Of a stretch of 55,461 bases of DNA, positions 1-55,461 are shown in pieces; position 1 is the first letter of the stretch; every line of letters begins with the position of its first letter. The DNA comes from Pseudomonadota bacterium (GTDB lineage Bacteria > Pseudomonadota > Gammaproteobacteria > Steroidobacterales > Steroidobacteraceae). The notes beneath the pieces were generated by a model that searched no databases, had not been told where the DNA came from, and was given only the letters and a program-made list of their open reading frames with translations. The DNA lies in the NCBI GenBank assembly GCA_041159695.1, contig JBEAXT010000043.1, positions 1 to 55,461 on the forward strand, in the 5' to 3' direction. The position numbers and the translations under genes were made by a program.

Positions 1-371
1 ACGGCCCGATGGGCCGCGTCACCTATCGCGACGTGTACCACCAGAATGAGGTCGAGCAATCCGCCTATAACTTCGAGCATGCCGACACCGCCGCGCTGTT
101 TCGGCATTTCGACGAGCACGAAGCGGCGTGTGTCCGCTTGCTCGAGGCGAAGCTCGCGCTGCCGGCGTATGAGCAAGTGCTCAAAGCCTCTCACACCTTC
201 AATCTGCTCGATGCACGACGTGCCATCTCCGTGACTGAGCGCCAAAGATTCATCCTGAGAGTACGCACACTGGCCCGTGGCGTCGCTCAAGCTTATTACG
301 ACAGCCGCGAAGCACTGGGATTCCCGATGGCGCGCGGCGGCACCATGGCGAAAGACGGGACATCGTCATGA
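1..371 (+). CDS. glyQ: glycine--tRNA ligase alpha subunit, C-terminal part (5' end lies outside the window)
   Basis: The ORF runs off the left edge. Residues ...YNFEHAD...[36 protein letters not shown] match the conserved GlyQ C-terminus. The stop TGA (369-371) overlaps the glyS ATG (368-370). Confidence 0.9.
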
Positions 372-2437
372 ACGTTCGCGATTTTCTTTTCGAGCTCGGT
401 ACCGAAGAGCTTCCGCCGCTCGCCTTGCCGGAGCTCGAGCGCGCACTGACCGATGGGGTTCGCGCAGGTATCGAAGCGGCTGGATTGAGTCACGGCGATA
501 TTCTCTCTTATGCAGCTCCGCGCCGACTTGCCGTGCTCGTGCGAGCGCTGGTGGAGATGCAGCCCGAACAACACATCAAACGTCGCGGCCCACCCATTTC
601 TGCGGCATTCGACAAATCGGGCGCGGCCACGCGTGCGGCGACGGCCTTTGCCGAGAGCTGTGGTGTCACCGTGGCGCAGCTCAGTCGTGTCACTGAGGGC
701 AAAGGCGAGTTCCTGTATTTCGAAGGCAGTAAACCCGGCGCCGCGACAGCAGCATTGCTGCCGGCTATCGTTCAAAGTGCACTCGACGGCCTGCCGATCC
801 CCAAGCGTATGCGCTGGGGCGCCAGCGATGCCGAATTTGTCAGACCCGTACATTGGGTCGTGATGCGCTTTGGCCATGAAACGCTGGCCGTTCGTTTGCT
901 CGACACAACGGCGGGCGCCACGACGCGTGGACATCGATTTCATGCGCCGCAGGAACTCGCCATCGTCGAGCCTGCCGATTACGCTGAGATCCTGCGATCC
1001 AAGGGATTCGTCATCGCGAGCTTCGACGAGCGGCGGGAGCGTATTCGCGCGCAGGTGCTCGCCTGCGCTCAGGCGCTCGGCGGTCGGGCTGTACTCGATG
1101 ATTCGCTGCTCGACGAAGTGACGGCGCTCGTCGAGTGGCCCGTAGCGATCGAAGGTCGATTCGATGAGCGTTTTCTTGCGTTACCGCGAGAAGTGCTGAT
1201 CTCCACTCTTCAAGAACATCAACGCTACTTCGCCGTCGAAAACGCTCGTGGCGAACTGACGAACCAGTTCATTACGGTCAGCAATATCGACAGCCGTGAT
1301 CCGTCGCGCGTACGCGCGGGCAATGAGCGTGTCGTTCGGCCGCGACTCGCGGATGCCGCGTTCTTCCATGAACAAGATCGTCGTCACCCGCTGCGCGCAT
1401 GGCGGCCAGGACTCGATGGCGTCACTTTCCAAGCGAAGCTCGGTTCGATTGGCGACAAGCAACGCCGTGTCGAGGCGCTCGCTCGAACCATCGCGCCGTT
1501 GGTCGGTGCCGACGTCGAGCTCGCGGCGCGCGCGGCCGAACTCGCTAAATGCGACCTGCTCTCCGCCATGGTCGGCGAGTTCCCTGAATTACAGGGTGTG
1601 ATGGGTGCGTATTACGCCGTAGCCGACGGCGAGGACGCACGGGTCGCTGCTGCGATACGCGATCATTACCTGCCGTGCGGCGCAGGTGATGCCTTGCCCA
1701 ACGATCCCGTCGGTGTGGCGGTGGCGCTGGCAGACAAGCTCGATACGCTCGCCGGTATTTTCGGGATCGGTCAAAAACCGAGCGGCACCAAAGATCCGTT
1801 TGCGCTCCGGCGTGCCGCGATCGGCGTGTTCCGTATCGCCCTCGAGGGCAAACTCGATCTCGATCTGGCCGATCTGGTCGGCAAAGCGGTCGCGGCACAA
1901 CCGGTCAAAACCAAAGAGACGACCGGAGAAGTTCTGGCCTATATTCAGGAGCGGATGCGGTCGCATTACCTCGAGGCTGGTTATCCTGCGGAGTCCTTCG
2001 AAGCCGTACTCGCCTCAGACTCGACGCGCGTCGTGGATTTCGACCAGCGCATGCAGGCACTCGCGAAATTCCGTGAACGTCCGGAAGCAGAGAGCCTCGC
2101 GGCCGCAAACAAGCGGATCGCCAACATTCTGCGCAAGTCGACGGCGGGCGAGATACCGGGGGTCATCGATGCTTCGATGCTCCGGATCGACGCCGAGAAA
2201 TCTTTGCATGCCGCCCTCGATGCCGTTTCGGTAACGGTGACGACCGATATTGCCGCGCGGCGCTACGATGACGCGCTGGCGAAGCTCGCCGGGCTGCGCC
2301 CGTCCATCGATGCCTTCTTCAATGACGTCATGGTCAACGATCCTGATCCTGCTTTGCGCTCGAATCGCCTCGCTCTCGTGTCGCGTGTCCGGAGCTTGTT
2401 CGCCGGTGTCGCAGACTTTTCCAAGTTGCCCGGCTGA
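368..2437 (+). CDS. glyS: glycine--tRNA ligase beta subunit
   Basis: 689 aa. The N-terminus [17 protein letters not shown] is typical of GlyS. The length and the position directly after glyQ, with an ATGA overlap, both fit. Confidence 0.95.
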
Positions 2438-2445
2438 GGCATTCC

Positions 2446-3168
2446 GTGCAGGCGCTGGGCTCCATCGTCTTCACCACTTTCCTGTTTCTCTGGACGATCG
2501 GATACGCGGCATTTTTCGTGCTCGTCGGCGGCTTCATGACTCATCGTCGGCGTTTCGCGCTGATCGAGTGGTATGCAGAGCGAATCTTTGATGTCCTGCG
2601 AGTGACCTGCAAGCTCGACTACCGAGTCGAAGGGCTCGAAAACATTCCCGCCGAACCGCACGTGGCGTACTGGAAACACTCCTCGGCCTGGGAAACCTTC
2701 GGTCAGTTTCTGGTGGGGCCGCCCAAGGTCATCGTGCTCAAACACGAACTCATGTACATCCCATTCGTCGGCTTTGGGCTCTCGCTCTTGCGCTCGATCG
2801 ACGTCAAACGCGGTGCGGGAACATCTGCCGTCAATCAAGTCGTGAGCCAGGGCGGCAGCCGACTCGCTGAGGGCCTCTCCGTTCTCATCTTTCCCGAAGG
2901 GACTCGCGTCGCGGCCGGGGAAACGCGTCGATACGGCGTGAGCGGTGCACTGCTCGCAAGTCGCGCGGGATGCAAAGTGGTACCGGTCGCCCACGATGCC
3001 GGCTACTACTGGCCCCGTCGCGGTCTGTTAAAAAAACCCGGAACCATTCGTGTCATCGTCGGACCGCCGATAGACGCTGCCGGTCGCGAGCCGCGCGAAA
3101 TCAACGAAGAAGCGCAGGCATGGATCGAGTCGACGATCGCACGCATTCGAACGGGAGACTCGCCATGA
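2446..3168 (+). CDS. plsC: 1-acyl-sn-glycerol-3-phosphate (lysophospholipid) acyltransferase family protein
   Basis: 240 aa with a GTG start 8 nt after glyS. It has an N-terminal TM helix, an acyltransferase block I variant (WKHSSAWETF) and block III (FPEGTR). The glyQS-plsC neighbourhood is common in beta- and gammaproteobacteria. Confidence 0.8.
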   Translation: MQALGSIVFTTFLFLWTIGYAAFFVLVGGFMTHRRRFALIEWYAERIFDVLRVTCKLDYRVEGLENIPAEPHVAYWKHSSAWETFGQFLVGPPKVIVLKHELMYIPFVGFGLSLLRSIDVKRGAGTSAVNQVVSQGGSRLAEGLSVLIFPEGTRVAAGETRRYGVSGALLASRAGCKVVPVAHDAGYYWPRRGLLKKPGTIRVIVGPPIDAAGREPREINEEAQAWIESTIARIRTGDSP

Positions 3169-4727
3169 AACGTCGCCAGTTTCTCGTGTCTGCAGCGACC
3201 GCCTCCGTAATGACGAGTTTGGCTTCGTCAATCTCTGGGGCGAGTACGGGGGAGCGATCCCGAGCGAAAGACTTCGATCCTGCGGAGGCGAGCATCGCTC
3301 AGCTTCAACGTTTGTTGAGCACGAACTTGTCCTCGGCGGCTCTGGTGAGCGCGTACCTGGATCGTATTGCCACGCTCGACCAACAAGGCCCTGCTTACCG
3401 CTCGGTCATCGCGGTGAACCCGGACGCCCTCGATATCGCTCGTGCGCTCGACAAGGAACGTCGTACGAATCGCGTGCGTGGTCCTCTGCACGGCATTCCG
3501 GTACTCATCAAAGATAATATCGAGACCTCCGACCGGATGCCGACGACAGCAGGCTCGCTGGCGCTCGCCAACGCATTCCACGCGAAGGACGCCCCGCTGG
3601 TGGCGCGACTCCGCGCGGCAGGCGCGATCATCCTCGGAAAAACCAATCTCAGTGAGTGGGCCAACTTTCGCTCCACGTTTTCGAGCAGTGGATGGAGCGC
3701 CGTCGGCGGACAAACGGGTAACGCCTATGACCCGAAACGTAACCCGTCGGGCTCCAGCTCCGGGTCCGCCACAGCCGCAGCGCTGTCTCTCGCCGCAGCC
3801 ACGATCGGAACCGAAACCGACGGCTCTATTTTGTCGCCGGCATCTGTTAACGGCTTAGTGGGATTCAAACCCTCGATCGGAACGGTCAGTGGGCAAGGTA
3901 TCGTTCCGTTGTCCCCTCGTCAGGATGTCGCCGGACCGATGGCGCGAACGGTGGAGGACGCGCGTCTGCTGGCTGACGTCATCTTCGATTCACCGCAGCG
4001 AACGCCCGTCGGCGGCCTCATGCCAGCGCGTGATTGGCGTGTGGGAATCGTTCCCGCGGCGAGCACGATGCGTGCCGAAGTCGCTGCGCTCTACGCGCAG
4101 GCTATCGACGTTTGGCGACAGTGCTCGACGGCGACGATCGATGCGCCGCTCCCGGCCGCCTTGCGCCAGGCAGGGCAAGCCGAGTACACCGCACTGCTCT
4201 TCGAGTTCAAAAATTCGATCAACGCCTATCTTGCGGCGCTCCCGGCAGGTCTGACCGAAACGCGCTCGCTCGAGAGCTTGATCGAATTCAACCGTCGCCT
4301 CAAAGATCGAGAAATGCCGTTTTTCGGTCAGGAAATTTTTGAACTGGCCCAAGCGAAGGGCGCCCTCGACGATCCGGAATATCTCGACGCCCTGCGACAA
4401 TTACGGCAGCTCGTCGAGGTCGACGGTCTCGAAAAGCTTTTCGCCGAGTTGCGTGTCGATGTCATCGTGGCGCCAGGCTCTGGCCCGAGCGGGCTGATCG
4501 ATCACGTGCTCGGCGACCGCGACGATCTCGGCGGCTCCGTCCTGGGGTCCGCCGCTGCCGTTGCGGGCTATCCGAGTGTGACCTTGCCCATCGGGCTCGT
4601 TCGCGGCATGCCCGTCGGGATGACGGTGATTGCACGACGTTTCGATGATGCTCGTCTGCTCGAGGTCGCTGCGCTTTTCGAACGGACGGGAAAGCTTCGG
4701 ATTCCGCCGACTATTCGGTCGACTTAA
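3165..4727 (+). CDS. amidase-signature (Ser-cisSer-Lys) family amidase with a twin-arginine signal peptide
   Basis: AS-family motifs IPVLIKDNIET (Lys) and GSSSGSATAAA are present. The N-terminus MKRRQFLVSAATASVMTSLASS looks like a Tat signal. The ATG at 3165 overlaps the plsC stop (ATGA). The track ORF start at 2970 lies inside plsC and encodes Arg-rich junk. Confidence 0.8.
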   Translation: MKRRQFLVSAATASVMTSLASSISGASTGERSRAKDFDPAEASIAQLQRLLSTNLSSAALVSAYLDRIATLDQQGPAYRSVIAVNPDALDIARALDKERRTNRVRGPLHGIPVLIKDNIETSDRMPTTAGSLALANAFHAKDAPLVARLRAAGAIILGKTNLSEWANFRSTFSSSGWSAVGGQTGNAYDPKRNPSGSSSGSATAAALSLAAATIGTETDGSILSPASVNGLVGFKPSIGTVSGQGIVPLSPRQDVAGPMARTVEDARLLADVIFDSPQRTPVGGLMPARDWRVGIVPAASTMRAEVAALYAQAIDVWRQCSTATIDAPLPAALRQAGQAEYTALLFEFKNSINAYLAALPAGLTETRSLESLIEFNRRLKDREMPFFGQEIFELAQAKGALDDPEYLDALRQLRQLVEVDGLEKLFAELRVDVIVAPGSGPSGLIDHVLGDRDDLGGSVLGSAAAVAGYPSVTLPIGLVRGMPVGMTVIARRFDDARLLEVAALFERTGKLRIPPTIRST

Positions 4728-4731
4728 CGCT

Positions 4732-5295
4732 CTACTCGTCTCCCGGATATGAGCGTCTTGCACTGCTCGGTTTGTGCTCGGCGATTTCCGCATCGGTAAG
4801 TCCGACCAATTCGTGCGGAAAAACGAGCCACCGATCGGTGGCATGTACGTACCAATCGGGTGTCCGCCGACTGCGATTGCGTGACGGCTTGTAATAGACC
4901 GTCGCGATCTTGACGTCTTTCGGGTAGTTCGAGGGGCAGCGTCGCCGCAACTCATCGAGTACGGCCTCGATGCTGCGACCCGAATCGAACACATCGTCGA
5001 CGAGCAACACTCGATCCTCGCTCGTGACCTTGGAAACCAAGTAGTCCATCGCGTGAACGCGCACGGTCTTCTCGGCTTGATCGATCCCCGTGTAGCTCGA
5101 GGTTCGTACGGTGATGTGGTCCGTGCGCAGTCCCCGATATTCCAGCCATTCCTGCACGGCGATGCCGATGGGTGCGCCACCACGCCAGAGCGCCACCAGG
5201 AACGAGGGACGATAGCCGCTCGCCAGCACTTTCGCCGCCAACTCGAAAGAGTCGGCTAACAAGGAGTCCGCGGAAATGAACACTTTGTCAGACAT
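4732..5295 (-). CDS. phosphoribosyltransferase family protein (purine PRT-like)
   Basis: 187 aa with the PRPP-binding loop VLLVDDVFDSGRS. It is convergent with the amidase across a 4-nt gap. Confidence 0.7.
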   Translation of the reverse strand: MSDKVFISADSLLADSFELAAKVLASGYRPSFLVALWRGGAPIGIAVQEWLEYRGLRTDHITVRTSSYTGIDQAEKTVRVHAMDYLVSKVTSEDRVLLVDDVFDSGRSIEAVLDELRRRCPSNYPKDVKIATVYYKPSRNRSRRTPDWYVHATDRWLVFPHELVGLTDAEIAEHKPSSARRSYPGDE

Positions 5296-5328
5296 GGATC
5301 AAATCGCCTCTACAGTGAGTCTGCCTCG

Positions 5329-5802
5329 ATGAACGGTTATACGGTATTCGTCGCGGATACGCGGCACGCGACCGTATTCGAGTTGAGTCAGCCTGGCGCA
5401 ACACCGCGCGTGCTGGAAACGCTGGAGAATTCGTTCACGGGGCCTCACGACCGCGATCTCGGCGCCGATGCCCCAGGACGCATGGTGCTGCGGTCGGGTC
5501 GTCTGGGCGGCGGCGCAGGCACTCGTCGAACGAGTTTGCAGGCTCGTCGAAGTCACAAGCAGCACGCGGTCGAACAGTTCGCGCGCCAACTGGCCGAACG
5601 CATCACCACCGCCGCTCGCGAGAGTCACGGTCGGGGGTTGGTTTTGGTGGCCTCGCCACGTTTTCTGGCGGAGGTCCGTAGCCATCTGCCGAAATCGACG
5701 CAGCAACACATCGTGCGTGAAGTCCCGCGCGATCTTGTAGGACTCCCATCGCTGGCTCTACAGCACCGACTGTCAGAAGCCTTGCAACCGATGCGTGACT
5801 GA
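5329..5802 (+). CDS. host-attachment-protein family protein (Host_attach-like, function unknown)
   Basis: 157 aa. The overall pattern (N-terminal VFVADTRHATVFEL, later LVLVASPRFLAEVRSHL...VPRDL) resembles the family as I remember it. No search was run. Confidence 0.5.
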   Translation: MNGYTVFVADTRHATVFELSQPGATPRVLETLENSFTGPHDRDLGADAPGRMVLRSGRLGGGAGTRRTSLQARRSHKQHAVEQFARQLAERITTAARESHGRGLVLVASPRFLAEVRSHLPKSTQQHIVREVPRDLVGLPSLALQHRLSEALQPMRD

Positions 5803-5814
5803 GTCGCGCCCGAT

Positions 5815-9615
<3,801 letters not shown>

Positions 9616-10689
9616 TCATACCCGAAATACCCTGCCCTGTTCCACGTGAAACACTGTTTCTGGCTGGCCAAAAAGCGGGGTGTCTCGATCCAATGCGGTC
9701 ACGATCAGCTGGGTATTCAGCGCCTCGACGCGCGTGATAAATCGCCCCAGTCGCTCTCGATCGAGCTCTGCTGAGGGGTCGTCCAAAAGTAGCGTTGGGG
9801 TCAGGTCATGTTCGCGCTTCAAATACTCCAGTTGGCAAAGCGAAAGCGCGACGGCGGCGAGCTTTTGCTGACCTCTCGATAAGACCTCGCGCGCGGCTCG
9901 GCCTTTGACTCGAAGTGCCAAATCCGCTCGGTGTGCACCGGTCATCGTCGACCGGCGCTCACGATCTCGGACGGCCGACGCTGCCAGCAGATCCCCCAGG
10001 GCGTGGGCTCGGTCCCATCCCGGCTGGAAATCGAGCGAAATATCGACGCCGATCAACTCCGCGGAAATATCCGACCAATACGGAGCCAGGGCGGCCGCTA
10101 CACGCTCGCGGGCCGCCGTGATGGCCTCCCCCTCGCGCGCCAGCTCCGGATCCCAGGCGCTGAACTCGCTCCGGCCCGCCCGAAGCGCAGCGTTCCGCTG
10201 TTGGAGCGCTTTTTGGTACCGACCCCAGCTCGGCGCGAATCCGTGTTCCACGTGGAACACCGCCCAATCCAGCCATCGGCGCCTGCGGGCCGAGCCCTCC
10301 TCGATCAGCTTGTGGGCCTCAGGGTCCATCGCCTGAACCGGAAACGCGAGTGCCAGATCAGCAAAACTTCGAAGATCAGCCCCGTCTAGCCGCCCCACCG
10401 TACCGGTTTTTGCCTCCGCTCCGCGCTGAATTTCGATCCCGAGACGTCTTGTCGCCGGCGCCGTCGAAAGCACCCCGATCGAGCGCGCCATGGTCTTGCC
10501 GTGTTGGATTAGGCGCTCGTTGAGGCGGGTTCGGAACGACCGGCCTCGGCCGAGCAGGAAAACCGCCTCCAGGATCGTGGTCTTCCCTGCACCATTGGCG
10601 CCGAACACCAGGTTGGTCCTCGGCCCGAACGCCATTTCGGCTTTTTCGATGCAGCGGAGGTTCTCGAGCGTGAGCTCCGCTAGTGGCAT
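9616..10689 (-). CDS. recF: DNA replication/repair protein RecF
   Basis: 357 aa. It has the Walker A motif GANGAGKTTILEAV and an SMC-like signature region near the C-terminus (LLLDDPSAELD). It lies between dnaN and gyrB. Confidence 0.93.
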   Translation of the reverse strand: MPLAELTLENLRCIEKAEMAFGPRTNLVFGANGAGKTTILEAVFLLGRGRSFRTRLNERLIQHGKTMARSIGVLSTAPATRRLGIEIQRGAEAKTGTVGRLDGADLRSFADLALAFPVQAMDPEAHKLIEEGSARRRRWLDWAVFHVEHGFAPSWGRYQKALQQRNAALRAGRSEFSAWDPELAREGEAITAARERVAAALAPYWSDISAELIGVDISLDFQPGWDRAHALGDLLAASAVRDRERRSTMTGAHRADLALRVKGRAAREVLSRGQQKLAAVALSLCQLEYLKREHDLTPTLLLDDPSAELDRERLGRFITRVEALNTQLIVTALDRDTPLFGQPETVFHVEQGRVFRV

Positions 10690-10697
10690 CCCGTGTC

Positions 10698-11795
10698 TCA
10701 GAGTCTCATCGGCATGACGACATACTTGGTGCCGTCCGGCGAAGCGGCAGTGATCAAGCAGCTGCTATTGGAATCCGTGAGCGCGATATTGACCCGATCG
10801 GTCTCGATCGCCGACAGCGCATCGAGCAGATAGGTCACATTGAAGCCGATTTCGAGCTCTTCTCCCGCGTAAGTCACCTCGATCTGGTCCTCGGCTTCTT
10901 CTTGCTCTGGGTTGTGCGCCTGGAGCGTAAGCAGGTTAGGTTTCGCATTGAGACGAATACCCCGGTATTTTTCGTTCGACAAAATCGCCGTTCTAGTCAG
11001 ACTTTGTTTCAAAAATCCGCGATCTGCGTCGATTATGCGGTGAGCATTAGCCGGGATCACGCGGCTGTATTCCGGGAATCTGCCGTCAATGAGCTTCGAA
11101 GTGAAACGAACGTCGCCGATCTCGCACCGAACGTGATTAGTACCGATCTCCAGAGCGACGTCGCCCTCCGAGCCGAGCATCCGCTGCAGTTCCATCACCC
11201 CTTTTCTGGGCAGGATGACCTGCTGCTTGCCCGTGACACGCTCTTTGAGCGCGGCCTCGCAGAGCGCCAGACGATGGCCGTCGGTCGCAACGGCGCGCAC
11301 TTTCCCGCCTTCGGACTCCAGCAGCATGCCGTTGAGGTAATAACGAACGTCCTGCTGCGCCATGGAGAAATGCACTTTGTCGATCAGCTTTCGGAATTCT
11401 GCTTGTGGCAGCTTGAGCACCTGCTGCGCGTTCACGTCTTCGACGACCGGAAACTCCGCAGCTGGCAACGTCGACAACGTGAAGCGGCTGCGACCCGCTC
11501 GGATCACGAGGCGATCGCCCTCGACGGCGAGCGTCACGCTCGACCCTTCCGCGAGTGATCTCAAAATGTCGAGGAATTTCCGGCCCGGGACCGTGATGTC
11601 GCCCGCCGACTGAACCTTGAGTGCTAACGAGCTCACGAGCTCGACCTCGAGATCGGTACCCGTCACGCTGAGCCGATTGTTCCGAGCGCTCAGTAACACG
11701 TTGGACAGCACCGGCATCGTTTGACGGCGTTCGACCACACCGATCACGTGCTGAACCGGGCCAAGGATCTCTTCGCGAGAGGCTGTGAGTTTCAT
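10698..11795 (-). CDS. dnaN: DNA polymerase III beta sliding clamp
   Basis: 365 aa. The N-terminus MKLTASREEILGPVQHVIGVVERRQTMPVLSNVLL and the C-terminus KYVVMPMRL are typical. It lies immediately downstream of dnaA. Confidence 0.95.
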   Translation of the reverse strand: MKLTASREEILGPVQHVIGVVERRQTMPVLSNVLLSARNNRLSVTGTDLEVELVSSLALKVQSAGDITVPGRKFLDILRSLAEGSSVTLAVEGDRLVIRAGRSRFTLSTLPAAEFPVVEDVNAQQVLKLPQAEFRKLIDKVHFSMAQQDVRYYLNGMLLESEGGKVRAVATDGHRLALCEAALKERVTGKQQVILPRKGVMELQRMLGSEGDVALEIGTNHVRCEIGDVRFTSKLIDGRFPEYSRVIPANAHRIIDADRGFLKQSLTRTAILSNEKYRGIRLNAKPNLLTLQAHNPEQEEAEDQIEVTYAGEELEIGFNVTYLLDALSAIETDRVNIALTDSNSSCLITAASPDGTKYVVMPMRL

Positions 11796-11991
11796 AAATT
11801 CTTTATTTAGATTTAAGAAAGACTGTAGAGGTTATTAGTACGGTGGATAACTGAAAAACCCTTAAAATCTCGGTGTTTTCAGCAACATGCATCATCCTTA
11901 GCGGTGTACTGATTGCAGGATAACCTACTCGTTTCCTGTGAGCCGATTGTGAATGATTTCCGCACCCGAAAACATCCACAGGATACCAACA
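11796..11991. other. AT-rich dnaA-dnaN intergenic spacer: candidate oriC / DNA-unwinding element with DnaA-box-like 9-mers (may instead be only the dnaN promoter)
   Basis: This 196-nt non-coding stretch is the longest in the window. Positions 11796-11840 have about 22% GC (10 of 45 by hand count) in an otherwise high-GC window. DnaA-box-like sites are ggtggataa at 11842-11850 (8/9 to TGTGGATAA), tgtgaatga at 11948-11956 (7/9) and acatccaca at 11972-11980 (7/9 to TTATCCACA). Confidence 0.4.
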
Positions 11992-13338
11992 TCAATTGGT
12001 CAGAGTTCTCAACAGATTTGTGTAGTCCTCGGCGATCCGCTGCTCTCCTTCTCGCAGCGCCTTGATCCTACGACAGGCGTGCAACACTGTCGTGTGATCT
12101 CTTCCGCCAAACGCATCGCCGATCTCGGGAAGGCTGTGGCTCGTGAGTTCTTTCGCGAGCGCCATCGCAATCTGACGCGGTCGAGCAACCGAGCGACTTC
12201 TGCGCTCGGACAACAAATCGGCGACGCGAACTTTGAAATAGTCCGCCACCGTCTTCTGAATGTTTTCAATGGTGATGAGCCGGGCTTGCAGCGTGAGGAG
12301 GTCCCGCAGCGCTTCCTTCGTGAAATCGACCGTGATGGGCTGCCCGGTGAATCGGGAATTCGCGATCACTCGGCGTAAGGCACCCTCGAGCTCGCGAACA
12401 TTCGAGCGAATTCGCTTGGCGATGAACAACGCGACGTCCTGACTCAGCGAGACCCCCGCCGCTTCGCCTTTACTGATCAGTATGGCCGCACAGGTTTCGA
12501 GTTCTGGCGGCTCGATGGCGACCGTAAGCCCCCATCCAAACCGTGATTTCAGGCGCTCCTCGAGACCCTCAACCTCTTTTGGATAGCGATCACAGGTCAG
12601 AATGACTTGCTGCTGGCCTTCAAGCAAAGCATTGAACGTGTGGAAGAACTCTTCCTGCGAGCGTTCCTTGCCTGCAAAAAATTGGATGTCGTCGATCAGC
12701 AGTGCATCAAGAGAACGATAGGCTGCCTTGAAGTCGTTCATCTGGTTGTGCTGCAGCGCTTTGACCATATCGCTGACGAAACGCTCCGAGTGAACGTACG
12801 CCACTCTGGCCTGCGGATTTTTCGCGATGATCGCTTGCCCGACCGCGTGCATGAGATGCGTTTTACCGAGTCCGACTCCACCGTAGATGAACAGCGGGTT
12901 GTACGCTTTCCCGGGGTTTTCAGCCACTTGCTGCGCAGCGGCTTTGGCGAGCTGGTTGCTTTTGCCGACGACGAACGTGTCGAACGTCGAGTCCGGATTG
13001 AGGCGCCCGCCTACGATTTCTACGTTCGGACGTCGCGACGAACGACCCAGTTCGCGCGGCATTCGGGTTTCGATTGTCATCGGGACAGGCTCTGGTTTCT
13101 CGCCGACTTCAACCGTGACGCGAATCGAGCGGTCGCCGAGCTGAGCCTGGGCGAGCTCGGTGATTCGACCCATCAAATTGGCGTTGATCCACTCAACCAC
13201 GAATCGATTCGGTGCCAAAAGCCGCAAATGTCCCTCGGTCTCGATGGCCTGCAGCGGGCGCACCCAGGTGTTGAACTGGGTATCCGGCAGCGCGGCCTCG
13301 AGCGCTTCCGAGCAACGGTTCCAAATCGACGCGTCCAC
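11992..13338 (-). CDS. dnaA: chromosomal replication initiator protein DnaA
   Basis: AAA+ motifs [19 protein letters not shown] and LLIDDIQF are present, plus the C-terminal DNA-binding block ...[11 protein letters not shown]. The conserved N-terminus (V)[29 protein letters not shown] starts at GTG 13338, with agggag about 13 nt upstream. The 105 extra codons in the track ORF (to 13653) overlap rpmH antisense and are not protein-like. Confidence 0.93.
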
Positions 13339-13416
13339 GCGAGTGCCGGCCTCCCTGAAAAGCGCGGGGGATGGGTTTAACCAAGGGGATGGGGAGAATA
13401 TACCGGCGAAGAGGCC

Positions 13417-13425
13417 TGTGGATAT
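13417..13425. promoter_or_regulatory. DnaA box in the dnaA/rpmH divergent promoter region
   Basis: tgtggatat has the reverse complement ATATCCACA, an 8/9 match to TTATCCACA. It sits 10 nt upstream of the putative rpmH -35 element. Confidence 0.4.
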
Positions 13426-13434
13426 CTTTTTGGC

Positions 13435-13463
13435 TTGACACCGCCGGACCCCCTGCTTACCCT
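13435..13463 (+). promoter_or_regulatory. putative sigma70 promoter of rpmH-rnpA-yidD-yidC-mnmE
   Basis: TTGACA (13435-13440), a 17-nt spacer, then TACCCT (13458-13463), about 29 nt upstream of the rpmH ATG. This is a pattern match only. Confidence 0.35.
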
Positions 13464-13491
13464 CAGCGGCCTTTTTTCCGGTGACGACACC

Positions 13492-13626
13492 ATGAAACGC
13501 ACCTACCAGCCGAGCAAAGTCCGAAGAGCCCGCACGCACGGGTTCCGGGCGCGCATGGCGACGGCCAACGGGCGCAAAGTGCTTGCCCGCCGTCGCGCCA
13601 AAGGCCGCAAGAAGCTGATCCCCTGA
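13492..13626 (+). CDS. rpmH: 50S ribosomal protein L34
   Basis: 44 aa: [44 protein letters not shown], the near-invariant L34 sequence. The 19-codon upstream extension in the track is discarded. Confidence 0.96.
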
Positions 13627-14015
13627 TTCAGGACGCTGACACCCGGCCTCCACGGTCGGGCTTCCCGCCGTCGCGCCGGGTTCTGCGCAAAACCGACTTC
13701 GAAACCGCTTACCGAGACGGCCGCCGCCTCGGTAATGCCTGTTTTTCTCTCATCGTGTGCCCGAATGGCGGCCGCAGCCCGAGGCTCGGCCTCTCGATCG
13801 GCGCTCGAGTGATCGGAAATGCCGTCGCTCGCAACAGACTTCGTCGCATAATTCGCGAATCGTTCCGGCTCACCCAGCATCAGCTGCCCGCCGTCGACTT
13901 GATCGTCGGCGCACGTGCAGCCGCTCGTGAGGCGCCGGCCACCCGAATTCGCGAGAGCCTCGATGCGCTCTGGCAAAAGGTAGCAATGACATGCGCGCCG
14001 TCTTCCGGGTCCTGA
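13626..14015 (+). CDS. rnpA: ribonuclease P protein component (start codon uncertain or non-canonical)
   Basis: The in-frame translation ...[38 protein letters not shown]...[29 protein letters not shown] carries the RnpA N-terminal FP..RL....F motif and the RNR-motif region. The first ATG/GTG/TTG in this frame is GTG 13755, which would delete the conserved N-terminus. Only CTG 13623, ATT 13626 or CTG 13683 are available upstream. Confidence 0.8.
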
Positions 14016-14242
14016 TTAGGGCCTATCAGTTAACGATCAGCCCGTGGCGTGGGCCCACGTGTCGCTATCATCCTTCGTGCTCGCATTACGCACTGGAAGC
14101 GCTCGACACGCACGGCGCGCTGCGCGGATCTTGGCTCGCTGCTCGACGTATCGCGCGATGCCACCCGTTTCGTGAAGGCGGCTACGATCCAGTGCCGCCG
14201 CGCGACCCCATTTCTTTGACATCTCGACAAGGGCAACCGTGA
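13991..14242 (+). CDS. yidD: membrane protein insertion efficiency factor YidD
   Basis: 83 aa with [33 protein letters not shown] and CHPF..GGYDPVP, the typical YidD motifs. It overlaps the rnpA 3' end by 25 nt. Confidence 0.9.
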
Positions 14243-15990
14243 CTTCGACCAACGCACGCATGTTTCTGTGGCTCGGCTTGGTTCTCGTACTGTGGATCAA
14301 CTTCGAGACCTGGCAACGCGACTACGCCCTGCCTGCGGTGGGACCCGCTTCGACGACGCCGAGCTCGGCCGCCACGAGTGGTTTGGCCTCGAGCGTGCCG
14401 AAAGCCGCCCCGCCCGCAGCACCGCTCACCCCGTCGGTCGACGCCCCGCCTTCATTGCTCTCGTCAGCGGCTCCTCCGACGACGTCCGCCACCGCCAACG
14501 CTGAGGTTGCGCCGACGAGCACCGAGACCGCAGCGGTCTCGAGCCCGCCGCGATCGCTTCGCGTCACGACGGACGTCCTCGATCTCGACATCAATCTTCG
14601 AGGCGGTGATCTCGTCCGCGCCGATCTGCTCAATTACCCACAGATCAAGGGCGAAGATGCGCGTGTTCGTTTGCTCAACGACAGCCGTGATCGCTTTTAT
14701 GTCATTCAAACCGGCCTCACCGATGCCGATGGCAGCGCACACCCGACTCACTTGGCCACTTTCGAGTCCTCTCAAGCGCGCTACGCACTCGCCGACGGAC
14801 AAAACGAGCTTCGGGTTCCTTTGACATGGCGCAACGACGCGACGGGCGTTTCGGTGACCAAGACCTATGTTTTCCGTCGCGGCTCGTATCGTATCGATCT
14901 TGAATACGGCATCGACAACCGCGGCACCGAGCCTTGGCGCGCCGCCTCGTACGCACAGATTCTCCGCGACGATCCGCCCGTCGAGCGCTCGATGTTCAGT
15001 GTCGAGAGCTACGCGTTCCAAGGACCGGCGTATTTCAACGGCACGAAATATTTCAAAATCGATCGAACCAGCGTCGCCGAAAGCGAACTGCCCCGCGAGG
15101 TCACCACAGGCTGGATCGCCGGAATGCAGCATCATTTCGTGACGGCTGTCGTACCGACCGAAGGACAGAACTACGCCTATGCGCTCCGGACCGAAGGCAA
15201 CCAATATTTGCTGTCGACGACCGGGCCCTCGATAACGGTTGCGCCGCAAAGCGGGGCGACACTCAAAGAAATACTGTTCGTCGGGCCCAAACTACAGTCT
15301 CAACTCAAAACCACTGGCCCGCGGCTCGATCTGGTGGCTGACTACGGCGTGCTCACGCTGTTGGCCGAACCACTATTCTGGTTGCTCGAGCAGGCGCACA
15401 ACCTCGTCGGCAACTGGGGCTGGGCGATCATCATCGTCACCTTCTTGCTGAAGCTCGTGTTCTACCCGCTCTCCGAATCTTCCGGGCGTTCGATGGCAAA
15501 AATGCGCCTGTTGACGCCGCGCATGAAAAATCTGCAGGAGACGTACAAAGACGACCGCGAGAAACTGGGTCGCGCGATGATGGATTTGTACAAGCGAGAG
15601 AAAATCAATCCGGCAGCCGGATGTTTACCCATCCTCATTCAGATGCCCGTGTTCTTCGCGTTCTACTGGGTCTTACTCGAGAGCGTCGAGATGCGTCAGG
15701 CGCCCTTCATGTTCTGGATTCAGGACCTTTCGTCGCGAGACCCGTTCTTCGTACTACCGGTCATCATGGCCGGTGCCATGTACGTGCAATACAAACTGAA
15801 TCCCACGCCACCCGACCCGATTCAGGCGAAGGTTTTCATGATCTTGCCGTTCGTGATGAGCATCACGTTCGCATTCTTCCCGGCGGGCCTCGTGCTGTAT
15901 TGGGTGGCTAATACGTTGCTGACCATTGCGCAACAATGGAACATCAATCGTCGCATCGAGGCGGAGGCGAAGAGAGCGAGGACGGGTTGA
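14239..15990 (+). CDS. yidC: membrane protein insertase YidC
   Basis: 583 aa with an N-terminal TM helix ([21 protein letters not shown]), a large periplasmic domain and the C-terminal 60-kDa insertase core ([18 protein letters not shown]...[13 protein letters not shown]). The GTG 14239 start overlaps the yidD stop (GTGA). Confidence 0.95.
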
Positions 15991-17357
15991 GGCCCGACGC
16001 CGCAACCGACACGATTGTCGCCGTCGCCACCGCTCCTGGGCGCGGCGGAGTCGGAATCGTCCGAGTTTCCGGACCCGACACACGCCGCATCGCCGAGTCG
16101 ATGCTCTCGATACCGCTGCCTACGCCGCGAATCGCCACCTTGGCGCAGTTTCACGATGCCGATGGCCGGGTACTCGACCACGGTCTCGCGCTTTTCTTTG
16201 GCGCACCGCACAGCTACACCGGTGAAGACGTCCTCGAGCTGCAGGGCCACGGGGGCCCAGTCGTGCTCGAAACGCTCGTCCAGCGCGCCGTATCGCTGGG
16301 TGCGCGGCGCGCGAATGCAGGCGAATTCACGCAGCGGGCGTTTCTCAATGACAAGCTCGATCTCGCGCAAGCGGAGGCGGTCGCCGATCTTATCGACGCG
16401 GGCTCGATTGCCGCAGCACGCGCGGCCATGCGATCGCTGCAAGGCGCGTTTTCTGCGCAGGTGCACGAACTCGTCGAAGCCGTGACTGAACTACGGGTTT
16501 GGGTCGAAGCCGCCATCGACTTTCCCGAAGAAGAGATCGATTTTCTAGCCGATAAGGGCGTGCAGACTCGCCTCACTTCGTTACGCGAACGTTTTGAGAC
16601 GGTATTACAGGCCGCGCGACAGGGGCGCGTACTGCGCGATGGCATGACTGTCGTCATCGCCGGGCGCCCGAACGCTGGGAAGTCGAGTTTGCTCAATGCG
16701 CTCGCGGGCCAAGATGTCGCCATCGTGACGCCGATCGCGGGCACCACCCGCGACGTATTGAGAGAAATGATTTCGATCGATGGGATGCCGCTGCACGTGC
16801 TCGATACCGCCGGGCTTCGTGATGCCGGAGATGTGGTGGAAGTCGAGGGCATTCGACGCGCTCGCCTCGCGATGCAGCAGGCGGATCGCGTGTTGTTCGT
16901 CATCGACGCGGCAGCCGATCCGCAAGCAAAAGCCTTCGCCGAGGAGAAAGCACTACTACCCGCCGATATACCGATCACCCTGCTCTTCAATAAAATCGAT
17001 GTGACGACTGCGGGCGACGAATCGCAACGCGTGGTATCGGGTGCCGAGGCGGTTTTGCCGATTTCCGCACGAACGGGCGCGGGGCTCCCGGAATTGAGAG
17101 AGCACTTGAAGACCTGCATGGGCTACGACGCGAGGCAGATTGGGTTAGTCAGCGCGCGCGGCCGTCATGTCGAGGCGCTCGAACGCGCACAGCGGCATAC
17201 GGAAGAGGCAGTTCGGCAACTCGAGAGCTCACGTGCAGGCGAGCTTGTCGCTGAGGAGCTACGTGCCGCCCAGCACGCCCTCGGCGAAATCACCGGTGAG
17301 TTTCATGCTGAGGATTTGCTCGGCCGTATCTTCGGCAGCTTTTGCATCGGCAAATAG
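15987..17357 (+). CDS. mnmE: tRNA modification GTPase MnmE
   Basis: [22 protein letters not shown], the G-domain motif [14 protein letters not shown] and the C-terminal FCIGK are present. I prefer the TTG at 15987, which overlaps the yidC stop (TTGA), has a gagga motif upstream and gives about 456 aa. The track start at 15936 lies inside yidC. Confidence 0.92.
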
Positions 17358-17375
17358 CCGAAGCGCGGCCCTCGT

Positions 17376-18005
17376 TCAGCGTTTCGCGGCGACAAACGCG
17401 ACGCCGGCGCCGATGAAAAGCGCGGACATGCCTGCGACGTTGAGTAAAACGCCGTCGTAACCGAGATTACGAACGTCGATGAAGAAGTAAGGGTATACAC
17501 CGCTGACTTCGCCGCGCATCAGAACATAGACGAGATACGCTGCCGGGTACGCAAACACCCGCCAGACGTCGCCCCATACGAGCGCACCGCGGGGCACCGT
17601 CCGCCACCAGAAGACGGCGAAGACGATCGGCACGATGTAGTGGTGAATCAGATTCGTGACGGCGGCGATCCCCGTCGGTTGGTACTGCGCGCGGAGCAGC
17701 ACGTGAAAAATGAGACCGACCATCACGATAGACACGGCCGCAGCCGTGACGACCCAGGGTTCACGCCAAGCGGTCCATCGTGACGACGATGCGCGCGGCT
17801 TGACGAACGCTGTCGCCACGATCGCGCAGAAAAGATTGGTGAGGATCGTGTAATAACCTGCGTACATGAACACGCCGAAGGCCGCGCTGTGCCCAAGCTG
17901 CATCTGATGTTGCACGCTGAGCACGAGCTGTACCGCAAGCGAAGCCCAGCCGACGAGCGCGAGAAAAAGCGCGGTGCGAGAGGTGTTCACCAGTAATGCT
18001 GCCAC
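17376..18005 (-). CDS. integral membrane protein, about six TM helices (possibly Pr6Pr/AIG1-like family)
   Basis: 209 aa and strongly hydrophobic with regularly spaced helices. The family assignment is from memory (WWRTVPRG, YPYFFID) and is tentative. Confidence 0.6.
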   Translation of the reverse strand: MAALLVNTSRTALFLALVGWASLAVQLVLSVQHQMQLGHSAAFGVFMYAGYYTILTNLFCAIVATAFVKPRASSSRWTAWREPWVVTAAAVSIVMVGLIFHVLLRAQYQPTGIAAVTNLIHHYIVPIVFAVFWWRTVPRGALVWGDVWRVFAYPAAYLVYVLMRGEVSGVYPYFFIDVRNLGYDGVLLNVAGMSALFIGAGVAFVAAKR

Positions 18006-19048
18006 TTCGCCCGCTTCACGAAGTGCTGGAAAGCATCGCGTTTATCTTTGGGCAAATAGTCGAGGTAGCCGCTCGGCGCGTAACGCTCGACGTATTGGTC
18101 GAGGACGGGACGGTAGAGATGCAGATGTAAATCGGGAATTCGGTGTTTGGATCGAAACTCTGCGATGGGAATTCGCGCCGACTCGCGCGTTTCGAAGGGC
18201 CCGGCTTTGGCGAGCACTACGCCACGCGGTCCGAAGATCGACGAACGCCCCGGCCCGCCGTAATTGGCATCTTCAAAGAAACCGGGGTTTCTTCCCTGAG
18301 TAGCGACCGAGTTGTTGGTGATCATCGTGTAAAGGCTGTTGTGGTAGGAGGTGAGGCGCATGTCCTCCCACTCGAAGCCACCGGTTGCGACGCGACAGAT
18401 AATTTCGGCGCCCTTAAAGGCCATGCATCGGAAGAGCTCGGGTTCGAATTGCACGGCCGACATGGCGATATTGCCGATGTCCGTACGCTCGACAGGAATC
18501 ACCGCATCGAGACCGTACATCTCGACGAAACGATCGTAGACGTCGTAGATCGCCGAGGTGTACTGCTCGGCGAAAGGGAACATGCCGCGGACGTTGCGCT
18601 GCTTCCAGTGCGAGATCACGCTGCCGTCGGGTTTGCACATCACCATCAGGTGCAGAATGTGCCCCGGCCAGTTCACCGGGTCTTTGGCGTAAGTGCCGAA
18701 GACGATGTAGCAGTTGTACTGTTTCGCTTTCTTGGCGACCTCTTCGACTTCCGGGCCCGGCACTTCGATCGAGAGCGCGTAATGCTGGTCGCGCGTCCAG
18801 TTGCTGAAGCCCGTGATCGGAAATTCATGAAACAGCAGCAGATCGCAGCGGCCACCGAAACCCTGCGCGATATCGATCGATTCCAAGAAGTAATCGAGGT
18901 TGCGACGCAGATCAGGCCCCGGGTTGGCGCCGTCGACCCCGTTCACCCTCGTCTGCACGACGGCGACCGTGATGGCCTCCTGTCGAAGGTCGACGACGGG
19001 GTAGGTGCCATCGGCACGAACCATTTCGGGGGGCGTGCGGTCGGTCAT
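17987..19048 (-). CDS. carbon-nitrogen hydrolase (nitrilase superfamily, aliphatic-amidase-like) protein with a non-canonical active site
   Basis: 353 aa. By-eye alignment to Pseudomonas AmiE matches DLLLFHEFPITG (Glu), SHWKQRN (Lys), FPFAEQY (second Glu) and ELFRCMAFKGAEIICRV. The residue at the catalytic Cys position is Ser197 (TCG, 18458-18460). Confidence 0.75.
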   Translation of the reverse strand: MTDRTPPEMVRADGTYPVVDLRQEAITVAVVQTRVNGVDGANPGPDLRRNLDYFLESIDIAQGFGGRCDLLLFHEFPITGFSNWTRDQHYALSIEVPGPEVEEVAKKAKQYNCYIVFGTYAKDPVNWPGHILHLMVMCKPDGSVISHWKQRNVRGMFPFAEQYTSAIYDVYDRFVEMYGLDAVIPVERTDIGNIAMSAVQFEPELFRCMAFKGAEIICRVATGGFEWEDMRLTSYHNSLYTMITNNSVATQGRNPGFFEDANYGGPGRSSIFGPRGVVLAKAGPFETRESARIPIAEFRSKHRIPDLHLHLYRPVLDQYVERYAPSGYLDYLPKDKRDAFQHFVKRAKWQHYW

Positions 19049-19068
19049 GGTCGGTCTCCCTGGGGCCC

Positions 19069-20946
19069 TTAGGCCGTTCGGCGTTTCAAATGCACGAGCA
19101 GGACGGACACCGCAGCGGGGGTCACGCCCGGCAAGCGCGAGGCCTGACCGAGGGTATCCGGTCGCGCGGCCGCCAGCCTCTGCCGAACTTCATTCGAGAG
19201 CCCGGCGACCGTGCTGTAGTCGAGGTCCCCGGGTAGGGCGGTCTCTTCGCTTTTGCGCTGCCGCTCGATCTCGTCCTGCTGTCGCTCGATGTACCCGGAG
19301 TACTTGGCGCGGACCTCGACCTGAAGGCGGACCGCCTCGGGGAGCCGGTCATCTAGGGCGGCGAGGCGGGGCATCGGGTCGGCAGCGGAGAAGGCCGTGC
19401 CGATGTCCTCACCCGCGGCGGCGGCGAGGGCGGGGAGCCCGGCGTAGTCCACCTCGGGTCGGCGGAGCAGATCGAAGGCTGAGACCCCCTTGAGGCGGGT
19501 GGTCGATAGCCGCCGAACTTCGGTTTCGGCGGCCTCCCGCTTCCGACAGAAGAACGTCCAGCGCTCGTCATCGACGAGCCCCATCGAGCGACCGATTTCG
19601 GTCAGTCGGAGGTCGGCGTTGTCCTCCCGAAGGAGCAACCGATGCTCGGCTCGGCTCGTGAACATTCGGTAAGGCTCGGGGGCTCCTCGGGTGATGAGAT
19701 CGTCGACCAACACACCCAGATAGGCTTCAGATCGGGAGGGGGTCCAAGGGGCCTCGTCACGGACCTGACGCGCGGCATTGATACCCGCCACCAGGCCCTG
19801 GGCGCCGGCCTCTTCGTAGCCCGTCGTGCCGTTGATCTGGCCCGCGAAGAAGAGCCCGCCGATGACCTTCGTTTCGAGCCAACCATGGAGGTCGCGGGGG
19901 TCGAAAAAGTCGTACTCGATGGCGTAGCCGGGGCGGGTGATATGGGCCCGTTCGAAGCCCCGAATCGAGCGCACGAATTCGACCTGAACATCGTACGGAA
20001 GACTCGTCGAAATTCCGTTCGGATAGACCTCGTGCGTCGACAGTCCTTCGGGCTCGACGAACACCTGATGCGAGCTCTTGTCGGCGAAGCGGTGAACCTT
20101 GTCTTCGACTGACGGACAGTACCGCGGACCGACGCCTTCGATCTTTCCGGTGAACATCGGCGAGCGATCGCAGCCTGAGCGAATCAGCTCGTGAGTCCGC
20201 TCGTTTGTCGCGGTAATGAAACATGGAACCTGCTGCGGATGCTCATTGATGCGTCCGAGGAATGAAAACACGGGACGCGGGTCATCCGAATACTGGGGCG
20301 CCATGACGCTGTAGTCGAGGCTGCGGCCATCGATTCGGGGCGGTGTACCCGTCTTGAGACGACCTACTCGGAGAGGCAGTTCGCGCAGTCGGGCCGCGAG
20401 CGCATTCGACGGCGGATCACCCGCACGACCCCCTGAATATTGGTCGAGACCCACGTGGATTCGACCCCCCAAAAAGGTGCCGACCGTGAGCACGACGGCG
20501 GGTGCTCCGAAGCGGATTCCGGTGACCGTGACGACCCCCCGAACTCGTCCGTTTTCGACCACCAGATCGGCGGCCTCTTGTTGGAAGATCGAGAGGTTCG
20601 TTTGGTTCTCGAGGAGGGTCCGAATCGCCTTCCGATAGAGAAGCCGATCGGCCTGCGCGCGGGTCGCTCGAACGGCCGGACCTTTGCTCGCGTTGAGGGT
20701 CCGAAACTGGATGCCGGCTCGGTCGACGGCGCGCGCCATCCCGCCCCCGAGGGCGTCGATTTCGCGAACGAGGTGACCCTTGCCGATACCCCCGAAAGCG
20801 GGGTTGCAACTCATCTGTCCGAGGGTCTCGATGCTCTGGGTCAGCAGCAGGGTACGACGACCCATTCGCGCCGAGGCGAGCGCGGCCTCGGTGCCGGCAT
20901 GACCGCCCCCGATGACGATGACTTCGAATGTCTCTGCGTAACTCAT
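19069..20946 (-). CDS. mnmG: tRNA uridine 5-carboxymethylaminomethyl modification enzyme MnmG (GidA)
   Basis: The true start is [29 protein letters not shown] (ATG 20946), which carries the FAD motif, giving 625 aa. The 73-codon upstream extension in the track is not protein-like. Confidence 0.95.
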
Positions 20947-21039
20947 AGACGGCGCGATTCTATGTGAATCGTTGAGATAGCGTCGGCTTCGGGACCGGCC
21001 CCGATGAGGGGCCCGAGCGCTCGGCGTAGGATCGACCCC

Positions 21040-22782
21040 ATGAGAGCTCCCTACCGACGTTTCGTTCAAAGGGCCCTGGCCGTTCTGGTCGGGCTTTTGT
21101 CCCTCAACGCTCTGGCGGCCACCTTCGAGGTTCAACTCCCCGCCAGTTTTAAGGAGGGCCCCCAAGATGGGCGCCTGCTCCTCATCTTCGCTCCGGCCGA
21201 CCAGTCTCCCGACCGGGAGCCCCGGTTTCTGGTCAATTGGGATGCCGCGGCGATCCCGTTCTTCGGCTTGGATGTCGAAGGCTGGAAGCCCGGCACCGGC
21301 CGCAGCATCGATGATGGCGCCTTCGGGTTTCCGGTACGTGCGCTTTCGAGCCTCCCGCCGGGCGACTACCGGGTTCAGGCCTTCCTCAATCGCTACGAGA
21401 CCTTTCGGCTTGCGGACGGGCGGGTACTCAAGCTTCCGCCCGATCGGGGAGAAGGTCAGCAGTGGCGCGAAAAACCCGGGAACCTATATTCGAGACCCGT
21501 GTTGGTGCGTTGGCGCGGTGCGCTGACGACCGCGCCGCCGCCGCGGCTGGTGTTGACCGAAAAAATCCCGCCCGCCGAGCCTTTTCGCGAGACGGCCTGG
21601 GTCAAATACGTTCGCGTACGCAGCGAAAGACTCTCAAAGTTTTGGGGCCGCGACATCCACCTTGCTGCCTTCGTGACCTTGCCGCTCGGGTTCAACGAGC
21701 GACCGGATGCGCGGTATCCCCTCGTCATCAATCACGGACACTTTCCCTCCGCGCCATCCAACTGGCGTGAAACACCGCCCGATCCGAATTTGGCACCCGA
21801 TTACAGCGCTCGCTTCAAACTCGAGGGCTACAACCGCATTCAGCAGCAATACGCGTGGGATTTTTTCCAAGCCTGGACCGGACCAGGCTTTCCTCGCGTG
21901 CTCCTCGTCGAGATCCAACACCCGACACCGTTCTATGACGACTCATACGGCGTCAATTCCGCGAACAACGGACCTTACGGCGATGCGATTCAGTACGAGC
22001 TCCTACCAGAAATCGAGCGCCGCTTTCGTGGCATCGGGCAGGGTTGGGCACGCTTCGTGTTTGGCGGCAGCACCGGCGGCTGGATTGCGATGGCCACCCA
22101 GATGTTTTATCCGGACGAATACAACGGCGCCTGGATCGCGTGCCCCGATCCGATCGACTTCCGTCACTACATGACGATCAACATTTACGAAGACAAGAAC
22201 GCCTATGTCATGCCGAACCGCTTCAAGCGCACGCCGCGCCCCGCACATCGAAACTGGCTGGGTCACATCGACACCACGATCGAAGAGAACAATCTTTGGG
22301 AGCTTGCGCTCGGGACACGCGGCCGCAGCGGTGATCAGTGGGATGCGTGGGAGTCCGTGTTTTCGCCCGTCGGGCCCGATGGCTATCCGCGCCGTATCTT
22401 TGATCGATTAACAGGCGAGATCGATCCAGTCACCGCAGCGCACTGGCGCGAGAACTACGATCTCGGGCACATCCTGCGTCGTGACTGGACCACGCTAGGG
22501 CCTAAGCTGCGCGGCAAGTTACGCCTGTATGTCGGCGATATGGACAACTACTACTTGAACAACGCGGTCTATGCAGTCGAAGAGTTTTTACGAACGGCAC
22601 AACCCGCCGCCGATGCCGTCATCGATTACGGCGATCGAGCAGAGCATTGCTGGAATGGCGATCACACCCGCAGTAATGCGTATTCCCGCTTACGCTATCC
22701 GCAGATGGTGTTGCCTTGGGCGGCGGAGCGAATGCTCAAAACAGCTCCACCGGGCGCAGACGTTCGTAGTTGGCGGTACTGA
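21040..22782 (+). CDS. secreted alpha/beta-hydrolase, putative-esterase family protein
   Basis: It has a signal peptide ([27 protein letters not shown]), an esterase-like core with the nucleophile elbow FGGSTGGW, and an N-terminal domain of about 200 aa of unknown fold. The start could also be 21004. Confidence 0.6.
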
Positions 22783-22788
22783 GTAGAG

Positions 22789-24237
22789 TTACTTGCGCCA
22801 GAACGCCGCCGTGAAGAGCACGAGCACACTAAAAATTTCGAGGCGCCCGAGAATCATGCCAAGGGTGCACGCCCAGGTCTGGAAATCCGTGAGCCCCTGA
22901 AAATTTCCCATCGGGCCCACCGACCCGAGTCCCGGGCCCAGATTGTTCACGCTCGCAACGGTGGCCGAGAAAGCGGTGATGAAATCGAGCCCTGACAGTA
23001 GCAACACGAAAGTCAGTACGGCGATCGTCATGAAATATAAAAAAATGAACGCCAGTACCGATGTCGCGATCCGCTCCGGAATAATCTGGCCACCGACACG
23101 GATCGGGATCACCGCAGAAGGATGAAGGATCTGCTTTATTTCTCGACGTGCCTGCTGGATCAGCAGTAGCGTACGAAACATCTTGATGCCACCACCTGTT
23201 GAACCCGTACTGCACAGGATGCACGAGAGGAAAAGAATCCAGAGCGGCGCGAACAGCGGCCAACTGTCGTAAGCCTCGCCCGAGAAACCGGTCGTCGTAG
23301 CCACCGAGACGACGGCAAAGGCTGCGTGACGCAGTGACTCGAGCACGCTGCCGTACTCACCATGAACCATCAGCAACGCCGTGATACCGATGATGCTTGC
23401 ACCGACCAGCAGCAGTACCGCGCGCACCTCTGGATCTTTACGATAGGGCGCCAGCGAGCGCGTGCGTACGGCCATGAAGTGACGCGCAAAATTAAGCGCA
23501 GCAGCCAACATCAGCACGATCAGTACGAACTCGATGAGTGGCGAGTCGAAATGGCCGACACTGGCGTCGTACGTTGAAAATCCGCCCAGTGCCATCGCCG
23601 AAAATGCGTGGCACACCGCGTCGAACCAGCCCATCCCGGCAAGCCGTAGCGCGATCACGCCGATCAGCGTCATCCCCGCGTAGGTGATCCAGAGCGCTTT
23701 AGCGGTTTCAGTGATACGAGGTGTGAGTTTTTCGTCTTTGATCGGTCCCGGCGTTTCGGCGCGATAGAGCGCCATGCCGCCGACACCGAGCAGGGGGAGC
23801 ACGGCCACCGCGAGTACGATGATTCCGATGCCGCCGAACCAGTGCAATGCATGCCGCCAAAGATTGAGCGAAGGCGGCAGAGCGTCGAGACCGGTGAGCA
23901 CGGTTCCGCCTGAGGTGGTGAGCCCGGAAACGGCTTCGAAGTAAGCGTCGGTCACGCTGAGATCGGGTAGGGCGATCAAAAACGGAATCGTCGCGGACGC
24001 CGACATCAAGACCCAAGCGAGCGTCACCAGCAAGAAGCCGTCTCGCGCTTTAAGCTCACGCTTATGACGGCGCGTGAGCGCGGCGATCAGCAGACCGAGC
24101 ACGACGTTGATACCCGCTGCGATGGCGAAATCGATGAATATGCCGTCTTGCATGATGATCGAGCAGATCATCGGCAGAATAAAAGTGACGGCGAAGAACG
24201 CCATCATCAAACCGAGGACGTGGGCGACGGCGAGCAT
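22789..24237 (-). CDS. trkH: Trk-system potassium uptake protein TrkH
   Basis: It is polytopic and about 482 aa from MLAVAHVLGLMMAFFAVTFILP. TrkH-type selectivity-filter-like segments are present (GLTTSGG, TTTGFS, GSTGGGIK, NNLGPGLG). It lies 16 nt downstream of trkA. Confidence 0.9.
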   Translation of the reverse strand: MLAVAHVLGLMMAFFAVTFILPMICSIIMQDGIFIDFAIAAGINVVLGLLIAALTRRHKRELKARDGFLLVTLAWVLMSASATIPFLIALPDLSVTDAYFEAVSGLTTSGGTVLTGLDALPPSLNLWRHALHWFGGIGIIVLAVAVLPLLGVGGMALYRAETPGPIKDEKLTPRITETAKALWITYAGMTLIGVIALRLAGMGWFDAVCHAFSAMALGGFSTYDASVGHFDSPLIEFVLIVLMLAAALNFARHFMAVRTRSLAPYRKDPEVRAVLLLVGASIIGITALLMVHGEYGSVLESLRHAAFAVVSVATTTGFSGEAYDSWPLFAPLWILFLSCILCSTGSTGGGIKMFRTLLLIQQARREIKQILHPSAVIPIRVGGQIIPERIATSVLAFIFLYFMTIAVLTFVLLLSGLDFITAFSATVASVNNLGPGLGSVGPMGNFQGLTDFQTWACTLGMILGRLEIFSVLVLFTAAFWRK

Positions 24238-24253
24238 GCCTCGAACGCTTCGC

Positions 24254-25633
24254 CTAGCGCCTGCCGGCGGTTTCGCCGAGGAAGAGACGCTCGACTTGAT
24301 CGACGTGTCGCCGGTCGGTGATGAACAGCACCACGTGATCATCGGCCTGAACGACGGTGTCGTGATGCGCCATGATTACTTCCTCGCCCCGAACGATACA
24401 TCCGATTTTGGCGCCCTCCGGAAGCACGATGTCCTCCACGCGCTGACCGACGACTCGAGAACGGCGGGTATCACCATGAATGATGGTTTCGAGTGCTTCC
24501 GCGGCGCCTCGACGCAAGGAGTGGACTTGGACCACATCGCCGCGGCGAACGTGCGTCAGCAAAGAGCCGATCGTGATGGTCTGCGGCGAGATGGCGACGT
24601 CGATGCTCCCGCTTTGCACGAGTTCGGCGTACGAGGGTTTGTTGATGAGCGCCATGACCTTCGCCGCGCCGAGTCGCTTTGCGAGCATGGCCGAGAGGAT
24701 ATTGGCTTCTTCGGAGTTGGTGAGCGCGACGAAGACGTCGCAGCTGTCGATGTTTTCTTCGACGAGCAGCTCTTCGTCCGCAGCATCGCCTTCGAGGACG
24801 ATCGTACTTTCGAGGCGCTCGGCGATTCGGCGAGCCTGTCGCGGATCGCGCTCGATGAGTTTGACCTGATTGTTTTCTTCCAGACGCTTGGCGAGCGCCA
24901 AACCGATATGTCCGCCACCGGCAATGACAACGCGCCGCACCGGTTTTTCTTCTTTGCGCATCTCTGCCATGAACTGACGGATGTCGTTCTTCGCCGCAAG
25001 GAAGAACACTTCGTCACCGTCCTCGATGATCGTGTCGCCTTCGGGTTGGATACTGCGTCCGTTACGGTAGATCGCAACGACGCGCGCTTCGGTGTTCGGG
25101 ATGTGATCTTTGAGGCTGCGCAGCGCTTGGCCGACGAGCAGCCCGCCCTTGCGCGCCGAGAGACCGACGAGACGGACTTTACCGTCGGCAAAGTCGAGGA
25201 CTTGCAGTGCGCCCGGATAACGAATGAGGCGTTCGACGTAGTCGGTGACGAGCTGTTCGGGGCTGATCCATACGTCAACGGAGAGCGCCTCGGCGCTGAA
25301 AAGTTCGGGGTGGCGCGTGTACTCGGCGGATCGGATGCGCGCAATCTTCGTGGGCGTGCGGAAGAGGGTATAGGCCACTTCGCATGCCATCATGTTCACT
25401 TCGTCGGAGCTGGTGAGCGCGACCAAAATATCGGCGGAGGACACACCTGCAGCTTCGAGAATCGAGGGATATGCGGCGTTGCCGACGACAGTCCGGATGT
25501 CGAGCCGATCTTGTAGATCGCGCAACAAGTCTTCATTGGTATCGACGACCGTGACTTCGTTGGCCTCCTCGCGAGCGAGTTGGTAGGCCGCCGTGCGCCC
25601 AACTTGTCCGGCGCCGAGGATCACGATCTTCAT
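24254..25633 (-). CDS. trkA: Trk-system potassium uptake protein TrkA (tandem RCK/NAD-binding domains)
   Basis: MKIVILGAGQVGRTAAYQL and a second Rossmann motif VVIAGGGHIGLALAKRL are present. It is 459 aa from ATG 25633. Confidence 0.93.
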   Translation of the reverse strand: MKIVILGAGQVGRTAAYQLAREEANEVTVVDTNEDLLRDLQDRLDIRTVVGNAAYPSILEAAGVSSADILVALTSSDEVNMMACEVAYTLFRTPTKIARIRSAEYTRHPELFSAEALSVDVWISPEQLVTDYVERLIRYPGALQVLDFADGKVRLVGLSARKGGLLVGQALRSLKDHIPNTEARVVAIYRNGRSIQPEGDTIIEDGDEVFFLAAKNDIRQFMAEMRKEEKPVRRVVIAGGGHIGLALAKRLEENNQVKLIERDPRQARRIAERLESTIVLEGDAADEELLVEENIDSCDVFVALTNSEEANILSAMLAKRLGAAKVMALINKPSYAELVQSGSIDVAISPQTITIGSLLTHVRRGDVVQVHSLRRGAAEALETIIHGDTRRSRVVGQRVEDIVLPEGAKIGCIVRGEEVIMAHHDTVVQADDHVVLFITDRRHVDQVERLFLGETAGRR

Positions 25634-25689
25634 AAGAGTCGATAGGTTACTCCCAACGATGCCCACGGAATAGAGGCAAGGGGGTATGC

Positions 25690-26961
25690 TTGGGCGCCAT
25701 GGACAACACCCGTTCCGAGTTTGGACGCGCCTGGAAAGTACTCACGGCCTCCATGGTCGGAGTCGCATGCGGTGCTTCACCGCTACCTTTCATCACGTTC
25801 GGCTTTTTCATCGATCCGTTGCAGCAGGAGTTCGGCTGGAGTCGAACCGAGATCAGCATCGGTGTGACGATTTACGGCATCCTCGCCGCCTTGCTCGCTC
25901 CGGTGTTCGGTGGGATGGCCGATCGTTATGGTGTCAGACCCGTCGCGCTCGGATCTTTGGCGATTTTCGGGTTGACCTTTGCTGCATTCGCCATCGTGCC
26001 CGGCCAGCTGTGGGCGTTCTATCTGGTCTGGCTAATGATCGGTTTGTTCGGAATCGGTTCGACGCCGGTCACGTGGTCCCGCGCCGTGAATCTCTGGTTT
26101 TTCAAGCGGCGCGGTCTTGCGTTGGGGCTCATGCTGGTGGGCACCAGCATTTCGGCCATCGTGTTGCCGTTCCTCACCACGTATTTCATCACCCACTTTG
26201 GCTGGCGCACGGCTTACGCCCTGCTTGCGTTGTTGCCCCTCGCCATCGCGTTGCCACTCGGTCTTTGGTGGTTTCGCGAACCGAAACCGGAAGAGAGACC
26301 GTCGGGTGTGGGCGCAGCCTCGGACCCGTCCGCGTTGCCGGGACGCACTCTAAAAGAGGCCATCAGCGAAGGGCGTTTCTGGATTTTGTGGACTTCCGTT
26401 GCGCTGATCACGCTCGCCTATGCGGGCGCGTTGGTGTTTCTGCCCTCCATGCTGAAGCAGCGGAACTTCGATCCGACCAGCGTTGCGACGGTACTCAGCG
26501 TATTCGGGCTGTCCATTTTCGCCGGACGCATCATCACGGGCTTGTTACTCGACCGTTTTTGGGCGCCCCTCGTGACGCTACCCATTCTTTGTTTGCCCGC
26601 CGTTTCATGCTGGATGCTGATGGGTGACGCGCCGCTCGGATTCACCATGGCCGTTCTGGCCGCATTTTTTATGGGGTTCGCCTCGGGCGCGGAAACTGAC
26701 CTGATCGCCTATCTGGCGGGCCGATACTTCGGCATGAAGAGCTACGGACAGATCTACGGTGTGCAGTACATGGCTTTCGGTCTGATGGCTGCGCTGTCGC
26801 CGACGCTGTACGGATGGGTTCGTGACACGACCGGCAGTTTTGATCCGATGCTGATCGCCGCGGCGATCATGTTCCTCGCGGGAGCTTTCTTGCTGTTGTT
26901 GTTAGGCCCGTATCCCGATTTCAGCCGTAACCCCACGACACCCAACCGAGCTGCCAGCTGA
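25690..26961 (+). CDS. MFS transporter
   Basis: About 12 TM helices, with the MFS loop 2-3 motif GGMADRYGVRP. The start is either TTG 25690 or ATG 25699. Confidence 0.75.
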   Translation: MGAMDNTRSEFGRAWKVLTASMVGVACGASPLPFITFGFFIDPLQQEFGWSRTEISIGVTIYGILAALLAPVFGGMADRYGVRPVALGSLAIFGLTFAAFAIVPGQLWAFYLVWLMIGLFGIGSTPVTWSRAVNLWFFKRRGLALGLMLVGTSISAIVLPFLTTYFITHFGWRTAYALLALLPLAIALPLGLWWFREPKPEERPSGVGAASDPSALPGRTLKEAISEGRFWILWTSVALITLAYAGALVFLPSMLKQRNFDPTSVATVLSVFGLSIFAGRIITGLLLDRFWAPLVTLPILCLPAVSCWMLMGDAPLGFTMAVLAAFFMGFASGAETDLIAYLAGRYFGMKSYGQIYGVQYMAFGLMAALSPTLYGWVRDTTGSFDPMLIAAAIMFLAGAFLLLLLGPYPDFSRNPTTPNRAAS

Positions 26962-27739
26962 CCAAGATGAACCCACCGAAGATGATTCGGTACCAGGCAA
27001 AGATCGCGAAAGAATGCTGGCTGACGTAGCGGATGAGCAGACGAATCGCGAATAGTGCCGCGAAGAATGACACCACACTGCTCAAAATAATCGACTGAGC
27101 CTCTTCTGCGGTGATGGGTTCGCGCGTATCGAGCAGCTTGTACCCGGTTGCCGCGAACATCACCGGAATCGCCACGAAGAACGAAAACTCCGCGGCCGTC
27201 TTCCGCGACAAGCCCGTCAGCAAACCACCGAGTATGGTCGCGGCCGATCGGCTGGTACCCGGGATCAGGGCCAGCATTTGGAAAAGCCCGACCTTAAATG
27301 CATCGAGGGGCTGCAGTTGGTCCACCGACGTGACACGCTCCTCGTGCGTTCGGCGCTCCGCCCAAAGAATGAGCACGCCGCCGATCACGAGTGCGAGTGC
27401 GACCGGAATGGGCGCGAACAGCACGCTGCGGATCGTGTCTTCGAACAGCAAGCCGGCCACGGCGGCCGGCAGGAAGGCCAAGAACAAGTTGAGCGCGAAC
27501 AGCTGAGACTTGCGGTCGCTCATTAACGTTGTGCCGATACTCCAGAGGCGTTGTCGGTATTCCCAGCACACCGCCAGAATGGCGGCGCCCTGAACGACGA
27601 TGAGCTGACGAAAGCCGATGTCCCCTTCCGGGTCGAGCAACGCCCGAGTGATGACGAGATGTCCGGTGCTCGAAATCGGCAAGAACTCTGTGAGGCCTTC
27701 GACGAGGCCGATGATGACGTCGATGATCCAGTCAGCCAT
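26921..27739 (-). CDS. uppP: undecaprenyl-diphosphate phosphatase
   Basis: 272 aa with IIGLVEGLTEFLPISSTGHL and PGTSRSAATI, the BacA/UppP signature motifs. Confidence 0.92.
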   Translation of the reverse strand: MADWIIDVIIGLVEGLTEFLPISSTGHLVITRALLDPEGDIGFRQLIVVQGAAILAVCWEYRQRLWSIGTTLMSDRKSQLFALNLFLAFLPAAVAGLLFEDTIRSVLFAPIPVALALVIGGVLILWAERRTHEERVTSVDQLQPLDAFKVGLFQMLALIPGTSRSAATILGGLLTGLSRKTAAEFSFFVAIPVMFAATGYKLLDTREPITAEEAQSIILSSVVSFFAALFAIRLLIRYVSQHSFAIFAWYRIIFGGFILVSWQLGWVSWGYG

Positions 27740-27740
27740 G

Positions 27741-29051
27741 TCAGTCCGGTATTTTTTGACCGCGGGTTTCGATGACCCAGCCCATGCCGAGCAATCCGAT
27801 CAGCGGAATGAAGCCGACTAAGAACAACGTATTGAGTACTACCGTCGGGTCTCCAGCGCCCGCTGCCGCCACCGAGCCGACGAAGAAGGGCCCTGCTGCC
27901 GCGACAATGCGACCAATGTTGTACGTGAAGCCCGATCCCGTTGCACGAAGGCGTGTCGGGAACAGTTCGGGCAGGTAGAACGTGAAGCTACCGAAGACGC
28001 CGAACACCGTCAGACCGATGAAGAAATACATATAGAGCCGAATTTGCGGCGGCAGGTCGAGGCCGAACGTCGCGAGCAGCGAGACGGCAGAACATCCGAG
28101 ATAGATAGCGAACATCGGCCTGCGGCCCCAGCGCTTGGCCAGCGGGATGGTCAGCAAAGTGCCGATCAGGCCGCCCAGATTGAAGATCGTCGTAGCCTGT
28201 GTTTTCCAAGATTCGGTGAGGATGCTCGTCGCAGTACGGTCGAGACCGAGTTGCAGCGCCTCGGCCTGCGCGAGCCCCGCGACCACCACCGGAATAAACG
28301 CGTTACAGCTCCACCACGTCAGGAGCGCAGTCAACGCGACCAGCAGTGCGCTGCGTGTGCGTGGCCAGATTTCGGGCGTGAAAAGCTCGCGAAGTCGCGG
28401 CGCCGCCGCCGTAGCCGCTGCCGATTGCCAGCGCTCCGGTTCCTTGACGAAGGTGCGTACCCAAATAGCAAAGCCCGCAGGCAGTAATCCGAAGATCAGC
28501 ACGTAGCGCCAAGACACTTCGGGAACGTCTGCAAAGAAATGCCCCGCGACTACCGCATTGACGGCCGTAGCAAGGAATAGCCCGAAGGGTGCGGCGGTGT
28601 AGAGCACTGCCCCCGCTTCGACGCGTTGATCTTCGGGAACGACTTCTGCGACGAGCGCGCATCCTGCCGCCCATTCACCGCCGATACCGAGGCTTGCGAT
28701 GATGCGACAGACGATGAGCTGCTCGATGCTGGTGACGAAAGCACAGAGCGCCGTACCTACGGCGTAAAGCACCATGGTGATGAGCAGCACGCGCTTTCGG
28801 CCATAGCGGTCTGAGATGGGTCCGAACAGGACGCCGCCGACAGCCCAGCCGACGAGAAAGATGGCAGTAATGAGACCGGTCCAGTAGAGCGTCGCAGAGC
28901 GAGCTTCGGGAGAGCCGATTTCGAGGCCGAGCAGTGTCGGAATCGCGTTAGGCGCGACGTAGTTGAACAGCAGACCGTCAAAGATATCGAAGCCCCAGCC
29001 GAGCCAGGCGGCAAACAGGACGATCCACTGGTAGCGGGTCAATCGCAGCAT
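27741..29051 (-). CDS. MFS transporter
   Basis: 436 aa with 12 predicted TM helices and the motif GPISDRYGRKRVLL after TM2. The stop is 1 nt upstream of the uppP ATG, so the two are probably co-transcribed. Confidence 0.8.
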   Translation of the reverse strand: MLRLTRYQWIVLFAAWLGWGFDIFDGLLFNYVAPNAIPTLLGLEIGSPEARSATLYWTGLITAIFLVGWAVGGVLFGPISDRYGRKRVLLITMVLYAVGTALCAFVTSIEQLIVCRIIASLGIGGEWAAGCALVAEVVPEDQRVEAGAVLYTAAPFGLFLATAVNAVVAGHFFADVPEVSWRYVLIFGLLPAGFAIWVRTFVKEPERWQSAAATAAAPRLRELFTPEIWPRTRSALLVALTALLTWWSCNAFIPVVVAGLAQAEALQLGLDRTATSILTESWKTQATTIFNLGGLIGTLLTIPLAKRWGRRPMFAIYLGCSAVSLLATFGLDLPPQIRLYMYFFIGLTVFGVFGSFTFYLPELFPTRLRATGSGFTYNIGRIVAAAGPFFVGSVAAAGAGDPTVVLNTLFLVGFIPLIGLLGMGWVIETRGQKIPD

Positions 29052-29075
29052 CGGAGCCCCCTCCCGAGTCTCGAA

Positions 29076-29900
29076 TCAGCGGCGTGCAGCGTTAACGGCA
29101 TCGCGCAGCTCGAGTGTCGCACGTCGTGCTGCGCTCGCGAAGTCCTCGCCTTGACCGGCATAGAGAATGCCGCGGGAGGAGTTGATCACGAGCCCGCGAC
29201 CATCGGCTCTGCGCCCGTTACGCACGGCTTTTTCGATGTCTCCGCCCTGAGCGCCGATGCCGGGAACGAGAAAGGTCATCTCGCCCGTAATACGTCGGAT
29301 GTCAGCGAGTTCGTCGGGATACGTGGCCCCTACGACGAGCAAGCAGTTGCCACGCGAGTTCCATTCTTTGGCGACTTTTTCGGCGACGAGTTGGTAGAGC
29401 TTTCGACCCCCGACATCGAGATCCTGCAGTTCGCGTGCGCCGGCGTTAGAGGTTCGGCACAGCACGACGACGCCCTTGTCAGCATGCTCGAGGAAGGGCT
29501 CGGCTGAATCGCGACCGAGATAGGGATTGATGGTGACGGCATCTGCACCGTAGCGCTCGAACGCTTCGCGCGCGTATTTCTCGGCCGTACTGCCGATGTC
29601 ACCCCGCTTGGAGTCGAGAATGACCTGTATGCCCGGCGCTTTTTGACGAATGTAACGGATGGTCTCGAGCAACTGATCTTCGGCGCCGACGGCTGCGTAG
29701 TGTGCGATCTGCGGTTTGTAGGCACAGGCGAGATCCGCCGTCGCATCGATGATGGCGCGGTTGAACTCGAGGATCGCCTGCGGTCTTTGACGCAGATGCG
29801 CCGGGAACCGCTCGATTTCAGGATCGAGACCGACGCAGACGAGAGATTGCGTCGACGTCATTGCGGCATCAAGCCGTTGGAGAAACGTAGAGGCGCTCAT
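29076..29900 (-). CDS. pyrF: orotidine 5'-phosphate decarboxylase (long, type 2)
   Basis: 274 aa with VGLDP, the catalytic block [13 protein letters not shown] and PGIGAQGG. Confidence 0.85.
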
Positions 29901-29948
29901 GATGGAGCGGCAGTTTAACCGCAGCCGTGGTTCGCGGGGGTGTCCGAC

Positions 29949-32144
29949 TCAGGCGGGTTCAAGATTGGCGTACTGCAGCATCAGCCATTTGCTGCCCGTA
30001 CTTTCGAAATTGACTTGGACACGAGCGTGCGGCCCTTGGCCTTCGATATTGAGTACGACACCCATGCCGAACTTGGCATGCCGTACACGCGCCCCCAGCC
30101 GAAGTCCCGGCCCCACCGGCTCACTGCGTAACGCTGCAGGCCCCGCAGTCCGCGCGAACGAGGGCGATCGAGCCGCGGTCGCGCCATAGGCTTGGGATCC
30201 GTGAATCCTCGGGCGAACCTCCTCGAGTAGTTCCTCGGGAATTTCCTTGATGAACCTCGAGGGTTGCCCGTAGCTGTCGATGCCGTGCAACCGCCGCTGC
30301 TCCGCGTACGTGAGATAGAGCTGCTGCATCGCCCGGGTCGTCCCCACATACGCGAGGCGACGTTCTTCTTCGAGCGAATCGAGATCATTGAGCGAACGCT
30401 GGTGCGGAAATAGCCCATCTTCGAGTCCCGCGAGGAACACTAGCGGGAATTCGAGGCCCTTGGCGGTGTGCAGCGTCATCATCTGAATACAGTCTTCCCA
30501 GGCCTCGGCCTGTCCCTCGCCCGATTCCAGGACGGCATGCGCAAGAAAGGCCTCAAGGGGCGGCAGCTCCTCGCCATCGACACGCTCGGGCTCGAAACCG
30601 CGCGCGGCCGAGACCAATTCGAGCAGGTTTTCCACGCGGGCTTCGCCGCGATCGGCTTTCTCTTTGCGATGGTGCTCGAGCAGTCCGCTCGCATTCAGCA
30701 CCTGGTCGACGATTTCGTGGAGTTCGAGACCCCGCGTGTCCTCGGCGAGGCGATCGATCAACTGAATAAAGCCCTGGACTGATGTCGCGGCTTTGGCGCC
30801 GAGTGCGCCCGAGATCATCGTCGCCGCCGTCCAGAGGGAGCCGCCGGCAGCGCGGGCATGCTCGCGCAAGGCATCGACACTCTTTGCGCCGATGCCACGA
30901 GTTGGCAAATTGACGACGCGCTCGAAAGACGTATCGTCGTGTCTGTTGGACACGAGCCTGAGATACGCCAGTGCGTCCTTGATCTCCGCGCGCTCGAAGA
31001 ATCTTAGCCCTCCGTACACCTTGTACGGAATGCGAGCCGACATGAACACTTCTTCGAAGACTCGAGATTGTGCGTTGGATCGATAGAGAATGGCGATGTC
31101 GCGTCGGTTTCCTCCGCGAGAGGTCCATTCTTTGATGCGCTGAAGCACGAACTCTGCCTCGTCTCGTTCGTTGAAGGCGGCGTAGAGACGAATCGGATCT
31201 CCCCGCGTGCCGCTAGTCCAAAGATTTTTACCGAGACGCCCGCTGTTGTTGGCGATGAGCGCGTTCGCGGCGTCGAGGATAGTTCCGGTCGAGCGATAGT
31301 TCTGTTCGAGCTTGACTAGACGGGCGTGTGGAAAATCGCGTCGAAAGGTTTGCAGATTCTCGACCCGTGCGCCGCGCCATCGGTAAATTGATTGATCGTC
31401 GTCACCCACGGCGAATGGCGCACCTTCAGAGCCGACGAGCAGCTTGGTCCAGGCGTACTGGATCGTATTGGTATCCTGAAACTCGTCGACCAAAACATGC
31501 TGGAAGCGACGGCGGTAATGACCCAGCATGTCCGGGTTGTCGCGCCATAACTCGAACGCGCGCAAGAGCAGCTCTGCAAAGTCGACGACACCCGCCCGCT
31601 GACAGGCATCTTCATAATCTTGGTAGAGCTTGATGAATTGGCGACGCGTGGGATCGTTGCCATCTTTCAGGCTCTTTGGGCGCATCCCCTCATCTTTGTT
31701 CTGATTGATGAAGTACTGGATGTCTCGCGGAACCCAGCGAGTCTCGTCGAGCGCTTGAGCTTTGAGGAGTTTTTTGATCAACCGTAGCTGGTCGTCACCG
31801 TCGAGAATCTGAAAAGACTGTGGCAGGTTGGCTTCGCGCCAATGTAATCGCAGCAAACGATGAGCGATGCCGTGGAAGGTGCCGATCCAGAGTGCCGCGC
31901 CCGGCATCCCGAGCAACGCCTCGATACGCGCGCGCATTTCACCGGCGGCCTTGTTGGTGAAGGTGACGGCGAGAATGCTATGAGCCGACGCACCTTCAGC
32001 TTCGATCAACCATGCAACGCGATGCGTCAGTACCCGTGTCTTGCCGCTGCCGGCACCGGCGAGGACGAGCACGGGCCCGATCGGTGCCGTAACGGCTTCG
32101 CGCTGCGCGTCGTTGAGCGGATTGAGGATGGGCGAGACGTCCAT
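29949..32144 (-). CDS. uvrD: DNA helicase II (UvrD)
   Basis: 731 aa with LNPLNDAQREAV, the Walker A motif AGAGSGKTRVLTHR, VDEFQDTN, GDDDQSIYRWRGA, and the C-terminal H..FG.G.V tail typical of UvrD. Confidence 0.93.
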   Translation of the reverse strand: MDVSPILNPLNDAQREAVTAPIGPVLVLAGAGSGKTRVLTHRVAWLIEAEGASAHSILAVTFTNKAAGEMRARIEALLGMPGAALWIGTFHGIAHRLLRLHWREANLPQSFQILDGDDQLRLIKKLLKAQALDETRWVPRDIQYFINQNKDEGMRPKSLKDGNDPTRRQFIKLYQDYEDACQRAGVVDFAELLLRAFELWRDNPDMLGHYRRRFQHVLVDEFQDTNTIQYAWTKLLVGSEGAPFAVGDDDQSIYRWRGARVENLQTFRRDFPHARLVKLEQNYRSTGTILDAANALIANNSGRLGKNLWTSGTRGDPIRLYAAFNERDEAEFVLQRIKEWTSRGGNRRDIAILYRSNAQSRVFEEVFMSARIPYKVYGGLRFFERAEIKDALAYLRLVSNRHDDTSFERVVNLPTRGIGAKSVDALREHARAAGGSLWTAATMISGALGAKAATSVQGFIQLIDRLAEDTRGLELHEIVDQVLNASGLLEHHRKEKADRGEARVENLLELVSAARGFEPERVDGEELPPLEAFLAHAVLESGEGQAEAWEDCIQMMTLHTAKGLEFPLVFLAGLEDGLFPHQRSLNDLDSLEEERRLAYVGTTRAMQQLYLTYAEQRRLHGIDSYGQPSRFIKEIPEELLEEVRPRIHGSQAYGATAARSPSFARTAGPAALRSEPVGPGLRLGARVRHAKFGMGVVLNIEGQGPHARVQVNFESTGSKWLMLQYANLEPA

Positions 32145-32182
32145 GAGAGGGTCGCGATTCTAGTTCGAATCGACCAAGCCGC

Positions 32183-33268
32183 TTAAGAATTTTTCTCGGA
32201 GTCTTTCGCGCGAGCCTCTTCGACGAACCCCAGCAACGCCGATACCAGCGTCAGTAAAACCGGTCCGATGATGAGCCCGATGCCGCCGAATGCTGCGGCG
32301 CCACCGATCACACCCATGAATACGGCGAGTGTCGAGACGTGCGCGTGCTTCGACACTAGAAAGGGACGAAGAAAATTATCGGAGATCGAAATGACGGCAC
32401 CCCAAGCCAGCATGAACAGCGCGGCACCGGTACGCCCCGTGCCGAGCAGCACCACGACGGCCGGCGCCCATACGAACGCCGTCCCTCCAGCGGGCAGTAA
32501 AGAGAGAAGACCCGCCAGAACACCGAAGACCACGGGGGAGGGAAGTCCCGTCAACGCGAAGCCTATTCCCGTCAATGCGCCCTGAAAGAGTGCGGTGAGA
32601 CCCGAGCCGTAGACCACCGCACGGATCGTATTCGCCACGAGCGCGAAGAGTTGCTCCCGACGCCCGTGATCGATGGGCAGTAAATGCGCGATCCGAACGA
32701 CGAAGTGCCGGCCGTCACGCAACATGAAAAACAGCAGGAACAGCATCAGCAGGAAGGCGAGCGTAGTATTGAGCGCTCCGAGAACCATCTGACTGCCCAG
32801 GTTTGCGGCATACCGGAGCAAGGTTTGCCCGATCGTTACGAGGAACCCCGTGATCTCTGCCGGGTCGAGATCGAGTGTTTCGGTGAGCCAGGCGACAGCT
32901 CCATGGACGACCGGATAGTCACCAAGACGATCGACGAAAGATCCATCGATTCGCCAGTCGCTGTGCTGCATGTTGTCGATCAAGGTCCGCCCTTGCTCAA
33001 TGAATTCTGTCCCGAGCAGTAACAGCGGAAAAAAAATGACCAACGGCGTGAGTAGCGTTAGAAGCGCAGCGGCCAACGATGGACGACCACCCAAACGGGC
33101 GAGCAACGAGTCCTGGATTGGCATCAGGAGAACCGCCAGAACAATCGACCATGCAAGTGCGCCCCAAAACGGAGCGAGCACCAGCCATACGGCTACGCCA
33201 AGAATGGCCGCACTCAGGACGAGAACGCTTCGTCTATAAAACTCTGACATGCACATCACTATACTCAA
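32183..33268 (-). CDS. AI-2E family (PerM/YhhT-like) transporter
   Basis: 361 aa and polytopic, with characteristic C-terminal blocks (ISDNFLRPFLVSK, GVIGGAAAFGGIGLIIGPVLL). The start may be the internal Met at 33250. Confidence 0.8.
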   Translation of the reverse strand: MSIVMCMSEFYRRSVLVLSAAILGVAVWLVLAPFWGALAWSIVLAVLLMPIQDSLLARLGGRPSLAAALLTLLTPLVIFFPLLLLGTEFIEQGRTLIDNMQHSDWRIDGSFVDRLGDYPVVHGAVAWLTETLDLDPAEITGFLVTIGQTLLRYAANLGSQMVLGALNTTLAFLLMLFLLFFMLRDGRHFVVRIAHLLPIDHGRREQLFALVANTIRAVVYGSGLTALFQGALTGIGFALTGLPSPVVFGVLAGLLSLLPAGGTAFVWAPAVVVLLGTGRTGAALFMLAWGAVISISDNFLRPFLVSKHAHVSTLAVFMGVIGGAAAFGGIGLIIGPVLLTLVSALLGFVEEARAKDSEKNS

Positions 33269-33293
33269 TTAACACATCTCGGAGGTTTCGCCC

Positions 33294-34262
33294 GTGCTGT
33301 CCCTCAACGTCAATCCCAAAGCCTTCGCCTACGTCGTGATCAGCGTCGCTGACATGGATCAAGCGCTTGATCTTTGGGTGAGGCGTTTCGGGATGGAGAT
33401 CGTCATCCGACACCGGGGCGGAGATCCCGGGCTCGAACGGCTCTGGGGGCTTGCAGACGGAGATATCGTCGATCAGGCGCTTCTGGTGACGCCGGGTCGC
33501 GAGCAGGGTGGCGTCCATCTCGTGCGTTTCCGCCGGCCAGGCCCCGCTGTGCGGGAGGGCGCAGCACCGACCGACCTCGTTCCCAAGAGCGTCGATGTCG
33601 CCGTACACGACATCCACGCGCGTTTTTCCGAGCTCGAAGCTGACGGCTTCAAGTTTCGATCAAAGATTGGGCGATTCGAGACCGACGGGATCGTGGTGCA
33701 TGAGGTGCACATGAATGGCCCGGAGTCGGTCAATATCGTGTTTCTCGAGCAAGACGGAAAACCGGAGCACGTCAGTGCCAAAGGTTATGGCGTGGCGCCA
33801 CAGATCATTGCCACCACCCCCGACAATCTTGCGGAGAAGGCCTTTTTCGAACGGGTTTTGGGTTTGGACGAGACGTCCTACCACCGGTTTTCGGGGCCGG
33901 AGGTCGAACGCACCATCGGTCTGCCTCCAGGCGGGGCGCTCGATGTCCGTATTTTTGGTGATGTCGCATTCGATTACGGCCGACTCGAAATCGTCCAATA
34001 CGAGGGCGTACAGAGCAAAGATCTCTATTCGCGGGCCGTGCCTCCGGCGCGAGGGTTCTTGTCTGTGACATTTTTCGTCAAAGATGTGGGCGATGTACTT
34101 CGCAGGGCTGCTTCACTACAGCCGTCTCGCGGGACAGCCGCCACGCGCAAGGGACCGAGTGATCACGGTACCGTCGAGACGATTTTTGGCCGCTCGCATA
34201 TGGCGACGCTCGTGTCGCCCGCTGGGCTCGTGGTACTGCTCGTCGAGCAGCCGAAGAACTGA
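33294..34262 (+). CDS. two-domain VOC (glyoxalase/bleomycin-resistance/dioxygenase fold) protein
   Basis: 322 aa with a GTG start. Two repeated beta-alpha-beta-beta-beta-like halves are present (VVISVADMDQALDLW..FGME...HLVRF in the first, and a second half). The substrate is unknown. Confidence 0.6.
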   Translation: MLSLNVNPKAFAYVVISVADMDQALDLWVRRFGMEIVIRHRGGDPGLERLWGLADGDIVDQALLVTPGREQGGVHLVRFRRPGPAVREGAAPTDLVPKSVDVAVHDIHARFSELEADGFKFRSKIGRFETDGIVVHEVHMNGPESVNIVFLEQDGKPEHVSAKGYGVAPQIIATTPDNLAEKAFFERVLGLDETSYHRFSGPEVERTIGLPPGGALDVRIFGDVAFDYGRLEIVQYEGVQSKDLYSRAVPPARGFLSVTFFVKDVGDVLRRAASLQPSRGTAATRKGPSDHGTVETIFGRSHMATLVSPAGLVVLLVEQPKN

Positions 34263-34266
34263 TCCT

Positions 34267-35070
34267 TCACCACCGGTTGCGCAGTTCGCGCAGCTTCAAA
34301 AAAATCGTTTTCGGATCCGGTTGATCCGGGAGATCGGGAAAATCTTTGCGAAGCCCTTCGATGACGGTCGGGTTTTGCAGCCTGAAAAAAGTATTGATAC
34401 GACGCTCGTCCCGCAGGGTCGTGACGGGAGCGCGAGCGCCGTCCGCGCTTTGTACGTTCGATAACAGATCGGCCGCATCTCGGTTATTCGGCTCTCGATT
34501 CAGAGTGAAGGCGAGATTACGCGCGAGGTAGTCGTGCCCCGGATGGATGCGCGTGGCATCGGGCAGCGGCGCGAGGCGCTGTATGAAGGTGAGGTAGAGC
34601 AACTCGGGGTCACCGCCGTTGTGACAATTGCCCGCCCCGGCATTGAATAGTGTGTCACCGCAGAGGAGTTCGGGCGGCGCATGCGTTGAGCGTCCACGCA
34701 TGAGCAGACACAAATGCGAACGCGTATGACCCGGGGTATCGAGGCACTCGAGTTCGACACTGCGGCCGACTTTGACGAGGTCTCCATGTTTGAGTCCCCG
34801 ATCGACCCCCGCAATTCGATCGCTTGCCCCGGCATGCGCCAAGACTCGCGCACCCGTGGCAGCTCGCAAAGGCTCGTTACCGCCGATGTGGTCGCCATGT
34901 TCGTGAGTGTTGAGGATCTGCGTGATGGTCCAGCCGCGCTCCCGGGCCGTCCTTTCGCACAACGCCCAATCGAGTGGGTCCACGGCGAGCGCCTCCCCGG
35001 TCTCCTCACAGGCAATGAGGTAGTGGTAGTTCCGCCACGCATTGGCCGGCCAAAGGCGTTCAATGATCAT
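34267..35070 (-). CDS. gloB: hydroxyacylglutathione hydrolase (glyoxalase II, MBL fold with HAGH_C tail)
   Basis: THEHGDHIGGN, PGHTRSH and HPGHDY are present, plus the C-terminal TTLRDERRINTFFR. I prefer the start at Met 35070 because the N-terminal spacing then matches E. coli GloB. ATG 35097 is possible. TTG 35151 is unlikely. Confidence 0.8.
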   Translation of the reverse strand: MIIERLWPANAWRNYHYLIACEETGEALAVDPLDWALCERTARERGWTITQILNTHEHGDHIGGNEPLRAATGARVLAHAGASDRIAGVDRGLKHGDLVKVGRSVELECLDTPGHTRSHLCLLMRGRSTHAPPELLCGDTLFNAGAGNCHNGGDPELLYLTFIQRLAPLPDATRIHPGHDYLARNLAFTLNREPNNRDAADLLSNVQSADGARAPVTTLRDERRINTFFRLQNPTVIEGLRKDFPDLPDQPDPKTIFLKLRELRNRW

Positions 35071-35150
35071 ATTTTGCCAGTGAATTTTAACACGCATCTT
35101 TTCACATACTGCCGTGCTAGTCTGACTCTGGGGGTCGGAGTGCGGGATCA

Positions 35151-37700
35151 ATGTCGAGTATCAACGGGTCCATGGACGCGGCCCCGACACCCGTGGCGGT
35201 CACGCCACTGTCGGCTTCCGTAAATCCCTTCGTTCATCGAGCGGCTTGGCAGGCTGCGCGCGATGCCTGCGCGGCAGATCCCGGCCAATTTCACGGTGAC
35301 GTCGCGAGTCGCGAGATTCATTGGTTCGAGCCCAAGGCCGGGACGCAGGGTGCATGGATCACCCGCGATACCGAAGGTCGTTGGCTCGGATTCGATGCGC
35401 GATCGGGCGCACCGGTCGAACCATCGTTACCTCAACACTATCGGCCGTGGACCCGCGCGCTCGATGACTCCGAAGCGCCGTTTTATCGGTGGTTCAACGA
35501 TGCGCTGACGAATGCCTGTTTCAACGAGGTTGATCGTCACGTTCTCGCCGGCCACGGCGCCGAAGCCGCCTTGTGGTTCGAAGGAGATCGTTGGGATCAA
35601 TCGCAGGATGGCGGACGCGGCGGGCCGGTCGTTTCTTACAGCGTGTCGCGCAAGCAGTTGCTACTCGAAGTCGCGCGTTGCGCTTTGGCGTTGCGCGGTC
35701 TCGGACTCAAGGCAGGTGATCGAATCGCGATCAACATGCCGAACATTCCGGAACAGATTTATTGGACTGAGGCCTGCAAGCGTCTCGGTGTTGTGTATAC
35801 CCCGGTATTCGGCGGATTCAGCGACAAAACACTGTCCGACCGAATTCATAATGCCGGCGCCCGAATCGTCATCACCGCCGATGGCGGATATCGCAATGCG
35901 CAAATCGTCGCATTCAAAGAGGCGTATACGGATCCGGCGCTCGATGGTTACGTCCCTGCGGAAACCGCCATCGCCGCAGTAAGAACAGCACTCGATTCAC
36001 TTGGCCTCGAGACGATGCATGCCGATGCGATACTCGCCGGCGCAAAGAAAACCGTTGCCAACGAAATCACGCTCGAACGGTCGGACATCATGCGGGGTGT
36101 CGGCCGTGCGCTAGAGGGCATCGCCGGTCTTTCACCCTCGGCAGCAAGTCGAATTCGCACCGCGATCGCCAGCGCGCTCGTTACGACGCCTTCGCGAGTG
36201 GACACGGTCATCGTCGTCAAGCACGCCGGCCAAGCGGATATCGTTTGGCGTCCGGAACGCGATCGTTGGGCGCACGAGCTGACCGATGCCGCCCTGCAGA
36301 CCCTGCTTCAGGGTGCACGTGACGCCGGATATGACGTGCGCGATGTCGGCCAATTACTCGCGCTCGATGATCGGGCCTTCGTCGCGGCAATCTGGGCCTC
36401 CGTTCCACCGGAGCCCCTCGATGCCGAGTTCCCGATGTTCTTCATCTATACGTCGGGCTCCACGGGTAAACCCAAGGGCGTCGTGCACGTCCATGGCGGA
36501 TACGTCAGTGGCGTTGCGTATACGCTGCGAGTGGCTTTCGATGCTCGCGCCGGTGACGTGATGTACGTGGTCGCCGATCCGGGCTGGATCACCGGCCAGA
36601 GCTACATGATTTGCGGCGCGCTCACGACGCGAGTGACAACGGTCATCGCCGAGGGTGCGCCGGTGTTTCCGAGCGCGGGGCGCTTTGCGAGCATCATCGA
36701 GCGTCTCAAGGTCAATATTTTCAAAGCGGGCGTCACCTTCCTGAAGACGGTGATGACCGATCCGCAGAACGTCGAGGACGTTCGTGCGTATTCCAGGGCG
36801 AGCTTGCGCGTCGCCACGTTCTGCGCCGAGCCAACCTCGCCGGTCGTCCAACAGTTCGGCATGGAACTCGTCACGCCGTGGTACACCAATTCATATTGGG
36901 CTACCGAGCATGGCGGCATCGTCTGGACTCATATGTTCGGCAATGCCGACTTCCCCTTGCGGGCTGACGCGCATACGTACCCGCTTCCCTGGATCATGGG
37001 CGATGTCTGGCTCGCCGACAGCGAGCCCGATCAGTCCGGTACGGTCGTCGCGCGAGCGGCTGAAGTGGGTGAGAAGGGCGAAATCGTCATCGCTGCGCCG
37101 TTCCCCTATCTCTGCCGCACGATCTGGGGCGCAGAGGGTGAATTCAAAGTCGAGGGACGACGAGTCGTGCGCGCGTGGCGCGGCGACTTTGAGCGCTATC
37201 GAAAAACGTACTGGACGCGCTGGAAAGATCGACTCGCCTACACACAAGGTGACTTTGCAGTGAAGTATGCCGACGGCGGCTTTTCGCTACACGGCCGATC
37301 GGACGACGTCATCAACGTCTCTGGCCATCGCCTCGGCACCGAAGAAATCGAAGGCGCGATCTTGCGTGACAAGCAGGTCAATCCGGATTCACCGGTAGGC
37401 AATGTCATCGTGGTTGGCGCGCCGCATGCGCAGAAGGGTCTGACACCGCTGGCGTTTGTTCGTCCGGCACCGGGACGCAAGATCACGGCCGAGGATCGAC
37501 GTCGTCTCATCGAAACGGTCCGACAGGAAAAAGGTCAGGTGGCGATTCCCGAAGATTTCGTGGAAGTCACACAATTTCCGGAGACGCGTAGCGGAAAGTA
37601 CATGCGGCGCATGGTTCGCGCGCTCGTCGAGGGTCAGGACGTCGGCGACATCTCAACGCTGCGTAACCCGGAGTCTATCGCCGAGTTGCGTCATGCCATC
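35151..37700 (+). other. Pcs domain 1: AMP-forming acyl-CoA synthetase (boundaries approximate)
   Basis: It contains the P-loop-like AMP motif YTSGSTGKPKG and the C-terminal catalytic Lys motif RSGKYMRR. Confidence 0.7.
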
Positions 37701-40646
37701 GCGGATTGGCAGGCACGCCAGCGCGTTGCCGACGAGCAGCAACTCTTCGAAGATTTCCGCTATTTCCGTATTCACTACCACTCGCTGGCGAGTCCGACTG
37801 TCGGCAAGCGAAAAGCTAAGAAGCCCGCGGCGCGCATCGCCGTGGTGACGATCAATAATCCGCCGGTGAACGCGCTGAACGAGCGCGCGCTCGACGAGCT
37901 CAACATCGTGATCGACCACGTTGCACGTCGCGACGATGTCAAGGCGGTGATTTTCACCGGCCAGGGGACGGGCGCCTTCGTGGCCGGCGCGGATATTCGG
38001 CAGCTGTATGAAGACGTCCATACACTCGAGGAAGCGCTGCCCTTACCGAACAACGCCCATCTTGCATTTCGAAAGATCGAGGCGATGGATAAACCCGCCA
38101 TCGCAGCGATCAACGGCGTGGCACTCGGGGGAGGCATGGAGTTTGCGATGGCATGTCACGTGCGCGTGGCCGAGCCGCTCGCGACATTCGGACAGCCGGA
38201 AGTTCGCCTCAATCTTTTGCCGGGCTATGGGGGTACGCAGCGGTTACCTCGATTGTTGGAAGACGCAGGTCATCCCGCCCCGCTCGTACGCACGCTCGAA
38301 ATCATCATGGGTGGCCGAACGCTGGAAGCAGCCGAGGTCCTTGCGGACGGATTGCTGCACGCGTTGTCGAGTGACAGTGAAGACGTGCTCGCGCTCGCCA
38401 CTCGACTGGCACGTGAGTACGTCGCTGCGCCCGCCGGGCGTAACCTCGTTGCGAAAGTATTTTCAGCACGCCGTGCTGCACAGGTTGTTTGGCAGTCGGC
38501 AGGCCGCGATGACATGAACGCCGCGTTATCCGATCCCGAAGTTCAGCGCTTGCTCGCGCAAGCGCGAACGGTCGGACGCGGACCAACGGCCGATCGAATT
38601 TTTGATGCCGTGAAGACAGGGTGGCATCAGGGAGTCGGCGCAGGGCTCGCACGCGAGGCACAACTCTTCGCCGAGGCGATCGTTGATCCGCAGGGCGGCA
38701 AGGCGGGGATTCGCGCATTCTTCGACAAGCAGAGCGCGCCGCTACCGACGCGTCGCTCTTCGACTCCTCGGGCCGATCGGATCTCCGAGCTCGTTAAGCG
38801 AGGCGATTTACTGCCGGTCGGCGCAGCATTTTTCCCAGGGCTCACACCGATTCCGCAATGGCAGTACGGGCATGCGGTGGTCAAAGACGAGAACACCGGC
38901 GCACCCGCGCACGGGCTACCGAAGAACGCAGAGCGCGAGATCATCGTGCCGGTACCGACGCCGGGGCCGAATGAAGCACTCGTGTATGTGCTCGCCTCGG
39001 AGGTCAACTTCAACGATATCTGGGCGATCACAGGCATCCCGGTATCGCCCTTCGATAACCACGATCTCGACTATCAAGTGACGGGATCGGGGGGTGTCGC
39101 CCTGATCGCTGCGGTGGGCAGCGAGGTGAAACGGGAGGGCCGGCTCAAAGTCGGTGATCTCGTGACGGTGTACTCCGGCCAGAGCGATCTGCTGTCTCCG
39201 CTTGCCGCACGCGATCCGATGTATGCCGGGTTTTCGATTCAAGGCTACGAGACCGATACCGGCAGTCATCAGCAGTTCCTGCTCGTTCAGGGACCTCAAC
39301 TGCATCCGCTACCGCCCGATCTCACGCTCGAGGCCGCAGGATCGTACGTGCTCAATCTTGGTACGGTCGTTCGCGCCTTATTCACTACGCTACAAATCGA
39401 AAGTGGCAAGACGCTGTTCGTCGAGGGTGCCGCGACGGGCACGGGATTCGAAGCGCTCAAGAGCGCTGCGCGAAATGGTCTAACGAGCGTGGGGCTGGTC
39501 TCGAGTCTTGAGCGCGCGACGTTCATCGCCGGACAGGGCGCTGCAGGGGCCATCAATCGCCGCGATCCACGTTGGGCGCAAGCTTTTACAGTCGTACCGG
39601 AGAGCACGGAGGCCATCGCCGCGTGGGAACGCGCGGGCGAACCCATTCTCGACGAAATGCGTCGCCAAGCCGGCGGCCGACTCGCGGACTACGTGGTGTC
39701 GCATGCCGGACAAGAGTCGTTCCCGCGTTCTTTCCAGTTGTTGGCAGAGCACGGAACACTGACGTTCTACGGCGCCACCAGCGGGTACTGGTTCTCCTTC
39801 GTAGGCAAAGCCGGAGCCGCAACGCCGGAAGACATGCTGCGTCGCGCTCGCTTGCGTGCGGGCGAGGCCGTCCTTCTCTATTACGGAGTGGGTGCTCAGG
39901 ACTTGCTGGATCCTGTTGGGCTCGAAGCCATCGAAGCCGTACGCAAGGCGGGTGGGCGATTGGTCGTCGCCACGGCGACGGATGCGCAGCGTGAATTCGT
40001 CCAGTCGCTTGGCTATGGCGATGCCGTACGGGGTGTCGTATCGATCGAAGAAATTCGTCGCAAGGAAGGTGCTGACTTCGATTGGCCTACCTCGCTCCCG
40101 GCGATGCCAGACTCCAAAAAAGAGACCGGGCGGTTCAAGGAAGCCGTACGACAGTTTCAGGATCGCACCATGAAACCGTTCGGTGGTGCCATCGGTCGCT
40201 GGCTGCGCTCCGCAGACAATCCGCGTGGCTATCCCGATCTCATCATCGAGCGCGCAGGACACGATGCGCTCGCGGCGTCGACATCGCTCGTGAAACCGTT
40301 CACTGGGCGAGTGGTGTATTGCGAATCGATGCAGGGGCGACGTTACACGTTCTATGCCCCACAGGTCTGGATGCGCCAGCGTCGCATCATCATGCCGACG
40401 GCCACTATCGCGGGTACGCATCTGTGCAATGCCTTCGAAGTGGCACGCATGAACGACATGATTGCGGCAGGCCAACTCGAGGTCAGCCCGCCGACAGTCG
40501 TTCCGTGGAACGAACTACCGACCGCTCACCAATCGATGTGGGATAACACCCACGCCGGAGCGAACTACGTGGTGAATCATGCGCTGCCGCGAACCGGGCT
40601 GCGCTCGCGCGATGAACTTTTCCAGGAATGGGGAGCGTCTCGATGA
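35151..40646 (+). CDS. pcs: trifunctional propionyl-CoA synthase (3-hydroxypropionyl-CoA synthetase / dehydratase / acrylyl-CoA reductase)
   Basis: 1831 aa, collinear over its full length with my recollection of Chloroflexus aurantiacus Pcs. Shared blocks are DDSEAPFYRWF, LTNACFNEVDRHV, YTPVFGGFSDKTLSDRIHNAGAR, DGGYRNAQIV, YTSGSTGKPKGVVHVHGGYV (36447-36479), ADPGWITGQSYM, ETRSGKYMRR (Lys at 37596-37598), NPPVNALNERALDELN, FVAGADIRQL, INGVALGGGMEFAMACH, LLPGYGGTQRLPRLL, LASEVNFNDIWAITGIPVS, FPRSFQLL, LTFYGATSGY and RSADNPRGYPDLIIERAGHDAL. A ggag motif lies 10 nt upstream of the ATG. Confidence 0.9.
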   Translation: MSSINGSMDAAPTPVAVTPLSASVNPFVHRAAWQAARDACAADPGQFHGDVASREIHWFEPKAGTQGAWITRDTEGRWLGFDARSGAPVEPSLPQHYRPWTRALDDSEAPFYRWFNDALTNACFNEVDRHVLAGHGAEAALWFEGDRWDQSQDGGRGGPVVSYSVSRKQLLLEVARCALALRGLGLKAGDRIAINMPNIPEQIYWTEACKRLGVVYTPVFGGFSDKTLSDRIHNAGARIVITADGGYRNAQIVAFKEAYTDPALDGYVPAETAIAAVRTALDSLGLETMHADAILAGAKKTVANEITLERSDIMRGVGRALEGIAGLSPSAASRIRTAIASALVTTPSRVDTVIVVKHAGQADIVWRPERDRWAHELTDAALQTLLQGARDAGYDVRDVGQLLALDDRAFVAAIWASVPPEPLDAEFPMFFIYTSGSTGKPKGVVHVHGGYVSGVAYTLRVAFDARAGDVMYVVADPGWITGQSYMICGALTTRVTTVIAEGAPVFPSAGRFASIIERLKVNIFKAGVTFLKTVMTDPQNVEDVRAYSRASLRVATFCAEPTSPVVQQFGMELVTPWYTNSYWATEHGGIVWTHMFGNADFPLRADAHTYPLPWIMGDVWLADSEPDQSGTVVARAAEVGEKGEIVIAAPFPYLCRTIWGAEGEFKVEGRRVVRAWRGDFERYRKTYWTRWKDRLAYTQGDFAVKYADGGFSLHGRSDDVINVSGHRLGTEEIEGAILRDKQVNPDSPVGNVIVVGAPHAQKGLTPLAFVRPAPGRKITAEDRRRLIETVRQEKGQVAIPEDFVEVTQFPETRSGKYMRRMVRALVEGQDVGDISTLRNPESIAELRHAIADWQARQRVADEQQLFEDFRYFRIHYHSLASPTVGKRKAKKPAARIAVVTINNPPVNALNERALDELNIVIDHVARRDDVKAVIFTGQGTGAFVAGADIRQLYEDVHTLEEALPLPNNAHLAFRKIEAMDKPAIAAINGVALGGGMEFAMACHVRVAEPLATFGQPEVRLNLLPGYGGTQRLPRLLEDAGHPAPLVRTLEIIMGGRTLEAAEVLADGLLHALSSDSEDVLALATRLAREYVAAPAGRNLVAKVFSARRAAQVVWQSAGRDDMNAALSDPEVQRLLAQARTVGRGPTADRIFDAVKTGWHQGVGAGLAREAQLFAEAIVDPQGGKAGIRAFFDKQSAPLPTRRSSTPRADRISELVKRGDLLPVGAAFFPGLTPIPQWQYGHAVVKDENTGAPAHGLPKNAEREIIVPVPTPGPNEALVYVLASEVNFNDIWAITGIPVSPFDNHDLDYQVTGSGGVALIAAVGSEVKREGRLKVGDLVTVYSGQSDLLSPLAARDPMYAGFSIQGYETDTGSHQQFLLVQGPQLHPLPPDLTLEAAGSYVLNLGTVVRALFTTLQIESGKTLFVEGAATGTGFEALKSAARNGLTSVGLVSSLERATFIAGQGAAGAINRRDPRWAQAFTVVPESTEAIAAWERAGEPILDEMRRQAGGRLADYVVSHAGQESFPRSFQLLAEHGTLTFYGATSGYWFSFVGKAGAATPEDMLRRARLRAGEAVLLYYGVGAQDLLDPVGLEAIEAVRKAGGRLVVATATDAQREFVQSLGYGDAVRGVVSIEEIRRKEGADFDWPTSLPAMPDSKKETGRFKEAVRQFQDRTMKPFGGAIGRWLRSADNPRGYPDLIIERAGHDALAASTSLVKPFTGRVVYCESMQGRRYTFYAPQVWMRQRRIIMPTATIAGTHLCNAFEVARMNDMIAAGQLEVSPPTVVPWNELPTAHQSMWDNTHAGANYVVNHALPRTGLRSRDELFQEWGASR
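37836..38750 (+). other. Pcs domain 2: crotonase-fold enoyl-CoA hydratase/dehydratase (boundaries approximate)
   Basis: IAVVTINNPPVNALNE, FVAGADI, GVALGGGMEFAMACH and PGYGGTQRLPRL are present. Confidence 0.7.
38931..40643 (+). other. Pcs domain 3: MDR-superfamily enoyl-CoA (acrylyl-CoA) reductase, crotonyl-CoA reductase-like (boundaries approximate)
   Basis: EALVYVLASEVNFNDIWAITG, VTGSGG and a nucleotide-binding region (LFVEGAATGTGFEALKSA) are present. Confidence 0.65.
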
Positions 40647-43600
40647 TCGTCAGGACGACCAAGGCCAAGAAGGCCAAAAAATCGAAACCCAAAAAGCCCG
40701 CGCTCAAAGTCGTCGCGCCCAAAGCGAAACCCAAGCGAGCGATCAAAAAATCTGCTGCGGCGTCTCCAAAGAAGCAGCGTTCGCGTCCGCTGCGTCTCGC
40801 CGGAAAGGTGGCGCTCGTTTCGGGTGCCGCAGGCAATATCGGCGAGGTGATTGTTCGACGCTATCTCGAAGAGGGGGCTCGCGTCGTGATGGTGGGGCGC
40901 AATCGCGCCAAGCTCGAAGCCGCGCGCACCAAGCTGCTCGCCAAAACGGGCGCCCCTGCAAGCCATGCTTATGTGCTTGATTTCGACGCTTCGGATTCCG
41001 GCCAGGCCCGGTACGGTGTCGAAGCGACGATGCGTCATTTCGGGCGTATCGATGTGCTCGTCAACAACGCGGGATCCGCTGGCCCGAAGGCGCCGATCGA
41101 AAAACTGCCCCTGTCTCGCGAAGAGCTCGAAGCCATGCGAGCCGCAGGCTCGACTGACTCGGAGACCGTTGCCGATGCCGCGGGAAATTTGCTCGGACTC
41201 AGTTGGAACATGGTTCGGGCGACCGCGCCGTATCTGCAGGCCGGTGCGTCGATCATCAACGTCTCGACCATATTCTCGCGCACCAAATATTTTGGTCGGG
41301 CCGCCTATGTCGTACCGAAATCTGCGCTGAACGCCTTCTCGAAACAGCTCGCCCTGCAGCTCGGTCAGCGCGGCATCCGAGTCAACACCGTCTATCCGGG
41401 TCCTATCGAGAGTCAGCGTATCCGTACCGTGTTCAAGGCCATGGATCAGCTACGCAAGGCACCGGATGGTACGACCGCGAACGATTTCACCTCGACCATG
41501 GCACTCTCGCGGGCTGAGCCCGCGACCGGCGCGACACACAGCTTTCCGAGCGTCGAGGATGTCGCCAACACCATCGTCTTCCTCGGCAGTGACGAATCTC
41601 AGGCCTTCAGTGCCCAAGGCTTCGAAGTCACGAATGGCATGCAGGTCATGCAAGAGTCGCGATCGACCTGGGTCTCGCGACCCGAACTACGAACGGTCGA
41701 TGGCACGGGATCAACCGTTCTCGTCGCAGCAGGTGATCAGGTCGCCGATGCGCTGACCATCGCACGCATCCAGTCAGGCTGCGGTGCACGAGTATTACTC
41801 GGACTCGGGACGGAAGAGGCGGTTCAAGCCGCCGCAACCGCGCTGCAAGACAACGATGCAGATCGACGCATCAAACCGGTGTTGTTCGATCGTCATCGAC
41901 CCGACACGCTTGCGGCCTCATTGGCCGCAGTGGATCCCGCCCAAGCTCTGCACGGTGCCGTGGTCCTCCCGGCCTTCGGAAACTGGCGCTTCAAGTCGCC
42001 GCTTTCTGAAGCGAGCGATGCAGACGTCGAAGCGTTTCTGAAGGGCGAACTTGCCGGCGCGATCGGTATCGCACGAGAGCTGTCACGACTGTGGCACCGG
42101 CTCGCGCCCGCAGGCGTCAGTCCCCGGATCATCTTCATGTCGAACGGCAGCGATGAAGCCGGCGATACCTACGCCGATATTCTACGCGCCGGTATCGAGC
42201 AACTCGTTCGCGTCTGGCGTGATGAAAGTGAGACGCAGGTGCGATCGGGTGATCGCGTAGCGCTCGAATGGTCGAACCAAATTCTGCGCTGGTCGAATAC
42301 CGAAGAGAACGGTCTTTTGTTTGCCGGCGCTCAGGCGGCTCGCCTCTTGTATACGAAGCGACGGGTGCCTCAAGTCAATCTCTACATGCCTTCGGCGATC
42401 GTCGATGCGACGGGCTCTACGCGTCCGAACTTCGGTTGGATCGAATCTCTCATGGGCCTGCATCTCGGCAAATGCGTGTTGATCACGGGCGGCTCTGCAG
42501 GAATCGGTGGTCAGCTCGGCCGATTGCTCGCGATCTCCGGTGCGCGCGTGATGCTCACGGCACGTCGCGAAAATCAGCTGATCGATTTGCGCGACAGCAT
42601 CGTGCGCGAGCTCGAAGAAATCGGCTACAACCGACCTTACGAGAGAGTACGGATCCTGTCGGACATTGATGTGGCGGACGAATCTGCACTCGTCAAATCG
42701 GTCGCAGCCACGCTCAAGGCGTTCGGGCGTATCGATTATTTGATCAACAATGCCGGCGTGGCCGGTGCCGAACAGATGGCCGTCGATCTGCTGCCCGAAG
42801 ACTGGCGCAATACGCTGCATGCCAATCTCGTCTCGAACTATTCGCTCATCGAAAAAGTCGTGCCGATGATGAAGCAGCAGGGCTCGGGCTACATTCTCAA
42901 TGTCAGTTCGTATTTCGGCGGCGAGAAGTACATTGCCGTCCCGTATCCCAACCGCTCCGACTACGCGGTATCCAAGGCCGGCCAGCGCGCCCTCGTTGAG
43001 AACCTTGCCCGATTCGTGGGCCCGGAGATCCAGATCAATGCGATTGCCCCGGGGCCTGTGGAAGGCCAGCGCCTGAAGGGCAAAGACGGCAAGGCCGGGT
43101 TATTCGATCGCCGCGCAAAACTCATTCTCGAGAATAAGCGCCTGAACCAGTTGCATGGCGCCGTACTGAAAGCGCTCGCCGACGGCGCGACACTCGATGC
43201 TGTTCTCGGTGCGATGTGCACCAACGACATCGGGCTGCTGCAATCTCCGGAGGTCCCTGCGGCGCTGCGTGAGCTCTGTATCAAGCTGAAGGCGGAACCC
43301 AATGGTTCAGAGGAGCCCACTTATTCGTCGATGCATTATTTGATGACACGCCCGATGGCAACCCGTTTGATTGCACGGTTGCGTAACGGCTGCCTGATGC
43401 CACAACTCATCCATCACGATCTGGCCGAAAAGTGGATCCTCGATTTGCCGGTTCCGCCAGAGCCCTTTGTCGATCCTGCCCGCATCGAGGCGGAGGCAGA
43501 GAAGATTCGCAATGGCGTGATCGGAATGCTGCATCTCAACCGCATGCCGACAGAAACCGACGTTGCGCTCGCGACCGTATTTTTCATGGCCGATCGAGCG

Positions 43601-44428
43601 ATCTCCGGTGAAACGTTTGAACCTTCCGGCGGATTGCAGCAAGAGCGCACCATCACGGAGCGCGAGCTATTTGGTCGCGCGAAGCCGGAGCGGGTTCGTC
43701 GTATGGAGGGCGAAACCGTGTGGTTGATTGGCGAGCACATGTCCGAACCGCTCGCTGCTGCGGCGAAACTGTTTCTCGCCGAGGGCCACGTGGGCAGCAT
43801 CGTGATGCTGACCCGTACCGCTGCCGCAGGCGATGCGATTCGTTTTGCGTTAGGCCGAGCGCTCGGACACGATCGAATTTCTTATATGGCTGTTGGCGAC
43901 GCGCTCGAAGAGGGTATGGATACGGCCTTCCAGAACCACGGCACGCCTGCGGCGGTCGTCTCGACACCGTTCGCCCCGATTCCGCGGGCGCTGTTCGGAA
44001 TCGAAGGAAAAGACCATCTTGCGGCGCCTGAATTCTCCGAACTCATCGAGATGAATCTGACCCACCACTTTCGAGTGGCACGCAAAGTGTCTTTGTTCAA
44101 AGGCGCGCGTCTCATTCTGACGTCACCCGACGTGCCGGCGGGCGGTACGCTCGCGCAGTTTGCGATGGCCAACTTCGTCAAGACCACGCTCCACGCGTTC
44201 ACGGCGACACTTGGCGTCGAAAATGAACGACTGCCGACGGCCGTGCCGGTGAACCAGGTCAATCTCACGCGTCGTATGCGTAGTGAGGAGCCGCGAGACG
44301 CTGCAGAGCAGGCGGAGGAATACGAGCGCTACGCACACGCCGTGTTGCTCGCCGCGGCGCCGATCGTCGAGGCGCAAGAGAGCCGCTATCGGGCGCGAAT
44401 TTATCGAGGTCTTGCGATCACGGTTTAG
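40643..44428 (+). CDS. mcr: bifunctional malonyl-CoA reductase (malonyl-CoA to malonate semialdehyde to 3-hydroxypropionate), with a lysine-rich N-terminal extension
   Basis: About 1261 aa, collinear with my recollection of Chloroflexus Mcr. Shared blocks are LAGKVALVSGAAGNIG (40820-40843), VNNAGSAG, INVSTIFSR, YVVPKSALNA, GIRVNTVYPGPIESQRIRTVF, GKCVLITGGSAGIGGQLGRLLAISGARVML (42485-42508), YLINNAGVAG, GSGYILNVSSYFGGEK, YPNRSDYAVSKAGQRAL, GPEIQINAIAPGPVEGQRL, LTHHFRVARK, TTLHAFTATLGVE and the C-terminus RIYRGLAITV. The ATG at 40643 overlaps the pcs stop (ATGA), with gggag 8 nt upstream. The track start at 40628 is also possible. Confidence 0.9.
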   Translation: MIVRTTKAKKAKKSKPKKPALKVVAPKAKPKRAIKKSAAASPKKQRSRPLRLAGKVALVSGAAGNIGEVIVRRYLEEGARVVMVGRNRAKLEAARTKLLAKTGAPASHAYVLDFDASDSGQARYGVEATMRHFGRIDVLVNNAGSAGPKAPIEKLPLSREELEAMRAAGSTDSETVADAAGNLLGLSWNMVRATAPYLQAGASIINVSTIFSRTKYFGRAAYVVPKSALNAFSKQLALQLGQRGIRVNTVYPGPIESQRIRTVFKAMDQLRKAPDGTTANDFTSTMALSRAEPATGATHSFPSVEDVANTIVFLGSDESQAFSAQGFEVTNGMQVMQESRSTWVSRPELRTVDGTGSTVLVAAGDQVADALTIARIQSGCGARVLLGLGTEEAVQAAATALQDNDADRRIKPVLFDRHRPDTLAASLAAVDPAQALHGAVVLPAFGNWRFKSPLSEASDADVEAFLKGELAGAIGIARELSRLWHRLAPAGVSPRIIFMSNGSDEAGDTYADILRAGIEQLVRVWRDESETQVRSGDRVALEWSNQILRWSNTEENGLLFAGAQAARLLYTKRRVPQVNLYMPSAIVDATGSTRPNFGWIESLMGLHLGKCVLITGGSAGIGGQLGRLLAISGARVMLTARRENQLIDLRDSIVRELEEIGYNRPYERVRILSDIDVADESALVKSVAATLKAFGRIDYLINNAGVAGAEQMAVDLLPEDWRNTLHANLVSNYSLIEKVVPMMKQQGSGYILNVSSYFGGEKYIAVPYPNRSDYAVSKAGQRALVENLARFVGPEIQINAIAPGPVEGQRLKGKDGKAGLFDRRAKLILENKRLNQLHGAVLKALADGATLDAVLGAMCTNDIGLLQSPEVPAALRELCIKLKAEPNGSEEPTYSSMHYLMTRPMATRLIARLRNGCLMPQLIHHDLAEKWILDLPVPPEPFVDPARIEAEAEKIRNGVIGMLHLNRMPTETDVALATVFFMADRAISGETFEPSGGLQQERTITERELFGRAKPERVRRMEGETVWLIGEHMSEPLAAAAKLFLAEGHVGSIVMLTRTAAAGDAIRFALGRALGHDRISYMAVGDALEEGMDTAFQNHGTPAAVVSTPFAPIPRALFGIEGKDHLAAPEFSELIEMNLTHHFRVARKVSLFKGARLILTSPDVPAGGTLAQFAMANFVKTTLHAFTATLGVENERLPTAVPVNQVNLTRRMRSEEPRDAAEQAEEYERYAHAVLLAAAPIVEAQESRYRARIYRGLAITV
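40790..42440 (+). other. Mcr N-terminal half: SDR-type malonate-semialdehyde (alcohol-forming) reductase region (boundaries approximate)
   Basis: It has a Rossmann motif SGAAGNIG and a YxxxK motif (YVVPK). Function is assigned by analogy with the dissected Chloroflexus enzyme. Confidence 0.6.
42441..44425 (+). other. Mcr C-terminal half: SDR-type CoA-acylating malonyl-CoA (aldehyde-forming) reductase region (boundaries approximate)
   Basis: It has a Rossmann motif TGGSAGIGG and a YxxxK motif (YAVSK). Function is assigned by analogy with the dissected Chloroflexus enzyme. Confidence 0.6.
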
Positions 44429-44443
44429 GCAAGATTGCGCGCC

Positions 44444-45097
44444 ATGAAGATCGAAGTCGTACCCGTCACGGCCTTTCAGCAGAACTGCAGCATCGTCTGG
44501 TGCGAACGCACTCGGCAAGCAGCGGTGGTCGATCCGGGGGGTGAGCTCGACCGTATTTTGGACGTGGTTCGGCGTCATGGCCTGACCCTTCAAAAAATCT
44601 TGATCACTCACGCGCATCTCGATCATGCCGGGGCGACGGCAGAACTCGCCGAGCGTCTTTTACTCCCGATCGAGGGACCCCAGGCGGACGATCAATTCTG
44701 GATCGACCAAATGCCTGCGCAGGCGAAGATGTTCGGCTTTCCGCCCTCGGATCGATTCACGCCCGATCGATGGCTGGTGGATGGTGATCGGGTCAACGTG
44801 GGGGAGGTCGAGTTCGAGGTGCTGCACTGTCCCGGACATACGCCTGGACACGTTGTGTTCTTCCAGCGCGAGTCACGCTTCGCGATCGTCGGCGACGTGA
44901 TCTTCGCCGGATCCATCGGTCGAACGGATTTTCCTCGGGGCAATCACGATCAGTTGTTGCACTCGATTCGGGATCACCTCTTTCCGCTCGGCGATGACGT
45001 CACTTTCTTGCCCGGTCATGGACCGACGTCAACTTTCGGCGCGGAGCGACAAAGCAATCCGTTCGTCGCCGATCGCTTGTTTGCGGGACGTCGTTAA
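44444..45097 (+). CDS. MBL-fold metallo-hydrolase, YcbL/GloC-like (glyoxalase II-type thioester hydrolase)
   Basis: 217 aa from ATG 44444 with [29 protein letters not shown] and PGHGP. It starts 15 nt after the mcr stop on the same strand. Confidence 0.8.
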
Positions 45098-45990
45098 GTC
45101 GTCGGCAGGTAGTGATCGACCAACAACGCGACGAAAAGCCACATCAGATAGGAGATGGAGAATTTGAAGATCTTCATCGGCAGTTCTGCGCGATCCGTCA
45201 GCTTCAGTGCGAAGGCGTAATACAGAAAACGCGCATTGAGTACGAGCACAGCCGCAAGATAGATCAGACCGCTCATGCCCGAAATCCAGGGCATCAGTGT
45301 CACCAAGACCAGCAACACCGTATAGAGCAAGACCTGCAAACGCGTGTAGGGGATGCCGTGGGTAACCGGAAGCATCGGGATACCCGCGTTGGCATACTCG
45401 TCGCGCCGCGCGATCGCGAGTGCCCAGAAGTGTGGCGGCGTCCAAATGAAGATAATGAGAAACAGCAGGAGCGCGTTGGGCTCGATGGAGTTGGTGACGG
45501 CTGCCCAACCGAGGACGGGTGGGGCAGCCCCCGCTGCACCACCGATCACGATGTTTTGCGACGTCGCTCGTTTGAGAAAGACCGTGTAGATCACGGCGTA
45601 GCCGATGAGTGAGGCGAAGGTTAGCACCGCGGTGAGTGGATTCACGAGGAACCACAGGATGACCATCGAGAGGGCACCTAGCACGAATGCAAAGCCCAGT
45701 GCCTGGGAGGTTTTCAGCGTGCCTCGCGGTAGCGGTCTACCGCGTGTTCGTGACATCTGCTCGTCAATTTTTTGATCGAGCACATGATTGATGGCTGCGG
45801 CACAGGCTGACGCGAGTGCGATACCGAGATTTCCCCAGATCAGCGCATCGAGGGGCGGCATTCCGGGGCTCGAGAGGAGCGTACCGACGATCGCGGTGAA
45901 CACGATGAGAGCTACGACCTTTGGTTTGGTGAGCTCGAAATAGAGCTTCCACACCGGACGTGCGGCCACAGTTGAGGCGGAAGTCGACAT
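45094..45990 (-). CDS. cyoE: protoheme IX farnesyltransferase (heme O synthase)
   Basis: 298 aa, a UbiA-fold polytopic protein with [15 protein letters not shown]..iD..M.RT..RPLP and the [10 protein letters not shown] motif. It is the last gene of the cox assembly cluster. Confidence 0.93.
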
Positions 45991-45992
45991 GA

Positions 45993-47039
45993 TCAGGCTT
46001 CTCTTAGGCGCCGATTGAGCAGAATCAGCGACATCATGAGCAACGCCGCCCCGGCGTTATGACCCGCCGCGAGCGATAAGGGGAACGCCTTGAGAATCAT
46101 CAAGAACGCGACGAGCAACTGAATACCGAGAGCGCCGACGGCCCAGTATCCGGCTCGACGCACGAGATCGGTGGGTGCTCGACGTATCGCGAGCCAGGCC
46201 GCAAACAGCACGGCGAGAGAGGCGACGATCGCGCCGAGGCGATGCGTGAAATGGATGGCCACCCGCGCCGGATGCTCAAGTACGCCGCCGGTGTAGTTGA
46301 TGTCGAGCCCTCGCCAGAGAACGAACGCTTCGCTGAAATCCATTCCTTCGGGCCACCATTGCTGTTGGCACTTCGGTAAATCGGGACACGCGACAGCGGC
46401 GTAGTTACTGCTGGTCCAGCCGCCGAGCATGATCTGGAATGCCACGATGACGGTGGCGATGACCGCCATACGCCGCGCACCGTCGAGCGTTGCGTTACGT
46501 GTTGCACCGGGCACAGGCTCGACGAGCCGTGTCGTACGACGCATGTTGAGCCACATCCACAAGAGAAGCGACAACGTCGTAAGACCGCCAACGAGGTGTA
46601 ATACGACAACGAGTGGCTTCACCAACCACCACACCGTGAAAGCACCCAGCGCGCCTTGCAGCACGACGACGACGAGCAAAGAAACCGCCAGCGGAATACT
46701 GACGGGGCGCTCGCGTCGATAAGCGATCGCGATCGCGGTAATCAGTACGATGATGAAACCCAACGCGGTTGCCGCGTAGCGATGGATCATTTCGCGCCAT
46801 GCTTTCCCAGAGTCGTATTCCCAGCCCGGCGAGTACGACTCGATTTTTCCCTCGTTGCGCTCGGCGCCTGCAGGCGTGACGTGTCCGTAGCAGCCCGGCC
46901 AATCGGGACAGCCGAGACCCGCATCCGTCAGTCTCACCCACGCACCGAGGACGATGACGACGAGACATAGCGCAACGCCGAGCAGCGCCAGTCGTCGAAC
47001 AGTGACGGCGCCTCGAGGAATGGAAGTCGATATGGACAT
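45993..47039 (-). CDS. ctaA: heme A synthase (COX15/CtaA)
   Basis: 348 aa with eight TM helices, [12 protein letters not shown], and conserved His residues in HR..A and HL.GG contexts. Confidence 0.88.
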
Positions 47040-47045
47040 GGATGA

Positions 47046-47657
47046 TCAGCCGATGTGTGAAAGCTTGAGGAGTTTTTCGAGATCTTGCAGAAGCCCCTTC
47101 GGATTCTGGGTCGAGTCGAAGCGCATCATGAGGTTACCGAGCGGATCGACGACGAAAATATAAGGCGTCTTCCCCGACGTATCGCGCGGGAATTGATCGA
47201 GCCATGCGCGTGCCGCCTCATCGGTAGCCCGAAGCGTTTCGAGTCCTGAATGCTCGGCGTTGAGGAACGCCGTATCACAACAATTACGCTCCGCAACGAA
47301 CACGCGTTGGACACGGTCCATGTCCTCGGCAAGCAATAGACGGGTTTGACGGATAGTCCAAAGGGCTTGGCGACACGTCGTGTCACATGCGCCATCGTCG
47401 ATGTACAGCAACGTCCATTTGCTTTTGAACAATTCTTCGGATGTTGCAGAGCCATCGATATTGACTAGAGGGCTCGCTGCGAGTGGTCTCGCGGGTGAAA
47501 TCAGTTCGCCATGATTGGTGCTCCCCGCAGGGCGCCACCCTCCGGCGTAGTACAACCAGAACGCACCCAAGAGCGGAAGAAAGAAAAGCGCAGCAAGGCC
47601 GATCAGCGCACCCCGACCCGAGTTTGGTGAGTGAACATTTTTAGTGTCAGTCGTCAT
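47046..47657 (-). CDS. thioredoxin-fold SCO1/SenC-like cytochrome oxidase assembly protein (family assignment tentative)
   Basis: About 203 aa from ATG 47657, which overlaps the SURF1 stop (ATGA). It has an N-terminal TM anchor and a CxxxC motif (LLYIDDGACDTTC). It occupies the same position as the hypothetical gene between SURF1 and COX15 in Pseudomonas-type cox clusters. Confidence 0.6.
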   Translation of the reverse strand: MTTDTKNVHSPNSGRGALIGLAALFFLPLLGAFWLYYAGGWRPAGSTNHGELISPARPLAASPLVNIDGSATSEELFKSKWTLLYIDDGACDTTCRQALWTIRQTRLLLAEDMDRVQRVFVAERNCCDTAFLNAEHSGLETLRATDEAARAWLDQFPRDTSGKTPYIFVVDPLGNLMMRFDSTQNPKGLLQDLEKLLKLSHIG

Positions 47658-48403
47658 TCCGTATCTCGTTTCTTCAAATTCATGATCACGAACAACACCA
47701 GCAGCAGTACGGCAAAACTCCACCATTGAATCGCATATGACCAGTTTTGCTCTGGGCCCTTTGCGTAGGGCTTCCAGTCGCGCCGGTAACCATCGGGTGC
47801 TGAAGCATCGAGCAACAAGACCCGTGACTCAAGACGCTTAGAGTCGACTCCCAGAGACCGAGCGAGTTCCGCAGGCTGCGGATACGCAGTCACTCGCGGC
47901 CAGTTGCCCGAAAGCGCAGGCGCGGCCCGCCCACCCGCGAGGCCGGCGACGGGCAGCTCGTCCAGCAGACCCGAGACTCGCACCGCCCCCTCCGTCGACG
48001 TCAGGCGAACCTCGGGCAAACGATCGCGATAGCCTTCGAACGGAACCCAACCTCGATTCACCATCAGCCAACGCCCATCCGCGAGCTGCAGCGGCGTCAG
48101 TACCTCGTATCCGGCTCGACCATCGCGCGTCCGATTGTCGAGCAAAAATTGTCGCGAGCCGTCCCATTCGCCACCGACGTCGATCCGCGTGTAGCGCGGC
48201 AAAGCGCTCGTCGCGCTCGCGCCTAACGTTACGATGCGATCCGAGCTCGCGGCGAACTCTGCTCCGAGCTGCTGCTTGAACTCCGCCCGCCCCCATTGCC
48301 ATCTGCCGAGGCTGATGAAGAGCACGAGCAGCAACAAGGTGATGACGGTCATCAGCCACGACGGAGAAAAAACCCTGCGGCCAACGGCGATTCGGAGCGG
48401 CAC
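47654..48403 (-). CDS. SURF1 family cytochrome oxidase biogenesis protein
   Basis: 249 aa with N- and C-terminal TM helices and the blocks GRWQWGRAEFKQ, GYEVLTPL, VNRGWVP and YAIQWWSFA. Confidence 0.85.
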   Translation of the reverse strand: MPLRIAVGRRVFSPSWLMTVITLLLLVLFISLGRWQWGRAEFKQQLGAEFAASSDRIVTLGASATSALPRYTRIDVGGEWDGSRQFLLDNRTRDGRAGYEVLTPLQLADGRWLMVNRGWVPFEGYRDRLPEVRLTSTEGAVRVSGLLDELPVAGLAGGRAAPALSGNWPRVTAYPQPAELARSLGVDSKRLESRVLLLDASAPDGYRRDWKPYAKGPEQNWSYAIQWWSFAVLLLVLFVIMNLKKRDTE

Positions 48404-48421
48404 GGCTCTATAATAACGGTT

Positions 48422-48634
48422 GTGGAACTCTTTCGGCTTTTTGTCGGCATCGTCTTGCTAGGCATCGTCTTCAGCCTGGGATCGGCGCTGTTTCATCTCA
48501 TGACCGACAAAGGCGATTCCAAGAAAATGGTCCGCGCGCTCACGGTCCGAGTCGCCCTGTCCGTCGGTCTTTTTTTGCTGCTCATGGCGGCGTGGGCACT
48601 AGGACTCATTCAACCCCTCGGCATGAGTCGCTAA
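48422..48634 (+). CDS. twin transmembrane helix small protein (DUF2909-like)
   Basis: 70 aa from GTG 48422 with two TM helices separated by LMTDKGDSKKMVRALTVR. It has the same opposite-strand position as the small gene in the Pseudomonas cox cluster. The upstream part of the track ORF overlaps SURF1 and is acidic junk. Confidence 0.7.
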   Translation: MELFRLFVGIVLLGIVFSLGSALFHLMTDKGDSKKMVRALTVRVALSVGLFLLLMAAWALGLIQPLGMSR

Positions 48635-48640
48635 AAGCAA

Positions 48641-48662
48641 ACGGGCCGGTTTCCCGGCCCGT
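48641..48662 (-). terminator. rho-independent terminator downstream of coxC (a second hairpin lies at 48676-48693)
   Basis: acgggccgg-tttc-ccggcccgt forms a 9-bp GC-rich stem. On the minus strand it is followed by TTGCTTTT. An upstream stem cgtggcg/cgccacg lies at 48676-48693. It may also stop the convergent small plus-strand gene. Confidence 0.55.
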
Positions 48663-48700
48663 CGCAACATCGAAGCGTGGCGGAGCCGCCACGGTGATCG

Positions 48701-49588
48701 TCAGACCCAGTAGACGAACACGAACAATCCGAGCCACACCACGTCGACGAAGTGCCAATACCAGGCCACTGCTTCGAAGCCGAAGTGTCGCTGTGGCGTG
48801 AAGTGTCCCTTCATCGTCCGGAACCAGATCACGAGCAACATGATGGCACCGAGCGTCACGTGCACGCCGTGGAAGCCGGTGAGCATGAAGAACGTCGAGC
48901 CGTAAATACCCGTCGACAGCGTAAGTCCGAGCTCCGTGTAGGCGTGGACGTATTCGTACGCCTGAAGTCCCACGAACAGGAAGCCGAGCAGGAAGGTCGC
49001 TGCTAAGAAAATATTGAGGATCTTTCGATTCCCTTCTTTCAGTGCGTGGTGAGCGATGGTGATCGTCACGCCCGAGAGCAGCAGAATGGCTGTGTTGATG
49101 GCCGGCAATCCGAAGGCCGGAATGGTTTCGAACGAACCGTCTTCACGCGTACCGAGCGCCGCCGGGCCGTTGGTCGGCCACGTGGCGTTGTAATCCTGGA
49201 ACAAGAGCAATTTGTTGAAGATTTTCACGCCTTCGCCGCCGATCCAGGGCACCGAGAGCTGTCGAGCGTAGAAAAGCGCCCCGAAGAATGCTGCGAAGAA
49301 CATGACCTCGGAGAAGATGAACCACAACATGCCCATGCGGAACGACTTGTCGACCTGCAGGTTGTACATGCCGCGCTGATGCTCGTTGATGACGACGGCA
49401 AACCAGCCGACGAACAACGCGATAAGCATGACGATGCCGATGGCGAAGACCCAAGGGCCGTACCAATGATTGAGCCATCCGCACAGGCCGATCATGAACA
49501 CGAACAGCGTCAGTGATCCGAAAATCGGCCACGGGCTCTCGTGAGGAACGTAATACTTGTCGGCAGCGTGTTCGGCAGCGTTGGCCAT
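48701..49588 (-). CDS. ctaE: cytochrome c oxidase subunit III
   Basis: 295 aa with seven TM helices and the blocks HESPWPI, FFMLTGFHGVHVTLG and WYWHFVDVVWL. Confidence 0.93.
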   Translation of the reverse strand: MANAAEHAADKYYVPHESPWPIFGSLTLFVFMIGLCGWLNHWYGPWVFAIGIVMLIALFVGWFAVVINEHQRGMYNLQVDKSFRMGMLWFIFSEVMFFAAFFGALFYARQLSVPWIGGEGVKIFNKLLLFQDYNATWPTNGPAALGTREDGSFETIPAFGLPAINTAILLLSGVTITIAHHALKEGNRKILNIFLAATFLLGFLFVGLQAYEYVHAYTELGLTLSTGIYGSTFFMLTGFHGVHVTLGAIMLLVIWFRTMKGHFTPQRHFGFEAVAWYWHFVDVVWLGLFVFVYWV

Positions 49589-49598
49589 GATGATTTTC

Positions 49599-50150
49599 CT
49601 AGTTCAGCGCGGCGACCCGCGTCGAGTTATCGTAAAAAACGTAAGACAAAGTCACTCGATCGATGCTTTTCGGCAGGTTAGGGTCGATCACGAACCGCAC
49701 CGGCATCACACGCTCTTCGTCTTTCGAAAAATTCTGCGGGATGAAACAAAAGCACTCAGTCTTGCGAAAGAACGCCGTGGCCTTGCTCGGCGCGACATTG
49801 GGAATGGCCTGAGCGACGGTGTCTCGTCCGGTCAGGTTGCGAGCGACGTAATCGATTTCGTAGAGCCGCCCTGGATTCACTTTCATTTCGGCGATGACCG
49901 GGCGGAACTCCCAGCTGCCGACCGTCGGCAAGTCTGCTACGAACTCGACGGTCACCAGCCGGGACTCGTCGTGCTCGATCGTCTGCACGTTGGAGGCGCG
50001 CAGCAGATCTTTGGGATTACCCACACCCGTGATGTCGCAAATGACGTCGTACAGCGGGACCAGGGCAAATCCGAAAGCGAAAGCGCCCGCTGCAAAGCCG
50101 AGTAGGCGCAAGGTTAGACGACGATTATTTTGTTCGCGGGACTCGTTCAT
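49599..50150 (-). CDS. ctaG: cytochrome c oxidase assembly protein CtaG/Cox11
   Basis: 183 aa with a TM anchor, the [11 protein letters not shown] copper-binding CxC-context region, and KTECFCF. Confidence 0.9.
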
Positions 50151-50275
50151 TGCCGGAGGCCCAACACGGACATCAGGATGAAGGCCAAGTAGAAGCCGAA
50201 GGCGACGAGCCCCAGCACGATCGCTGAGCGTTTGACTCGACGACTACGTTCGGCTTCGGGCGACTCGGCATCCAT
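50147..50275 (-). CDS. small single-TM protein between ctaD and ctaG (cytochrome oxidase small assembly protein-like)
   Basis: 42 aa from ATG 50275 ([42 protein letters not shown]). Its stop overlaps the ctaG ATG (ATGA). The upstream part of the track ORF overlaps ctaD. Confidence 0.5.
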
Positions 50276-50298
50276 GGGGCGACGTCCTCGGTGGGTGC

Positions 50299-51906
50299 TC
50301 AGTGCATCGCGCCCTGAGAGATGACCGCGCGCGACGGCGGGGTTTCCCAGCTGTGGTACGGCGCCGGTGTCGGAAGCTCCCACTCGAGGCCATGCGCTCC
50401 TTCCCACGGGCGATCAGCCGCTTTTTCGCCCGAGCGCACAGCGCTCCAGACGACGTAGACGAAGAGCAGCTGAGAGAAGCCGAAGATGAAAGCGCCGACC
50501 GACGACACCATGTTCCAGTCGGCGAACTGGGTCGAGTAGTCGGGAATGCGGCGAGGCATGCCGGCGAGCCCCAGGAAGTGTTGCGGGAAAAACAGCACGT
50601 TCACGCCGATGGTCGACAGCCAGAAGTGCACCTTGCCGACTTTCTCGTTGTACATCCGACCCGTCCACTTCGGCAGCCAGTAGTACACGCCCGCCATGAT
50701 GGCGAAGACGGCGCCCGGCACCAGCACATAGTGGAAGTGCGCGACCACGAAATAACTGTCGTGATACTGGAAGTCCGCCGGGACGATGGCGAGCATCAAA
50801 CCCGAGAAACCGCCGAGCGTGAACAGAAATAGAAAGGCCAACGCGAAGAGCATCGGCGTCTCGAAGCTGATCGAGCCTTTCCACATAGTCGCGCACCAGT
50901 TGAAGACTTTCACGCCGGTCGGTACCGCGATGAGCATCGTGGAGAGCATGAAGAACAGCTGTCCCGCGAGCGGCATGCCCACCGTGAACATGTGATGTGC
51001 CCAGACGATGAAAGAGAGGAACGCGATCGATGCAGTGGCATAAACCATCGACTCGTAGCCGAACAACGGCTTGCGCGAGAATGTCGGGATGATTTCCGAC
51101 ACGACACCGAATGCCGGCAGGATGAGGATGTAGACCTCGGGATGACCGAAGAACCAGAAGATGTGTTGGAACATCACCGGGTCACCACCGCCCGCGGCCG
51201 CGAAGAAGCTCGTGCCGAAGAAATAATCCGTGAGCAGCATCGTCACCGCACCTGCGAGCACGGGCATGACCGCGATCAGCAGGTAAGCCGTGATGAGCCA
51301 GGTCCAGCAGAAGAGCGGCATGTTGAGCAAACCCATACCCGGCGCGCGCATGTTGAGGATGGTGACGACCACGTTGATGGCACCGAGGATCGACGAGATA
51401 CCCATCAGGTGAATCGCAAAGATCGTGAGCGGGAAACTGTCACCCGCCTGCAGCGACAACGGCGGATAGAGCGTCCAGCCACCCGCCGGGGCGCCGCCCG
51501 GTACGAAGAGTGTGAGCAACAGCAGCGTGAAGGCGAACGGCAGCAGCCAGAAACTGAAATTGTTGAGTCGGGGCAGCGCCATATCGGGGGCGCCGACCTG
51601 CATGGGCACCATCCAGTTGGCGAGTCCCGTCCACGCCGGCATCACCGCGCCGAAAATCATGAGCAGCGCATGCATGGTGGTCATGGAATTGAAGAAGCCT
51701 GGATCGACGAATTGCAATCCTGGTTGGAAGAGCTCCGCGCGAATGACGAGCGCCATCGCGCCGCCGAGGAAGAACATCACACAGGCAAACACCAAGTACA
51801 TCGTGCCGATGTCCTTGTGGTTGGTCGCATAGAGCCAGCGCTTGAGGCCTTGCGGCTTGTGATCGTGATGATCGTGCGCGTGGTCGTGAGTCGCGGTGTT
51901 GGCCAT
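50299..51906 (-). CDS. ctaD: cytochrome c oxidase subunit I
   Basis: 535 aa with [36 protein letters not shown] and VAHFHYVL. Confidence 0.97.
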
Positions 51907-51969
51907 GATATTCGTGCTCTCTCGATTTATTTCTTGCGTTGAATTCTTTGACTAGCGATGGGACGTCGT

Positions 51970-52866
51970 TCAGCCGCGCGGCGTTGCGGGGAGGCCGGCG
52001 ACGGTGGGTGCCGCATCGCTGACGGGCTCTGCGGTGGTTTCAGCGGGAGCCGACGCGCCGGCCTTTTGACTGGCGAGCCAGGTTCGGTACTCCTCTTTGG
52101 TGACCACCTTGACCACGATGGGCATGAAGCCGTGGTCACGTCCGCACAGTTCCGCACACTGACCGCGGTAGAGACCGGTTTTTCCTTTCTCCACCTTGAA
52201 CCACAATTCGTTGACGTTGCCGGGGATCGCGTCTTTCTTCATGCCGAATGCCGGAACCCACCATGCATGAATGACGTCCTGCGCGGTCAGCAGCACGCGA
52301 ACTTTGGTGTCCTCGGGTACGACGAGCGGGTTGTCGACGTTGAGCAGATAGTTCTCCACCGACTTCGGGTCGACGCCTGAACCGAGTTGACGCGCTTCGT
52401 CACTCGCACGATCGAGAGCCGAGAAGAACTTCACATCTTCCCCGAGGTAGTCGTAGTGCCACTTCCACTGGTAGCCGGTCACCTTGATGCTGATCTCGGT
52501 ATTACGGGTGTCCTCGATCGCGATCAGCGTGCGTGCCGCCGGAATGGCCATGATCACGAGAATGAAAACCGGGATCACCGTCCAGATGATTTCAGCTTTG
52601 GTGCTGTGGGTCATGGTCGTGTCGGGCTTTGCACCCTGCGATTTACGGAAGGCGACCAGCGACCAGATCATCCATCCGAATACGAACACGCCGATGGCCA
52701 CGCACCACCAGAAAATCGTCATGTGCAGTGCGTGAATTTCCTTGGACAACACGGTGACGCCCACCGGCATGTTCAAGTTGCCCCATTCGGCGTGGGCGGT
52801 GAGGGGGGCAAGGCTGCCCAGCATCGCGAAGACGGCAGAGAGGGCAGAGCGAACGAGTTTGGTCAT
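51970..52866 (-). CDS. ctaC: cytochrome c oxidase subunit II (CuA domain; no fused cytochrome c domain seen)
   Basis: 298 aa with a signal/TM region, YQWKWHYDY and the CuA site HAWWVP...GQCAELCGRDHGFMP. No CxxCH motif is present. The C-terminus is an Ala/Pro/Thr-rich tail. Confidence 0.93.
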   Translation of the reverse strand: MTKLVRSALSAVFAMLGSLAPLTAHAEWGNLNMPVGVTVLSKEIHALHMTIFWWCVAIGVFVFGWMIWSLVAFRKSQGAKPDTTMTHSTKAEIIWTVIPVFILVIMAIPAARTLIAIEDTRNTEISIKVTGYQWKWHYDYLGEDVKFFSALDRASDEARQLGSGVDPKSVENYLLNVDNPLVVPEDTKVRVLLTAQDVIHAWWVPAFGMKKDAIPGNVNELWFKVEKGKTGLYRGQCAELCGRDHGFMPIVVKVVTKEEYRTWLASQKAGASAPAETTAEPVSDAAPTVAGLPATPRG

Positions 52867-52869
52867 GGC

Positions 52870-53367
52870 TTATCCGGTTGGTCGATCAATGTGCAACGGC
52901 GGGGATTCAGCGATTCGGCCAATCAAGCGACGAAGTCGCTTGGCGAGACTGAGCCGCTCCTGCTCATTGAGGAACGAACCGATCTCGAGGCCGCGACCAT
53001 GCGATTCGACGGTCAGTCGACTCGGATGCAGCGGTGAACCCCCGGTGCGAATTCTAACTTGAGCCCAGTGTCGCGGGAACTCGACACGCCGATGATTGGG
53101 CGGTGACACATCTTCGATGGTGACGAGATCATCCGAAACGATGATGGTTTGCCGCTGGTGCCGCCTCGCCATGCTGACCCGCAGCGCCCAGGCGACGAGT
53201 GCAATTTCCAGCCCGGCAAAGGGCAAAACGAGCCAGAAACCCATGAGCGAAATGGGCAGGGCGATCGAGAGCGAAGCGACACAAATGCTGATGAGAAACC
53301 AGCGCGCTCCGCGGGGCGACAGCGAGCAATGGGGCGCAATTTCGATGCGGGCTTCAGGCTCGGGCAT
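52870..53367 (-). CDS. DUF2244-like integral membrane protein upstream of ctaC
   Basis: About 165 aa from ATG 53367 with IAPHCSLSPRGARWFL, two TM helices and GLEIALVAWAL. The family call is from memory. Confidence 0.6.
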   Translation of the reverse strand: MPEPEARIEIAPHCSLSPRGARWFLISICVASLSIALPISLMGFWLVLPFAGLEIALVAWALRVSMARRHQRQTIIVSDDLVTIEDVSPPNHRRVEFPRHWAQVRIRTGGSPLHPSRLTVESHGRGLEIGSFLNEQERLSLAKRLRRLIGRIAESPPLHIDRPTG

Positions 53368-53454
53368 GGATGAGGGCCTCTGCGGGCAACGGGATGCTAC
53401 CGGCCAATTAAATTCCAACCCATACAATCACTTACGGTCTGAAACAGAGTTCCG

Positions 53455-54144
53455 CTAGCCGACCACCAGGCGGCCAAACGCTTGCCTGCCGAGGCGGAGG
53501 CGCGTGGGGTCGTCCGCGCCATGGGGAAACACGGCCAACGGCGGTACCCCGAGCAGGGACTCCAGAGACGCAAGGTTTTCTTCGCTTCGAGACAGGTTCG
53601 GATCGATCCGATTGCCGATCCAGCCAGCGAGCGTGATCCCCGAATGACGGATCGCCTCGGCAGTCAGCACCGCATGGTTGAGGCATCCCAGCCGGAGCCC
53701 GACCACCAGCAACACGGGTAGGGCGATGGCTTGCGCGAGATCCGCGATGCTCTGGCCGGGGCCGAGCGGTGCACGCCACCCACCTGCGCCCTCGACCACC
53801 AGCCAGTCATATTGTGTCGCTCGGCTGCGGGCCAAGGCGGCGATTTGTCGAACATCCATGTCGATCCCCGCTTCAGCTGCCGCGAGATGTGGCGAGATGG
53901 GCGGCTCAAAACAATAGGGATTCGTCGCCTCGTAATCCGACTCGCCCGCCGCCGCCATCAGCGCAAGCGCATCTTCGTTTCGTAAGCCCGCGGGAGTCCG
54001 CTCAGCGCCGGAGGCCACGGGTTTCATGACACCGACCCGAAGTCCCTGGGACCGCGCAGCCGTGACTAACGCTGTCGAGACGAACGTCTTACCGATCTCG
54101 GTATCGGTTCCTGTGACGAAGACACCGTTGATGCGTCCGGTCAT
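53455..54144 (-). CDS. bioD: dethiobiotin synthetase
   Basis: 229 aa with the P-loop FVTGTDTEIGKT and VEGAGG. The ATG overlaps the stop of the upstream gene (ATGA). Confidence 0.9.
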   Translation of the reverse strand: MTGRINGVFVTGTDTEIGKTFVSTALVTAARSQGLRVGVMKPVASGAERTPAGLRNEDALALMAAAGESDYEATNPYCFEPPISPHLAAAEAGIDMDVRQIAALARSRATQYDWLVVEGAGGWRAPLGPGQSIADLAQAIALPVLLVVGLRLGCLNHAVLTAEAIRHSGITLAGWIGNRIDPNLSRSEENLASLESLLGVPPLAVFPHGADDPTRLRLGRQAFGRLVVG

Positions 54145-54727
54145 CGCCGCGAACTCCTCGGGAATGGCACGACCACCTCGCCGTCGCTCGTCCGACGTCT
54201 CCCGCCTCCGGAAAATGCCGCGACATAAATGGTCTCGCGTTCATCACTCTCGAATCTGTCGATATCGAGCACCGGTTCGACGAACCCGGCCCTCATCAAT
54301 GCACTGCCGAGATCATGGATGTCGGCCTGCCCACGGGATGCCGTCGCGCTCGGTGATGTACAAAGAAAAAGTCCGCCATCAACTAACACCCGGTGAATCT
54401 CCCTCAATGACGAATCAAGCGCCTCGATCCCTGGCGCCCAATCGTTGGCGATAACGAGATCGACGCTTCGATCGTCGAGTGGCCATTGAGTGAGTGTCGC
54501 ATCGATGTATTCGATGCGCGACCCGCGCCGAACGATGTGCTCGAAAACCGACGCAATCCATCCGACGGATTTCTTTGCTTTGCCCGTCGAAATAATGCGC
54601 GCTCGGGGAAACACCGCACGCAATGCCTCCGGTAGTCCCTCCCGTTGGCCGTCGATGTCGAGCACCACCGCCGGATTCAGGGCGAAATGATCGAGGCGAC
54701 TGAGTAACTCTTCATACACAAGCCGAC

Positions 54728-54731
<4 letters not shown>
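54141..54731 (-). CDS. BioC-position class I methyltransferase-fold protein, short and with a degenerate SAM-binding motif I
   Basis: 196 aa. Methyltransferase post-motifs are present (VDLVIANDW, LREIHRVLVDGGLFLCTS). Motif I reads VVLDIDGQREG (54636-54668) instead of VLDLGCGTG. It is flanked by ATGA overlaps with bioF and bioD. Confidence 0.6.

Positions 54732-55461
<730 letters not shown>

Follow-up and report, generated by a model that had tools for sequence, protein, structure and literature searches.

Propionyl-CoA synthase (Pcs) and the bifunctional malonyl-CoA reductase (Mcr) are characterised enzymes that act in succession. The C-terminal part of Mcr reduces malonyl-CoA to malonate semialdehyde and its N-terminal part reduces malonate semialdehyde to 3-hydroxypropionate (3-HP), with 2 NADPH used altogether. 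Pcs takes 3-HP, ATP and CoA to an enclosed acrylyl-CoA by dehydration and then to propionyl-CoA with NADPH. Adjacent pcs and mcr genes were reportedly noted by Zarzycki et al. in 2009 and 2011 in the aerobic anoxygenic phototrophs Erythrobacter NAP1 and the NOR5/OM60 clade. We analysed such a pair in a 55-kb stretch of DNA (hereafter the window) from a Steroidobacteraceae (‘Acidibacter’-like) lineage known solely from metagenome-assembled genomes (MAGs). Our best overall explanation, with a probability of roughly 0.6, is that the pair is a true Pcs/Mcr two-gene unit for co-assimilation of C2 units and bicarbonate, spread horizontally and by now an old resident of its host genome.

The pcs gene lies at 35151..40646 on the forward strand and codes for 1831 residues plus stop, as supported by its ORF, Pfam domains and the match to structure 6EQO. 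It is followed on the same strand by mcr at 40643..44428 (1261 residues plus stop; ORF, Pfam, 8HI4 and 8HJW matches). Together they span 9278 nt, or 16.7% of the window, in line with the sixth announced in the original prediction. The longest mcr ORF opens at 40628 (1266 residues), and the ATG at 40643 that gives the 1261-residue protein was chosen by gene callers in two independent assemblies. The predicted overlap is real: in the ATGA at 40643-40646, the pcs stop overlaps the mcr start. The whole coupling element (40630..40646, forward strand) consists of a Shine-Dalgarno-like GGGGAG at 40630-40635, a 7-nt spacer and the ATGA. The 4-nt overlap is also found in the gene calls of two other assemblies, and an ATGA or GTGA overlap is kept in approximately 45 of 68 related loci, with an upstream GGAG in Steroidobacteraceae and most Gemmatimonadota loci.

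The domain orders read earlier from the letters alone, ligase-crotonase-MDR in the first protein and two SDR modules in the second, were borne out by Pfam. In PCS, the AMP-forming 3-hydroxypropionate-CoA ligase domain (35151..37700, forward strand, approximately residues 1-850) matches ACAS_N at 97-125, AMP-binding at 389-650 and AMP-binding_C at 748-816. It precedes a dehydratase domain of crotonase fold (37830..38561, forward strand, residues 894-1137; ECH_1, 7e-34) and an MDR, crotonyl-CoA-reductase-like acrylyl-CoA reductase domain (38835..40643, forward strand, residues 1229-1831; ADH_N and ADH_zinc_N). The mcr product holds two separate adh_short modules. Its N-terminal part (SDR1-SDR2, malonate semialdehyde to 3-HP; 40793..42397, forward strand) matches the N-terminal fragments 6K8V, 8HI6 and 8AEW, and its C-terminal part (SDR3, extra domain and SDR4, malonyl-CoA to malonate semialdehyde; 42398..44425, forward strand) matches the C-terminal fragments 6K8S, 8HI5 and 8A30.

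Generic matches of this kind might also come from unrelated fusions of acyl-CoA synthetase, crotonase, MDR and SDR modules, and NCBIfam indeed returned only generic domain families, all below or near their cut-offs, because it lacks models specific to Pcs or Mcr. Alignments to the solved structures refuted such fusions, which we regard as hardly credible. Both proteins align collinearly over their full length rather than domain by domain, linkers and non-catalytic domains included. PCS residues 30-1830 align with residues 26-1842 of 6EQO in a single stretch (2449 bits), with 60% identity across the C-terminal 829 aligned residues and, as judged by eye, seemingly more in the ligase part. MCR residues 55-1266 align with residues 5-1229 of 8HI4 (1206 bits; 1266-residue numbering), and the match to 8HJW is also full length (1147 bits).

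Specific substrate-binding residues are kept as well, which also speaks against generic fusions; every published catalytic or substrate-binding residue that was checked is in place. PCS keeps the 6EQO motifs YTSGSTGKPKG, GRSDDVINVSGHR and ETRSGKYMRR in the ligase, GGGMEF and GQPE in the crotonase, the latter aligned with E1027 of 6EQO, and NFNDIW and GAATGTG in the reductase. In the N-terminal part of MCR (1266-residue numbering), T214, Y221, R224, Y227 and K231 correspond to Roseiflexus T165, Y172, R175, Y178 and K182. In the C-terminal part, S761, Y773, R776, Y779 and K783 correspond to S731, Y743, R746, Y749 and K753, and R815, L825, R829 and R1201 to R785, L795, R799 and R1164. All the mutagenesis-validated MCR residues reported in PMC10470521 are kept. 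The terminal patterns named earlier for Mcr were matched at both ends (RLAGKVALVSGAAGNIG near the N-terminus and SRYRARIYRGLAITV at the C-terminus), except that two positions of the C-terminal pattern differ. Measured against relatives, dN/dS is 0.03-0.06 for pcs and 0.02-0.06 for mcr, which indicates strong purifying selection on each gene. Judged from sequence, the two ORFs are almost certainly intact, true orthologues of Pcs and bifunctional Mcr, as originally proposed.

The MCR protein begins with a polycationic tail of 50 residues (40643..40792, forward strand) that contains 16 Lys and 4 Arg and no Asp or Glu. Acid-free tails of 11-66 residues rich in Lys, Ala and Pro occur in Steroidobacteraceae MCRs alone; this Lys-rich, acid-free tail is a previously unreported detail. 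Among the 41 candidate genes of the window, it is the sole acid-free Lys-rich segment apart from an ORF extension at 2970, which is probably spurious. The dN/dS of the tail, 0.1-0.4, is relaxed, yet below 1. The tail resembles the histone-like tails of proteins associated with polyhydroxyalkanoate (PHA) granules or the nucleoid, such as PhaF and PhaM. Its confinement to one family and this resemblance could point to a pair that makes 3-HP and propionyl-CoA for biosynthesis (3HP/3HV storage polyesters, odd-chain lipids), with the tail docking Mcr on a polyanionic or granule surface. We consider this very unlikely: the likeness to PhaF and PhaM is one of composition only, no PHA synthase or phasin was found among the window ORFs scanned, and other lineages have the cassette but not the tail.

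Both genes are located in the region of the replication origin, with a glyoxalase-II gene on either side. The core-genome setting was correctly recognized from the start, as the window carries dnaA-dnaN-recF-gyrB, yidC, mnmE, mnmG, uvrD and a cox/cta operon. Upstream and divergent from pcs is gloB (34267..35070, reverse strand; TIGR03413, 5e-50; PDB matches 1XM8 and 1QH3), whose start was re-set to 35070 because its relatives and PDB matches begin at residues 27-40 of the long ORF. The 80 nt between them (35071..35150) presumably hold the promoter region; no sigma-70 consensus site was found there, and a GGAG at 35137-35140 lies 10 nt before the pcs ATG. Downstream, a gloC/ycbL-type glyoxalase II gene (44445..45097, forward strand, ATG at 44445; full-length match to 2XF4, 301 bits) begins 16 nt past the mcr stop. 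With no terminator-like site between them, it may be co-transcribed with pcs-mcr.

The original prediction implied an OM60/NOR5-type host, but the MAGs nearest to it, at 93-99% identity, are of Steroidobacteraceae/‘Acidibacter’. Local synteny from uvrD to cox is common to approximately 18 related MAGs. The GC3 values of pcs and mcr are 0.68, within one standard deviation of the other genes (0.70 ± 0.05), and tRNAs, Rfam families and flanking repeats were looked for with none found. These features are consistent with pcs-mcr having entered the origin-proximal core genome of this lineage long ago and having ameliorated since.

Such pairs had been ascribed to a few aerobic anoxygenic phototrophs, which proved too narrow: at least 505 loci of several phyla in a species set of 185,579 genomes encode a relative. 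Loci with the order pcs-mcr occur in Steroidobacteraceae, Gemmatimonadota, Burkholderiales and Alphaproteobacteria, and pcs is directly 5′ of mcr in essentially every locus with upstream sequence. The PCS and MCR trees agree, and their pairwise distances are correlated (r = 0.95, a value reached in 0 of 999 Mantel permutations). A cassette that spread horizontally as one unit would fit this co-evolution. The cassette is already known outside Chloroflexi and common, which makes the find solid but ordinary.

We searched the window for the rest of the bi-cycle. No HpcH_HpaI, CoA_transf_3 or MaoC domain was matched in the 39 large ORFs scanned, which were all of the 41 candidates of 150 residues or more except 54141-54731 and 54728-55423, next to bioD at the window's far end. 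The predicted absence of other bi-cycle genes therefore stood for the ORFs scanned, and the description of the pair as a stand-alone half of the cycle is a provisional one, taken from absence within 55 kb only. The pair might instead provide the opening half of a full autotrophic bi-cycle, with mcl, mch, mct, meh and smtAB elsewhere in the genome. Even in Chloroflexus, mcr and pcs lie apart from the remaining genes of the cycle, and the cassette of the window has a Gemmatimonadota clade as its sister group. Against this, no glyoxylate-assimilation gene was found among the ORFs scanned, and the proteobacterial carriers described earlier, such as Erythrobacter NAP1 and NOR5, are not known to have the second cycle. 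Nevertheless, partial status cannot be assumed by analogy: among the 52,515 MAGs surveyed in PMC9802188, some from Burkholderiales and Gemmatimonadales were reported to have all the bi-cycle genes. The same survey lists Steroidobacteraceae MAGs for the Calvin cycle only, although these come from soil and compost and are not of the host clade. Altogether, a complete cycle appears unlikely.

For the partial route, the conversion of acetyl-CoA and bicarbonate to propionyl-CoA is the likeliest role, at about even odds. A housekeeping acetyl-CoA carboxylase would feed the pair and thereby allow this conversion, and propionyl-CoA would probably proceed to succinyl-CoA by the methylmalonyl-CoA route. 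The whole would thus amount to a reductant- and ATP-consuming assimilation of C2 units and inorganic carbon. These upstream and downstream steps are assumed, because the window has no gene for an acetyl-CoA carboxylase, a propionyl-CoA carboxylase, an epimerase or a mutase. The direction of flux and the link to carboxylation and bicarbonate are supported by gene neighbourhoods in other phyla, not in the host clade. In a Burkholderiales subclade, pcs-mcr is followed by a fused BC-BCCP-CT biotin carboxylase of 1824 residues, and a Vulcanimicrobiales locus has a DabB/DabA inorganic-carbon transporter directly 5′ of mcr.

Also offered earlier was 3-HP/acrylate assimilation; in this reading the pair would mainly take up or detoxify external 3-HP or acrylate, with Pcs at work and Mcr accessory or reversed. 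According to the literature, Pcs alone turns 3-HP into propionyl-CoA and encloses the toxic acrylyl-CoA, and the two flanking glyoxalase-II-type enzymes are thioester hydrolases. This is the weaker option, and quite improbable, because it needs PCS only, whereas pcs and mcr are translationally coupled, co-inherited across phyla and equally constrained. Furthermore, there is no adjacent 3-HP/acrylate transporter or DMSP gene, and the closest MAGs come, judging by isolate names, from lakes, a setting poor in DMSP-derived acrylate and 3-HP.

Compared with known systems, the PCS of the window is of the same length class as those of Erythrobacter sp. NAP1 (6EQO) and Chloroflexus aurantiacus (Caur_0613), with 1831 vs 1850 residues, and has the ligase-dehydratase-reductase order common to both, aligning collinearly from residue 30 onwards. 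It differs in its host, a gammaproteobacterial Steroidobacteraceae, and is known here from sequence. The four-SDR and extra-domain body of MCR aligns end to end with those of Roseiflexus castenholzii (8HI4), C. aurantiacus (8HJW) and Porphyrobacter dokdonensis (6K8S/6K8V), sharing all catalytic and CoA/malonate-semialdehyde-binding residues and the same C-terminus, ...RYRARIYRGLAITV; the solved MCRs differ in having no counterpart of the 50-residue Lys-rich N-terminal tail. As in the Erythrobacter NAP1 and NOR5/OM60 pairs, pcs and mcr of the window are proteobacterial neighbours without a further bi-cycle gene close by, but the host order is Steroidobacterales and the habitat is probably freshwater. 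Many MCR-carrying genomes come from genera with phototrophic members, such as Gemmatimonas, Polymorphobacter, Rubrivivax and Rhodoferax, and freshwater Steroidobacterales of the genus UBA964 have been reported to be major lake phototrophs of the aerobic anoxygenic type (PMC10976687). The 4-nt overlap resembles that of Gemmatimonadota, whereas in alphaproteobacterial loci the two genes are 11-48 nt apart or overlap by TTGA/GTGA. Lastly, the 3-hydroxypropionate bi-cycle of C. aurantiacus uses the same two signature enzymes and has second-cycle genes, none of which were seen among the window ORFs scanned; its mcr (Caur_2614) and pcs (Caur_0613) lie at widely separated loci, whereas those of the window form one translational unit.

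The first of the two large genes, pcs (35151-40646, forward strand), encodes a protein of 1831 residues. Its Pfam domains follow each other as ACAS_N/AMP-binding/AMP-binding_C (residues 97-816), ECH_1 (894-1111) and ADH_N/ADH_zinc_N (1272-1803). This succession of an acetyl-CoA-synthetase-type ligase, a crotonase and a medium-chain dehydrogenase/reductase, already read from the sequence in the original prediction, is the one expected of trifunctional propionyl-CoA synthases of ~1800 residues. In a search of all PDB sequences, Pcs aligned with the Erythrobacter sp. NAP1 enzyme (6EQO) as one collinear HMMER domain (residues 30-1830 against 26-1842, 2449 bits), with 60% identity across the C-terminal 829 aligned residues. 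The runners-up were single-domain enzymes, with scores ~10 times lower. Motifs of the three active sites are identical or conservatively replaced relative to 6EQO, namely YTSGSTGKPKG, GRSDDVINVSGHR and ETRSGK in the ligase, the two crotonase glutamates in GGGMEF and GQPE, and NFNDIW and GAATGTG in the reductase. The GQPE glutamate corresponds to E1027 of 6EQO. The pcs product is a propionyl-CoA synthase, with its activity predicted from these similarities.

The second gene, mcr (forward strand, 40628 or 40643 to 44428), codes for 1266 or 1261 residues. Pfam detected two separate short-chain dehydrogenase (SDR) modules, as had been predicted, and the N- and C-terminal halves match 6K8V and 6K8S, respectively, among separately solved fragments that include those of Porphyrobacter. 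Residues 55-1266 of the 1266-residue reading form one collinear alignment with residues 5-1229 of the full-length Roseiflexus enzyme 8HI4 (1206 bits), and a second such alignment was obtained with the full-length Chloroflexus enzyme 8HJW (1147 bits). Close homologues are named malonyl-CoA reductase by JGI, and the family corresponds to K14468. NCBIfam has no dedicated Pcs or Mcr model; generic families match below threshold. Since the alignments of both proteins are collinear and full-length, the resemblance is not restricted to individual domains, the case in which the original prediction would have failed, and generic fusions of unrelated modules are ruled out.

Mutations of Thr165, Tyr178, Lys182, Tyr172 and Arg175 in SDR1 of the Roseiflexus enzyme, and of Ser731, Tyr749, Lys753, Tyr743, Arg746, Arg785, Leu795, Arg799 and Arg1164 for SDR3, abolish or lower activity (PMC10470521). 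Every one of these residues is kept in the Mcr of the window (1266-residue numbering): the SDR1 triad T214, Y227 and K231 with the malonate-semialdehyde-binding Y221 and R224, the SDR3 triad S761, Y779 and K783 with the proton pair Y773/R776, and R815, L825, R829 and R1201, the arginines of which bind malonyl-CoA. When 13 sequences were aligned, with homologues as distant as 61% identity, 13 of these residues, including all those of SDR1, proved invariant, and K783 nearly so, with a single Thr. The mcr product is a bifunctional malonyl-CoA reductase, its activity again being predicted. In comparisons with five relatives, pcs shows a dN/dS of 0.03-0.06 and mcr one of 0.02-0.06, these ratios being rough because dS is saturated; both genes are intact and constrained. 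A 35-nt direct repeat in mcr (41039-41073 and 42722-42756, 77% identity), which encodes FGRID-(V/Y)L-(V/I)NNAG of SDR1 and SDR3, is a DNA-level trace of internal SDR-module duplication.

The stop codon of pcs (TGA, 40644-40646) overlaps the ATG of mcr (40643-40645) in an ATGA (40643-40646), with GGGGAG 7 nt upstream. A start of mcr at 40628 was considered and rejected: AGGA directly abuts that ATG, GGGGAG precedes 40643, and the start within the ATGA is the one used in relatives and chosen by two gene callers. An identical Mcr protein in two independent assemblies was called with 1261 residues and a 4-nt overlap with the upstream gene. Of 68 related loci with both genes, ~45 have an ATGA, GTGA or TTGA overlap at the same place. 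Among them are most Gemmatimonadota loci and, with a single exception, every locus that is labelled as Steroidobacteraceae or lies close to these, and GGAG usually precedes the overlap there. In Burkholderiales and in several alphaproteobacterial loci of this set, the genes are separated by 11-118 nt instead. The overlap noticed in the original prediction is thus a conserved feature, as it occurs in relatives and in two independent gene calls, and we infer from it that pcs and mcr are translationally coupled. A scan for promoters and terminators gave nothing beyond chance level.

We then looked at the distribution of the pair. When 185,579 species, each represented by one genome, were scanned, at least 505 loci were found to encode relatives, which makes the pair far commoner than originally assumed. 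The best 80 of these loci belong to Steroidobacteraceae, Nevskiaceae, Gemmatimonadota, Burkholderiales (Rubrivivax, Rhodoferax, Methylibium, Aquabacterium), Sphingomonadales (Polymorphobacter), Parvularculaceae, Vulcanimicrobiales and Armatimonadota. Among the matches listed, pcs is directly upstream of mcr wherever there is enough upstream sequence, with two exceptions, and different lineages share no gene family in the neighbourhood other than pcs and mcr themselves, the housekeeping context being clade-specific. The pairwise distances of PCS and MCR are strongly correlated (39 complete pairs, r = 0.95, reached by 0 of 999 Mantel permutations), and their neighbour-joining trees are largely congruent. 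In these trees the closest relative of the Steroidobacteraceae clade is one of two Gemmatimonadota clades; the other falls together with Burkholderiales and Alphaproteobacteria. Distances and trees show the pattern of a two-gene cassette transferred between phyla as a unit. The co-evolving and presumably coupled pair is present in hundreds of species-level genomes of at least three phyla and is not confined to a few marine isolates.

In five Burkholderiales loci (L053:13651-19125, L045, L050, L062 and L064), a gene for a single-chain, 1824-residue BC-BCCP-CT biotin carboxylase comes after pcs-mcr in the same orientation. This three-gene block characterizes one Burkholderiales subclade, the only one with the fused carboxylase after mcr. 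The two exceptions to the pcs-mcr order are a Vulcanimicrobiales locus, with a dabB-dabA inorganic-carbon transporter directly upstream of mcr and no pcs within 10 kb, and an Armatimonadota locus, with mcr but no adjoining pcs (L049:5648-13633 and L063:9962-13606). The fused biotin carboxylase or the DabAB pump in some lineages favours a bicarbonate-consuming direction of flux.

Pcs reportedly performs CoA ligation, dehydration and reduction of an enclosed acrylyl-CoA to propionyl-CoA (Alber and Fuchs 2002; Bernhardsgrütter et al. 2018). Mcr converts malonyl-CoA to malonate semialdehyde in its SDR3-ED-SDR4 part and the latter to 3-hydroxypropionate in SDR1-2, with two NADPH (PMC10470521). If the enzymes of the window share the chemistry of these characterized orthologues, Mcr would turn malonyl-CoA into 3-hydroxypropionate at the cost of two NADPH, and Pcs would turn 3-hydroxypropionate into propionyl-CoA via enclosed acrylyl-CoA. 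Overall, acetyl-CoA and bicarbonate would yield propionyl-CoA and probably, further on, succinyl-CoA, with consumption of NADPH and ATP. We favour this conversion on the grounds of the co-inheritance and tight coupling of the genes and of the carboxylase and dab neighbourhoods in Burkholderiales and Vulcanimicrobiales, and we infer that both enzymes would carry flux, in the direction from malonyl-CoA to propionyl-CoA. By analogy, the neighbourhoods in other lineages point to a link of the pair with bicarbonate. The favoured route equals the co-assimilation role proposed for Chloroflexus (referred to in PMC9802188). The tight coupling and co-inheritance of the two genes argue against a route in which Pcs alone would serve the assimilation of 3-hydroxypropionate or acrylate.

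Less probably, the pair might be the first part of a complete 3-hydroxypropionate bi-cycle. Its presumed status as a stand-alone half, put forward in the original prediction, draws on the ORFs of the window. As to malyl-CoA lyase, mesaconyl-CoA hydratases, mesaconyl-CoA C1-C4 transferase and succinyl-CoA:malate CoA transferase, HpcH_HpaI, CoA_transf_3 and MaoC domains were not detected in 39 large ORFs scanned of 41 candidates (54141-54731 and 54728-55423, beside bioD at the far end, were left out), and the window has no genes for acetyl-CoA/propionyl-CoA carboxylase or methylmalonyl-CoA epimerase and mutase. On the other side, complete sets of bi-cycle genes have been claimed in some Burkholderiales and Gemmatimonadales MAGs (PMC9802188). 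In the supplementary tables of that study, Steroidobacteraceae are listed for the Calvin cycle only, and these soil and compost MAGs are uninformative on the clade of the window. In a lake, freshwater Steroidobacterales of the genus UBA964 are reported to be major phototrophs of the aerobic anoxygenic type (PMC10976687), and among the matches listed many other carriers come from genera that include phototrophs. By analogy, a photoheterotrophic setting is plausible for the organism of the window.

The locus lies in a core region, as originally proposed. The other large ORFs include glyS, gyrB, recF, dnaN, dnaA, yidC, mnmE, mnmG, trkH/trkA, uppP, pyrF and uvrD, genes for a VOC-fold protein and an AI-2E transporter, gloB and a gloC/ycbL-type glyoxalase II gene on either side of pcs-mcr, and ctaB, ctaA, SURF1, coxC, ctaG, coxA, coxB and bioD. 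The segment 7168-21165 is a chromosomal replication-origin region (gyrB, recF, dnaN and dnaA, followed by yidC, mnmE and mnmG), and the cumulative GC skew has its minimum at ~15-17 kb. The housekeeping gene set and this minimum therefore indicate origin-proximal core genome. With ~100 residues ahead of the DnaA_N domain, the listed dnaA ORF (553 residues) is probably too long at its 5' end, the true start lying further downstream. Two ORFs had no Pfam match at 1e-6, one of 592 residues (21004-22782, forward strand) that overlaps the 5' end of the listed mnmG ORF, and one of 209 residues (17376-18005, reverse strand). A small gene (5329-5802) adjoining argG and a phosphoribosyltransferase gene matches the Host_attach/bacterial eRF1-like (baeRF family 12) domains.

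The pair is flanked by a VOC-fold (glyoxalase-I-like) gene and gloB (33294-35070) on one side and the gloC/ycbL-type gene (44445-45097) on the other, an arrangement common to ~10-18 related MAGs. A longer gloB ORF overlapping the pcs start (34267-35151) was discarded, and its start was moved to 35070 on homology. For the downstream MBL-fold gene, a role as pathway-specific thioesterase was rejected, because the gene is orthologous to YcbL/GloC over its full length (2XF4) and hence probably a housekeeping one. The closest species-level genomes among the matches listed are MAGs labelled Steroidobacteraceae or uncultured Acidibacter (MCR 93-99% identical), and the uvrD-to-cox block is syntenic in ~18 of them. 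The nearest include JBMTZJ01 (98-99% identical), CAZRFN01, JBILWC01, JBJTUA01 and the closed chromosome OZ257256.1. The isolate names suggest lake metagenomes. Other Steroidobacteraceae (loci L008, L013, L015 and L026) have the cassette elsewhere, e.g. beside genes for a PQQ dehydrogenase and a TonB receptor. Two MAGs titled Klebsiella pneumoniae (L012 and L018) harbour a Steroidobacteraceae-type uvrD-gloB-pcs-mcr-gloC-cta block, with MCRs 75-80% identical to that of the window; this labelling is almost certainly mistaken. Nothing in the sequence suggests that the pair arrived recently. A recent island or mobile element was rejected, as values of GC and GC3 are normal, searches for tRNAs and Rfam families were empty, and repeats at pcs-mcr are at chance level, none of them flanking.

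The first 50 residues of Mcr (40643-40792), MIVRTTKAKKAKKSKPKKPALKVVAPKAKPKRAIKKSAAASPKKQRSRPL, have no counterpart in the solved enzymes. They comprise 16 Lys and 4 Arg and no acidic residue. Such a tail is present in 22 of the 23 Steroidobacteraceae-type loci examined, and it could not be delimited in the remaining one (L003). These tails have 11-66 residues, are rich in Lys, Ala, Pro and Thr with at most one acidic residue, and diverge strongly in sequence and length. Their frame is open in all tail-bearing loci, with dN/dS of 0.1-0.4. Gemmatimonadota MCRs lack such tails and have short, mixed-charge N-termini. One family has added a polycationic tail to Mcr. Among the other candidate genes of the window, the only comparable segment is a probably spurious ORF extension at 2970. 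One may speculate that the tail serves in polyanion binding or localization.

The pcs-mcr pair might be a widespread, horizontally mobile module for bicarbonate/acetyl-CoA co-assimilation in abundant lake bacteria (Steroidobacterales, possibly aerobic anoxygenic phototrophs of the UBA964 type, Gemmatimonadota and Burkholderiales), with the Mcr of Steroidobacteraceae also tethered by a histone-like polycationic tail to the nucleoid, polyphosphate, a storage granule or some other polyanionic structure. We consider this joint reading improbable as a whole, with roughly one chance in eight. If it is true, (photo)heterotrophs would fix inorganic carbon in sizeable amounts while having no recognized autotrophic cycle. 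Where mcr or pcs is used as a marker of autotrophy in surveys, many matches from organisms like that of the window are to be expected. This organism is uncultured, so the role of the non-Chloroflexi pairs is no easier to test through it. The accepted functions of Pcs and Mcr are unchanged by this locus. The locus adds a further lineage to the carriers of an already known cassette, and the Lys-rich tail of Mcr is a previously unreported detail. In Chloroflexus, mcr (Caur_2614) lies far from pcs (Caur_0613), whereas the two genes are adjacent here.
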